Source of the DNA: Haliotis cracherodii | Taxonomy: Eukaryota | Reading direction: 5' to 3' | Length of the DNA stretch: 64,000 bases | NCBI RefSeq assembly: GCF_022045235.1 | Contig: NW_027266264.1 | Coordinates: forward strand, 38,006,001-38,070,000 | Part shown: positions 1 through 64,000 of the stretch, in pieces | Position numbering within the stretch: the first letter of the stretch is position 1 | Layout of the letters: the number at the start of each line of letters is the position of its first letter | Program-made: the position numbers and the translations under genes | Notes under the pieces: model-generated | The model's database searches: none | What the model was told of the DNA's origin: nothing | What the model saw: only the letters and a program-made list of their open reading frames with translations

Positions 1-1700
1 ATGACACCTGTCAAACTCAAAGTGCCCCTGGTCCTCCACCCCTCATGTATAATACTTTAGCGTACTTGATTGTTTAATTTGCAGTTATATCACTGTTAGG
101 CTGAGTGATGAGAGAATACATTTTGTTGTTTTTGTTAACGATCGTTTCCATTTTCAACGTGGTAACCTTATAAGTGACTAACTTTTTTATCATGATGAAA
201 TGAAACATATTAAAATAATCAGAGGGACTGACAGTCGCATTTTTCGCATAAATGTCATGCTCGCATTAATTTCATGATTTACTGAAGATAGATTTGAACA
301 TTTCTGAGCAACGGTCATGTTTGGGTACGGGAAGTAATCTTGTCTCCGCTTGCAATTGGATTCAGTTCCGAGATCGCAGCTTGACTGTTCGGCATGGCCG
401 AAAGGCGGCATCCATGTTGTTCACGCTCCGCTGATCACGGGGCCTCATTTGTCTGTATTCTGCTTATGAGCCGGGATGCGCATGAAACACGGGTGTCAAA
501 ACGAATATATTTACCAATTATACGTACGGTCAATTAGCCAGTCCAAGAGACAATACCCTGGTTCTACCACCTTTAGGTGTAATTACGTCGCATGCCCCTG
601 GTTCACGGTTCGTCTGATCTCCCGTCATAAAACCACGATGTTTATTTACCTGGAGCCTCCGACAGCGCCGACTTCCTGTGTACATGTATGTACATGGCAA
701 TAAATGGTTTGACAGTTGTTTGACGGAATCAATCAATAATTATTGACACGGTGATGTAATTCAAATTTGTCACTATTCACAACTCCTATTTTTATTTTTC
801 TATTGTTCAGCTGTATTTTCGACCAGTTTTATATGTATAAAAAATCTTCTCTTGTATTTATAAACCAAACCTAATAACATTATATAAGAACAATTGTGTT
901 TTTAAACCGTAAGTTTTCTATTAAAACAACCATGCAAGTAAGATTTCAGCCGTAATATTACTTTAGTCACTCCACAGATTACACATCTTATATGCTGCAA
1001 ACGCAGCGAATGTAATGCTACTACGTCACAGCTGCCTCGTTAATTAAGGGCTGGAATGTTTTTGTGAAGGCAGTTAGAGCAGACGAATTCCCCCCCTCGC
1101 TGTATAAAGGCGGTCGCTAACCATATATGTGTATTTTTACTGTTTTTGGCTTGATTTGATTGTCCTTTGGTGAAAACAAATGTTCAATTGTGAAAGCAAA
1201 CCCTTTTCCCCCGAACGTTAAAAGACAGCTGACTTTGTTTTTGTCTGAAATATCAACCTTTGGAGTCGTTTTTATATTCGGAACTCCATATTATGGTTGA
1301 TATTTATAATATAATATGGACAATGGTAAAATTCATTATCACAGTTTAAGTGCTATTCACAAATGTATGTAAATCTACTTCGTGATGAATGAAGCATGGC
1401 AATAAATGTATGCATCTGATTCTTCATTTGTTCTGTATTCTTTGATGTGAATGAGTTTCGTTAATGATGATCACTCTCACAGATTTTTTGATAAGAGGAT
1501 AGTTATGAAAAATATATATATAAGTATAGGCGGTCTGTGCACATGTGGTGAAACTGATACCTCATTGATTTGATAATCGGGACTTGGAAATCATAGTTGA
1601 TTTTAAAATATATGGTTTTGACAGTAGTACGTCCTGACATCATAATATTATGTTGTAAACAACTTATCTTATCTTATGTTAACTTGTTCCTTCTAACCAT

Positions 1701-1890
1701 ATTTCCAAACAATTCCAAACCATTCCAAACCATTCCAAGTCATTCCAAACATTTCCAGTGTTGGAAATATGTTTGGAAATGTTGCCATTCCAATTTTGGA
1801 TTTTTTGGAAAGATCGATCTTTCCAAGCTTTGGAAAGTTTGGAATGAGTGATCTTTCCAAAGCATTCCAACGTTCATTCCAAATTGGAAT
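1701..1890. repeat. TTCCAA/TTGGAA-rich nested palindromic segment
   Basis: Direct and inverted TTCCAAAC motifs; perfect 22-bp palindrome TTGGAAAGATCGATCTTTCCAA at 1805-1826. Confidence 0.7.
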
Positions 1891-1910
1891 GGACGCTATT
1901 TGGTCTTGTG

Positions 1911-2545
1911 TATGTGATGCCGCAGCCCTTGTTGTAGCGCAAGTAATCATGATAACAGGCCATCATCTCACCATTTACAATGTCTATGTGATGCCACAGC
2001 CCTTGTAGCGCAAGTAATCGTGATATACATGGCCATCATCTCACCATTTACAATGTCTATGTGATGCCACAGCCCTTGTAGCGCAAGTAATCGTGATATA
2101 CATGGCCATCATCTCACCATTTACAATGTCTATGTGATGCCACAGCCCTTGTAGCGCAAGTAATCATGATAACAGGCCATCATCTCACCATTTACAATGT
2201 CTATGTGATGCCACAGCCCTTGTAGCGCAAGTAATCGTGATATACATGGCCATTATCTCACCATTTACAATGTCTATGTGATGCCACAGCCCTTGTAGCG
2301 CAAGTAATCATGATAACAGGCCATCATCTCACCATTTACAATGTCTATGTGATGCCGCAGCCCTTGTTGTAGCGCAAGTAATCATGATAACAGGCCATCA
2401 TCTCACCATTTACAATGTCTATGTGATGCCACAGCCCTTGTAGCGCAAGTAATCGTGATATACATGGCCATTATCTCACCATTTACAATGTCTATGTGAT
2501 GCCACAGCCCTTGTAGCGCAAGTAATCATGATAAACATGGCCATC
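1911..2545. repeat. Minisatellite, ~60-62 bp unit, ~10 copies
   Basis: Repeated tatgtgatgccacagcccttgtagcgcaagtaatc...ggccatcatctcaccatttacaatgtc. Confidence 0.95.
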
Positions 2546-2865
2546 TGAAAACGTATTATGTCCGAAAACCTATGATCCGATACTATAAGTATTGTAAAGA
2601 TCCAAATAATTCCCCAAATCTAATTAGACTTTCCTCATCTTCCAATGTCCCCAGTAGCCTATGAGGTTAAGTAATCTATCCACAAAGCCTGTCTGTTTGA
2701 TGTTGTTTTTGTTGTCATTATGTGATTACCTTCCAGCTTGTGACAGAGGTGACACAGTGGTGTCATTTATTCTGTTGGTGATATATGATCTTTTGATCAT
2801 GTACATGTAACACAATGGTGACCTTTATACAATACATCTATTACCTGCTTGACCCCAGGATGTTG

Positions 2866-3110
2866 AGAGGTGGTTGGTGTTTATTTCAGTGGTTGAGCTG
2901 TAAGCACAAGAGGAGGTTGATGTGTTTTTCAGTGGTTGAGTTGTAAGTACAAGAGGAGGTTGATGTTTATTTCAGTGGTTGAGCTGTAAGTACAAGAGGA
3001 GGTTGGTGTGTATTTCAGTGGTTGAGTTGTAAGTACAAGAGGAGGTTGGTGTGTATTTCAGTGGTTGAGTTGTAAGTACAAGAGGAGGTTGGTGTGTATT
3101 TCAGTGGTTG
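2866..3110 (+). repeat. 43-bp minisatellite containing the DNAAF4 splice acceptor
   Basis: tttcag|tggttga recurs with AG ending at 2889, 2932, 2975, 3018, 3061, 3104; the last is the real acceptor. Confidence 0.93.
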
Positions 3111-3205
3111 AAGAAGCAGGCAGAGGCACGGAGGACTGTGGAGCTGTCTGATGCAGACCTCTCAGAGGAGGAGAAGAACCCGCTGTGGCTCCGGGACAAG
3201 GGCAA
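3105..3205 (+). CDS. DNAAF4: DNAAF4 exon ([10 protein letters not shown]...LWLRDKG)
   Basis: tttcag|TGG ... GGCAA|gtaagt; phase 2 end matches next exon. Confidence 0.95.
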
Positions 3206-6200
3206 GTAAGTTGTGGAGTCTGTTACAATGTCATAATTTCATCTCACCTTACGTTAAAATACAAGTGTCTGAGTGGTTAACAAGGGGGCAATTATTTTCC
3301 ATGTAGCATGCTCATGCTCCCAGCTGAGAAATTCAAATTAATCGGAACAAAACTAAGGTAATTTACTTATCTTGCATATGTATCACTGAGCTGAAATGAA
3401 CCAATGTTTATCTGAGTGCATCGGGTAAAGGGAAGTAACTTGGTTTGTTTGAGGCTTCTGCTAGCTCTCAAAAAAGCTGAATCAAAGTATTTTAGTCAGT
3501 GAAACTTTGTAAATATATTCAAATTAGAAAACAATTGCAAGGCTGCTATCAGGACCCACAGAGTTTAGACAGTGCAGGCCCTGCCTAAATTCTTCAGGCC
3601 CTCTTTTATAAAACACTTGCTGCTTTATGTGACAAAAAACCGAAACCCAATTCTCTTTCTGATTAAATCCTCCTTGGGGCACTTATTGCATTTTCCTTGC
3701 TCAAGAAAATCTACATGACATAGTTGTAACCATTTTCCTTAATAAAAAATGTTACCACACAAAAAACTTCGTTTTTGTATGATATATGACCACCCTTATG
3801 GGGCCTCACCACCAACGGCGCCTCACGCCAGGGGGAGCAACTCTCACCCAAATCACTTTCCTTATGTCATCTGTAAGAGACAGACGTGTTGATTTTTCAC
3901 ACAAGACAAAATAAGAGAAATCTATCGTTCGACAAGAACCATGGCTGACCAAACTGTATGTATGGTACATTTCTTTCATTGCAAAGGCGTAATACCTCGC
4001 ATTGTGAAGTTATAGAGTTGTAATTGACGCCACGTGCACGGTACCTTTGAATTCAAATGGCCGTAATGGCGTCCATATTGTAGTCCCACGGGCTGATACA
4101 TGTAACACCAAGGCCATTAAGAAACGGCTTGGGGTTTTGTTATATCATACAGCATTGGACTACAATTTTTTCCTTTACAAAACCCAAGGTGGTGTGTTAA
4201 TTTATAAACTACACTTACCTTTTTTACGGGTTTTACACCTTAGCGCGTAACACGCCCCTTTTGGTGTTATAGTTGAACTACGACATTGGCTATTAGTATC
4301 GCGTTACAAATCGCATTCTACATTACGCCTTTGCTTCTAGTTTCACAATTTATGCACATATTTTTCCGATCTTTATATCGCACTGATACACGTTAATACC
4401 CTTCCCGCCCACCTCAGAAATTACGGTCTTGTTTACAAAGACCTTCAAACTGTGTACGGGTTGTTCTAAGACAGGCACGAACGCTGCCTGATATGTCTGG
4501 CGGAGGACATTGCCTTTACCCCCCAAAAGAGACAAGTTGACTTGTTCCACTTTAAAGAGGTCTATAAAGGCGGGGGTAGATATCAGATCTACTAAGACAT
4601 CCCCCCCCTCCCCATCTAAAAAGGGTAAAAAAGCTGCCGAGATTGTCTCCCCCGCTCCCTCTCCGGGGGCCGGGGGAGAAGGCTGGAGGGTTCCCGTAGT
4701 AAGCACTGCACCCTCTCCTGCACTGTCTTTGGCAGACTGTTCTGCGTTACTTAAGTCGCCGATGGCGTCGATGATGGAGGAGGTGAAGTCTCGGCTCCGG
4801 AGGAGCTACGGGCTGAGCCTTCCCCGTTGTCGGCGCCGGACGCGGCTTCGAGATCTGTGTTATGCCCGGCGTCGGCCGAGGCAGGCCACTTGATCTCGGG
4901 GACGATCCGAGACCGGGCTTCGGCTCCGGCTCGAGGTCGCTCCCCAGCGGAGGGGTGGCGGGCGCCGGCCCGTGCACTACCGACGCACAATTTTCCCTAG
5001 CGGAGCCAGACGCCTCTTCCGAGGCCGAGGCTTTCACTAGTGGATTCGTAGCCCGGAGCCAGGGGGGGTTCCCTTTGTCTCGGGGACGATCCGAGACCGA
5101 GCTTCGGCTCCGGCTCGAGGTCGCTCCCAAGCGTAGTGGTGGCGGGCGCCGGCCCGTGCACCACCGACGCACAATTTTCCCTAGCGGAGCCAGACGCCTC
5201 TTCCGAGGCCGAGGCTTCCACTAGTGGATACCTGCCCCGGAGCAAGGTTGGTTCCCTTTGTCTCGGGGACGATCCGAGACCGAGCTTCGGCTCTGGCTCG
5301 CGGTCGATCCCCAGCGTAGTGGTGGCGGGCGCCGGCTAAGCCCGTGCACTACCGACGCACAACTTTCCCTAGCGGAGCCAGACGCCTCTTCCGAGGCCGA
5401 GGCTTCCACTAGTGGATACCTAGCCCGGTGCCAGGTCGGTTCCCTTGAACCTCCGGCACCTCGGCACCGGGACTTGGCATCGGGCCGGGTGCAGAGGCAC
5501 GTGCGGGACAGGATTGTCCAGGTACTGCCTCAGGTGGCTGCGCCCATGCCAGAGTCGGAGACACCCAACTTGACTAAGGTCAAGCAGGGCCGGCTGTTGC
5601 CCCCCCCTTTCCCGCGTGCGGTGCGGAGTTGAAGGCTGCTTACATATGCTTCGAGGAGCAATATCATAATGCATGCCAACAGCTCCGTGTGTCCGTACAC
5701 TCCGCGTATCTGTCGGCTGTGCAGAGGGAGTTAGCGGGAGAGGGGCCGGTCGACTCTTCGGAGTTAGCCGCGCAACTAACGGAAGTTCAGTTATCTTACG
5801 CGGGACGCTATTCGTAGCTGTGCCTCGCAGATGATGTGCGCTGTTATGGGCATGCGCAGGCGGTGGATGTCGGTATCTAAATACTCGACGTACACATGCC
5901 AAGACTTACTTGCTTTGCCGTATAAGAGGGTGCCACCCTCTTCCCTGGGGCTCAGCAGGTGGTCCGAGAGGCCGCTCAATGGTATACTTCCATCAAAGAC
6001 TCATGAGGCCATGTTGGAGGTACCAAGCGTTAAAACCGCGTAAGCGGGCCTCTCCAATTGTCCCCCCCCTACGCTAACGCACGGGTCAGACAACCACACC
6101 TGCTTGGAAGCCGCCGCTTCCTTCAGGTATAAGGGCGCCGGGAGGAGCAAGAGAGGCACGGGCCGGGGCAAGGCAGCTGGTCGAGACCAACAGCTTATTC

Positions 6201-9200
6201 GCGGGGCTGGGAACGATGGGTTCCCATTAGCGCCCGAAGAGCCCCGGGTGAACCCACAGTCGCAAGTTATCGAACTGCCGACAGCCGGGGTTCACTGCCT
6301 CCAGCCGGATGTCCCCGTAGGCGGCCGACTGGCTCTATTCCTGAAGGAATCGGAGACAGTTACATCACAATCCCCGGACCCCGTCCATTTTAAGGGATGG
6401 CCATTTGCCTCGGTGGAAACATCATCCGCCCCTCCCCTTCTCCGGGATAAAGCACACTCCGGTGCCTGCTACCCGAGAGAAGGCGGAATTCCTCCGTGCC
6501 GAGGTCGACGCACTTATGAAAGCTGCGATCGAACCGGGTCCCGAGGGACAGGAAAGCGAGGGCTTCTACTCGACTTGTTTCCTAGTCACCAAACAGTGAT
6601 CTCACCTGTCGAGACAGGAGAATGGCTAACGTCAATAGACTTAAATACGCCTATCTCCACATACCAATACACCCCGAGTTCAAGAAATACCTGAGGTTTT
6701 CTTTCGACGGGAGGTGTTATCAGTTCAGGGTTCTACCATTCGGGATCTTCACGGCCCCGAGGGTGTTCACCAAGCTGATGTTGAGTCCCGCCCAAGTGGC
6801 CAGGTCAAAAGGTCGGTTCTGCCATCCGTACCTCGACGTCTGGTTACTAAGAGCTCTATCGCAATCCCTGAGTCAGATAGCTACACAACAAGTGATAGAT
6901 ATTCTGATCACGCTAGGGTGGATGGTCAGTCTCAAGAAGTCAGATCTGAGCCCCACTCAGAATCTAGTCTTCCTAGTGGCTAATTTCAACACGGTGAGAG
7001 GACGTGTATCTCTGTCACAAGATATCAAGTCCCTTAAGCGCAAGTCACACTGCTCGTACATAGCTCCAGTTACTGGACAACATGGCGGCGACAGTGGATT
7101 TGGTCTGGCGGGGCGCTTGAGAATGAGTCCCATTCAACAAGCACTCTGTCGAATTTGGGCGAACTCGGAAGATCTCGAGACTCCGTATTGGCTCATTACA
7201 CACCTCCAGTGGTGGACCGAGGTCGGGAATCTGTCCCGGGGGCTCCCCCTCGACACTCCCATTCCGTCTCTCACAGTTCAAACAGACGCGTCACTCTCCG
7301 GCTGGGGAGGCGTTCTGAATGATCACACTGCCTCGGGACTATGGTCCCAGCAGGAGATCAAACTGCATATCAATGTGCTAGAACTGAGAGCGGTCAGGTT
7401 GGTGTTCCAACGCTTCCCGGGTCTGCTTCGTGGCCAAGTGGTTCGTCTAGACATGGACAACCAAACGGCGATGGCTTACATCCGGAAGCAGGGGGGAACG
7501 GCGTCTCCGTCGCTTCGACGAAAGACGTGGCAGTTCCTACTATAGTGCGACTCTCACGATATCAGGGTGCTACCTGTTTATCTCCCGGGGGTGGACAACG
7601 TCCGTACGGACGCTCTGTCTCGCCGGATCCTCGCTCCTCACGAGTGGAGGCTCGACCCGGGGATATTCGGGATTTTCTCCCTGTTATACAGGCCGTTACA
7701 GGTGGATCTGTTTGCGTCTGTGATGAATCACCAGACACCAACGTTCTGCTCCCGAGTCCACGACCCGAGGTCGGTGGCACCGGACGCCTTCCAGCTAGAT
7801 TGGACGGACAGAATTCTGTGGGCATTCCCCCCAGTACCTCTGATTTCCAAGGTCCTGTCTCAGCTAAGCACTCAGCCTGCGCGACTAATTGTGCTCCTGG
7901 CACCTCTTTAGTCGGCGCAGCGTGGGTTTCAAGTAATACTCAGGTTTCTGTCTCAGCCTCCTGTTATATTACCTTTATGACCGGACCTCCTATCCCAGAA
8001 CGGGGTCCTCCACCCGAATCCCAGGATTCAATGGGGGGCTTAGCCACTGTCAGGAATCGCCTCCAGAAGAGCGGTATTCCTGCACGAGTTGCAGACACAA
8101 TACTGGCTTCGCGGAGAGATTCGACAAACGTTCAGTACGATAGATAGGCCTGCTATGCGCCCTGGTGTGTCGATAGAGGGATTGCAGATTTTTTATTATT
8201 TTTTTTAATTTTTTCTGCAGATCTCGTATCCGTGATTGAGTTTCTCCAGTCGCGACTAGATGACGGCCTGGCCGCATCAACAGTCCGGGGTTACTCTACA
8301 GCTATCGCAGCTTTTCACGTCACTGTCGACGGGGCACTTCTGGGTGCACACCCATTAGTGCAGCGCTTTTTAGCAGGTGTGGACAGGATCCGACCGCCAG
8401 TCCGGCGGATCAGTCCCCCTTGGGACTTGTCAATCATTCTCGATTGGCTGTCCGGTCCTTCCTTTCGGGATCTGTCGTCTCTCTCTCTTCAGCTGTTGAG
8501 CTGGGAGACGGCGTTCCTTGTGGTGGTAACGTCCGGCAGACGGGTAGGCGACATTCGTGTTATGTCAGCCGATCCCGAAATAACTGTCTTCCATGCGGTC
8601 GATAAATATCACCGGGACAGAGTCAGTTTTCGACTACCGGACTCTTACCGTCAAAGGGTCGCACACGCTTCCTCGTGAACGGCTCCTATTGAGCTACCTG
8701 CTCTTTCACAGCCTTCCTCGTCGGGGACCACTGCAAGACATGCTCATGTCTTGGATGTCCGCACGACTCTTAAGGCCTATATCAACAGAAATATTGGTGT
8801 CCATAAGGATAACCAACTATTTTGCTGTTACGGCGGTAGGAAGGTTGGCTCACCTGCGAGTAAACAATCTATCTCGAGGTGGATAGTTTCAACCATTTGT
8901 ACAGCGTATACGCTTACAGGCAGGGAGCCCCCTACCAGGTTGAAGGCTCATTAGGTTAGAGCAGTGGCTGCGTCAAAAGCGTACGCCGCGGCTCTGCACA
9001 TTGAGCAGATCTGCTCCGCGGCTATTTGGAGCCAGCCGAGCACGATTCATCAAACCTTACCAACTCGACAAACACTCAAGCGAGCGTACTCGGTTTGGTC
9101 AGTCAGTTCTCCGAACGGGGCAAAGTTCTAATCTCTAGCCGATTGAGCATTCGAGATTTTAGACAGTCCTCCGGTTATACTGCTCGGTAATGGTCTGGGT

Positions 9201-11909
9201 TTTATCTTCTGCGGTCGATAAATATCAGACCTTACTACTCGATAATACTCGTATTTTGCGCACGCGCTCCTTCGATCCTCGGGGACCCTCTGGCCTAGCT
9301 CAGCGCTGGTTATGGTCTCTCGTGATCTATGCCCCTATATCACTTGTTCAAAAAAAGTGTGGGGGTGGGAGGTGTTTCGAGTTCTCAACTTATGACAAGC
9401 CGCGAAAACAGGCTTTATCATAATATATGGTCGACCACGCCCTGTCTCTAGCCCCCGCCTTTCGACGGTGGTGCCTCACGATAAGGTTGGTTCCATTTAT
9501 TGAACTCAATATTTTATTCTGTTGAATAATCAAATACGATGTATTTATTTACGCCTGTTGCTGACGGATGCCACTTCCTAGATTATCTTTGGGAGTCTGT
9601 CCTGATGCAATAAGTGCCCCAAGGAGGATTTAATCAGAAAGAGAATTTTACAAACCTGTAGAGGTTATGAATTCTCTGATGAAATCCTCCTTGGGGCACG
9701 GCCACCCACCTCCCCACATTCCGTCAGCATTTGACATATGGAAAGTGATTTGGGTGAGAGTTGCTCCCCCTGGCGTGAGGCGCCGTTGGTGGTGAGGCCC
9801 CGTAAGGGTGGTCATATATCATACAAAAACGAAGTTTTTTGTGTGGTAACATTTTTTATTAAGGAAAATGGTTACAACTATGTCATGTAGATTTTCTTGA
9901 GCAAGGAAAATGCAATAAGTGCCCCAAGGAGGATTTCATCAGAGAATTCATAACCTCTACAGGTTTGTAAAAATTTATTGCAGGCCAAAAGGACCCATAC
10001 AAATTTGAGAGTAGGGGCCCAACACCAAGTCTACTTGCCACGGCCCTATGGCAGGCGTGTATTTCGAGCACTAATTCTGGGTCTGTATAAATGAATGAGA
10101 CAAATCAGCTCGGGGTACATAGACTCACACACGGGTACATTTACACCTCGAGATCAGTTGACTTATTATGTAGTTACATTTAGCGATTGCCTATTGCCAA
10201 TATTATTTGGACACTCAAAAACTTATGTAACTTGAATTGTTTTCAGTGAATTTTTCAAGGGTGGTAACTATCAAGCAGCAGTGAATGCCTACACACACGC
10301 AATCCGGTTGAGCAACAAGATGCCAGGGTATCCTTCCTTGATAGTCAGCTGCTACTAGACATCAATAGCTTGTCTCCTTCACATGTGCCAATAACTGATG
10401 TTTAATAGCTGGGGGTCATTGTGTTCAGTAATCACAGATGTGACAGTTGTCGTAAGGGACTGGTCACTCATTACAGGGTATACTGTATCATTTGGATTTT
10501 GCTTTCCTTAACCTGTGACAAGATTGTACTCTAACAGAGCAGCCTGTCATCTGAAGCTTCGAAACCTCATCAAGTGTGTAGAAGACTGTTCAAAAGTAGG
10601 TCTCGCTTCTGTCTCTCATCCTTGTCATAATTCTATTGGGAAACATTTGCTTTGAACTACATTTCAAAACTAATTCTATTATTGATATTATTATCTTCAT
10701 TTTGAGCGAGTGAGTGATGATTGTTTAATGCCAAATCGGTAATTTTGCATCTATTCACTACAACTTCATTCTGAGGAGAGTCCTTTGTCAGCTGTATAGG
10801 AACAGACCTGGACTTGTAGTCCTAACCCAACTTCATAATAGGACATGCATAGGACAATCTTTGTTATAAACCCCATCACACAATTAGTTTCTACCCTGTT
10901 AATGTCCATGCTGTGTGCTACAGGCGCTGGACCTGCTTCATCCTCCGGTACCCCAGAATGCTGCTAGTCGATGCAGGGCCCTCGTCAGGCGGGGCACAGC
11001 ATTCTGTCAGCTGGAGATGTATATTGAAGGTGAGCTTCAAGTTGATCAGTTGAATGTGTTCATTGAATGTATATTCCATAACTGATATGAGAGGTATCAT
11101 CTCGGTACCTTTAACAATGGACTGTCCTCTTTTGTTTATACGAATAGGATACCTCCCTCCCTAATCTTACCAACAGCCTCCATGGTCTAATGAAAGAGTG
11201 TCCGCAGAGGGTCAGGTGTTTCATTCCCGGCCGCATCATACAAAAAGACTTTAAAAGATGGTATTGTTATTACCCTGCCTGGCACTCAACATTAAGGGGC
11301 TGAAACAAGGACTGGTTGGCTCAGAGTCAGCATACTGTGTCTGAGTGGGGTTTTCATGTTAAACTGCGGCATGGTATCTTAGTGGGCTAGCACTATAAAA
11401 TCATCATTAGTCCGGACAGAGACAAGCGGGCTGTATAAGTGCTGTATTAGTGCAATAATCTTGAATGCGACATTAATCCCCATTTCATCTAGCCTTCATC
11501 TCACTGTAATCTTACCATAACAATGAATAGCTGAATATATTCATTTTATGTTTGATGGTGTATATTTCCATTAGGTAATGGCATTCGAATGTGAGATACT
11601 AGTATATAACCAAAAAAATAATTGTGTACAATCAACCTGGGAAAGGGCCTCCCTACATAAATGTATTCCTATGACAGTTATTCTATGACAATATGCAAGT
11701 TTTGTGAGCCTAAACAAACCTATGGTGTCTGGGAGGTGCTGAAATGATGTGATATGCAGCTAGCTTCCCGGTGCTTGACTGTGTGATGATGTTCTATTCC
11801 AGGTCTCCAAGATTACGAAGCTGGTCTGAAGTTAGACCGAGACAACAAAGAGTTACAGGCTGATGCCGAGAAAATCCGTGAGATTATACAAGGCACTGTG
11901 GACAGATAG
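3105..11909 (+). CDS. DNAAF4: Dynein axonemal assembly factor 4 (DYX1C1), 3' part of gene; exons 3105-3205, 10247-10327, 10523-10595, 10924-11029, 11803-11909; 5' exons lie upstream of the window
   Basis: Spliced translation [155 protein letters not shown] matches the C-terminal TPR region of DYX1C1/DNAAF4; all introns GT-AG and in phase. Confidence 0.96.
3649..3869 (+). repeat. DIRS left inverted terminal repeat
   Basis: Reverse complement of 9732-9936 over about 205 bp with ~2 mismatches seen. Confidence 0.93.
4440..6200 (+). pseudogene. DIRS gag-like ORF1 remnant (frameshifted) with a ~183-bp x3 internal tandem repeat at 4894-5445
   Basis: N-terminal Cys/His motif [18 protein letters not shown] across frameshifts; Pro/Ser-rich linker; position upstream of RT. 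Confidence 0.65.
6300..7990 (+). pseudogene. DIRS reverse transcriptase - RNase H - methyltransferase-like ORF, disrupted
   Basis: [46 protein letters not shown] (YLDD degenerate), [68 protein letters not shown]; frameshifts and stops at 7543 and 7909. Confidence 0.92.
8020..9131 (+). pseudogene. DIRS tyrosine recombinase, disrupted
   Basis: [32 protein letters not shown] (catalytic R), [21 protein letters not shown] (HxxR with stop), AAIWSQPST. Confidence 0.9.
9606..9699 (+). repeat. DIRS internal complementary region (ICR)
   Basis: First half complementary to the element's left end, second half complementary to its right end (junction ...GAAAGAGAATTTTACAAACC...). Confidence 0.93.
9732..9975 (+). 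repeat. DIRS right inverted terminal repeat with 3' extension
   Basis: Inverted copy of left ITR followed by a unique extension catcagagaattcataacctctacaggtttgtaaaa matching the ICR. Confidence 0.93.
10247..10327 (+). CDS. DNAAF4: DNAAF4 exon ([26 protein letters not shown])
   Basis: ttttcag| ... |gtatcctt; TPR1 sequence. Confidence 0.95.
10328..10522 (+). other. U12-type (minor spliceosome) GT-AG intron in DNAAF4
   Basis: 5' site GTATCCTT; branch site TTTCCTTAAC at 10503-10512 ending 10 nt before the 3' end; no polypyrimidine tract. Confidence 0.88.
10523..10595 (+). CDS. DNAAF4: DNAAF4 exon ([24 protein letters not shown])
   Basis: acaag| ... |gtaggt; TPR2 LYSNRAAC motif. Confidence 0.95.
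10924..11029 (+). CDS. DNAAF4: DNAAF4 exon ([35 protein letters not shown])
   Basis: ctacag| ... |gtgagc; [10 protein letters not shown] motif of DYX1C1. Confidence 0.95.
11173..11506 (+). mobile_element. tRNA-derived SINE (central domain resembles Meta-type SINEs), in DNAAF4 intron
   Basis: Degenerate A/B boxes; aaagactttaaaagatggta...ccctgcctggcactcaacattaagggg core; 11-bp TSD taatcttacca (11162-11172, 11507-11517). Confidence 0.75.
11803..11909 (+). CDS. DNAAF4: DNAAF4 terminal coding exon ([35 protein letters not shown])
   Basis: ttccag| acceptor; TAG at 11907-11909; AATAAA candidates at 13123 and 13618. Confidence 0.95.
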
Positions 11910-12092
11910 GCAGACACGGACACAGGCAGAGATTGGGGGATAATTGGGGTGTGGTGGAAGACTGAGAGCATGGATGAAGACTTGGGTGCAGATAAAGATT
12001 TTGAGAGGATGGATGATTTTTGTTACACTGCCTTGGGTGTTCAGTCTATGTTTACCTAACTACACACTTCTGTACATTTCAACATGATCAGC

Positions 12093-12798
12093 ATCTTTTG
12101 TAGTCATATGTTGCCATAGGTGGACCAGCTGGGTGCATCTTGCTGTAGTCACATGTGGCCATAGGTGGACCAGCTGGGTGCATCTTGCTGTAGTCATATG
12201 TGGCCATGGGTGCATCTTGCTGTAGTCACATGTGGCCATGGGTGCATCTTGCTGTAGTCATATGTGGCCATAGGTGGACCAGCTGGGTACATCTTGCTGT
12301 AGTCATATGTGGCCATGGGTGGACCAGATGGGTGCATCTTGCTGTAGTCATATGTGGCCATGGGTGCATCTTGCTGTAGTCATATGTGGCCATGGGTGCA
12401 TCTTGCTGTAGTCACATGTGGCCATAGGTGGACCAGCTGGGTGCATCTTGCTGTAGTCATATGTGGCCATGGGTGCATTTTGCTGTAGTCATATGTGGCC
12501 ATTGGTGCATCTTGCTGTAGTCATATGTGGTCATAGGTGGACCAGCTGGGTGCATCTTGCTGTAGTCATATGTGGCCATGGGTGGACCAGCTGGTTGCAT
12601 CTTGCTGTAGTCATATGTGGCCATGGGTGGACCAGCTGGGTGCATCTTGCTGTAGTCATATGTGGCCATGGGTGCATCTTGCTGTAGTCACATGTGGCCA
12701 TGGGTGGACCAGCTGGGTGCATCTTGCTGTAGTCATATGTGGCCATGGGTGGACCAGCTGGGTGCGTCTTGCTGTAGTCATATGTGGCCATCTTGCTG
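12093..12798. repeat. Composite 29/42-bp minisatellite in probable DNAAF4 3' UTR
   Basis: gggtgcatcttgctgtagtcatatgtggccat with optional (a/g)ggtggaccagct module. Confidence 0.95.
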
Positions 12799-13702
12799 TG
12801 CTGGGTAGCATTTGGTAGGTTTCACATTCAGACTTGACTCCATCATGACAGTCAGCACCTGTTCTTGTAGATTTCACCACAGATGCAATCATCCATCTTC
12901 TGCATCACTTAAAAGATAAACCTACTGTATTGGTTATGTTCAGCTAGGTTACCTGTGGATTTTACCATGCCAAATTGAATTTGGAACTAAACATGCAATA
13001 GAGAATGGATTTTTCCAAGTAATGTTTTCTTGTTGACCAAATCATCTGCTTGTATGCTATGAAATCAATGATATGGTTCATTTGAAAGATTGGAAATGTT
13101 ATAATGATTAGGAGTTTCTTGTAATAAATAATATATGTGTTGTCAATTCAAACTAAGTAATGTAACATAACTCCTGTTGGAACACTATTTGTAAGGACCT
13201 ACAGTCAACTCTAAGAAGTAAGATGTTTTGAATAGGCAGCTATAGATTCCAATGTCCCCAAGGAGTGGTAAGTGTGAGGAGCGCTGGAAGCTTGCTTGAT
13301 GGAGATGGCTGTACAGTATTAGTTGTAGACGTATCACATGGATCAGTCACTGTGACTTGGCTGAATGTGTGTCACAGGAGGGTGGAGATGGCAATGCAGC
13401 GGACACAGACACTTACTATGCCAACTTGGTCATGTGTTCACTACGGGACTTGGGTGATGTTCTCTCCTCTGTTTCCAAAACCCTGGCATGCTCCAGTAGC
13501 TCGGTTGTTTCTCATACTCACAGTTTATCATTGCCTGGAATACTGCTGACTGTGGCGTTAAACAACACTCACATCACTCTATTTGTAGTTGTACATAAAA
13601 TCTCTCGAAATCACTGAAATAAATGATATCACTTAAAAAAATATTTTTATTTGTATTTGATGTTGTTGATTGCATATGGCAAGTTTTGTAAGCACCAAAC
13701 AA

Positions 13703-14856
13703 AGTTGATCTGTCTGTTGTAGTGTAACCTACGTCCACTTAACACCCAGTTGATCTGTCTGTTCTAGTGTAAGCTATGTCCACTTACCACCAGTTGATCT
13801 GTCTGTTCTAGTGTAAGCTATGTCCACTTACCAACCAGTTGATCTGTCTGTTCTAGTGTAAGCTATGTCCACTTACCACCCAGTTGATCTGTCTGTTGTA
13901 GTGTAACCTATGTCCACTTACCACCCAGTTGATCTGTCTGTTGTAGTGTAACCTATGTCCACTTACCACCCAGTTGATCTGTCTGTTCTAGTGTAAGCTA
14001 TGTCCACTTACCACCCAGTTGATCTGTCTGTTGTAGTGTAACCTATGTCCACTTACCACCCAGTTGATCTGTCTGTTGTAGTGTAACGTATGTCCATTTA
14101 CCACCCAGTTGATCTGTCTGTTGTAGTGTAACCTATGTCCACTTACCCAGTTGATCAGTCTGTTGTAGTGTAACCTATGTCCACTTACCCAGTTGTTCTG
14201 TCCGTTGTAGTGTAAGCTACGTCCACTTACCCAGTTGATCTGTCTGTTGTAGTGTAACCTATGTCCACTTACCACCCAGCTGATCTGTCTGTTGTAGTGT
14301 AACCTATGTCCACTTACCCAGTTGATCTGTCTGCTGTAGTGTAAGCTACATCCATTTACCCAGTTCATCTGTCGTAATGTAAGCTACGTCCACTTACCCT
14401 GTTGATCTGTCTGTTGTAGTGTAAGCTGCGTCCACTTACTACCCAGTTGATCTGTCTGTTGTAGTGTAAGCTACGTCCACTTACCACCCAGTTGATCTGT
14501 CTGTTGTAGTGTAACCTATGTCCACTTACCACCCAGCTGATCTGTCTGTTGTAGTGTAACCTATGTCCACTTACCACCCAGTTGATCTGTCTGTTGTAGT
14601 GTAACCTATGTCCACTTACCAAGTTGATCTGTCTGCTGTAGTGTAAGCTACAGCCACTTACCCAGTTCATCTGTCGTAATGTAAGCTACGTCCACTTACC
14701 CTGTTGATCTGTCTGTTGTAGTGTAAGCTGCGTCCACTTACCACCCAGTTGATCTGTCTGTTGTAGTGTAAGCTGCGTCCACTTACACAGTTGATCTGTC
14801 TGTTGTAGTGTAACCTATGTCCACTTACCCAGTTGATCAGTCTATTCTAGTGTAAG
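13703..14856. repeat. Minisatellite, ~39-42 bp unit
   Basis: cccagttgatctgtctgttgtagtgtaacctatgtccacttacca repeated. Confidence 0.95.
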
Positions 14857-15029
14857 TGTTCAACCTGTATGTAACGTAATCTGTTCCTAATTACCCAGTG
14901 TACCAAGCTCTTGTTTTGTCTGCTTTGCCAGTTGGACAAGCTTAACCTTGTGTTATATAGCATGTGGTCCTGTGTACATAGGACACGTCACAAATCACAA
15001 GTTCAGCAATGTTGATCCTGTGCAGTTTA

Positions 15030-15320
15030 ATGGGTGACCGTGTTCGACTTCTTGATACCTGAGAGTTTGTTTGGCTTCGGTCCGTCCCATACTGATGCTG
15101 ACATTGCACATTTAGCGAAGACTTGGTTCAAACTTGCCTCTGTTCACCCAGTACTGATGGATACCTGGTAGGTGGGAGGTTAATCTCCAAGCGCTGCACA
15201 GACGGCTTTGATTGTATACTCATCAGGAAGCTGAGAATGAAAATCAAGGGAAGAGTAATAATCTTGTAGTGCTTTGCGCATGTTCCTGTAAGGTGTTGCC
15301 ACATAGTCCTTCCTATTTAG
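15030..15320 (+). mobile_element. Degenerate SINE (same family as 31225-31530)
   Basis: gcctctgttcacccagtactgatggatacctggtagg core and tgtatactc..cagggagctgagaat-like segment shared with the minus-strand copy. Confidence 0.55.
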
Positions 15321-16470
15321 TTATGACGGCAATAACAGCAACTTTCAGGTTTGAGAAGTAAGGGAGTGAATGTAAAGACACGTGGGTAACATTTCAGTCA
15401 TATTGTGACCAGACAACCAGGAAAGGTAAGGCATTATGTTTTATTGGTTGTGAGTAAGGTAACATGCTATCAGCTAAAAAGGTATGGTAATTATTTATTT
15501 GCTAAAGACCGCCTGGATATGGAAGATAGAGTCAGTTTGAGGCTGGTGGTGATGGATATTAAGGTATGTATACATTGGTATAGAAACTAGCGGAGTGCGT
15601 GGCTTCAGAAGCGTAAGTTGTCCTCAACTGTCAGTGGAGATATTGTGAAATTTCCACTACAGCAGAAACCATGATAGTTGCACTAGAGCTGGTCGCGGGT
15701 TTCAAAAAGACTGACAATAACAAATTGTTCTAGACTCTTTATAGGAGTAACTCTAGTGAATCGAACCGCTTTCATCGATGATTCATCGGTGATTGATTTT
15801 CTTATTTGTTACTTTTCGTGGTGCCGACATCATATGTACTGTATTGGCTTGTAGTGAGGTGGGCTGTTTCAGGAAATTGGAAATCTGAACCAACAACGGT
15901 GTATCCCGTGTCAGTCGCCATACCGGCTCACTCGTACTATACGACATGCATAATTAATGTCGGAAGAAGTCAGTTAACAAAAAAGAATTCCTCATCTGAT
16001 AATACGCATCGACACCCACTGAAGAAACTGTTCATTTTTGTGAACCATTAGAAATGTTTTTTTTAGAAGACCAAACTTGGTGTGTTTCCGCTCACCTCGC
16101 TGTGAAAGGCCATACACACCTACCTACCATCCCGCCTCCCACTACATCCGGGTCTTTGACACGCACAACCAATATCTCACAGCGTGTTAGGCGGAGTGTG
16201 GAATTAACGATTTACTAACGATTGCCACCACGCACTTCACACATATCACCAGTACTAAAGAGCCAAGAACAGGAGAGGAATGGAATGTTAGTTCTTCTTG
16301 TGAGCAATTATCGATCATGAACAGAGAAGCGCACTCCATTTTTAAGAATTGTCCTAGCTAAGGGTCCGTCAGATGGCAAAAGCAAGGGAGTATCCCTTGT
16401 GACAGCTGGTATTGACTACATCAAATTTCGCTTACAGCTACTTACAGCTACTAGAAGAAACTAAGTTTTG

Positions 16471-16471
<1 letters not shown>

Positions 16472-16534
<63 letters not shown>
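16472..16534. repeat. (CA)n microsatellite
   Basis: Direct reading. Confidence 0.98.
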
Positions 16535-16535
<1 letters not shown>

Positions 16536-17269
16536 CCCACCCCCGACTCACACAGTTTAAATTATATAAAATATGGACTGGTAACGATGTTACTGTACAA
16601 TGTAATTTTTAACTAGAGTCCCTTACACCATGTAAATGTGTGATTTAACTTTAATTTTAACAAACGTCGGAGATTCAGCATCTCTTGGAGTTTTGTCTTA
16701 TAAAAGTATATATCGGTACTTCCCGCGATTTTCCTCTGGTATTCAGATTTAGAGGTAGACGTTTGTGAAACCTTCCAGAGAGGAAATAGCTTATCATACT
16801 GATTCGTAAATACGTTCTTTAGCGGAGGTACGTTTTAATAAAGACATTCTGGTAAAACTCCCCATCAGTGAGGGTGCAGACTTCATTCCATTATCGAGGT
16901 AGTGGAACGTAGCATATGGAAATCTGAAACTTCCGATACCGTTATGTCGCCACATGAGACATGGCTTCAATGGCTATCACCAACTTTAGGGAAGGTCTTC
17001 TGGTGAAATTGAAACATCATTTCTATGTAATCAGTTTGATGAGAGTGGAGTTAGCAGACAGGCGAAATATTGTTTGTATAATCGCACTCAAACTTGCTAG
17101 AACAGCCAGTAAACCCAGTCATAGTCTCCCGTTACCACCTGTGTACGCACTCATACCTGTTCATACCTGATCCAAAGTCAACCGGTGTCAGTATTAAGGG
17201 GAACCCCTTATCGATATATTTATCGGTAGATTCTTTCAGTGGCATTTAGAAGTAGGTATGATGAACAAT

Positions 17270-17401
17270 GGAGGTAGTTCTACGGATAACCATATTTTTT
17301 TATATTACAAATTCGACGTTTCAGTGTAGCGTTATCACTTGTCTAGTATCTACACCGACACGTTGTTATCATTGCAGTAAAATATCCATAGAACTATCTC
17401 C
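17270..17401. mobile_element. Small palindromic (MITE-like) element with inverted, degenerate hammerhead-like halves
   Basis: ggaggtagttctacggata vs tatccatagaactatctcc inverted ends; inner cgacgtttcagtgtag / ctacaccgacacgttg. Confidence 0.55.
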
Positions 17402-17841
17402 CTTGCTTGCCTATAAGTGACTGAGCGTTGCAGAACGTCAACCGGTGTCAGTGTTTAGGGGAACCCTTTATTGATGTGCTTGCCTATAGGTGACGGAGTG
17501 CTGCAAACCGTCAACCGGTGTCGGTGTTTAGGGGAACCCTTTATTGATGTACTTTATTGATGTACTTTAGTGATACGTGGCAAGATAACACCAACAGAAA
17601 TAGGTTTAAAACCTCTATTCCTACATGTACATTTTATCTAAACGAAGAAAATGCCTTCTTTAACAAAAAGATAAAATATTGCGATGGCTGAAAAATTAAT
17701 GAGTTGTGAGTTTGAGGGTCGTGGAAAACTCTTTGTTTCCTCTCAACTGGTGAGGTTTAAAACCTGTACCTGATAACAGTGGACAGAGCGACACCCTTGA
17801 ACGAGGTGTGATGTAACAACTCAATTTACAATGTCACTATC

Positions 17842-19914
17842 GGTCATGTCCCATTTGTCAAACTCCCAATAGTTATACAGCAAATGAGGGATCAGTTAAA
17901 ACAACAATAGGCATATACCCTTTGGTCAAAATGGATTAGTCCACTAATTAGAAAGCCTGGGATTAGTTTTTTCTCTAACATAATTATCTATACTGAGTAT
18001 GACACAGTCTTTGGTAATGAAAACATAAACGAATGTTATTAAAGTAATATACATTGAAGTTATTTGAACATAATACATGACATTCTTTGATAATCAAAAC
18101 ATTCAAATTAAAGTTATTTAAATAAATACCTATGATGTTTAAGGAACAAGTACAGGATTCATCTCAAACTATTTACTGTTCATTACTGAGTTAAATTGAG
18201 TTTACTCAATTTAGTGAAAAAACACAAACTAGTACATAAAAGTGTCTATGTTTTAGACTCTAGCATATCACTCTTGTTATCATGGCAGGATTGATTGACG
18301 TGGAATATGTTACTTCTAAGCGAGGTACACTGCAGGTACTGTTTCAAGGTCACCTTCACAACAAGAACTCTACAAAGGAACACTGTATCCACTGGAAGTG
18401 TGTCGTGAAAATTTGCTGTGGTAGAGTTACAACAGTTGGAAACTATGGCAGGTACACCACTCCTCATAACCACCGTCCACAAGAACCTGACACAGTTAGA
18501 TTTGTCAGTAACACGAGGAAGAGGGCCAGAGAAGAGATCACCCCGATGCCAACCCTGTACCAGGAAGCAGTTGCCCAACAAGATCCTGAAGTAGTACCTC
18601 ATCTACCATCCTACGCAAGTCTCGGCAATGCCCTTTACCGGCATGGACGACACACTGTACCAGCACTCCCACTGGCAAGAGGTGATGTGGAACTTGAGGG
18701 AAAGTGGACTGAGACAGCTGACGGCCAACCATACCTGTTGTTTGCTGACGGTGATGGCAAAGAAAAGATGTTAGTCTTTTCCTCTTTGGATCAGCTGACT
18801 GTTTCTACATGGATGGTACATTTTCATCACCAACTCTTCATTATCCATGCCAGAAGAGGTTCGAAGACCTACCCCTTGGTGTTTGCTCTTCTTCCCGATC
18901 GCCAGACAACAACCTACTGCCGGCTTTTCCACCGACAGAAGGCAGAAGTACAGCAGAAACTCAACAGAATCCTCGCTCCTGTCACCGTTCAGACCGACTT
19001 TGAGCAAGCCGCCATCCGAGCTATCGAGACTGAGTTTCCTGCAGCCAGAGTGAGAGGATGTTACTTTCACTTCACCCAAGCCATCTGGAGAAAAGTACAA
19101 GACTTGGGGTTAGCTGTCCCATACCAAGAAGATCCTGAGGTCAGACGCTGGGTCAGAAGAGCATAATTCCTGGCTCTGTTACCGGAAGCTGACGTCAAAG
19201 ATGCCCGGATCGACGCCATGGACGATACGCCAGAACTAGACAACGCTCAGAGATTGAATGATTATATTGTAACAACTTGGAATCACCACCGAAACATTGG
19301 ACCTCGCACGAACAATAATCTGGAAGGCTTCCATTACCGACTGAACAAGTCTCTGCCACATCATCATCCAACATCTATCGTTTTGTTGAACTGATCAAGC
19401 AGATTGAGATATCTGAATCTGCCAAGATGCGTCAAATTGACTTTGGTGCTGCTCCCCAAGGCAGAAAACGAGTGTATCGCGAGAAGGAAAATCGACTCAT
19501 CACATTGTGGGACCAACTCCATGTAGGTCAGAAAAACTGATCAGTTTCTGGATGCTGCTGGTTATCTGTATCCAACTGACCACTAAATGTGAAACTGCAA
19601 ACTCAAAATGTTAATATGTGATCCTGCGTTAATGATCATTTAACTTACAGTTATTACTTAATGTGATTATTTATGTATATATGTCATATACGATTATAGG
19701 TCATTGATGATGATATGTGCTATGATGAATATATATGCTATGCTGAGGAGTATTAAAAGATTATTAAAAGTATTGAAAATTGTAATTTTGTGTTTCTTGG
19801 ATCATTCCACTTTAATTGTGGGTATTACAAAGGTAGCTGTTGGTGCAGTCTACTATACCATATGTTGTTTTAAACCGTATGACTAATGGGCCGTATGACT
19901 AATGGGAGGACACC
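17842..19914 (+). mobile_element. Mutator-like (MULE) DNA transposon, defective
   Basis: 8-bp TSD tcactatc (17834-17841, 19915-19922); degenerate TIRs beginning GGT with cccatt.gtca and ttaaaacaac motifs; internal transposase remnant. Confidence 0.88.
18282..19580 (+). pseudogene. FLYWCH + MULE-domain transposase pseudogene
   Basis: SKRG..F.G..H....HWKC....C.G....PHNH (FLYWCH); MDGTF in shifted frame; YPLVFALLP, TDFEQAAIRAI, GCYFHFTQAIWRKVQ; stop at 19164; continues PRTNNNLEGFH, NIYRFVELIK with frameshift. Confidence 0.9.
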
Positions 19915-21470
19915 TCACTATCAGGTGTGACCACCATGTGCGTTCATACAGGCGAGACAGCGGCTGCGCATTGAAGACACCAAGGCAAAGAAGGATGATA
20001 GCCACGTTAGTAGACTTCATGTAGCTTTATAGTCTTGGTCGACTTCAACTGTTTCCCTTTCTTTGTACCCGAGAAGGTATAGCGTATAGTATGTAAAATG
20101 CAATGCAAAAGATTACTTATGGGTACATCACCTGCATGGGTACAATGTTATATCAATGTGAGGTTAGAGTAAGTAGCTTTGTATCCTGCTATTTTCGCAA
20201 AATCGAAACAAAGACCTTTTAATCAATTTCTCGTTTCTGAAAAAAATAACCGCCTAAAAATAACAAACTCTATGTAGCTCGCATCGAGATAGGAGAGCCA
20301 GTTGAACAGTTTTGAGCTCCAAGGAACTTACGTGCAACTTCTTCTCAGAAGCCACCTGTTGCCATTTGCCAACTTGTCGCATCCCACCCAAGACGTGACA
20401 CATTCTATTGTTAGGTCAGGTCTGGGTGGACTGCCACAGTGGGCCTGCTGTTAAAGTCGGACAGTTTGCTCACCCACCACTTCACTTCCAAACAGGCCCG
20501 AGGCGGGCAGTCGTCGTCTCGTAACTGTGGTGACGCAGTAGACCCCTACTCTTTGATTAAACTTAATGTTTGATTCAGGAGCATTAATAGCTGGCAACCG
20601 TTACTAAGTATTACATTTCCTATCAGTGTGATTACATTCGAAAGGAAGCTGATAAATATCAAGTAACACACTACACCGCATTGTTAAAACGCCTTTGAAG
20701 TAGCAGCAGTTATTGATGCACCGATCCCTTACATAATTATCCTCGAGGAAAGGTGTTCTGTGACCATCCTTAATGATGATTTATTATTTTGAACATGGTA
20801 TGGTTTACGCACAAATCAATCGCAGACAGCATATTGACACCAAGTGGTGCTGATGGAGATGTATAACGGATGTTATATTGTCTGTCTGAGAGATATGACA
20901 AGACATGATATGACACCCGGGAACATTCAAATACAGCAATCTACTCATGTTCCACTAGCTCCCCCAGTCTGTATGGAAACCATTCATTCTATATGTACCA
21001 CATGAAAGTAGAACACATTTATTTAAAGAATATAGAATGCGTAATGTACTGATTTGTGTAAGTCTGTATATATTTTGTCGTATTGACCTTGAACTTGAAA
21101 TGCTAATGCATACTATAAACACAGTGCAACGTTAAACGAGGCAGCAACAATGGTAAGCTTATTACAAGAACAACATCTCGTCTTTTGACCACACATCCCA
21201 CTAGACGCCATGTTTGCACCACCAATAAATCACGTATTAGAGTTGGATGTCATTCACGTTATTTTCTGTCGCCAGTATGAGTAACTATGACTTGATTTAA
21301 GCATGCATTGCTGGATGTATATTTAGGCGGCTATAGATAGATCAGTCGTGATCTATTGATTCATGATTTGATTGACATAATGTGGAGAAGATTCAGTTAT
21401 CCGATCGCTCCTTTGTCGACCCCCACACCCCCTCAAGCGTGTGCTCACAAAAATAGCCAACATGCGTCAC

Positions 21471-22261
21471 CCTAGCATGGAGCACTGTAAGGGACATTCT
21501 CACGTTCTCGAGATCTCTACCTCTCGAAACAAGCTAAAAAATGCCAAAAGTGCGAGAATGCGAGATTTTTACTACAAAGCACTTTTTTCAAAAGTCAAGA
21601 ACGCGAGAATACCCCACTTGGGCACATGGTGTAAATGTTATGAATCAGCTTGAAAATGTTATGTGATTTACGCAACAAATATAACCCGTTTCCGTTATTC
21701 GTTTCTATGAAATGTAAAGGAATCAACTCTGGTTCTTACAGTTCTAATATACTTTTAATTAAAGACAGACTCAATATAAAAAAAACACAATCATGTATAT
21801 GATTTTGCGAGGCAACAAAAATATGTCTCACGATAATGAAAACATTACGGTGCCTGAAATCTTGAAAAACAATCACCGTTAGTTACAGAAACGAAAGGTG
21901 TGTGTGTGAACAGGTAGGTCAGCAAAATGTGACTGTCCTTTCGCCGTTTAGAACGCTATGTCAGCTAGCACAACCTGTCACCTTGGTTTGGCCGATGAGA
22001 GCGATGTGAAGTGATGCAGGTCTTCGGCGTTAAACTCGTTGGTGATTTCGTGTTTTAGTATTTGTGGCCTGATTTGGCAAGTTTACATTGCGAGAATATA
22101 TATCGTGTACAAATGTCGCATTCTCGATTTTTGAGAAAATTTACTATTACCTATCACATTTGACTGCAAGACTTTTGTCAAATCTCGCATTCTTGTACCT
22201 TTTGCATATTTAGCTTGTTTCCAAATGTCGAGATCGCCTTTACAGTATTCCATACCTTAGG
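21471..22261. mobile_element. Non-autonomous TIR element (MITE), ~790 bp
   Basis: Imperfect ~90-100 bp inverted ends (atggagcactgtaag...gaaacaagctaaa...gagaatgcgagattt vs its reverse complement); no coding capacity. Confidence 0.7.
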
Positions 22262-22590
22262 CCTTTCGTTGCTACGTGCGTTGAATTCTGTTACTGCAAT
22301 ACTTCTCCATAACACTATAGTCTAATACTGTGAGGGGAGTCTGACAGTGCAAAGCTATTTTGCGATTAACGCTTTGATGCCGCTCCAGTACCTTGTTTAC
22401 CCTGGACAAATATGCGACGGCCAGTTGAAATGACCGTTCCAGAAAACCAGTGGCCAATTCGGTCATAACCGCAATCATGTGTTCCAAGAAAGTATTTAAC
22501 TTTTAAGATCTGGGTAACTTTTTCTCTTGTTCTCCAACATATTTCTAAAGGCAGGTTCAGATACACAAACTCGATCATTCACTTTCTATT

Positions 22591-22750
22591 TTATTGCTTA
22601 ACACCGCACTGAACAATATCCCAGCTATATGACGTCGGTCTCCAAAAAAGTCTGGACCAGAATGATATCATGCTTGATATGATGAGTGATTGAAATATGA
22701 TGACATGCATCAACCACCCGATCCCGTTAGTCGTCTCTTACGACAAGCAT
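22591..22750 (-). mobile_element. Partial copy of the GACCCGTG-headed SINE-like family
   Basis: Reverse strand atgcttgtcgtaagagacgactaacgggatcgggtgg...tggtccagac...gatattgttcagtgcggtgttaag. Confidence 0.75.
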
Positions 22751-22810
22751 AGCCGGTGTAGCAGGTTCGCCTCAATTCCTTAAAATTCACTTTTGAGTTT
22801 GTACACGGCG

Positions 22811-22817
22811 TCATCAC

Positions 22818-22854
<37 letters not shown>
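22811..22854. repeat. (ATC)n microsatellite
   Basis: Direct reading. Confidence 0.95.
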
Positions 22855-22855
<1 letters not shown>

Positions 22856-23691
22856 GAAAATGATGTGCTCCACTTCACAATCAAAAAGATAACAAAAAAG
22901 ACTTTTCCAATGGAACAATGTAATGTCTAAATGATTTTTTCTGTTTTCATGGCTGCCACAATTTGCATCGCAATTTACATGATTCGTCGGTGTCGCCCAA
23001 TCCAGAGTACATTATTATAACAAGGAACAGAGTTATCATTATATTTGTTATGTTGACATAAATCAAACAGAGATGATTAAAATAGCACCATGAATTGCAA
23101 GTACATTGCAAGTACATAATGAAGCAATGCCTGGAGTAGATGGCAGCAAACCCATGGCCCAAGTTGCACAAATATCCCGTTTTGGGCGTTTGTCGTCGGA
23201 GCGCTAAAAGGAACCAGGCCGTGTGAACAGTCTTTGGTTAATTAGCGACTTCATCGAAATGCGGGTGATAGAGAACGTCTTGTAAACAAACACGTCGAGT
23301 ATTGACAGAAAGTACTCCTTTTTCATTTTGATCCCTAGACAACATCTGTATTTTTTCTATTTTGTAAACGACAGACATCTCCAAATATAACGCGGTTCCA
23401 TAACAAGTAAGCCCGAGTTTGTAATCTTTGAACACGGATTTTCTCAAGCCTAGAAACCCGAGCAAAACATTTGAATCAAGATGTGAGTTAAATATGCGGT
23501 CTCAGCGTGTTAAACATGTCTCCAAGCTATCGTGGATATTTGGGGCTTACGGCCACGAATGAGATAAACAACTCTCCTGGGAACATGTTCACAACTATAA
23601 CTATGACATGTTTAGATGATGCAATATATACGGAATTAGGTACCATCAATTCTGCTAGTTGTACTGCCCGAAATATGCATATTAAGCTGGG

Positions 23692-23932
23692 TTACATAGT
23701 CGCATGATTTCGTCTGCCTCTCATCCTTGGCAGACGTGGTCGGAATTTGTCTCTGATTGCATCACTGTTGGGAATCCCCGCTAGGGAACTGGCAGAATCC
23801 GGTATCGTTTCCAGGTAATCTGCCCACTTGAAATGTTGCGCATCCCGGAAGCAGTATTGGACTTTGAGATTCTCCTTCCGATATGTGTAATAGAGGATGT
23901 AGAAATTACACATCTCGTCAGTATTGGTTGCG
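23692..23932 (-). CDS. PHM: PHM terminal exon 12 (ATNTDEMCNFYILYY...RRNHATM*)
   Basis: cctccag| acceptor; DEMC motif; TAA at 23694-23692. Confidence 0.94.
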
Positions 23933-26900
23933 CTGGAGGAGGAAAAGACGGCGACATTAATGACTTCCAACAGATCCTTGGTGGAATGTATAAGCACTTT
24001 CACTGATTTTGTTACTCCATGTTCAATATGTATGACTATTTATATCTCACACGACTCTTCTCTCTGTACGTGTATGTGGACCACTCACCCAATCATTGTA
24101 AACTCTTCTCTCTGTATGTGTATGTTGACCACTCTCCTAATAATTGTAAACTCTTCTCTCTGTACGTGTATGTGGACCACTCACCCAATCATTGTAAACT
24201 CTTCTCTCTGTACGTGTATGTGGGCCACTCACCCAATCATTGTATACCCTTCTCTCTGTACGTGTATGTGGACCACTCTCCTAGAAATTGTAAACTCTTG
24301 TCTCGGTACGTGTATGTGGGCCACTCACCCAATCAATGTATACTCTTCTCTCTGTACGTGTATGTGGGCCACTCACCCAATCATTGTATACCCTTCTCTC
24401 TGTATGTGTATGTGGACCACTCACCCATTCATCGTATACCCTTCTCTCTGTACGTGTATGTGGGCCACACACCCAATCATTGTATACCCTTGTATCTGTA
24501 CGCGTATGTGGACCACTCTCCTAGTAATTGTATACTCTTGTCTCTGTACGTGTATGTGGGCCACTCGCCCAATCATTGTATACCCTTCTGTCTGTACGTG
24601 TATGTGGGCCACACACCCAATCATTGTATACCCTTCTCTCTGTACGTGTATGTGGGCCACTCACCCAACCATTGTATACCCTTCTATCTGTACGTGTATG
24701 TGGGCCACTCACCCAATCATTGTATACCCTTCTCTCTGTACGTGTATGTGGGCCACACACCCAATCATTGTATACCCTTCTGTCTGTACGTGTATGTGGG
24801 CCACTCGACCAATCATTGTATACCCTTCTCTCTGTATGTGTATGTGGACCACTCACCCATTCATCGTATACCCTTCTCTCTGTACGTGTATGTGGGCCAC
24901 ACACCCAATCATTGTATACCCTTGTATCTGTACGCGTATGTGGACCACTCTCCTAGTAATTGTATACTCTTGTCTCTGTACGTGTATGTGGGCCACTCAC
25001 CCAATCATTGTATACCCTTCTCTCTGTACGTGTATGTGGGCCACACACCCAATCATTGTATACCCTTCTCTCTGTACGTGTATGTGGGCCACTCACCCAA
25101 TCATTGTATACCCTTCTCTCTGTAAGTGTATGTGGACTACTAACCCAATCATTGTATACCCTTCTCTCTGTACGTGTATGAGGGCCACTCACCCAATCAT
25201 TGTATACCCTTCTCTCTGTACGTGTATGTGGGCCACACACCCAATCATTGTATACTCTTCTCTCTGTACGTGTATGTGGGCCACTCACCCAATCATTGTA
25301 TACCCTTCTCTCTGTACGTGTATGTGGGCCACTCACCCAATCATTGTATACCCTTCTCTCTGTACGTGTATGTGGACCATTAACCCAATCATTGTATATT
25401 CTTCTCTCTGTACGTGTATGTGGACCACTCACCCAATCATTGTATACCCATCTCTCTGTACGTGTATGTGGACCACTCTCCTAGTAATTGTATACCCTAC
25501 TCTCTGTATGTGTATAAGAACCACTCACCCAATCATTGTATACTCTTCTCTCTGCATGCTATTCATCGTGCATCTGGCCGCCTGTGCAATATATACAAAT
25601 ACAGTACAGTAGCTGACATCGTATAAGCATGACGGTCAGTAGCATCAGTCTTAAATGTATTGTTCGTCTGAAATTCCACATAGTCCTGTTAAAATATATA
25701 TAAAATGTATTTTCAGAAAGATTGCACCGCAAACTGTCGAATGGGATATTCTGAACCGTTTTGCCTACTTCAATTTTGCTTATGTTTCAGTGTTCACACA
25801 CAACACACCACAAACAAACCCCAATGTTTCAGTGTTCACACACAACACACCACAAACAAACCCCAATGTTTTAGTGTTCACACACAACACACCACAAACA
25901 AACCCTAATATTTCAGTGTTCACACACAACACACCACAAACAAACCCCAATGTTTCAGTGTTCACACACATCACACCACAAACAAACCCCAATGTTTCAG
26001 TGTTCACACACAACACACCACAAACAAACCCCAATGTTTCAGTGTTCACACACAACACACCACAAACAAACCCCAATGTTTCAGTGTTCACACACAACAC
26101 AACACAAACAAACCCCAATGTTTCAGTGTTCACACACAACACACCACAAACAAACCCCAATGTTTCAGTGTTCACACACAACACACCACAAACAAACCCC
26201 AATGTTTCAGTGTTAACACACAACACACAACAAACAAACCCCAATGTTTCAGTGTTCACACACATCACACCACAAACAAACCCCAATGTTTCAGTGTTCA
26301 CACACAACACACCACAAACAGACCCCAGCTGGCCATTGTATGCTAAAGGACAACTTATGGTACAAAATGACCTTCATGATGTTCCGCTCACCAAGATATC
26401 CCCCCGCCGTATACTGATGTTCGGAGTTGTGACGTTGTAGAATGTCTGAAACAGAAGGGCAGCCCTGAACCAGACAGGTGTAGTTGCGTTAATCTGATAT
26501 TTGTTACTTTATGGTCGTGTTGACTTAATCATTTACAAGTAATGGCGATACAAACACATAATGCTGACATTTTGTACATAAAAGGCGTTGTTTGTAATGT
26601 TATATTACTTAACTGCTGACGCATTCGGGATCTTTTGTACCAGCTGACGCCATTCACGGACCGCGTTATGAGTAGGCGAACTTCAAAGTGCTGATTAGAC
26701 CCCCCCACAGGGACGTAATAAGGTAATCTCGTGATATAAATGTCACAGTTCACTTCATCCAATAACTAAAGCTAATCGAATATCGAAGATGGAACAACGT
26801 TGCCATCATTTTTAATTTTGTTTCATTTATGAACCCCAAGAAAATTGGCCATGGGAGTAACTTTAAACAGTGGCACAGGTATTTGAATGTCATGTGAATT

Positions 26901-29900
26901 TGACAGCTGCACCAATGAAGCATGGTCTGAACTCTCCTTTTTCTTATACATACTCACGTTTTTGGACTCTTTCTTCGATATTGACACGTGCAGATAAATT
27001 TAAACACTAAAATAATCTCCCAAGCATTTAATTTCTTTAGGGCGTAGAAATAATTCCTGTAACATTTTACTTGTCATGTAGAATATGTCAAAACTGTCTC
27101 GTGAATGTTTCGATTAATACGTAGCTCGTGTATAAATGGAGCCAAAGGCAGACATTCTAATTGATTCGAGTCTCACTTTCACTGTAAGGGCAATTGCTTA
27201 CAGTCCGCTGCACTAACACAATGATGTCCACCACCTACCTGTGGCAACTGGGGGGACATCCGTCCTAGCTCTGTCCAGTGGCCGTCTCTAATCCGGTAGC
27301 CAGATGTTACTAAACCTGAGGCAAGGACATGCATTGTATTAAAGTTTCATGACAAACTAGTGCGATATATTCCAGGTGCCCGTTCCACAAAGCGATCTTA
27401 GGGTTACGAACACTTTGTTGCTAAGGTAGTACGACGCCCCCTGGGCCCATTTGCACAGTTACAATCGATCTTAGGCGCCTACAATCAATTCCACAATCAC
27501 CATACAGTTGTCCTATTCCACTGGCACAAACCGATCTTGGCGCGATTGTAAGACGGCTTAGATTTAATTTCGCTGTCTTAGCCTACAATGGCTTTGTTTA
27601 AGTGGATGGCGATGGCAGTCTAATCCTAAGATCACGATGTTATAAAATATTTGCAATAATTGTAGCGATAAGCTTGTTTTGTGTTTGTGGGCCCTAATTA
27701 TTTCCAGGCTGCGATGATGTATCGGGAACATTGTAGACACTGATCTACTCCTGCACGGACGGTGTATGTATATACATATGTTTACAAGTGGTCTGATGCA
27801 AATCCTATTATTGTAGCAGATAATTGGGTTTTTTAATTCAGATAACTATTGATGAAACTGTTGGATTTCATCTAGAGGGTGTACGAGAACAGATATCGCG
27901 CTGGTTTCGGTGTGAAGACAACCTTGATCAATGTGATTTCAGCCGTCGGTTATAAAGACTGGTCCTCAATATCAGTTCTAACACCACCTGGAAAGCCTGA
28001 CCGTGTTCGCCAGCTTTGACCCCTCCCAACACCCAAATAGAAGTGCTGGTACTTCCTCGCCCCGGAGAGCCTGGAAGACCTATGTGGTAGAGCTTACCTA
28101 GGTTATGCGAGTGCGTCCTATAGCCTACAGGGAAGATAGTGTAACTGTCGTAATCGCAGGCACTTTCCATGTGGAATTCTACCAAAAGAATCTTGAATTG
28201 TGACAACAGCAGAATCATATTACTAAATTGGTTAACGAGGACATGTTTGATATTTATTAATGATGGCATATTAATGGAGCTGAATGATATGTAATACACC
28301 AGGCGGTAAGTTTAGATGATTCATTACAACACAATTGTGTATACAATTGGATTAAAGTATTTAAACACCAATGGATATTATGAATAAACCTGATTGAACG
28401 AGTATTTCTTTTTAACCGTAAATGTGTGTTTTCTTTAAAGAAATTCAACCAACCTTGCCTTTGAGGAGGTATGTAGCCAGTATCTGCTAACACGTAGAAA
28501 CCCGCTTGCTTCGGTTGTCTGAATCCAAAACATGTTTTTGTTGACATTTTACAACTGTATAAACGATGGTCATTTTTACCCTCTTGGCTGTTTGCCTTGA
28601 AATCTTAATTACATGAAGTTTAATACCACATGAACAAAAGGGAAGAGGGGCTTCGTGAGATAAACAATGTTCATTCAGACAGCTGAATACTCTGTTCTGT
28701 TTGTCACAACCATCGATACCTGGCGGGACATAAAAGTAATAGAATGCATCGTTTCCTTAATTCTACCTGTAGTAGCTCTACCAATGCTGTCACTTACGGT
28801 GTGTAGGTCATGTGCAGTGTTACCCCGGAGTCATCCGTCAGATAACCTGTAAGTATACAATGACAAATACATGTAGTGTACCTTAGTGGTAAGTACCAAG
28901 TCAACAGGAGTAAAACGAAACTATTAACTTAATACCTGATAAAAGCTGTTCGAGAATTCGATATTCTGGGTTTCCTGGTTGACATAGAATTGGTTGGTTG
29001 GTTGGTTTGTTGTTTATCGCCGCACTCAGCAATATTTCAGCTATTTGACGGCGGTATGTAAATAATCGAGTCTGGACCAGACAATCCTGTGATTAATATC
29101 ATGAGCATCGATCCACGCAATTGGGATCGATGACATGCATCAACCAAGTCAGCGAGCCTGACCACCCGATCGCGTCAGTTGCCTTTTACGACAAGCATGG
29201 GTTGCTGAAGACCTGTTCTACCCCGGATCTTCACGGGTCGGTTGACATAGAAACAACCTAGCTTCATCACTATCTTACCCGGGAATCGCTGCACATAGTG
29301 TAGCTGTATGACGATATAATCGATCCCTGTGTCCCCTCCAACGCGGAACCCCACACCTGGAACAAACACGAACTGGTGAAGCGACAGCGTGGCACAGTAA
29401 TTGTCCTGGCTATAAGGAAAAAGCGATGCCAGTAGACGCAATCCCATCTTGAACCATTCTTATAAGGGAATTGAAAAATGAAATGTTTTAAGAGCCCTAC
29501 CATGGTTGTATCATACGTCTAATGTCTAATACGTATCTATGTAATTAATATATGAGCCACATTAATGACTTACACCTGTAACGTTGTTAGTCTGTATCTG
29601 TATTCACATGCTTCAAATAGAATCTGCACATACACCGAGCACCAACCATGAGGCCATATCATGCCGTTTAAATTCTGCCCGGGGTTAAATGAATGAGCTG
29701 GCTATAACGGCGCGTTGAACAGTAAATGATGGTGTGCTAGTATACGTGGACGGTAAGCCCAGAATGATGCAGGTCTTCCATCTTTACCATTGTGGTGAAC
29801 CAGTGAACGCGGGTGCTGACAAGTTTTGTTTGTTTGTTGTTTAACGCCGTTTAACTCATCAATATTTCAGGTATATGACGGCGGACTGTACATATTCGAG

Positions 29901-32900
29901 ACTGGACCAGACAAGCCAGTGATTTACATCATGAGCATCGACCCACGCAATTTGGAGACGATGACATGCATCAACAAAGTCAGCGAGCCATATCATTACG
30001 TATTTTGGCCATGGGATCGAACCAAAGATCTTCCGCTCTCTGGACAGACGCTCTATCCACTAGACCACGTGGTCGGTTCTGAGTAGTAAGTGGTACTGAA
30101 TGTGCATTCGCTCTGTTTGTAGAGGACGACGAAATGGCAACTGTTCGACATAAAACTTTGAGTTCATACGACGGTTTGTGACAGCCATCGACGTTGAAAT
30201 TTAAGACTTCGAAAGCCGGGTTTGAACATGCCTCTGTGACATTCTCAATAGTGTGGGCATATGACGATACACGCGTGTGATGTATTACTTTCAGGGAGTG
30301 TGGGCATATGACGATACACGCGTGTGATGTATTACCTTCAGGGAGTGTGGGCATATGACGATACACGCGTGTGATGTATAACCTTCAGGGAGTGTGGGCA
30401 TATGACGATACACGCGTGTGATGTATTACCTTCAGGGAGTGTGGGCATATGACGATACACGCGTGTGATGTATTACCTTCAGGGAGTGTGGGCATATGAC
30501 GATACACGCGTGTGATGTATTACCTTCAGGGAGTGTGGGCATATGACGATACACGCGTGTGATGTATTACCTTCGGGGAGTGTGGGCATATGACGATACA
30601 CGCGTGTGATGTATTACCTTCGGGGAGTGTGGGCATATGACGATACACGCGTGTGATGTATTGCCTTCGGGGAGTGTGGGCATATGACGATACACGCGTG
30701 TGATGTATTACCTTCGGGGAGTGTGGGCATATGACGATACACGCGTGTGATGTATTACCTTCGGGGAGTGTGGGCATATGACGATACACGCGTGTGATGT
30801 ATTACCTTCAGGGAGATTCATAGATGGTGCGTCAAGTGCCCAGGCAAACACTACTTGGCGTTCTCCGTCTGAACACACTGAGCGCTCCGAGCGGTCACTG
30901 GTCTCCCCACAAGACCTGAAACACAACACGTCAGAATTAAAAAAAAGTAACATGTTTCAGAAGCGGTCAACAACCGAGGTACAGCGGGCCCTGTAGTCCA
31001 AAATATACTTCTCGCTAGGTCAGTAAAGCAAAGACGTCTACATATATAAGATCATTGTCTCAGGAGCCATATGGATCCTTTCTGAGTGCATCATTATGTA
31101 ACCTTGGATGTCCAAACAGTCCGTATTGACAGTAGTTCCTGATTCATGAGATGTTTGACTACAATTTCATCAATAGTTATCTGAATTAAACATATAAAAA
31201 ACACATCCCATGGATGAATAACAATGATAAATAATATGTGCATTTATAATGCGCCAGATTCCATTCACCAAGTGGATGCTCAAAGCTCTACACTATTATT
31301 ACCCCGGTCAATGGATCAGTGAGCACTCGATTCTATTCTCAGCTCGCTGGGGAGTATACAACCCAAGCTGCCTGTGAGGCGCTAGAAAGATAACAGTCAC
31401 ATCACCATCTCTTCCTACCGGGTACCCATTCACTGATGGGTGAACAGAGACATATAACGAACAAAATCAATTGCCACGTGACACCAAGTGCGGTACGTGT
31501 GCTTCAGTGTGAGACAGGACCGAAGCCCTTGGAACTTCCAAGTTCGCCATTTTAAAATGACCATTCACTGAGAATAATTCTGAATTGCTTAATACACCTA
31601 GGATTTCTATCTAATCTGTCTGTCCGTATACAAGAGTAGTCAACTATAGTAGTGAACTATCAAAACAATAACATGGAATTGGAATTCGGAACTGTGTATT
31701 TTTGTCAGGCACAAACCAGTATGAACCCAAATGAGTCAAAATTAATCTTATTGCTATGGAAACAGAAACAATATAAATTCTAAAAATCCCTAAATAGAAA
31801 GAGGCACCCTGACAACCTGCTCTTTGTGTGTCTATAGTTTCAATAAAGAGTACCTGTTAGTTTTAGACATATGGTCCGGAGTCCAGACAAACACAGCACT
31901 ATGGACAGAATCAAAGTCACACTTGTTGCAATGGAAACAACAATATATGTTTTTTTAAATTACTAAATAGCCAAAGGCCCCACTTCAGACCTTAATTACA
32001 GAATTCAGAGAATAAAATAGAAAACAATGATTTTGAATCGAATGATGATATCGAGACGTACCAGTAGGGTCGCGTACTCCCGGGAACCTTGCATCCGTAC
32101 ACCATCAGATGATGTGCTCTGGTTCTGGAGGCGTGGGGGTCATACTTGACTGTACAGTAACAAAAGAGGGACATATTCTTTAAAAAAAACTATTTAATGG
32201 TACGTGTTTTTATTACATATCATTACTTATTTTTACAACGACATGATCATAGTTCTAATCTTCTTTATGAAAATCATCTTCATGAAACAATTTCGCGGTA
32301 TTGCATTATCCACGTAATGTACTTAATCATCTTAACGTACAGCGTGTTCGTCATGATTAAATTATGTTGATCGTGAATGCCAATCAGGATCATATTTGAA
32401 AAGTGTTTGATAATGATAATGTTACGACATGGAAACAGTGAGTGCATTTGTACCTATGTATGCCGTTCTCCTGTTTAACCTCACCGCATGGCAGAGTAGA
32501 GCGTCTGCCTTAAAACAGAACATTATCATATAAAGATGTATTTTTATAGATGGGTTATACTGATTCAAAGACCGAGACATATAGAATATTTAAATTCCCA
32601 ATAGACATTAACAAATGAAGCCCTGTTGTTCCCAGATATATTCACGGGAATATGTTACAGGCTTCAGAGTTTATTTGATATATTCATGTCAATCATTTCC
32701 GTCAGTATGATCCCTCGACAAAGAAACGCTTGTCATTATTCTCAAGCGTGAAAAGCATATTTCACATTACTCACACAGACAATATCTTCAAGGGTTCAAC
32801 ATATAACGCGTATAATATATACACGTGTGAATGAACTGTCTATACATAATCAGTTAGAATGAATGAATTGCATTAAATAATTACATTCCATTACGATAAG

Positions 32901-33373
32901 AAGCTACACACGATTACACTAATGTCAACCCAGCAAGAAGGGTTACCTACACAGGAAAATGTGTATGCAATTTGTATTTGATACACTTGTTCCTAAACGT
33001 GCTTCATCTTCAGTTTTTTATAACAGTTTGGCAAGGGGCCAGACCAGGTTGGCGCTGTGTGATTACATCTAATGTATGCATATGGATCAACAACAGACTG
33101 ACCGTATCTCAACTGGTATTGGTGATCACGCTATCTAATTATGACAAGTGCCATTTACAATATGTCTAATGTTTTCACAGTAACTTTGTCGCATGCTGAG
33201 GTGAAAATATCATCAGAACGTTATTTGATTCAAGAACGTACCTCCTCGGCTCGGACATGAGGCATACGGATTGTCCTAGTGAACGCACTGGGGTCTTCAA
33301 GTATCCCTCCATCGACATAGAGCACGGTGCAAACAAGTAGAAACACCTCAAGAAAAGTGTTCATGAAATCCAT
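23692..33373 (-). CDS. PHM: Monofunctional peptidylglycine alpha-hydroxylating monooxygenase (copper type II ascorbate-dependent), 12 coding exons, 360 aa
   Basis: Exons sum to 1083 nt in consistent phase with GT-AG introns; signal peptide; IRMPHV, AHHLMVYGC (CuH His pair), FAWALDAP, GVGFRVGG, IQLHY (CuH), YRTHSHNLG (CuM His), SPQLPQTFY, GDILAARC, DEMCNFY (CuM Met); stop with no PAL or TM domain. Confidence 0.96.
24052..25556 (-). repeat. 48-bp minisatellite (~31 copies) built from PHM exon 11 3' end plus donor site
   Basis: Minus-strand unit CAGAGAGAAGGGTATACAATGATTGG|GTGAGTGGCCCACATACACGTA. Confidence 0.95.
25529..25581 (-). CDS. PHM: PHM exon 11 (AARCTMNSMQREEYTMIG)
   Basis: gcacag| ... 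|gtgagt; its 3' half is the first unit of the 48-bp array. Confidence 0.93.
25783..26327. repeat. 39-bp minisatellite (~14 copies) in PHM intron 10
   Basis: aatgtttcagtgttcacacacaacacaccacaaacaaaccc repeated. Confidence 0.95.
26392..26445 (-). CDS. PHM: PHM exon 10 (TFYNVTTPNISIRRGDIL)
   Basis: tttcag| ... |gtgagc. Confidence 0.94.
27239..27315 (-). CDS. PHM: PHM exon 9 (GLVTSGYRIRDGHWTELGRMSPQLPQ)
   Basis: cctcag| ... |gtaggt. Confidence 0.95.
27442..27694. mobile_element. Probable small MITE in PHM intron 8
   Basis: Imperfect inverted ends gggcccatttgcaca / tgtgtttgtgggccc. Confidence 0.45.
28098..28178 (-). CDS. PHM: PHM exon 8 (EFHMESACDYDSYTIFPVGYRTHSHNL)
   Basis: CuM HxH motif; |gtaagc donor. 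Confidence 0.95.
28454..28518 (-). CDS. PHM: PHM exon 7 (QPKQAGFYVLADTGYIPPQRQ)
   Basis: attcag| ... |gttggt. Confidence 0.92.
28798..28846 (-). CDS. PHM: PHM exon 6 (GYLTDDSGVTLHMTYTP)
   Basis: ttacag| ... |gtaagt; DxSG motif. Confidence 0.92.
28990..29239 (-). mobile_element. SINE-like retroelement with GACCCGTG structured head and (CCAA)n tail
   Basis: 13-bp TSD ggttgacatagaa (28977-28989, 29240-29252); homologous to 33919-34186 and 42958-43182. Confidence 0.9.
29279..29356 (-). CDS. PHM: PHM exon 5 (GVGFRVGGDTGIDYIVIQLHYVQRFP)
   Basis: ttccag| ... |gtaaga. Confidence 0.95.
29824..30078 (-). mobile_element. Chimeric SINE: tRNA-like head joined to the 3' body of the GACCCGTG family
   Basis: Minus strand tggtctagtgg (A box)...ggttcgatccc (B box) followed by ggctcgctgac...gatgctcatg...tggtccagtctcg...ggcgttaaacaacaaac. 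Confidence 0.7.
30251..30815 (-). repeat. 47-bp minisatellite (12 copies) built from PHM exon 4 donor site
   Basis: Minus-strand unit CTCCC(T/C)GAAG|GTAATACATCACACGCGTGTATCGTCATATGCCCACA. Confidence 0.95.
30806..30915 (-). CDS. PHM: PHM exon 4 (SCGETSDRSERSVCSDGERQVVFAWALDAPSMNLPE)
   Basis: tttcag| ... |gtaata. Confidence 0.95.
31225..31530 (-). mobile_element. SINE (same family as 15030-15320)
   Basis: Minus strand gtctctgttcacccatcagtgaatgggtacccggtagg core, tgtatactccccagcgagctgagaat, gcgcattataaatg tail. Confidence 0.65.
32062..32149 (-). CDS. PHM: PHM exon 3 (VKYDPHASRTRAHHLMVYGCKVPGSTRPYW)
   Basis: CuH HH motif; canonical splice sites. Confidence 0.95.
32454..32508 (-). CDS. PHM: PHM exon 2 (ADALLCHAVRLNRRTAYI)
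   Basis: ttttaag| ... |gtacaa; phases 0 and 1 match neighbours. Confidence 0.9.
33242..33373 (-). CDS. PHM: PHM coding exon 1 (MDFMNTFLEVFLLVCTVLYVDGG...IRMPHVRAEE)
   Basis: Hydrophobic signal peptide; donor gtacgt; acceptor ttacag before 33455 implies an upstream non-coding exon. Confidence 0.88.
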
Positions 33374-33918
33374 CGTTACGGGTCTTCAACGACGTTTAAA
33401 CCATGTTCCAAGTAGAAGTGGGTTAGTCACATGCGTCCTTATCACTTCCTCGGGCCTGTAAATAGAGATAATCAGATAAAGTGCAGAGCGAGGGCGTGTG
33501 CTATTTATGTCTCTTTGTCTTTCTGACAGTCAAATACACAACAAATCTTCACACTTCACCACCAACGTAGTTTATATATAAACATGAAAATACTGAAGCA
33601 TATAGACATTGACTGATGTTGACTGAATGTATCACGACTTCATGAAACCAAACAAAGCAGGTTATCTGAACGAGTGTCTTCCGTTCATGTCAAAGAATAG
33701 AGGTAGGGTCGACATCCAAGGATCCCTTCAACTGACCTCGGAAACCCAAATGATGAAATTCCAAGAAGGGTGATTCGCCTTTAAACATCAAGAGCTTACC
33801 CGTGGTTGAGGTGAATAGGTTTAACAGTTATTCTTGTCTACAGGCACACTAAACCATTTGTTGTCAATGGCTTCTAATTGTGACGTACGCCTTGGAGCGA
33901 ATGGTTCCTTAGTGTCCT

Positions 33919-34186
33919 GACCCATGAAGATGCGGGGTAGAATAGGTCTTCAGCAACCCATGCTTGCAGTAAAAAGCAATTATGTTTGTCGTAAGAGGCG
34001 ACTAACGGGGTCGGGTGGTCAGGCTCGCTGACCTGGTTGATGCATGTCATCGATCCCAATTGCGTGGATCGATGTTCATGATATTAATCACTGGATTGTC
34101 TGGTCCTGACTCGAATATTTACAGACCGCCGTCAAATAGCTGAAATATTGCTGAGTGCGGCGTTAAACAACAAGCCAACCAACCAA
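33919..34186 (+). mobile_element. SINE-like retroelement with GACCC(G/A)TG structured head and (CCAA)n tail
   Basis: 12-bp TSD ccttagtg(t/a)cct (33907-33918, 34187-34198); same 5' start as the 28990-29239 copy. Confidence 0.9.
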
Positions 34187-35945
34187 CCTTAGTGACCTTC
34201 TCTATACGCGAAAACACCCAATTCTCTCCGCTGTAAGCATCACGTAACGACAGTTTTTCAGTGTTTAACAATAAGTCATAAATGCACCTGCATTAGCAAA
34301 TCATGACACAAGGATTAACCCAAACATTACTCCAAAACATTGTCCTGAGCAAAATGTGCTTTGAAGAAAACGATGCAACATGAAACAGTGTGGTCGTTTG
34401 TGATGAAATACTGGTCCTTTAAACCAGAAACATCTACATCACTGAATGCTGACTATTATTGTTTAGGGATGACATAACCAGCATCAATTATACATGGTAA
34501 TAAGATCAAACTGGTATGATGGACAACAATGTGCAAGATGTACTACTTGTTTGGTCAGTAACTTTGTTTATCTGTTATCATTTCTGGATGTCAGGCGACC
34601 AGCCAAGCAATGACATTCAGAAGAAAATTAGAATTATTTTAATTCTGTCTGCTGAGAATACCTTGTCTAGGCACGTCTGATATGTGATAGCTCCTGATAG
34701 AGCTGTCGTTGGATGCCCGTATCCGTGCGTTCTTTTTGAAAGCAGATTGGTGGCTTTACATTAATGTAGTCCAAATCAAAATAGTCAGAATTAATAAACA
34801 CGAAATCCAAATGGTTATGGTCTACTCAAAGCTATCAAGTTCTGCTACACGGGATAATCACCAACAAGTAATCCACACACGTTACACGTTTAGTTATTAA
34901 TGTACAAGCTAAACACGCTAAATCCCGATCGAGCAGTGATGATCGGTATTCCAGGACAAAACGTATGCTTTTGGAGGCTGCTGAAATGGAGAGTCAGTGG
35001 TAATGCGAATATTTACAGGCTAACAGGGTTCAACTGTGCTGGTATATTTGGAGCTGTTAACATTCACTGCCCGAATGCAATACCGACCAGTAGGAACATG
35101 ATGTGGCACACAATGATGATAATTGTTAATGTGAAAAATGATTCAAAGCAATAGGTGCACTTCCGACTACAACACCGTACCACATACCTGCATCACAATC
35201 TGGCTCTCCACATTCCAGAAACTGCACTCGATTGTCTACAAAAAGTACCGTATTTAAAAAGGTCCGTAAATCCAAACCACATGTTACCTAAAACAATATC
35301 TTCACAAGACTAATGACAATTAAGAACTACAGCAAACCTTGTTATTTAAAGACTCTTGGTAGAATACCGCGAGTTGCCCGCGGCATGTTTTCAGAAACAA
35401 TGTCATAATTACCATTCTCCTGCCATTTCCCTCCTTCCCTGGAAAACACGCTGCCTTATTCGTTTAGCCATCATCAGCTCAATAACACTCCTCACAGGTC
35501 CTTTTAGTACGACCTACTTCCTTGTCGTCACCGAAAATGCAAAGCGATCATTTGTAGGATCGGTTTATTAAGCATATTCATAGCTATTCAGGTTGACTAA
35601 ACACTTACAGAGCTGAAATAGATTGATCGTGCTATTCTGGAGGTGGCTATTTTCTACAGCAAGTGCCTTTCAACGGGCACCTTTGTGGAAATGATCCGGT
35701 GTGCTATTAATGCTTCGCTTGTAATTATTAGTGTAGGATTACTGTTATTTCGGAAGAGAGGATTAATGCGTGACGTGTGGTGTGTGTAAGGGTACAGGCC
35801 AATCTAACACTATGAATGAAAGTAGGAGGTAGAGTCGTTATCAACATGAGTGAGAACTGCTAAAACTCCCACTAGTTTGTAACTTCATTACAATCATGAC
35901 AAAGTAGGGTAATATTGTCTTTTAAACTGTTGACATTACACAAGT

Positions 35946-36113
35946 AGTGATTGAGTGAATATGGTTGTACGCCGCTTTTAGCAATATTCAAGCAATATCA
36001 CGACGGGGGAACACAAGAAATGAGCTTCACACATTGTCCCCATGTGGAGAATTGAACCCGGGCCTTCGGCGTGACGAGCGAACGCTTTAACCACTAGGCT
36101 GCCCCACCGCCCC
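35946..36113 (-). mobile_element. tRNA-derived short SINE, (ACTC)n tail
   Basis: A box cagcctagtgg, B box ggttcaattct, gctaaaagcggcgta tail; acattaca flanking repeat. Confidence 0.88.
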
Positions 36114-36442
36114 ACATTACAAGGACATTATATGATTTGGGATATGTAGGAAGGCGTAGATATTTTAAATGATTTGATTGGCACCAGCATATGTCAAAAG
36201 CATACTCATTGACATACGCTGATGTTTCGTAAAGTACACCTTGTTTTACAAATACCATACACTGTTCACAGAAAAGAACAAACTTTAGCAATCGGTTACT
36301 CTGCCAAGTGCTCATGGACAAACTGATTTCCACGTGACAACGGAGGATATTAAACTGCCGAATTTCCTCCCGCCTTCTGAATGGACAAGTTAAGCACAGT
36401 AAGTCTCACCAAGTAATGCATGTTCATAGGACCTGCTATGTC

Positions 36443-37164
36443 ATACTGGATCAACCTTCACAATGCCTGTAACATACATACTGGATCAACCAACACAATG
36501 CCTGTAACATACATTCTGGATCAACCCTCACAATGCCTGTAACATACATACTGGATCAACCAACACAATGCCTGTAACATACATACTGGATCAACCCACA
36601 CAATGCCTGTAACATACATACTGGATCAACCTTCACAATGCCTGTAACATACATACTGGATCAACCCTCACAATGCCTGTAACATACACACTGGATCAAC
36701 CCTCACAATACCTGTAACATACATACTGGATCAACCCTCACAATGCCTGTAACATACATACTGGATCAACCCTCACAATGCCTGTAACATACATACTGGA
36801 TCAACCCTCACAATGCCCTGTAACATACATACTGGATCAACCCTCACAATACCCTGTAACATACATACTGGATCAACCAACACAATGCCTGTAACATACA
36901 TACTGGATCAACCCTCACAATACCTGTAACATACATACTGGATCAACCCTCACAATGCCTGTAACATACATACTGGATCAACCCTCACAATGCCTGTAAC
37001 ATACATACTGGATCAACCCTCACAATACCCTGTAACATACATACTGGATCAACCAACACAATGCCTGTAACATACATACTGGATCAACCCACACAATGCC
37101 TGTAACATACATACTGGATCAACCCTCACAATGCCTGTAACATACCTACTGGATCAACCCTCAC
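36443..37164. repeat. ~32-bp minisatellite
   Basis: catactggatcaaccctcacaatgcctgtaacata repeated. Confidence 0.95.
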
Positions 37165-38299
37165 ATATCTGACCACAGTGTTACGGCACCTTACCACGTG
37201 TACCACCTTCTTGGGGGTGGGGGGGGGGGGGGGGGGGGGTACATGTTCAGGAGTACTATGAGTCATGAGAAGTAAGACACCAACTGCTGCAGAAACTAAG
37301 GTTACACTTCCAGGAATGTCAGGAGGCGACAGACCAGATATGAAGGAAGGAAAGAAGGGAGGAATGGTAGTTTCACCATTGACAAATCGTCGACAGAAAA
37401 AAAACTACTTCCACAGAAAGAAGTTTGATTGAGTGAATGATGTAATTGCCATTAGAAACCAAATGAACCTGATTACATGATAACCGAGTTTCAATAATGA
37501 AGATCTGCACAGGTGGACGGTTGGTAAGTAAATAGACAGGTAGGGGGAACTGATACACTTATTCATGTCAAAATGAGACGTGAACAAGTCATCACCAAGA
37601 TCCGTACTCATCTGCTTTGTAGATTCTCCATAGAAGAAACAAAGTCTTTGTTCTTAGTCTGGCAATGGGGGTACCCCATATTGTTCCAAACACCTACCTC
37701 ATTTAAGTGCCAGGCAAATAGTGCGTCACAGGTATGTATGTCATTCATGACATTGTCTGTTAAAGAATGACAGCGTTCGCTTCTTACAGTGTATCGCAAT
37801 AACAAATACCTATACTGTCATAAAGCGACCAAGAAGATAAAACAAATTGTAATTTGCATGTGGTACCTTCAGGAAGGAGAATAGGGCACATTTCAGTTTC
37901 AATATTTATATAATATAAAAGTAGAAAGCAAACATGTTATGAAAACTAGTAATATGTCTTCACAACAATGACTTCCTTAAACATTTGTTGTTGTTTTCAA
38001 GGACAAGTTTTCAAGTTGACACAATCGTGACTGTTGACATATCTACAGTGGTAAAGTTATTAATAACTCATAATTAATCCTTTCAAACTTATTGATACAT
38101 TGGTGTAATATTATTTTATAATGAAGTAGATCCAATGAAACATGCAGCTATTGCTAAAATTGAAACCCAGAACGATGTGAGTGCGTTAGTTATTTTTAAC
38201 AATGAAGCATACTTCTCTATGAGAGTTACCTCCCGAATGGTTATATGTTTATTCCTGTAGCCTGACACGAAAATTATTCACACTGTCCCAATGTGTTAA

Positions 38300-38935
38300 T
38301 ATCTCGCTACACGGAAGCTAGGTCGACGTTTCCCTCATGGCGATATGCTATAGGCCTGTCCCTCTCGGCAGACACATCTCGCTACAAGGACATGAGTCAA
38401 CGTTTCCCGCATGGCGATATACTATAGGCCTGTCCCTCTCGGCAGACACATCTCGCTACAAGGACATGGGTCAACGTTTTCCGCATGGCGATATGCTATA
38501 GGCCTGTCCCTCTCGGCAGACAGATCTCGCTACAAGGACATGGGTCAAGTTTTCCGCATGGTGATATTCTATAGGCCTGTCCCTCTCGGCAGACACATCT
38601 CGCTACAAGAACATGGGTCCACGTTTCCGCATGGCGAAATGCTATGGGCCTGTCCCTCTCGGCAGACAGATCTCGCTACAAGGACATGGGTCAACGTTTT
38701 CCGCATGGCGATATGCTATAGGCCTGTCCCTCTCGGCAGACAGATCTCGCTACAAGGACATGGGTCAACGTTTTCCGCATGGCGATATGCTATAGGCCTG
38801 TCCCTCTCGGCAGACTGATCTCGCTACAAGGACATGGGTCAACGTTTTCCGCATGGCGATATGCTATAGGCCTGTCCCTCTCGGCAGACAGATCTCGCTA
38901 CAAGGACATGGGTCAACGTTTTCCGCATTGCAATA
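38300..38935. repeat. ~69-bp minisatellite (~9 copies)
   Basis: atctcgctacaaggacatgggtcaacgttttccgcatggcgatatgctataggcctgtccctctcggcagacag repeated. Confidence 0.95.
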
Positions 38936-40594
38936 TGTTGTATTAGTAAATAGGTCGGATAGAGCTAGACTAGTACCCTGCTCTTCCCCTCCGAGCGGCT
39001 GCAGGCGAGGAGCGGAAGCGCTCTAGGGCAGGTAAACCAGGCTAGGACAGGACGTGTCTCCCTCCCATGATTGTTGCCGAATGACATAGACAAGTTTAGT
39101 GTCATTGTTTAGAGTTAGGAATGTTGAAAGCAATATTTTCATAATTATTTATGTAATTCGTAGGTACACATATAGTAGTATACATATGCGAAATAAAGAA
39201 AAGTTTCTTTTTTTAAGTTTGGTTACATCTTTCCAAAGATTAATCATCCCAATGGCCCATATAAATTTCTCAATCTTATAGCAAATAAGGCACAACCTTT
39301 CATCTCGTGATATTGGCTACTAAATGTCAAGTATCAACATTTACTTGATTAAAACTGCCAACACAAAGGTTGACGAAGTTGAAAATACACTAAAAGGTGG
39401 GAGAAAATCGCAAGTGAGAATGTTGATCTATTTTCAATGAAAACACAAAGATTAAAACTGGGAGGGACATTGCTCTTCTCAGAGAACATTTATCGTGTAG
39501 GAGGGGAAATCAAGGCAACAAAGTCTGTATCTAGGCAATAAATCTGGCAAGCATGGATGCTGCTGGGTTTAATTGCTCCCCCAAGTCTCATTCATTCAAT
39601 GTGGATGGTATGTACGTTACATTTGGAAAGAAAAGAGGAGTGATGTGAAGATGAAACAAAGTACTTGTTGCGAAATATCAAACTACAAACGAAGACCCAG
39701 GTAACAGAGGAAGGGCTTACAGTACATTGGAGATTTCTGGAAGTGGGTGTTTTACCAGTGGCGGCCTACGACTTGTTTCAGGATCAACGTGCCAACTTCC
39801 CTTCGTTTTCGGTGCTAACAATAGGAAAGAAGGATCACACTGATACAAAACAAATTAACTTTGAATTGACAAATTGTATTCACTCAGGGAAGAAGGTACC
39901 GCCATTACGCGAGGGGAAAAATGACTTCATCTAGGCAATTTACCATGGCTTTTACATTGACCGTGATAACTGTTTCAACTTACACATGAACTAAGACATA
40001 TTTTGAAATTTGTAATATTTTTTAAAAGGTGCACACAAGTTCATTAATATTTACTTGATTATTGATTTACATAATATAAAAAATATGTGGTTTTAACGTA
40101 GTAAGAGGGTGAGTACTTTCAAAACAATTGAAATGAAATAGCCCAAGTGACAGGTATTTAATGAATTTTATCTTCCAATAGAATGCACATCCCTCAATCT
40201 CATCACGTATGCTGTCTCGAAATATGGTCAATGGCAACGTAGATATCTGATACCTGACATGTTTACTATCAGCTTGTCTGCAGGTTCAAACGGAACAAGC
40301 TACAGCGCTACAGTCTCTGTCAAGGCCAACAGTACGAGCCCTTGGTGACGATGTCAAAGGTTGTATGACTAGCAGGCGTGATTAAGGCATCCCAACGGAC
40401 GCGGGTGGTATGTGACAGTAGGAGGCGTTTCCTATTACTTCTACATTACATTATCTAAACACTTGCTATATGTTCTTGTGTGATTTTCGTACCACAAAAT
40501 TCCACGAAGCGGGCCACGGATTTTTGCCGTAATTGTCATTCAGTGATATACATGTGGTAATGCGCGTTGCCGCTGGTGCGCCAGCAAATGAAAC

Positions 40595-41710
40595 ACCAAA
40601 TCCCTGTCTCAGAGATTAACCATAATCCTTGATAAAATCAAGCAAGGACTTTCCTTATATTCACAGTAAGTATTTCAGTCAAGTGGAATTAATACCATGT
40701 GGATGCTAAAAAACCTGAAAAGATTGGCTTGACTTTTAACAATCACAGAAGAGAACCAGGTTCAATTCTGTCAAAAGATTTGATTTTTCAACTTTGTACA
40801 CCACTATCCCACATGGCAAACTTCACTCCTTGATCCATGGGGCTTTTGTTACAAAAGTGGTGACCATTGACAGAGTATATAGAACACATCGGTTCACGTC
40901 AATTTGTCAAAAATCGAAGCAAATGCCATCTTAAGTTTACTGAGAAAACAGTATACGAATTCCTCATTGATAACATCGATGTGAAATATTGGGGTAAAAC
41001 ATTAGGCCAAGGAGTACGCATCTCCATGGGAACCAGCTTAGCCCCCCTTCTTGCTGATCTGTTTCTTAATACGTATGAATCAGAATTTCTGCTCGCAGAA
41101 GCAGTCAAAAGAAGGTAATTTGGCCAAGAAGTAAAGCTTCAGGTATATCGATGATCTGATGTCATTCAATAACAATAAAAAAGCCAATTTCCTTCCGCTG
41201 ATTTACCCACGTGACCTAGACATTAATCAGACTAGTGAGACCGCCTCATCTGTTTCATATTTAGATATATGCATAAAGATTCAGAGTGACAGCACAATTT
41301 CCCCAGACTTTATGACAAGAGGGTGACTTTCCCTTCACGTCGAGCAATATTCCTGCAGCTCCAGCCCTTGGTGTCTACAATCCAAAACCTTTGAAGTACA
41401 ATCAAGCATGTTCTTTCAACCAGGATTTCCAAAAAACGTCATACAACTCTTGCTGAGAAGATGTTTGATCAATGTTACAACATTTAGGGCCCGCTAAAAC
41501 TTTCAAAATGTTTATGGTAGACGCGTAGACGTAATTTCATTTGACTTATCAGTGACAAAAATGACACCTGATGCAATTTCCTATTTTGACTTGTACCATT
41601 TTCTCCCTTGTTTTCTCGGGTGAACAGTTGATCTGCCTTTGCATGTGTTTGTGACGGGTGCCACAGCTGGAGAAGGATATGCCCGCCTTTTCGCAAACAC
41701 ATGGTATCAT
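40595..41710 (+). mobile_element. Penelope-like element reverse transcriptase remnant
   Basis: FDFSTLYTTIPH, EFLIDNI...GVRISMGTSLAPLLADLFL..YE, FRYIDDL, IYPRDL..SYLD, LYDKR, SNIPAAPALGVY with stops and frameshifts. Confidence 0.85.
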
Positions 41711-42239
41711 CATTATTGTATAGTGATTAATAAACACATGCTCATCATATAGTCGGAATCGTACAATGGACTCTCATTTTGGCAGTGATTTCTTATGAAT
41801 TTGGAAAGGGTTTTGTGGCTTTTACATTTTGATGTGAATTTGATTTTTCATGTTATTCCAAATACGAAGGAACAGGACTTTCTGGTCAGAAGGAAAATGA
41901 AACACTGAGAACATCCGATAGCATCTTTCTCTTACAGGGACCCCAACAGCCATGTTTATTATTGAAAAATAAAAAAACCCCATAAACTATTATATTTATA
42001 TAAAAAAAAATGTTTTAACGAGGTACTGCTTTGTTCACTTACTTAAGATCACTGAGGTAACTAAGAATGTGGCTTGATCAGTTTTATACATGTCTTCGAA
42101 ATGGGTCATTTTAGCATGAAACTGACTATACGTCAACTATTGCCAAATACGATAATATATCTCATCTAGTGAAGTCTAAAAAACAACTTCAAAACTCGGG
42201 AAAATATGTTTTTGAGACTTCATCTCGATTACTTATGAA

Positions 42240-42413
42240 GTAAATGACGGTTATAACGAACTCAAAGGGGCCACTAATTTTAGTTCGTTATAACCGGTGT
42301 TCGTTATAAACATATGTACAGCATATATAAAATATATGACCAGGACAAACAAACAAGTTCTTTATATCCGTCAGTTCTTTATAGGCGTGTTCGTTATAAA
42401 CGCAGTTTACTGT
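42240..42413. mobile_element. One end of a Tc1/pogo-like MITE remnant
   Basis: Repeated ttcgttataa motifs ending in gtttactg-TA. Confidence 0.45.
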
Positions 42414-42957
42414 ACACCGTATTGGACGAAAAGTATGAAATCCATGTATTTCTGTAATTTACACATAAATCGAGTTACTATTTATTTCCCCAGCAATCAC
42501 TATTTACTTTGAAATAAATTTGCTAAGAAACTTGCCATTTCAACTACTAATATACGCCCCCCTTGATTAGAAATAGTCTGTTTCAGTTGTATAAATTATC
42601 AACGATACGTTACCTTGAATTCTTTGAATGCTTCAGTATCGCCCTATGTTTATTAAATTATTATAAATATGGTATGCATTTAAATAATCACGCAATACAA
42701 ACGTATTTTCATACTTACATTTTAAATCGAACCATTCACATACACTCAGAAAATAGTGTATCCGGAGATGAACATACTGTTCTCAATGTCTTGCTGACTT
42801 CACGATCGAAGCTTTCATTAAATTTTTGAAACATACCTACATGCTGTTCAAGTGCTAAAACTCTATCGTGGATAGCACTGCCATGGAGTTGAGACACATC
42901 TACGTCCATTCTGTAGACATGGGTAAACACTCGTACACAGCGGTTGTTATTTCAACA

Positions 42958-43182
42958 GCCCGTGAACATCCGAGATAGAGCTGGTCTTCAGCAACCCATG
43001 CTTGTCGTAAGAGGCGACAAACAGGATCAGTAGGTCAGGCTCGCTTACTTGGTTCATGCATGTCATCGTATCCTAGTTGCGTAGAACGATGCTCATGATG
43101 TCAATCACTGGATTGTCTGGTCCAGACTCGATTATTTACAGACCACCATCATATAGCTGGAACATTTCTGAGTGCAGCAAAC
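42958..43182 (+). mobile_element. Copy of the GACCCGTG-headed SINE-like family
   Basis: gcccgtgaacatccg...ggtcttcagcaacccatgcttgtcgtaagaggcgac...ctggattgtctggtccagactcg. Confidence 0.85.
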
Positions 43183-43286
43183 ATTATTTGAACATGTTAT
43201 TATGTATTTCAGACACAAATTGTTTAACTTCCATTGTCATCTCCTGGCAACACGTGTCACTGCATATTTCTAAAGTAACAGAAACA

Positions 43287-43450
43287 GTGAGTGAGTGAGT
43301 GAGTGTGGTTTTACGCCGCTTTTAGCAATATTCCAGTATATTATATATCACGGCGGGGGACACTAGAAATGGGTTTCACACATTGTACCCATGTCGGGAA
43401 TCGAACCCCGACGAGCGAACGCATTAACCACTAGGCTTCCCGACCGCCCC
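43287..43450 (-). mobile_element. tRNA-derived short SINE with internal deletion
   Basis: 10-bp TSD aacagaaaca; A/B boxes; (ACTC)n tail. Confidence 0.88.
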
Positions 43451-43469
43451 AACAGAAACATAAGGGGAA

Positions 43470-43865
43470 TGAGGTGAGGTGAACTGGGGTTTACCCTCGA
43501 GCTCAGGCCTATTCCATTATTTAGCGATGTGCATGCGCGTGTATGAGAGGTTAGAGGTGCTGGGATGTATGGAATCCTATAAGGTACATTGTCGCGTTAT
43601 CGCAATGTCACCCTAACAAAAAGTGTCAAAATTAACCAAAGCGGGACAATGCGACAACGCGACAATGTCCCTTCTAGGATTCAACAGTGATGTCAGTTTA
43701 GCGTTAATACCCCATACAGTAAACTTATCAGTCCTTGCATTATGTCCTTTAGGGTAAGAACAAGGGCCATGTTTAATGTCCTTGCTATGACGAGGCAAAA
43801 GGCTAGAACCATCGACCTTCTGCTCATAGGGCAGACACTCGATCTACCGCACCACGAAGGTGGTC
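43470..43865 (-). mobile_element. Degenerate tRNA-headed SINE containing a ~110-bp palindromic segment (43572-43682)
   Basis: Minus-strand tRNA-like head near 43800-43865 and (CACCT)n tail; gaatcctataaggtacattgtcgcg / cgcgacaatgtcccttctaggattc inverted arms. Confidence 0.5.
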
Positions 43866-44832
43866 AGAGAAAAGAGACACAGTGAGTACATTCGGTCGCA
43901 TTTTTCTCTTAGAGGGACCCGACCTATTTAATAATACAACAATGTAAACATGGGCTCATGAGTAACAAAATGTGCCGCTTCAGTGAAGTTAAACGTTTCG
44001 TATACTTTCTGAATCTTCCATATGTTTGATTTATGAACCGTCGCTGAGATCGATGTACGCGACAGAACCCGTCTATACCCACCCACTGCCTGGACTCCAT
44101 AGTCCACTTAACCGCCTCTCGCACAGATAGGTGCATACGGATGCATTTGATTTACGGTCGGAATTTTTTATGCTGAAACACGATGATTCTTCTTTTCAAC
44201 ATGCGGCATTGATTTGCTGTTAACGCCTCGCATGACGTGGCATTGTTTTTGGCGCGCTGTTGACGCCTCGCATGATGCGGCATTGATTTTGGCGCGCTGT
44301 TGACGCCTCGCGTGGAGGGTTTCGACGGAATTCATGGGTTTATCCACAAGTCCACCTAAACATTATTGATATTTTCCAGCTACGGCTACAAAACCAGATA
44401 TTTTTTTAGTCTACATAACTGAATCGAAAGCTTTCGTGTTTCCATTTTCCCGTTCGTATATTTTTATACATTCAGTCTGTTACAACATGGTAAGTTATTA
44501 AATCACGTGAATGCGATGTTTAGTTTTTTCAATTTACGATAACAATATGATTGAAGAGGGAGTTACGCTCGGCGCTGCAGTATTGGAGGAATATTATTGT
44601 TATAAAATGTCAGCAGATTTTTAAAATATTAATTTTCATACATTGTTTGTTTTATCTTAGTATCAACAACTACATTAAGGGAATGGTTAATGCTTGAAAG
44701 TAGGACGCTGTGTAATAGTGTGATTCCCCTTTCTCTGACCCGGAGAATAGTCACTGGATCTCATTACACCTGGGATAGCGGTATTGCAGACATAGTTTGT
44801 GTTCCGAATTTACATGTTTTCCTAGGTTATAA

Positions 44833-44834
<2 letters not shown>

Positions 44835-44910
<76 letters not shown>
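44835..44910. repeat. (AT)n microsatellite
   Basis: Direct reading. Confidence 0.98.
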
Positions 44911-44915
<5 letters not shown>

Positions 44916-45487
44916 TAATTTGAGTGATCTCATATTAATGTGGTTAAATATGTACTCAACCATTTCCTATGTTGACAATCTGGGTCAGTCAAAATTAGGC
45001 CTTAACTTATACTGTAATAAACACACGCAGTGTTAAAAGCGCCAACTGTGATACTATACATTTGGCATTTTTGTGTACTGGTGGAGTGGACCTAAAATAA
45101 ACCCCCAAAACAATAACAAAATAAACATAAGATATGTTGCCCACATATAACAAGTTTCAATTCTTTTTGTTTCAGTCCAGCGTTCCTGCAGGCAAAGCGC
45201 CCGTGGACTATAATAGACAAACATGACATGACACAGGCTCCCTTGGACCTATGGTCCAGCGAACGAAAGAGGAACACAGATTGAGACCGTAGGAAATCGA
45301 CTTTCTCATTGAGAGACCAGAAAATTAATCAATAAAAACACTTCCGCACAAGTATATCGAACATTGTTTATTTCTTTATCAAGCTACAAAGTTTCACAAT
45401 ACTGGAATTAACGGGGAAATAATATTTCAGACAAAAAGTCCTTAGGAAAGAGATCCTGTCAAGCCGTTCCAGAACGACCCACAGACA

Positions 45488-46687
45488 TTATGTTTCTGAA
45501 AAGTATGTGTCTCTGAATAATGGCATATGGATCTCCCGTAACAGATATCCGTGACTATCAAAAAAATATAGTTGCTGTTCATGGGCTCCTCTGCAGACAA
45601 CACACACCTCGTTAACCAACACCCGCAAAATTGGGAAAGATGTGTTATATTGCCATGGACAAATATGTACTTGTCTCTTGGAGGAGTTCCAAATGTTATG
45701 GAATATCAAAGTCCTATTACTGTAAACGACAGCTATCATTTCATGAGTGACGAAACTTGTGGCCATATTACCAACGACAGTAAAGTTCCATATCGGTCGG
45801 GGAATTATATATCCCGTATTTTCATATTTCATGAGAAATACTTCAATCGCAAACTGTCTCTTTTCTAAATGTCTACAACTATAATACAGCAAGGAATGGG
45901 AGGAGCGATGACCAGCGAAGGACAGGTCACAGGCTTTGTATTTCAAAGAAGCCACAGTTTTCTCACAGATGTCATCATTAGGAGTGTCCAGCTTTAATGT
46001 CTTCAGCCAGTAGGACTTGCCCTGCTGGACACGGTAGTACAGATGCATGTGTCCCCAGTCAACGTAAACATCTTCAAATGGCAACCGTCTGGCTACGTCA
46101 GTATAGTTTCCAGTGAAAAAAATCTGTCTGAGAAGGCTGTTGTGTTTTTTGGTGAAAAGCACGTAAAACATACATCGTGTTGATTCGATGAAGACATTTT
46201 TTATCCCCTCACAACGGATTTGAACAATGTCCACAAATGTCCCATTCATCTGTTTTGTATCATAAGCCTTCATAATGCAGGTTCTCTCGTGTTTGATGAC
46301 ATAAACATGCTGTTTCGATAGGGTTACGGAACCATATGAGGTCGAACAATTCCACTTGTATTCAGGACTGGTTTTGCGCAGACCCGAATCGTTGTCTTCT
46401 TTACGTTTGTATTCGGTCACATGCCAATAAGAGACGATTGTATGGCTTGCGTCGGACACTTCCTTTGTGAAAAGAAGATAAGAATTGGCCGTCTCTTCTT
46501 GGGTCGTACTGTTGTCTAGCCTTAAGATGCAGGCGTTCTGGGTGTTGACCGTGCTGTCTACTAAAACACCCGTGCAAGATGGAAGAGTGGAACATTCAAC
46601 TGCACATTCAACATGTGTCCTTTTTGCACCACTAACGATGCTACAACACAAAGTTATGAACAACAGCTTCATGAAAACGAGAGACAT
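45488..46687 (-). CDS. Uncharacterised secreted protein, 399 aa (signal peptide, PAN/apple-like Cys motif, probable divergent beta-propeller), paralog 1
   Basis: Uninterrupted 1200-nt non-repetitive ORF; N-terminal hydrophobic leader; ECAVECSTLPSCTGV..C motif; collinear similarity to 55805-57022; several NxS/T sites. Confidence 0.85.
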   Translation of the reverse strand: MSLVFMKLLFITLCCSIVSGAKRTHVECAVECSTLPSCTGVLVDSTVNTQNACILRLDNSTTQEETANSYLLFTKEVSDASHTIVSYWHVTEYKRKEDNDSGLRKTSPEYKWNCSTSYGSVTLSKQHVYVIKHERTCIMKAYDTKQMNGTFVDIVQIRCEGIKNVFIESTRCMFYVLFTKKHNSLLRQIFFTGNYTDVARRLPFEDVYVDWGHMHLYYRVQQGKSYWLKTLKLDTPNDDICEKTVASLKYKACDLSFAGHRSSHSLLYYSCRHLEKRQFAIEVFLMKYENTGYIIPRPIWNFTVVGNMATSFVTHEMIAVVYSNRTLIFHNIWNSSKRQVHICPWQYNTSFPILRVLVNEVCVVCRGAHEQQLYFFDSHGYLLREIHMPLFRDTYFSET

Positions 46688-48301
46688 GTTTGTAAAGCGC
46701 TGGAAATGCTCTATGTGAGATACATATACGGCGTGAATGCACTTTGTTCATTCGGGTGTGGTGCTTAATATGTTTTGACCATAAAAAGATATGTACTTGA
46801 ATTTAGTTATTAATGTTATTTCAAATGTTAAATGGGTGTTCTACCGTGTATGCCTTCATTAGATGTCCAGGAAAAAGTTGGAATGGATGTATTCTCAGGT
46901 GTTCTAGACATTCCGAAGATATGTCGTTAGAAATAATTCATGATTGTCCTTTTCAGATGAAGGACTGGCTTTGTAGGATGGTATCCCATCGCTGTCAAAT
47001 ATAGACAGTTCACATATCTTACTTACAAATGAAAGTGACGCTTTGTCAGTTGGAAAATTGACACATTTCTTTTGCAGTTCAGCAAGACTTGTAAAAAAGG
47101 TGTGCCAGTTTAAGTACTTTGTCCATGTTAGCGATTGTACCAGGAATTGCATAAACTCTCTAAAGAATGTGCAAACGTTATCTGAATTAGTTTTTGTGTT
47201 GGAGAATGGAGTTATTAGGGTAGTATTGTTATTGATTGAATTGTACGTGAGGAGGTCACGGCCACTGAGACGTGTCACATAAGCACTGGTGTCACGGGGA
47301 CCTGAATCTCAGCAAATGCAAGGCAACTTCAGAGTTGGAGTTGGTTGAAGTGCCTTCATTGACATTAAAGTGGAAGTACATATTCAAACCCCACCATCAA
47401 AACAAAACAGGTTCTCTCATGAAAGTAACATTTGAATAGTAACTTTTCATAATCTTAAAGTATACACCGAATATGATTAACCTATAATATGGTAAAATCC
47501 TTTCACTATCTATCGATACGGGCTTTGTTGAATTATTCCATACATTATTCACTTTGTACACTCAGCTGCGTGCTGCGAGATCAATTAGATTTGGATTGTT
47601 CGATTCATTCGGTCGTGAAAAGTTCAAATGAATCTGGTGAAGAAAGCTTCCTTGTACTTTTGGAATACTTAAGACATATCAATCTTTCGAAATCATTAAT
47701 CTTAACGACATCAAAATGTCCAAATTGAAATTCTGCAGTGTTGGGTGGGATGATGTTGGGATTTTAAATAATTTTAAAATAAAACATCTGGCAATGGAAT
47801 ATTTGACTGGCTGACAGTTCCTTTATTGCCATCGGTCTGAAGTATAATTATTTTTTTCACGCATTTTCTGGGGAATTTTTTTTCGATAAAATCCCAGCCG
47901 TTTGAGTTAACAAACACTACCTATCAAAGCAACATTATTGAACAGGATTCCACCCGGAAAATGCGGCATTAAATAGTAATGTATCAGTCCTTACATCATA
48001 TACTACTTCAGATAAGATAGAGGTACTGAATAGGATTTTAGTGTATGGCAGGATTAAATCATACTGTTGTATGTTTCAATGTTCGATACAGTTTTTAAAA
48101 CTTTTTTATGCTAAGCAACCATCACAAGCATTTTAAAACAAAATACTGAATACTCGAGACTCACCTACCCTTAAAGTCATGATTTAACACGCACGCACCT
48201 ATGCACACACTTTGCATCTTGAAATTGCAATTATCTCAATCTAGATCATCTTCTGTAGATCCTAGTATATGTTTAGAAATACAAATGATGGTGAACACCT
48301 C

Positions 48302-48310
48302 CACACACCT

Positions 48311-48369
<59 letters not shown>
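48302..48369. repeat. (CA)n microsatellite
   Basis: Direct reading. Confidence 0.97.
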
Positions 48370-48370
<1 letters not shown>

Positions 48371-48515
48371 TGTTGTCTTGAGTTTACATAAAGTGTGTCA
48401 CAGGGTTGTGACACGAATGCCTCGGAGGCTCAACCTTTTTATCGTTGCAGCAATTATTGATATTTGAGGAAAAACCGTTGTGCAGCGGATTCTTACAAAA
48501 GTTTGCACATTATTT

Positions 48516-50150
48516 GACTGAGAGAGAGGATCTGTCAGTTTACATCCTGACTGAGTAGTGAGTCGGGGACAGAAGGGGAGGATCTGTCAGTTTACATCCT
48601 GACTGAGTAGTGAGTCGGGGACGCAGAGAGAGGACCTGTCAGTTTACATCCTGACTGAGTAGTGAGTCAAGGACTGATGGGGAGGCGCTGTCAGTTTACA
48701 TCCTGACTGAGTTGTGAGTCGGGGACTGATGGGGAGGCGCTGTCAGTTTACATCCTGACTGAGTAGTGAGTCGGGGACGCAGAGAGAGGACCTGTCAGTT
48801 TACATCCTGACTGAGTTGTGAATCAGGGACTGATGGGGAGGCGCTGTCAGTTTACATCCTGACTGAGTAGTGAGTCAGGGACTGAGGGGGAGGCGGTGTC
48901 AGTTTACATCCTGACTGAGTTGTGAGTCGGGGACTGAGGGGGAGGCGCTGTCAGTTTACATCCTGACTGAGTAGTGAGTCAGGGACTGAGGTTGAGGCGG
49001 TGTCAGTTTACATCCTGACTGAGTAGTAAGTCGGGGACTGAGGGTGAGGCGGTGTCAGTTTATATCCTGACTGAGTAGTGAGTCAGGGACTGAGGGTGTG
49101 GCGCTGTCAGTTTACATCCTGACTGAGTTGTGAGTCGGGGACTGATGGGGAGGCGGTATCAGTTTACATCCTGACTGAGTTGTGAGTCGGGGACTGAGGG
49201 GGAGGCGCTGTCAGTTTACATCCTGACTGAGTTGTGAGTCGGGGACTGAGGGTGAGGCGCTGTCAGTTTACATCCTGACTGAGTTGTGAATCGGGGACTG
49301 ATGGGGAGGCGGTGTCAGTTTACATCCTGACTGAGTAGTGAGACGGGGACTGAGGGTGAGGCGCTGTCAGTTTACATCCTGACTGAGTAGTGAGTCGGGG
49401 ACTGAGGGTGAGGCGGTGTCAGTTTACATCCTGACTGAGTAGTGAGTCTGGGACTGATGGGGAGGCGCTGTCAGTTTACATCCTGACTGAGTAGTGAGTC
49501 GGGGACTGATGGGGAGACGGTGTCAGTTTACATCCTGACTGAGTAGTGAGTCGGGGACTGATGGGGAGGCGCTGTCAGTTTACATCCTGACTGAGTAGTG
49601 AGTCAGGGACTGAGGGTGTGGCGCTGTCAGTTTACATCCTGGCTGAGTAGTGAGTCGGGGACTGAGGGTGTGGCGCTGTCAGTTTACATCCTGACTGAGT
49701 TGTGAGTCGGGGACTGATGGGGAGGCGGTATCAGTTTACATCCTGACTGAGTAGTGAGTCAGGGACTGAGGGTGTGGCGCTGTCAGTTTTCATCCTGACT
49801 GAGTTATGAGTCGGGGACTGATGGGGAGGCGCTGTCAGTTTACATCCTGGCTGAGTAGTGAGTCGGGGAATGAGAGAGAGGATCTGTCAGTTCACATTCT
49901 GACTGAGTAGTGAGTCGGGGACTGAGGGTGTGGCGCTGTCAGTTTACATCCTGACTGAGTAGTGAGTCGGGGACTGAGGGTGAGGCGCTGTCAGTTTACA
50001 TCCTGACTGAGTAGTGTGTCGGGGACTGAGAGAGAGGAGCTGTCTGATTACATTCTGACTGAGTTGTGAGTCGGGGACTGATGGGGAGGCGGTGTCAGTT
50101 TACATCCTGACTGAGTAGTGAGTCGGGTACTGAGCGGGAGGTCATGTCAC
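48516..50150. repeat. ~47-bp minisatellite (~35 copies)
   Basis: ctgtcagtttacatcctgactgagtagtgagtcggggactgatggggaggcg repeated. Confidence 0.96.
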
Positions 50151-50321
50151 TTCAACAGTTGTATATTTTGGATTGAACAATACTAAATGCATACGGAAAA
50201 GTCGTGAGAAAGCATAAAAAAGTATTGTCATATTTAAACATTCGCACCTCTTAAGGAGATAGAACAATTGACAATTCTACCCACTCTGGATTACCTGAAC
50301 GCGAATACATCACTGCCGTCA

Positions 50322-50483
50322 GGGGCAGTGGGCTGACCGAGTGGTTACAGCGTTCGCTCGTCACGCTGAAGACCCGGGCTCGATTCCCCTCATGGGTACA
50401 ATGTGTGAAGCCCATTTCTGGTGTCCCCTGTCCTGATATTGTTGGAATATTGCTAAAAGCAGCGTAAATTTCAGTTCACTCAC
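50322..50483 (+). mobile_element. tRNA-derived short SINE
   Basis: ggggcagtggg..gagtggttacagcgttcgctcgtcacgc..ggctcgattcc..gctaaaagcagcgtaaa..cactcac. Confidence 0.87.
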
Positions 50484-51278
50484 GACTGTCATATCATTAC
50501 TCTCCAAGTTGGTGTTCATTCTAAACATTTGACCAAAATACAAATTCATCGACACCAAACTATTCATACGCGGGGGTACCATAAAACAATCATTGGAAGT
50601 TATTTTGAAACAAAACGTCTTGTGCGCAAAAGAATTGCAATAAAAATTTATGGCACTTACAAAGAGAAATTTGAAAGTTACCTGTTCAAATACATCAAAT
50701 GTTCCCACACTTATTAGATTCTTGTCGCAAATTATAAACGATATTTTCAAATAAAACAATTAGCTACACAAGATTAACTTGACCAATTGTTTCGTGTTCA
50801 TTAAAGTAGGATACAAATCTAATGTTCTTATTTTTGTTTGTTTTAATTCTCATATGTTTTCTTTCTTTGTTTGGTCAAATAATTTCATTTAGTGGATGCA
50901 TGTAGTCTTATGCCGCTGTCCGCAAACATCGAGTTTTATCTCATCGTTTTGTGTTCTTCTGTTTGGTCAAAAAATAATTGAGCAATAACGGTGAGTGACT
51001 TTGCGAACGTTGAATGACGCCGCAGTCACCACCAAGAGCATCAGGCTACTTATTACTCGCAGTCAGACAATCCGCGCAGCCTAAACACCCGGTTCTCTAT
51101 AACAGTTCTTACCACAGGCATTTTACATTTGGACATTGTGTCCTTTGGGTTTCAAAACGGGGTATACGCAATAATTAAATCTGTTGAGTACAAGTACCAT
51201 TACAAATTATTATCCTCCAAAGATTTTCATAGCAAATGTGTAAATGTATTCAATGTCCAGTGGAAATATGTTTCAGTA

Positions 51279-51607
51279 NNNNNNNNNNNNNNNNNNNNNN
51301 NNNNNNNNNNNNNNNNNNNNNNNNNNNNNNNNNNNNNNNNNNNNNNNNNNNNNNNNNNNNNNNNNNNNNNNNNNNNNNNNNNNNNNNNNNNNNNNNNNNN
51401 NNNNNNNNNNNNNNNNNNNNNNNNNNNNNNNNNNNNNNNNNNNNNNNNNNNNNGTGNNNNNNNNNNNNNNNNNNNNNNNNNNNNNNNNNNNNNNNNNNNN
51501 NNNNNNNNNNNNNNNNNNNNNNNNNNNNNNNNNNNNNNNNNNNNNNNNNNNNNNNNNNNNNNNNNNNNNNNNNNNNNNNNNNNNNNNNNNNNNNNNNNNN
51601 NNNNNNA
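51279..51607. other. Assembly gap (N run)
   Basis: About 330 N with an isolated gtg. Confidence 0.99.
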
Positions 51608-51976
51608 ATGACAAATTGTATTGATTTCATCAAAGGCAAAGTAGTGATCAAACATATATACTAAAATAAAGTCTTCATTAATCACAGAAAATATTAAATG
51701 TCAGTGGGTAAGGAGGTGTGGAACAACAAGCGTGGGATACCAACTTTGTCAAAGTATATTTTGAATATAAGAACAACATGCTAAATAGGAAAAATTGTAA
51801 ATCCATAACACTGACGATCATGAATTTTGTCAGTCATGAGAAATTCAATCCGGAATATTGTCAGTCGTGCACATTGTCGATCCGTCCGTTTTCACTGAAT
51901 GGTGCTTGCGTGTTTCAATTAAACTGAAAGAACATGCGAATCGGGACGCCATTTGACACTTGACCTTTTGACATGA

Positions 51977-52146
51977 GTTAGTGAGTGTGTGAGTTTGGTT
52001 TTACGCCGCTTTTAGCAATATTCCAGCAATATCACGGCGGGGGACACCAGAAATGGGCTTCACACATTGTACCCATGTTGGGAATCGAACCCGGGCCTTC
52101 GGCGTGACGAGCGAACGCTTTAACCACTAGGCTACCCGGCCGCCCC
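51977..52146 (-). mobile_element. tRNA-derived short SINE, near intact
   Basis: 13-bp TSD ccttttgacatga (51964-51976, 52147-52159); A box tagcctagtgg, B box ggttcgattcc. Confidence 0.92.
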
Positions 52147-52734
52147 CCTTTTGACATGAACTGCTTCTGGTTTGGGTATACTTCTAAGAATACGTCAGTA
52201 ATTTCGGAACTATCTCTGATTCAATTATGTGCACTGAAACACAGTGTCACTGTGCTTTTACTTTTCTTGCATACGTAGTGCCTTGGCACATTTCAGATTA
52301 TCAAATACGCTATTGCAATCCCTGCTTTATTTTTCTTATATGATTTACACTGCCATAGAACAAAAGGAGACCTACTAAGCTGATATATTCCCAATAGTAC
52401 ACAGGTTAATATACAACGTCAACGCCAGAGAATGACGTGTCTCGATTATCCTCGAAACAGATTCCAGTGGACTTAAAAGGCAAAGTAACAGCGAAAAGTA
52501 TATAGATAACTGAAAATCAGTGCTGATAACAGGCGTTGGCGAAATGGGTAAACATTTCATCTCTGACAATCCTTACAACATCATGTTGTCCCTGTATTCC
52601 CTGTAATAAGAGTCGCATACATCTCGGCGTACAAAAATTCAACATCGAGTTGTTGCAGTAGCTTACTTTTCACTGATGAATCGAAATCTTTCAACAATGG
52701 TCAAAGAGCCCTTCCACTGACTTTAACACTTTAA

Positions 52735-53200
52735 CTAGAAACTAAAGGGACAATTGTAACCACGTCTGTTTTGTGTTTAGATATATTAAAAAGATTCAGA
52801 GTAACCATATGCTATCCACAAGACTGTATGACAAGGATGACTTCAACTTTCCAATAGTCAACTTTCTCTTTAATTCGAGCAATAATCCAGCAGCACCAGC
52901 TTTTTGTGTCTACATTTCACAATAATCGAACATGTTCTTTCTACAAAGATTTCAAAGGCCCTACAACTCACTATTCATGACCTTGGTAAAGCTTCCAACA
53001 CGTTTATGGTGAACATCTTGTGAACATTTCCAACTTTAACGCATAAGTGATCAAAATGATATGTTATGCAATTCCGTATTTCATCTTATCCTCCCATTGT
53101 ATTTTTCAGATGAACATTTGACTTGCCTTTGTATGTGTGTGTGTGACAGTGTGGCAGGACACACTCACCTTGTCGCGAACATCTGGTATCATCACTATTC
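52735..53200 (+). mobile_element. Penelope-like element 3' RT remnant (related to 40595-41710)
   Basis: LDI...RLYDKDDFNFPIVNFLFNSSNNPAAPAFCVYISQ; 3' segment gcaggacacactcacctt...aacatctggtatc resembles 41665-41708. Confidence 0.75.
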
Positions 53201-54008
53201 CGTCCGTTGTGCGATTTCGGCTTTTCCTTATCAACTAGTTTTGAAAGAGGAAGAGTCATAGTTTAGGCTGGGGAGCCTGACAGGAAGCCGTTATCGAGAT
53301 GAGATCGTGATGCGTGCTGTCCTTCCTTTTCTTGCACAAAATCTATACATGATGTTGTTTCCGTGTATATTAATTTGAAAATAGTTGTTTGACCATTTGT
53401 TTATAATTATATCCATTATTTGTAGATGACACAAATGTATTATTATTTCCACCTGGCTAGACCTGAGTAATATTCTACACCACCGTGATACATGACGTCC
53501 TTGGGAATCCAGACACTTGAATGGCCCTAGATGCAGATGCCTAAAGAACAGCGGTGGTTCAACTAGTACGTACAATACGCGTTAGAACAAACTTAATAGG
53601 AAGGCTGACATGGCGCGCTATCGCCAAATGTGTTTCCTTGTAAACTGAATACTTTATCAAAACATATCCAACAACGAAGCAAATTGAAAATGTGAGCACT
53701 TTGTTTTTAAGGTGTATTTTTTTTACGCATACCACATCAAAAGGAAAATTGTCAACCAGGAACATTGACAACAAGCATGAAATACTCACATCCCCCGCCA
53801 ATATGACATGTCGGGTTGTGTGCAATGCATTAGCTCCTGTGAACTATGCTCACTGGGCCTTTTTGTAAATGGCCTAATTGCAGCACTAAAAAAAGTTATT
53901 GCTGGTGTTGTTTTTCCATCTGCAGTTTATGATAGAATATGTAACTGAATTTGTAATGAGTAAGGATGAGACATATGTACGAACAACTTCTTTATTACAA
54001 TTAGGAGC

Positions 54009-54043
54009 GATGGTTTCGGTGTAGGTTCTAACACCGTTATCAA
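54009..54043 (-). ncRNA. Minimal hammerhead-ribozyme-like motif (U3-A8 core variant), Penelope-type
   Basis: TTGATAA-C-GGTGT(tagaacct)ACACC-GAAAC on minus; stem III and stem I degenerate. Confidence 0.4.
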
Positions 54044-54194
54044 GCAAGTGAAGTACAGAGCATGGTTGACAAGAATATATAGTGTTTATACAGTTGAGTA
54101 GGTTTAAGATCAGTTACACTGTTGTATTTGTAATGAGTTGTGTTTCAACTGACACTTTTGGAGGGACATACACTCAAGCAATGCAGAACTTACC

Positions 54195-54963
54195 AACAAG
54201 AAAAGGAAATGTATTCAATACTGTGAGATGACATTATGTGCCAAGTTTGGTTGCCATTGAAACTCGAAAAATATTTATTTTTTGAAACCCAAATTATCAA
54301 AGGGCACCAGTTCACCACTAGACCTATCTATGTGCCAAGTTTGGTGAAGAAATATAATACGGTTTTCAAGATCTGCTCCGGAAACGAGGACTACCGCCAT
54401 TTTCAGTCTAAATAAAATTCGTTGACATGGAAACTCAAAACATTTTTTTTTTAAATCCCAAACTATCAAAAGGCACCAGTTCACCACTAGATCTATCTAT
54501 GTGCCAAGTATAGTGAAGAAATATAATACGGTTTTCAAGATCTGCTCCGGAAGCGAGGACTACTGCCATTTTCAGTCTAAATCAAAGTCGCTGACATGGA
54601 AACTCGAAAAAAATAAAATAAAATAAACTCCACACTATCAAAAGGCACCAGTTCACCACTAGACCTATCTATGTGCTAAGTTTGACGAAGAAATATAGTA
54701 TGGTTTTCAAGATCTGCTCCGGAAACGAGGACTATCGCCATTTTCAGTCTAAATCAAAGTCGTTGACATGGAAACTCGAAAAAATAAAATAAAAATAAAT
54801 CCTAAACTATCAAAAGGCATCAGTTCACCACTAGACCTATCTATGTGCCAAGTTTGGTGGAGAAATATAGTACGGTTTTCAAGATCTGCTCCGGAAACGA
54901 AATGTGACGGACGGACGGCACCCATTCCTATATCCCCCTTCCACTTCGTGGCGGGGTATAATA
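54195..54963 (+). mobile_element. Helentron-associated (HINE/DINE-1/pearl-like) non-autonomous element with ~178-bp internal tandem array
   Basis: aacaag start; ~3.7 copies of a ~178-bp unit; (GGAC)n microsatellite; 3' hairpin ccc..ccacttcgtgg..gggg then tataat. Confidence 0.72.
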
Positions 54964-55804
54964 ATGAGTAATGTCAGTCATGAACATTGTCATTCCAGGA
55001 CTGTCACGAACTCTACCAATGCGGAAGATTGGCTATCTCCCACATTGCCAGTCATGAATATAATTAATTTCCCTTAAAGGTACTTCAATGTGCTTCGGCA
55101 ATATGTGCACTGGTGTCTGCTTTATCAGCTCCAATACGCCTGATACTAAATTCCAAATGTTGCATACAAGGTACAAACAATCTTCCATACAGTAGTCATC
55201 CTCAACACCATAATGATGGGTAATGTCAAATGGATTTTGTATGAATTTTTATACATGTAACCTCATTTATGTGATATTGTCGCACATTTTAAGCTGTCAT
55301 AATTAATCAAACTATATTTGTGAAAAACAACAAGAAAATTAAACATCCGATTGTGATGATTATTCATATGGTTATATTGCTTGATTATTTGTGTTCCTGT
55401 TTTCATTGTGACAGTAACGCTGTTCTGAAACGTAATAAGACAGAACAAATATTTCTTTTTAGTACATTTCATTCGCATTACGTATATATACACGTATATA
55501 AACCAACTTAACATTAAATACATGTGATCAGATGCGTCTTTTGCAAAATTATCGTCTTGATCGTGTATACAATGTAGATGATTCAGGTTGTAGATATATA
55601 TTATACACGGTTTTAGCAATGAAACACCACACTAAATAGGATATTGGTCAGTAATGGAACACTCCTGCTGCTAGTGCAGTGTTTTACTAATAATAACCAT
55701 TCGAGGTCATCATACTATACATGACTGAGAACACTGGAACATGCACAGAATATGGTAAGGTAATCTCACCAATAGAGAAAAAACATGTTTAGTAGCTGTA
55801 CATA

Positions 55805-57022
55805 TTAGTCGTGCGCCCCTTTCTTGACTTGCGGTAAAAAGACATTTCCGACAAAAGGAATAACAATCTGTCGCCGTATGTCGCCATCAGGACTGAATAC
55901 AGTTATCTCACGTTCATTTTCATTCCCACATAGGATGTAGAGTTCGCCATTCCAGATATCTACCTCAGGGTGAAATGTAAATCTTGAATCACAGGTGTAA
56001 ATGTATCTCATGAAATTCCTTTGAGTGTCGAAGAAGGAGAGTGTCTTGTTTTCAAATGTTATTGCTATCACTTCTTGTGTAACAAAGGCCAGTTTTATTT
56101 CTCCTGCATTTAGTCTTAGAAACTCCCTGACACTGATGGTATCTGCATTACCATGATGTATCATGAACAACTGAAAGGCGTACATGTTATCACTCAGTGA
56201 CCTATAGGTGCAATACAGCAACACATCTGACAGTTGATGTCCAACGAAACAATAGGCACTCGTGGGCCATTCCAAACGGGCCAGACTAATGATCTCGTTG
56301 CCATGTGTCACTATTCCAAACTGCACAGAATGCTTATCTGTATAATCTGTATAACAGACATAAATACGATTTCGTTTCCAGTGAACATAGATGGAATGAA
56401 ACCCCTTTCCACTGGCAATACTTGTCCACTTTGAACCATCAAAGTGACTACTTTCAAGACTAAACGTTTCAAGCCATGCATAAAGCATGCATTCGGAGAG
56501 ATCTACAAAAAGGAACGCGATGTCCTTTGGATAAACAAACAGTGATGTCAGTTGCAGGTCGTTCTTACTTGTATCATAAACATCGATGAACCATCTCATA
56601 CTCTTCTTTCTGGCGACGACGATGTGGTGTGTGGACATGTTTATGGTCCCATGTTTGGTATTACATGTCCATTCATTTCTTCTTGTACTTTCCAGGGGTT
56701 TTCCAGTTTTCATGTTGCTTCCTCTCGCGTCATTTCGGAGTTTCCAACGAGACTCCAAAAGTGTATATGTTAGTTTGGAAGACGTCTTGACAAAGAACAA
56801 ATGCTTTTCTGGCACAAGACTCTCGTTGTTAGCAAGAAGTGTACTATCGTTGCAAGAACAGATACATCCCCTATGTCCCCTTAAATCATGTAAGATCCTT
56901 ATACACGATTGAGTTAAAGGGCAATAAACAAAACAGTCTAGTTTCATTCTCGTTCTGCTGAGATAAACAACTTGTATACTATGTAAAATTGTAACACAAA
57001 TGATTGTATTCTGCAGAAACAT
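55805..57022 (-). CDS. Uncharacterised secreted protein, 405 aa, paralog 2
   Basis: Uninterrupted 1218-nt ORF; hydrophobic leader; DCFVYCPLTQSC..C; shared blocks with paralog 1 (WxCxT, YDT, CMxY, YVxW, FxGH..S..LLY, FVTxExIA, NxTL, G..xRxIxxP). Confidence 0.85.
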   Translation of the reverse strand: MFLQNTIICVTILHSIQVVYLSRTRMKLDCFVYCPLTQSCIRILHDLRGHRGCICSCNDSTLLANNESLVPEKHLFFVKTSSKLTYTLLESRWKLRNDARGSNMKTGKPLESTRRNEWTCNTKHGTINMSTHHIVVARKKSMRWFIDVYDTSKNDLQLTSLFVYPKDIAFLFVDLSECMLYAWLETFSLESSHFDGSKWTSIASGKGFHSIYVHWKRNRIYVCYTDYTDKHSVQFGIVTHGNEIISLARLEWPTSAYCFVGHQLSDVLLYCTYRSLSDNMYAFQLFMIHHGNADTISVREFLRLNAGEIKLAFVTQEVIAITFENKTLSFFDTQRNFMRYIYTCDSRFTFHPEVDIWNGELYILCGNENEREITVFSPDGDIRRQIVIPFVGNVFLPQVKKGAHD

Positions 57023-57920
57023 TCTTCAAAGCTGTGTAAACAGTATGTCGGCGATGAATCAAACACTCTTCTCTGAGGCAGAATTGTGCACAACCAAACA
57101 TGAAATAGCCAAATGAAAAGGAAAAGTATATATTTTAGGAACACAGAAAAATTCGGTCAGTATTAATTATTGAAGCTTTTTCGCAAATTGAATTTCGCAC
57201 ACTATAACTTAACCAGTTTTTTGCGAACCCAGGGTACTCAATCTAAAAACATACATTGAAATAATACATTCTTATCCTTCATACACTCGCACGCCTACAG
57301 ATATATAAGAAATAGCATGCACGCATTGCTTCAAATGTCACTGACTTCTCAAACAGAGATAACTATCACGAATAGACAAAAAGACAGGCTGCTCACAGTC
57401 GACATTTGTAAATACACAAGTTAAGTATCAGATACTAATGGGTTGAGCTTGAGCTTCCTTCACAGAAACAATGAACTTGAAATTATTTTATTGAAACAAT
57501 GGTTCTCAAGACAGTAACCTGACTTTACATCATTGGGTGCAGGGTGGGGGGTGGGGGGGGTGGGGGTGGGGGTGGGGGGGGGGGTGGGGGGGGGGGAGGA
57601 GATGGGATGTCCAAGTCAGTTCGGTAAAAAGTGGGCGCCGCCATTGTTGAGAGGCTACCGAGGATAACCTTTATAACGGAAATGAACTGTGTTGCTGCTA
57701 TCTAACGTCCTGGATGTCAAATATGACACGTGTGTTTGACCGTCGGTGACAGGGAAGCCAGTTGGGGCATGCAGTGCAAGAGACATTTTAGTATCCCTTA
57801 GTACAGGTGATATGTTGTCAGCCATGTGGATGTTTATGAAGTCTTTTTAATCTGTCAGATTTGTAAGGTTTCAGTAATCGTCTACTACTCATATGTAGGT
57901 GTTTTAAAGTTTGTCATGGC

Positions 57921-58902
57921 CACAGTCCTACACAACCCCCAACTAAAAATCCATCAAAACATCTTCATCATCACCGACTCCCTCAGTGGACTCCAGGCCC
58001 TAAAAAACAAAACAACACTAAAAATCGCCCCAACTTAATTAACCAAATACTAAAAAGCTCAAATGAACTAACTAAAGCAAACAAACAGATAGAATTCGTT
58101 TGGATACCCGCGCATGTAGGAATCTATGACAACGAACATGCAGACCAAGCAGCCAAACTATCCCTAAAACTCACAGAAGTAAGCCTATGTCTACCAATCT
58201 CAAAATCAGAAATTAAAAGCATAACCAAACAAAAGATCACCAAAAAATGGCAAAATAATTACAAAAACTCAAACTGTCAGCTTAGGAAAATACTTAAAAA
58301 CCTCTAATTAAACCCAAAGTCCTACACCCATCCACAAAAAAATCGACAGGGCCATAACCAAACTACAAACAGGTCACTCCAAACTAAACAACCATCTAAA
58401 AACTTCTTAAATACACGCAACAGGCAAATTACATTGCAACCAAGAAGAAACCATCGAGCACGCACTCATACATTGCAAACACTACCAAATACACAGAACG
58501 CACTCCAAACCACACTGAACTTAAACTCCGGGTTTACACTAGACAAAATCCTAAGCCCACTTATCAACACACAAAACTTTAAAGCCCCAGGCATATACCT
58601 CATTAAAACTGATCTAATTAACCGCATCTAATCCTCAAATATCCCAATAAATGAATAAATAAACCAACAACTAAAAAAAACACATACAACTCCCTTAGTC
58701 TCTCCCCCTTCTGACATCCATTCCAACTCTGCAAATTTCAAAACTCCTTTATAAGCAACCCCTTAAACCCCCTGCAGGGGTTGCACAAATCCCTTCTTTC
58801 ATTTCGGCAAATAAGTTTACATTAAATGGCCTGGCGGGCCCGTGTGCGAAATACGCTTATAGTCGGAAAGCGCACGTTAAATCCCTAACGTCAGTCAGTC
58901 AG
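57921..58902 (+). mobile_element. 5'-truncated I/Nimb-group LINE (RNase H, zinc knuckle, 3' UTR, (GTCA)n tail), decayed
   Basis: IFIITDSLSGLQAL, IEFVWIPAHVGIYDNEHADQAAK, ITKLQTGH, ETIEHALIHC; tail cgttaaatccctaac(gtca)3. Confidence 0.85.
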
Positions 58903-59122
58903 ATGAAAATCAGAAATGTCTCACCCTTAGCCTAGCTAATAAAGCTTAACCCGTGCCACCACTACACTTCACAGATATAAAATACCTGAGGAATATCACA
59001 TTTGAATTACTGATTTCAATTGTGGAATATGGGATATAATTTCATCTAGGCAGTTCAATGCATCCTCTTCATTCAGACCAGACCACATCAGAGCCAGTGT
59101 TCTTGCAAGGGTTCTAATTAGA

Positions 59123-59262
59123 CTGGACTCTCGATGACTGGACTCTCTATGACTGGACTCTCTATGACTGGACTCTGTATGGCTGGACTCTCTATGACTG
59201 GACTCTCTATGGCTGGACTCTCTATGACTGGACTCTCTATGACTGGACTCTCTATGACTGGA
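59123..59262. repeat. 15-bp minisatellite
   Basis: gactggactctctat repeated ~9 times. Confidence 0.95.
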
Positions 59263-60274
59263 CATGGCATCAATCTCCCAAATAATTATTACTCCTTATA
59301 ATGTTATTGCAAGAATCAACAGAATTGTTGTTGACATTGTTATGCTGCTCTGTTGTAAAAACTTTAGAAGGCTAGTCATTTAATATTTTGTATGACATTT
59401 ATTTCGGAATTAATGTAAAAGGTTAGGCCAAGCATGCTTTTTGTTTTAGCTAGTGTCGTTTGACCTGATAACACGGTAGAGACAACACTTACAATGTGTA
59501 AGTTCTATCACCTGATGGCCATGATGCTTATGTTTTGTGAGTCTTAGTGGCAAATCCTAGTAGCTGCATTTCGTGTACTCACGTTTGTTCACGAGATATC
59601 TCATGACAGATTCTCTTACAGATTCTGGTATTGCACTTTTGTCACTTGCACTTGAACTACTTCTAGCTCATGTATATCTCTACCAATAACTAATGTAGTA
59701 TGTTAATACTAGTTTATTATGTACATGGTTATATTCATTACAATTAATGGTAGGCGCTAATTCAGGACATATTTCCTGATTCAATTATATGTGTTGAAGC
59801 ACAGTGCCAATAAACCTTTGCGTGAATTATTAATGCCAAATTTAATATTTCAATCATATGCTTTTGATTATTATGTGTTGATTTTGTAATTTAATAATAA
59901 AAATCGATTTAAATCCATAACTTTAATAAGTTGCACATTCAGAATTATCACATCAAAATGGAGTTATTCTATTCAAATGTATTGTTATTATGAATGTAAA
60001 CCCCTTCCTGCATACATAATTCCATAAATATTACAACATGGTCACATGACCACGTATTTACCCTTATGAAAGGGATGAAGTCAAACTTAAGTTTCTCCTC
60101 AGACACTAATCTGACAACTTAGAGGCACATAGATTGCAAATTCATATTTTGACCATATCAAGTATATTTCTTATGAAATACACCATTGCAACCACCATTG
60201 TGAATTTCTTATATATATAATTTACATTAAGGTCTACTTGCGTAATACATTATGAATACACTTTTAACCAATTA

Positions 60275-60685
60275 TTACTTATCACTGTCATAAAATATAT
60301 ATTGATCTCTCATATCATTACAGCCTTGTGTTGTCCTTTTAGCTACCACCTGTAATAAGAGTTGCTCATTGTCTCGGCTTACAACATGCTCTGACGAAAG
60401 GGGATTCTCTGGACACACATGGCGCAGAAATTGCCTTCCTGGTCTAACACCACACATCACGATCGCATCTTGGCTGGGGAACCTGACGAGAATTCCGCTG
60501 TCCAGACGAGATCGTGATGTGTGGTGCCAAACCAGGAAGGCATTTTCAGCGTCATAGCTCATTGCCTCAGGTTGCCTTAGTGTGTACCGAGGTCCTTGCA
60601 CAGAACAGTGAAAATGTGTTGTCCTGACTACCCTGTTCACCAGATGGCATTCCAATAGAGTACATCTTGGATGAACTGGGGCGAC
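60275..60685 (-). CDS. Possible exon or fragment of a distant member of the secreted family
   Basis: Open frame after ttgcag| acceptor-like site; CTLLECHL...FHCSVQG resembles YTLLESRW...WTCNTKHG; QPEAMSYD..FLVW is propeller-like. Confidence 0.3.
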   Translation of the reverse strand, partial: VAPVHPRCTLLECHLVNRVVRTTHFHCSVQGPRYTLRQPEAMSYDAENAFLVWHHTSRSRLDSGILVRFPSQDAIVMCGVRPGRQFLRHVCPENPLSSEHVVSRDNEQLLLQVVAKRTTQGCNDMRDQYIFYDSDK

Positions 60686-61142
60686 CTGCAACCACCACTA
60701 TTGGCCTTTACCTCCATGAGTATTAACAGAAATAGCTTGATTCATGCGAGGTTGTTGATAGAATAGAAGGTGTTACTCTTTCTTTTGCATCAATTTGACA
60801 AGCTAAACTTTGCAAAGCTAGTAAATAAATTTCTGAGTTCTTTTATTGTCAGGTGAAAGGTAAGAGAATCAACCGAGGTGTGTCTGTTATTGGGACTTCT
60901 TCGACTTGATTGTGGCTGGCCAACTAACGGTGATTGATGTGTTACAGTATTTTTTTTTTAATATAGTAAGATGGTTTTAACGTCACTTACAATAGTAAGT
61001 TTAATTATACTACTCTAAGTTTGCTAAGCATCAAGTTTTGATGGTCTCAGAAATCATCCAACCAATAGAGATAAAAATATCCCGCTACACAATGATTGGG
61101 AAAAACCCCTTGACATACATTTCACGATGAACGGAGAGAGGC

Positions 61143-61220
61143 GACGTTTCGGTACAGATCCTTATACCATTGTCAGGGTATAAGGTACAACGGTATAAGG
61201 ATCTATGCCGAAGCATCGTC
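61143..61220. ncRNA. Inverted pair of hammerhead-like motifs
   Basis: Minus: CTGACAA-T-GGTATA(aggatc)TGTACC-GAAAC-GTC; plus: degenerate ACAA-C-GGTATAAGGATCTATGCC-GAAGC-ATC. Confidence 0.4.
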
Positions 61221-61421
61221 TTTAACGTCAACCTCTAAGGAAGCCTATCAAACAAAACAAATGATTTTTGTGTTTTTGCGTTCACTGTGACAGTATCTGC
61301 AACTTTGATAAGTTAATGATTTTCCTAAACGTCGATATATTTCGCACGAAAGGTAGTCGATTTTCAACACTATAATGAAACTGCTGAGATGTAATAATTC
61401 ACAACAAATATTTCTTTTCAT

Positions 61422-61782
61422 GGCATTACATATCCATTCATTTCGTCTTGTACTTTCCAGGGGTTTTCCAGTTTTCATGTTGCTTCCCCTCGTGTCATTT
61501 CGGAGTTTCCAACGAGACTCCAAAAATGTATATGTTAGTTTGGAAGACGTCTTGACAAAGAACAAATGCTTTTCTGGCACAAGACTCTCGTTGTTAGCAA
61601 GAAGTTTTCCAACGTCGCAAGAACACATCCCTATGTCCCCTTAAATCATGTATGATTCTTACTCACGATTGAGTTAAAGGGCAATAAACAAAAGACTCTA
61701 GTCTCATTCTAATTCTGGTGAGTTTACAAACCTGTATACTATACGGAATTGCAACACAACAGAATGCGTTCAACAGACACAT
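61422..61782 (-). pseudogene. Truncated pseudogene copy of paralog 2 (55805-57022)
   Basis: ATG at 61782; TGA replaces a Cys codon (TQS*); frameshift after RGHR; near-identical LLANNESLVPEKHLFF...RRNEWIC then homology ends; upstream flank also homologous to 57023-57125. Confidence 0.9.
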
Positions 61783-62009
61783 TCTTCAAAGCAGTGAAAA
61801 CAGTATGTCGATGATGAATCAAACACTATTTTCTGAGGTGTAATTGTACTCAACCAAACATGATACAGCCAAGTGAAAAGGACACGTGACACATGCATAT
61901 AATGTTTTTAAAAGCTTAAAATTCCAACAAGAAAATACGAGGAGTGATATGCTCCTCTCCATTACCCACAATATCAAACATTGATGTTCTTGACAAATTG
62001 AATCGTGCA

Positions 62010-62176
62010 CACCATTATTCACGCCCCCCCCCCCCCCCTCCCCCACACACACACACACATATATAAGTTAAGCCCAGTTGTTTCAATAGAATCTAATCTC
62101 TGTATTCAGGATTCTCCCCTTCCAAACTTCAAGGAAGTCTGCATGAAAATAGTTCATTTTCGTGCACACCATTATT

Positions 62177-62250
<74 letters not shown>

Positions 62251-62475
62251 AAGCCAAATTGTTTCAATAGAATTTAATCTCTGTATTCAGAACTGCCCCC
62301 TTCCAAACTTCAAGGAAGTCTGCATGAAATAGTTCATTTTCGTGCACACCATTATTCACACACATATATATATATATATAATTTAAGCCAAATTGTTTCA
62401 ATAGAATTTAATCTCTGTATTCAGGACTGCTCCCTTCCAAACTTCAAGGAAGTTGCATGAAAATAGTCCATCTTA
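62010..62475. repeat. Tandem repeat of a ~110-170 bp unit carrying variable (AT)n/(CA)n
   Basis: cgtgcacaccattattcac...aagcc..ttgtttcaatagaat.taatctctgtattcag...ccttccaaacttcaaggaagt repeated 3 times. Confidence 0.9.
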
Positions 62476-64000
62476 TGATTAATTCTTTTGCATTTTGCAT
62501 ACGTACTTATAGAATGATTTGTAAATAGAGATGCTTCAGTAGACGTAATTCATTGCTGCCCTTACCGTAATTACAATACAGTCTTTAGTGAAATAACACT
62601 CAGTATTTTACTGAGGAGCTCATTAAATTCGGTATGCACCTGTATACATCATTATAAGGAATCTACAGTACATATTGTTTCAATTGCCAGGGACTGCTTA
62701 TCAGCCACATTCTCACAAATATGTTTCACACTTGCCGCATACACGTAAATACAATGCTTGAGAAAAATCACATTTTGATTTACTAAATGTAGTGTATGCT
62801 TGCAATGGATCGACCTGTTGCGAACATTGCAGGACGTCTGAACGATACCAGATCAACACTCGTTAGGTTAGTGAACTAAAAGCAACAGCAACCCCGGATA
62901 GTCGTCTTTACGATGATATGTCACGCTTCTATATCCGCACAACAACGTTCTGACAACTCTCTGACAACCATCATGGTCGTCTAAGAGTTTACTGAAGAGA
63001 TGAACATCTTTATGAGATTTATATCTAAACGACCCAGTGATATATCAAATGGATTCTGCCTGTGTGTAACGTAACACAGTACGCGACAATTATTTGCTAT
63101 ACACGGGGAAGATCGATTTTCCGTCATGGTGTCAAAAGACAATAGCGGTAGACACATGCACACAAGAAGGGCAATAACTCCTCCATGCTTACTGCTAGAC
63201 CGTCGTAGCTGAGATGTTCTGTTAAGAATTTGCTTGGGATTACCCCAGCGTTTTTCCGTATTGTTTTACTCACTATTAACCAACATAGTCCAAAACAAAT
63301 ATCGATATTGAAACAAAATACATTTACTATAGGTAAATATTGACCATATTACATATCAAATAAACTAATAACGAAAGGGATAACCCCATGCAACCAATAA
63401 ATTAGCATATATAGTCTCACATTCACTTGATTGGGTAACTCAACTCTCGTTGCGCCATTATTAATGCAGTACTATTCGTATCTTAAATGTTATGAATTAA
63501 AGGATATATAACACATTTAACGCTTTTTCCACACAAATAAAACAAGTATTTCTATCATGTAAATGGTACGAGAAAAGAGAAACAAATGGAAGGAGTTCGT
63601 TCACGTTTACTGGACATGACGCAAGTTAGGAGGCGTCAAATTTACATAAATCAAATACTCAAATATATACATACAATTCTTATGGAAATAAAGTAAACAG
63701 TTAAATATCCTGTAAATTTACTAATTAAAAAAATGTGAAATGTGGTTAGATTATACCAACGAGACGATTAATTTGTAAATCGTTTGTGACTAAACGCACA
63801 CCTGTATTCCTTGAGTCAATCGACCAAAAACAGCTCTATAAACATACTCCTCCGTTATTTGTGCATATTTATTCAATACACAAATTATAAATTATTCTGT
63901 CGTAATATTTTCAGTTTCAGTTTATCCGATAAAATTAAATGAAGTTCAAGAACGAATATTACTCTCCAAAGGAAATACAACACTTTGCACTTAGATTTAC

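Follow-up and report, generated by a model that had tools for sequence, protein, structure and literature searches.

Genes A and B, two same-strand, single-exon genes in the 64,000-nucleotide stretch of DNA analysed here (the window), belong to a dispersed family of predicted secreted proteins built on a degenerate propeller, whose variable top face most likely serves to recognise microbes or parasites, a reading to which we assign a probability of roughly 0.55. The likely binding face is changing faster than the rest of the protein, so the family is likely a recognition repertoire; that it is a diversifying binding repertoire is very probable, and that its targets are non-self has slightly under an even chance. 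The evidence does not favour an immune role above one in gametes or mucus.

Table 1. Features of the family members in the window.
Feature	Position	Strand	Remarks
Gene A	45488..46687	-	Single open frame (399 aa) with leader, PAN-like core, linker and predicted six-bladed propeller
A, signal-peptide-like leader (residues 1-20)	46628..46687	-	From hydropathy alone
A, truncated PAN/apple-like domain (about residues 22-90)	46418..46624	-	C28, C32, C38, C53
A, degenerate YWTD-type propeller (about residues 111-395)	45503..46357	-	From alignment to B
Gene B	55805..57022	-	One open frame, 405 aa; layout as in A
B, PAN-like core (about residues 25-95)	56738..56950	-	C30, C34, C40, C53; aligns with A and with further members
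B, predicted six-bladed propeller (residues 117-395)	55838..56674	-	AlphaFold2, structure match, conservation
Copy C, pseudogene duplicate of B	61384..61882, junction at 61421	-	Stop at codon 40, 5-base frameshift, about 1.2 kb deleted

The end-to-end collinearity of the two frames (399 and 405 aa) at about a quarter identity, noted originally by eye, is borne out by BLASTP, which aligns them collinearly with 88 of 383 residues identical (23%, E 2e-30). Gene A has an intact counterpart, P0003, that differs from it at 12 of 394 residues, and P0001, the counterpart of B, is 94% identical to B; relative to their counterparts in a related organism, 3-6% of the residues of A and B have changed. The frame of B is open in sequencing runs X1-X4, with no indels or stops over 1218 bases, while the flanks carry indels. 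Runs X1-X3 cover the gene and its flanks alike and are read as DNA, and X5 covers repeats only. The N-terminus of both proteins is hydrophobic (the top-scoring 11-mers reach 2.81 in A and 2.10 in B, so that the leader of B is the weaker), and hydropathy finds no membrane segment past the leader, no later 19-mer exceeding 1.3 in either; this measure fits the signal-peptide-like leader and the lack of a transmembrane anchor noted earlier. Of the 24 listed full-length members, 23 (one with an internal stop) have an N-terminal 10-mer with a hydropathy of 1.79 or more, and secretion is predicted for the family proteins.

Copy C is the pseudogene that had been noticed, a broken and internally deleted duplicate of B. 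Its DNA at 61421-61882 is 87% identical to the 5' part of B and is joined to a match of the 3' flank of B, so the propeller part has been deleted; the junction is also present as a loose end in runs X1-X3. The possible distant fragment of the original prediction was not recovered, in that a scan of the window and of 20 kb and 50 kb of flank with family profiles in six frames gave no copy besides A, B and C. The next score in that scan was 8.3 bits, compared with 6.8 for reversed sequence, and the open reading frame at 60278-60697 matches neither the family nor Pfam. The scale was under-called in the description of a tandem cluster: the family comprises at least 36 loci dispersed over 12 contigs. 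The A/B cluster is flanked on both sides by PHM-like genes. Nesting of the genes within a PHM intron is largely rejected, as the PHM-like gene upstream has its end beyond the window and the exons of the downstream one lie from 32.5 kb down; the scan did not find the first exon of the latter, which may therefore have a long first intron. A transposon origin is rejected, since no member carries a transposon domain and the window's RT and MULE pieces stand apart from the genes.

The body of B was modelled with AlphaFold2 and compared with known structures, as had been proposed for this family, and it is predicted to be a propeller. The model has a confident block (pLDDT 74-95) over residues 121-400, and 26 strands in residues 117-395 are read as six blades and an N-terminal hairpin. 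Each of the six predicted blades has four strands, and the C-terminal strand closes the first of them, with the blade assignment read from the strand list; the chain ends about 10 residues beyond the closing strand. Two Cys pairs, C120/C178 and C344/C365, are conserved. The best structural matches are ApoER2 (Z 17.6, rmsd 3.7, 254 aligned), ROS1 (17.6), LRP4 (17.4) and LDLR (17.2), with TolB (17.5) level with these YWTD matches in the fold search; Foldseek places Kelch-type designs on top, and NHL structures score at most 15.5.

Kinship with YWTD propellers comes from profile comparison. Family profile A4 matches LRP6 in the YWTD register (E 8.8e-7), and a family profile yields 121 matches among 1.84 billion representatives, 16 of them family members; 15 of 18 other matches that were scanned lead to Ldl_recept_b or DUF5050, and 14 of these (13 and 1) reach a cut-off. 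When a single protein, A or B, is the query, Pfam and PDB sequence searches return nothing at cut-off, PF00058 has no match in A, B or any scanned member, and the pattern [YF]W[TSA]D occurs once, in one of 17 family proteins from public sets. These profile matches show the family propeller to be homologous to the YWTD propellers of LDL receptors. Of the YWTD/NHL-like blades originally suggested, the propeller has the backing of the model and its affinity lies with YWTD, not NHL, PF01436 giving no match at E up to 10 in A and B or up to 1 in other members.

The N-terminal part is harder to place. The CxxxCxxxxxC...C motif reported earlier is present in both proteins (Table 1), and the four-Cys core, CxxxC..C..C, on a helix plus hairpin is seen in the sequence and in a model of the A N-domain (helix 8-17, strands 21-27 and 36-40; pLDDT 66). 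The best five matches to this model among 48,161 chains are PAN/apple domains, at Z of just 3.5-3.8 (rmsd 2.9-4.3, 52-62 aligned); Foldseek returns no match to it at E 0.001, and in the full-length B model the PAN-like core has pLDDT below 50. Gene A scores 14.6 bits (E 0.029) against Pfam PAN_1 and the best whole family protein 17.7 bits, both under the curated cut-off of 21.4; two of 13 N-terminal pieces match PAN_1 at E up to 1, and the N-terminal part matches MIC4 by profile at E 0.067. The PAN/apple resemblance that had been claimed has the Cys core and the best fold matches on its side, and a PAN_1 score under cut-off and Z below 4 against it; a truncated PAN/apple core is weakly supported. 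The helix-plus-hairpin core with four Cys is common to PAN/apple domains such as those of Sarcocystis SML-2, Toxoplasma MIC4, factor XI/kallikrein and the HGF N domain; unlike these, A and B have no N-terminal strands, since only a few residues separate their leader from the helix, and they fall under the Pfam cut-off. Rotifer PAN plus NHL-propeller proteins in ESM Atlas clusters have a similar PAN-plus-propeller layout (feature score 0.80), a likeness by feature score with no alignment, and theirs is an NHL propeller whereas that of the family is YWTD-related; the Atlas matches (0.77-0.81) are leads only, as are all feature scores under 0.9.

Across the genome, 23 loci are intact single frames, four have an open propeller with no recognisable N-terminus, and nine are broken; the broken copies and the fast change bear out, genome-wide, the birth-and-death family first envisaged. 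Many paralogs have lost the PAN-like core or carry it in unrecognisable form, net charge among paralogs ranges from -31 to +46, and one member carries a long Pro/Thr/Asn/Gln stalk. Word-indexed protein searches returned just P0001 or the query itself, by a method that misses distant relatives and sets no bound on range, and an exact-sequence lookup in a protein collection found none of 10 genome proteins. Two Haliotis rubra proteins, LOC124271608 (XP_046562715.1, 58% identical to the copy at 33.5 Mb on contig C67) and LOC124254206 (XP_046544054.1), are members annotated as 'uncharacterized'; their annotation gives no domain or function, and they belong to subfamilies other than those of A and B. 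A literature search of main texts, mostly outside the subscription journals, gave no description of the family, although proteome tables in supplements could list such proteins. Despite its dozens of copies, the family escapes Pfam and is mostly unannotated.

Amino-acid change is concentrated in loops mapped to the top face. Over 14 close pairs, with faces transferred to distant subfamilies via alignment at 10-22% identity, differences fall at 256 of 1244 top positions, 121 of 1294 bottom positions and 125 of 1077 core positions; the top exceeds the bottom in all 14 pairs, and all 12 top junctions lie above their neighbours (permutation p 4e-5). An excess is also seen between counterparts in the related organism (74/698 top vs 42/739 bottom, p 7e-4), with little in A and B themselves (4/98 vs 3/93 and 7/93 vs 5/91). 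Propeller top faces in general tend towards variability (PMC2716378), so that omega above 1 alone is diagnostic. The dN/dS comparison, suggested for orthologs, was run on paralog pairs. In a codon model of six pairs, four of which include a broken or truncated copy, omega is 1.91 for the top (p 3e-6), 0.53 for the bottom (p 3e-4), 0.77 for the core and 0.40 for the N-terminal part (p 2e-6). The top value is 1.72 (p 0.016) with silent rates free, 1.82-2.09 on dropping any single pair and 2.38 (p 5.5e-4) in the two intact pairs; it falls to 1.24 (p 0.19) when codons differing at more than one base are removed, and may therefore be inflated by multi-base mutations or by gene conversion. Over whole genes, omega is significantly above 1 in none of 12 paralog pairs. 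The bottom face and the N-terminal part are under purifying selection.

That purifying selection bears on whether these are mostly relaxed, decaying duplicates with no current function, whose fast change is neutral drift. Whole-gene omega lends this some colour, being 0.6-1.5 in recent pairs; B has 24 non-silent and six silent changes relative to runs X1-X4 (omega about 1.1, not different from neutral), and a quarter of the loci (9/36) are broken. Set against the constrained bottom and N-terminal part, the omega of older pairs (0.23-0.63) and the uninterrupted frame of B between indel-bearing flanks, decay is improbable as a general account. An enzyme is more improbable still, for instance a divergent peptide-amidating lyase (PAL) partnering the two PHM-like genes around the cluster. 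PAL is likewise a six-bladed propeller, and in the propeller enzymes PAL, paraoxonase and SGL the top face carries metal or catalytic residues that are conserved; here the top is the most variable part, and the 17 columns that reach 55% conservation or more among 28 members hold Cys, Gly, aromatic residues and strand-end Asp, with no His and no top-face acidic residue. About 80 kb on contig C27, the one stretch of flank read for other members, holds Fz-domain genes, and the family members scanned have no NHL match.

A recognition role need not be immune. Abalone lysin and VERL have been diversified by sexual conflict, and the family could similarly act in gamete recognition or in the egg coat, its secreted proteins being partners when sperm and egg bind. 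Positive selection at the binding face, the top-face excess between related-organism counterparts and the restriction of named proteins to the two H. rubra records, which fits narrow expression, suit such a role; three dozen deeply diverged paralogs and many dead copies would suggest a repertoire rather than a lock-and-key pair, and only 3-6% of residues separate A and B from their counterparts, so we consider it rather unlikely. Mucus, adhesive or shell-matrix components, with differently charged faces binding glycans, polyanions or mineral, are also unlikely: the charge range, the stalk of one member and the PAN domains reported from some lophotrochozoan biomineral proteomes (PMC13425148) would suit them, and omega above 1 on a single face is not what a structural role would predict.

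For recognition of microbes or parasites, a mechanism can be sketched. A C120-C178 disulfide would pin the N-terminal part under the propeller, where LDL receptors have an EGF domain; the PAN part may be a constant anchor, or a glycan or dimer module; and the top face would be a variable binding surface with a different ligand in each paralog. New specificities would arise by duplication and top-face change, many copies dying. More tentatively, and with the odds against it, abalone would have a germline, antibody-like repertoire of dozens of secreted single-exon paralogs, made of a stripped-down LDL-receptor propeller with a constant PAN anchor, a disulfide-locked bottom, a positively selected top and one microbe or parasite ligand per paralog; if true, these proteins would form a molluscan class of pattern-recognition molecule not described before. 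A selection signal localised on the structure would suggest that a defined binding surface is the site of an arms race, and the family offers concrete candidates for immune or gamete recognition in abalone, which are farmed, disease-hit animals.

The closest known systems are the YWTD propellers (PF00058; LRP5/6, LRP4, ApoER2, LDLR, nidogen), which share the six four-stranded blades, the C-terminal strand closure and the extracellular setting predicted for the family, and in whose 'AVD...LYWTD' register strands 1-2 of the family lie. A and B differ from YWTD/LDL-receptor proteins in lacking the YWTD motif, a PF00058 match, a following EGF, LA repeats and a membrane anchor, and the family has its own Cys pairs, one coding exon, many copies and a top face under apparent positive selection; an animal would here have put the LDL-receptor propeller to new use as a free, variable binder. 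ROS1 and Sevenless (Z 17.6 and 16.4) likewise have degenerate YWTD-type propellers, which are parts of very large receptor kinases, whereas the family protein stands alone at about 400 aa. Snail FREPs, bivalve C1q proteins, sea-urchin SpTransformer and the tectonin/tachylectin propeller lectins are also multi-copy, birth-and-death proteins, with the secretion and the variable binding surface predicted for the family; they have other folds or propeller types, and the immune role that is shown for them is proposed here.

ORF A and ORF B are collinear on the same strand, with 23% of residues identical in an alignment of 383 (E 2e-30), in agreement with the original prediction of two single-exon genes with roughly a quarter identity. 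Both begin with a hydrophobic stretch, weaker in B, and have no membrane-like stretch after it, consistent with the expected signal-peptide-like leader and lack of a transmembrane anchor. Copy C is a pseudogene, as anticipated: its codon 40 is a stop, and it also carries a 5-base frameshift. Its B-like 5′ part abuts a match to the 3′ flank of B, and therefore about 1.2 kb including the propeller has been deleted; the junction is visible as a loose end in sequencing runs X1-X3 from a related organism, showing that the deletion is common to that organism. A possible fourth, more distant fragment was not found in the window or the 70 kb of flank searched.

Features in and next to the window (window positions unless a contig is named)
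Feature	Position	Strand	Remarks
DIRS-like retroelement pieces	4350-8700		RT/RNase H (Pfam)
Transposon fragment	18264-19163		FLYWCH and MULE transposase
PHM-like gene in window	23900-32505	minus
ORF A, 399 aa	45488-46687	minus	one open frame
Tandem repeat, 52 bases	48516-50152		between family copies
Tandem repeat, ~170 bases	54247-54900		between family copies
ORF B, 405 aa	55805-57022	minus	one open frame
Tandem repeat, 15 bases	59091-59293		between family copies
Copy C	61421-61882		broken duplicate, 87% identical to 5′ part of B
EMC exon copies, upstream PHM-like gene	72316 and 73605 (window scale)		similar to each other
Upstream PHM-like gene	G000:C1 about 38078300-38105484	minus

The cluster of A, B and C is bracketed by two tandem genes resembling PHM, a copper monooxygenase. 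The gene within the window retains HH, H, HxH and EMC motifs; its first exon was not found. The doubled EMC exons of the upstream gene are possibly alternative last exons. Elsewhere in the genome, 22 of the 25 PF01082 matches above the cut-off lie on contig C5 (about 7-39 Mb), where exons of copper type II monooxygenases are thus greatly expanded. The DIRS-like pieces include a frame that we take to be recombinase-like, and have a near-identical copy at G000:C27:282-285 kb.

ORF B was modelled by AlphaFold2 on a 24-sequence alignment. The model has an all-beta body at residues 117-395 (block pLDDT 74-95), with residues 1-114 unresolved; by our reading, its 26 strands would form an N-terminal hairpin and six four-stranded blades, the last strand closing the first blade. 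In the structural search the model scores highest against ApoER2 and ROS1 (Z 17.6), TolB (17.5), LRP4 (17.4) and LDLR (17.2), and Foldseek intermixes Kelch-type and LRP matches, so that structure alone does not fix the propeller type. It is set by sequence, which indicates YWTD kinship: the family profile matches LRP6 (E 8.8e-7), family strands 1-2 align with 'AVD...LYWTD', and among 18 non-family profile matches scanned, 13 have PF00058 and two DUF5050 only, the other three having neither at E 1e-4, or another type. Of the degenerate YWTD/NHL blades predicted, the YWTD half thus stands, but NHL domains reach only Z 15.5 in the structural search. Four Cys columns are conserved among 28 members (C120 in 27, C178 in 24, C344 in 21 and C365 in 24), consistent with two putative family-specific disulfides; strand-end Asp, Gly and aromatics are also conserved, and no conserved column is His.

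For the N-terminal part, three kinds of match agree on the proposed PAN/apple-like core, though each is weak: the piece from A alone matches PAN_1 at E 0.029, the domain profile has a single PDB match (MIC4 apple domains, E 0.067), and PAN/apple structures take the first five places in a fold search with the domain model (pLDDT 66; Z 3.5-3.8). The opening strands of a complete PAN domain are missing from A and B, and only 7 of 28 genome members have the core Cys pattern.

Searching the animal's own genome (1.18 Gb, 80 contigs) with twelve single family proteins identified 36 or more loci, spread over 12 contigs, a lower bound since only the best candidates are scored. As we read them, 23 loci have an intact single frame (360-491 aa) and four have an open propeller with no recognisable N-terminus; nine are broken, including a C8 locus that is a weak match only (E 0.009). 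The idea of a tandem cluster holds in part, as small tandem groups exist but other members stand singly. Genome members are 10-22% identical to B. A tree of 34 propellers groups A and B with the public protein P0122 (support 99/97), which is 23-25% identical to each and has no close counterpart in the genome; the deep branches are long and poorly supported. One member (L089:2873-5455, contig C9) has a ~500-residue Gln/Asn/Pro/Thr repeat stalk ahead of its propeller, with no leader seen in its frame. Adjoining the C27 members are near-identical single-frame genes (L008:4414-5349 and G000:C27:214295-215296) encoding a secreted protein in which a poly-Thr linker joins two Fz domains.

The family profile has 121 matches among 1.84 billion representatives, of which we classify 16 as members; two of ten members checked are named, both 'uncharacterized protein' of Haliotis rubra. 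The window itself is probably from an abalone. Also matched are six small, apparently secreted animal YWTD proteins (P0054, P0059, P0089, P0102, P0106 and P0107), which are candidate less degenerate outgroups. No family description was found in the literature covered, which includes PMC13425148 and few subscription journals; the family is real and apparently undescribed so far.

Whole-gene dN/dS is 0.6-1.5 for recent paralog pairs and 0.23-0.63 for older ones, and significantly exceeds 1 in none of 12 pairs. Compared with runs X1-X4, B has 30 shared changes (24 non-silent, 6 silent; omega about 1.1) and no indels. Positions were classed on the model as top face (loops between strands 2→3 and 4→1 plus two residues per strand end), bottom face or core, a rule set after B's changes had been inspected by eye; B is outside the six codon pairs used below. 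PMC2716378 places loop 2-3 on the propeller top face, and describes that face as generally variable and as the binding site in most propellers. When 14 close pairs are compared, differences fall at 20.6% of positions on the top face (256/1244), against 9.4% on the bottom (121/1294) and 11.6% in the core (125/1077); top exceeds bottom in all 14, and 12 of 12 top junctions change more than their neighbours (permutation p 4e-5). The bias is slight for A and B themselves (top versus bottom, 4/98 versus 3/93 and 7/93 versus 5/91).

With our own codon model on six non-overlapping paralog pairs, omega is 1.91 for the top face (p 3e-6 against 1), 0.53 for the bottom and 0.77 for the core; the N-terminal part together with the ends gives 0.40. 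The top value is 1.72 (p 0.016) with silent rates free per class, 1.82-2.09 on removal of any one pair, 2.38 (p 5.5e-4) for the two intact pairs and 1.98 away from gaps. It falls to 1.24 (p 0.19) without codons having more than one change, a conservative test that discards the codons altered most, and multi-base events or gene conversion could therefore contribute to the high value.

We infer that the propeller is secreted, with the N-terminal part tied to its bottom face via C120-C178 and conserved by purifying selection, while selection would drive change on the top face; copies, each a single exon, would duplicate, diverge and frequently die. Net charge ranges from -31 to +46 across paralogs, suggesting that they bind different ligands. 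Recognition of non-self may be the best fit for so large a set of paralogs with an apparently positively selected binding face, ahead of gamete binding and of mucus or shell roles, a tentative reading to which we give a probability of about 0.45. LDL-receptor YWTD propellers have the YWTD motif, an EGF partner and an anchor, all lost in this family, which does not belong to the LDL-receptor family and fails the PF00058 motif test; in its predicted working mode it is likened to a free YWTD binding propeller.
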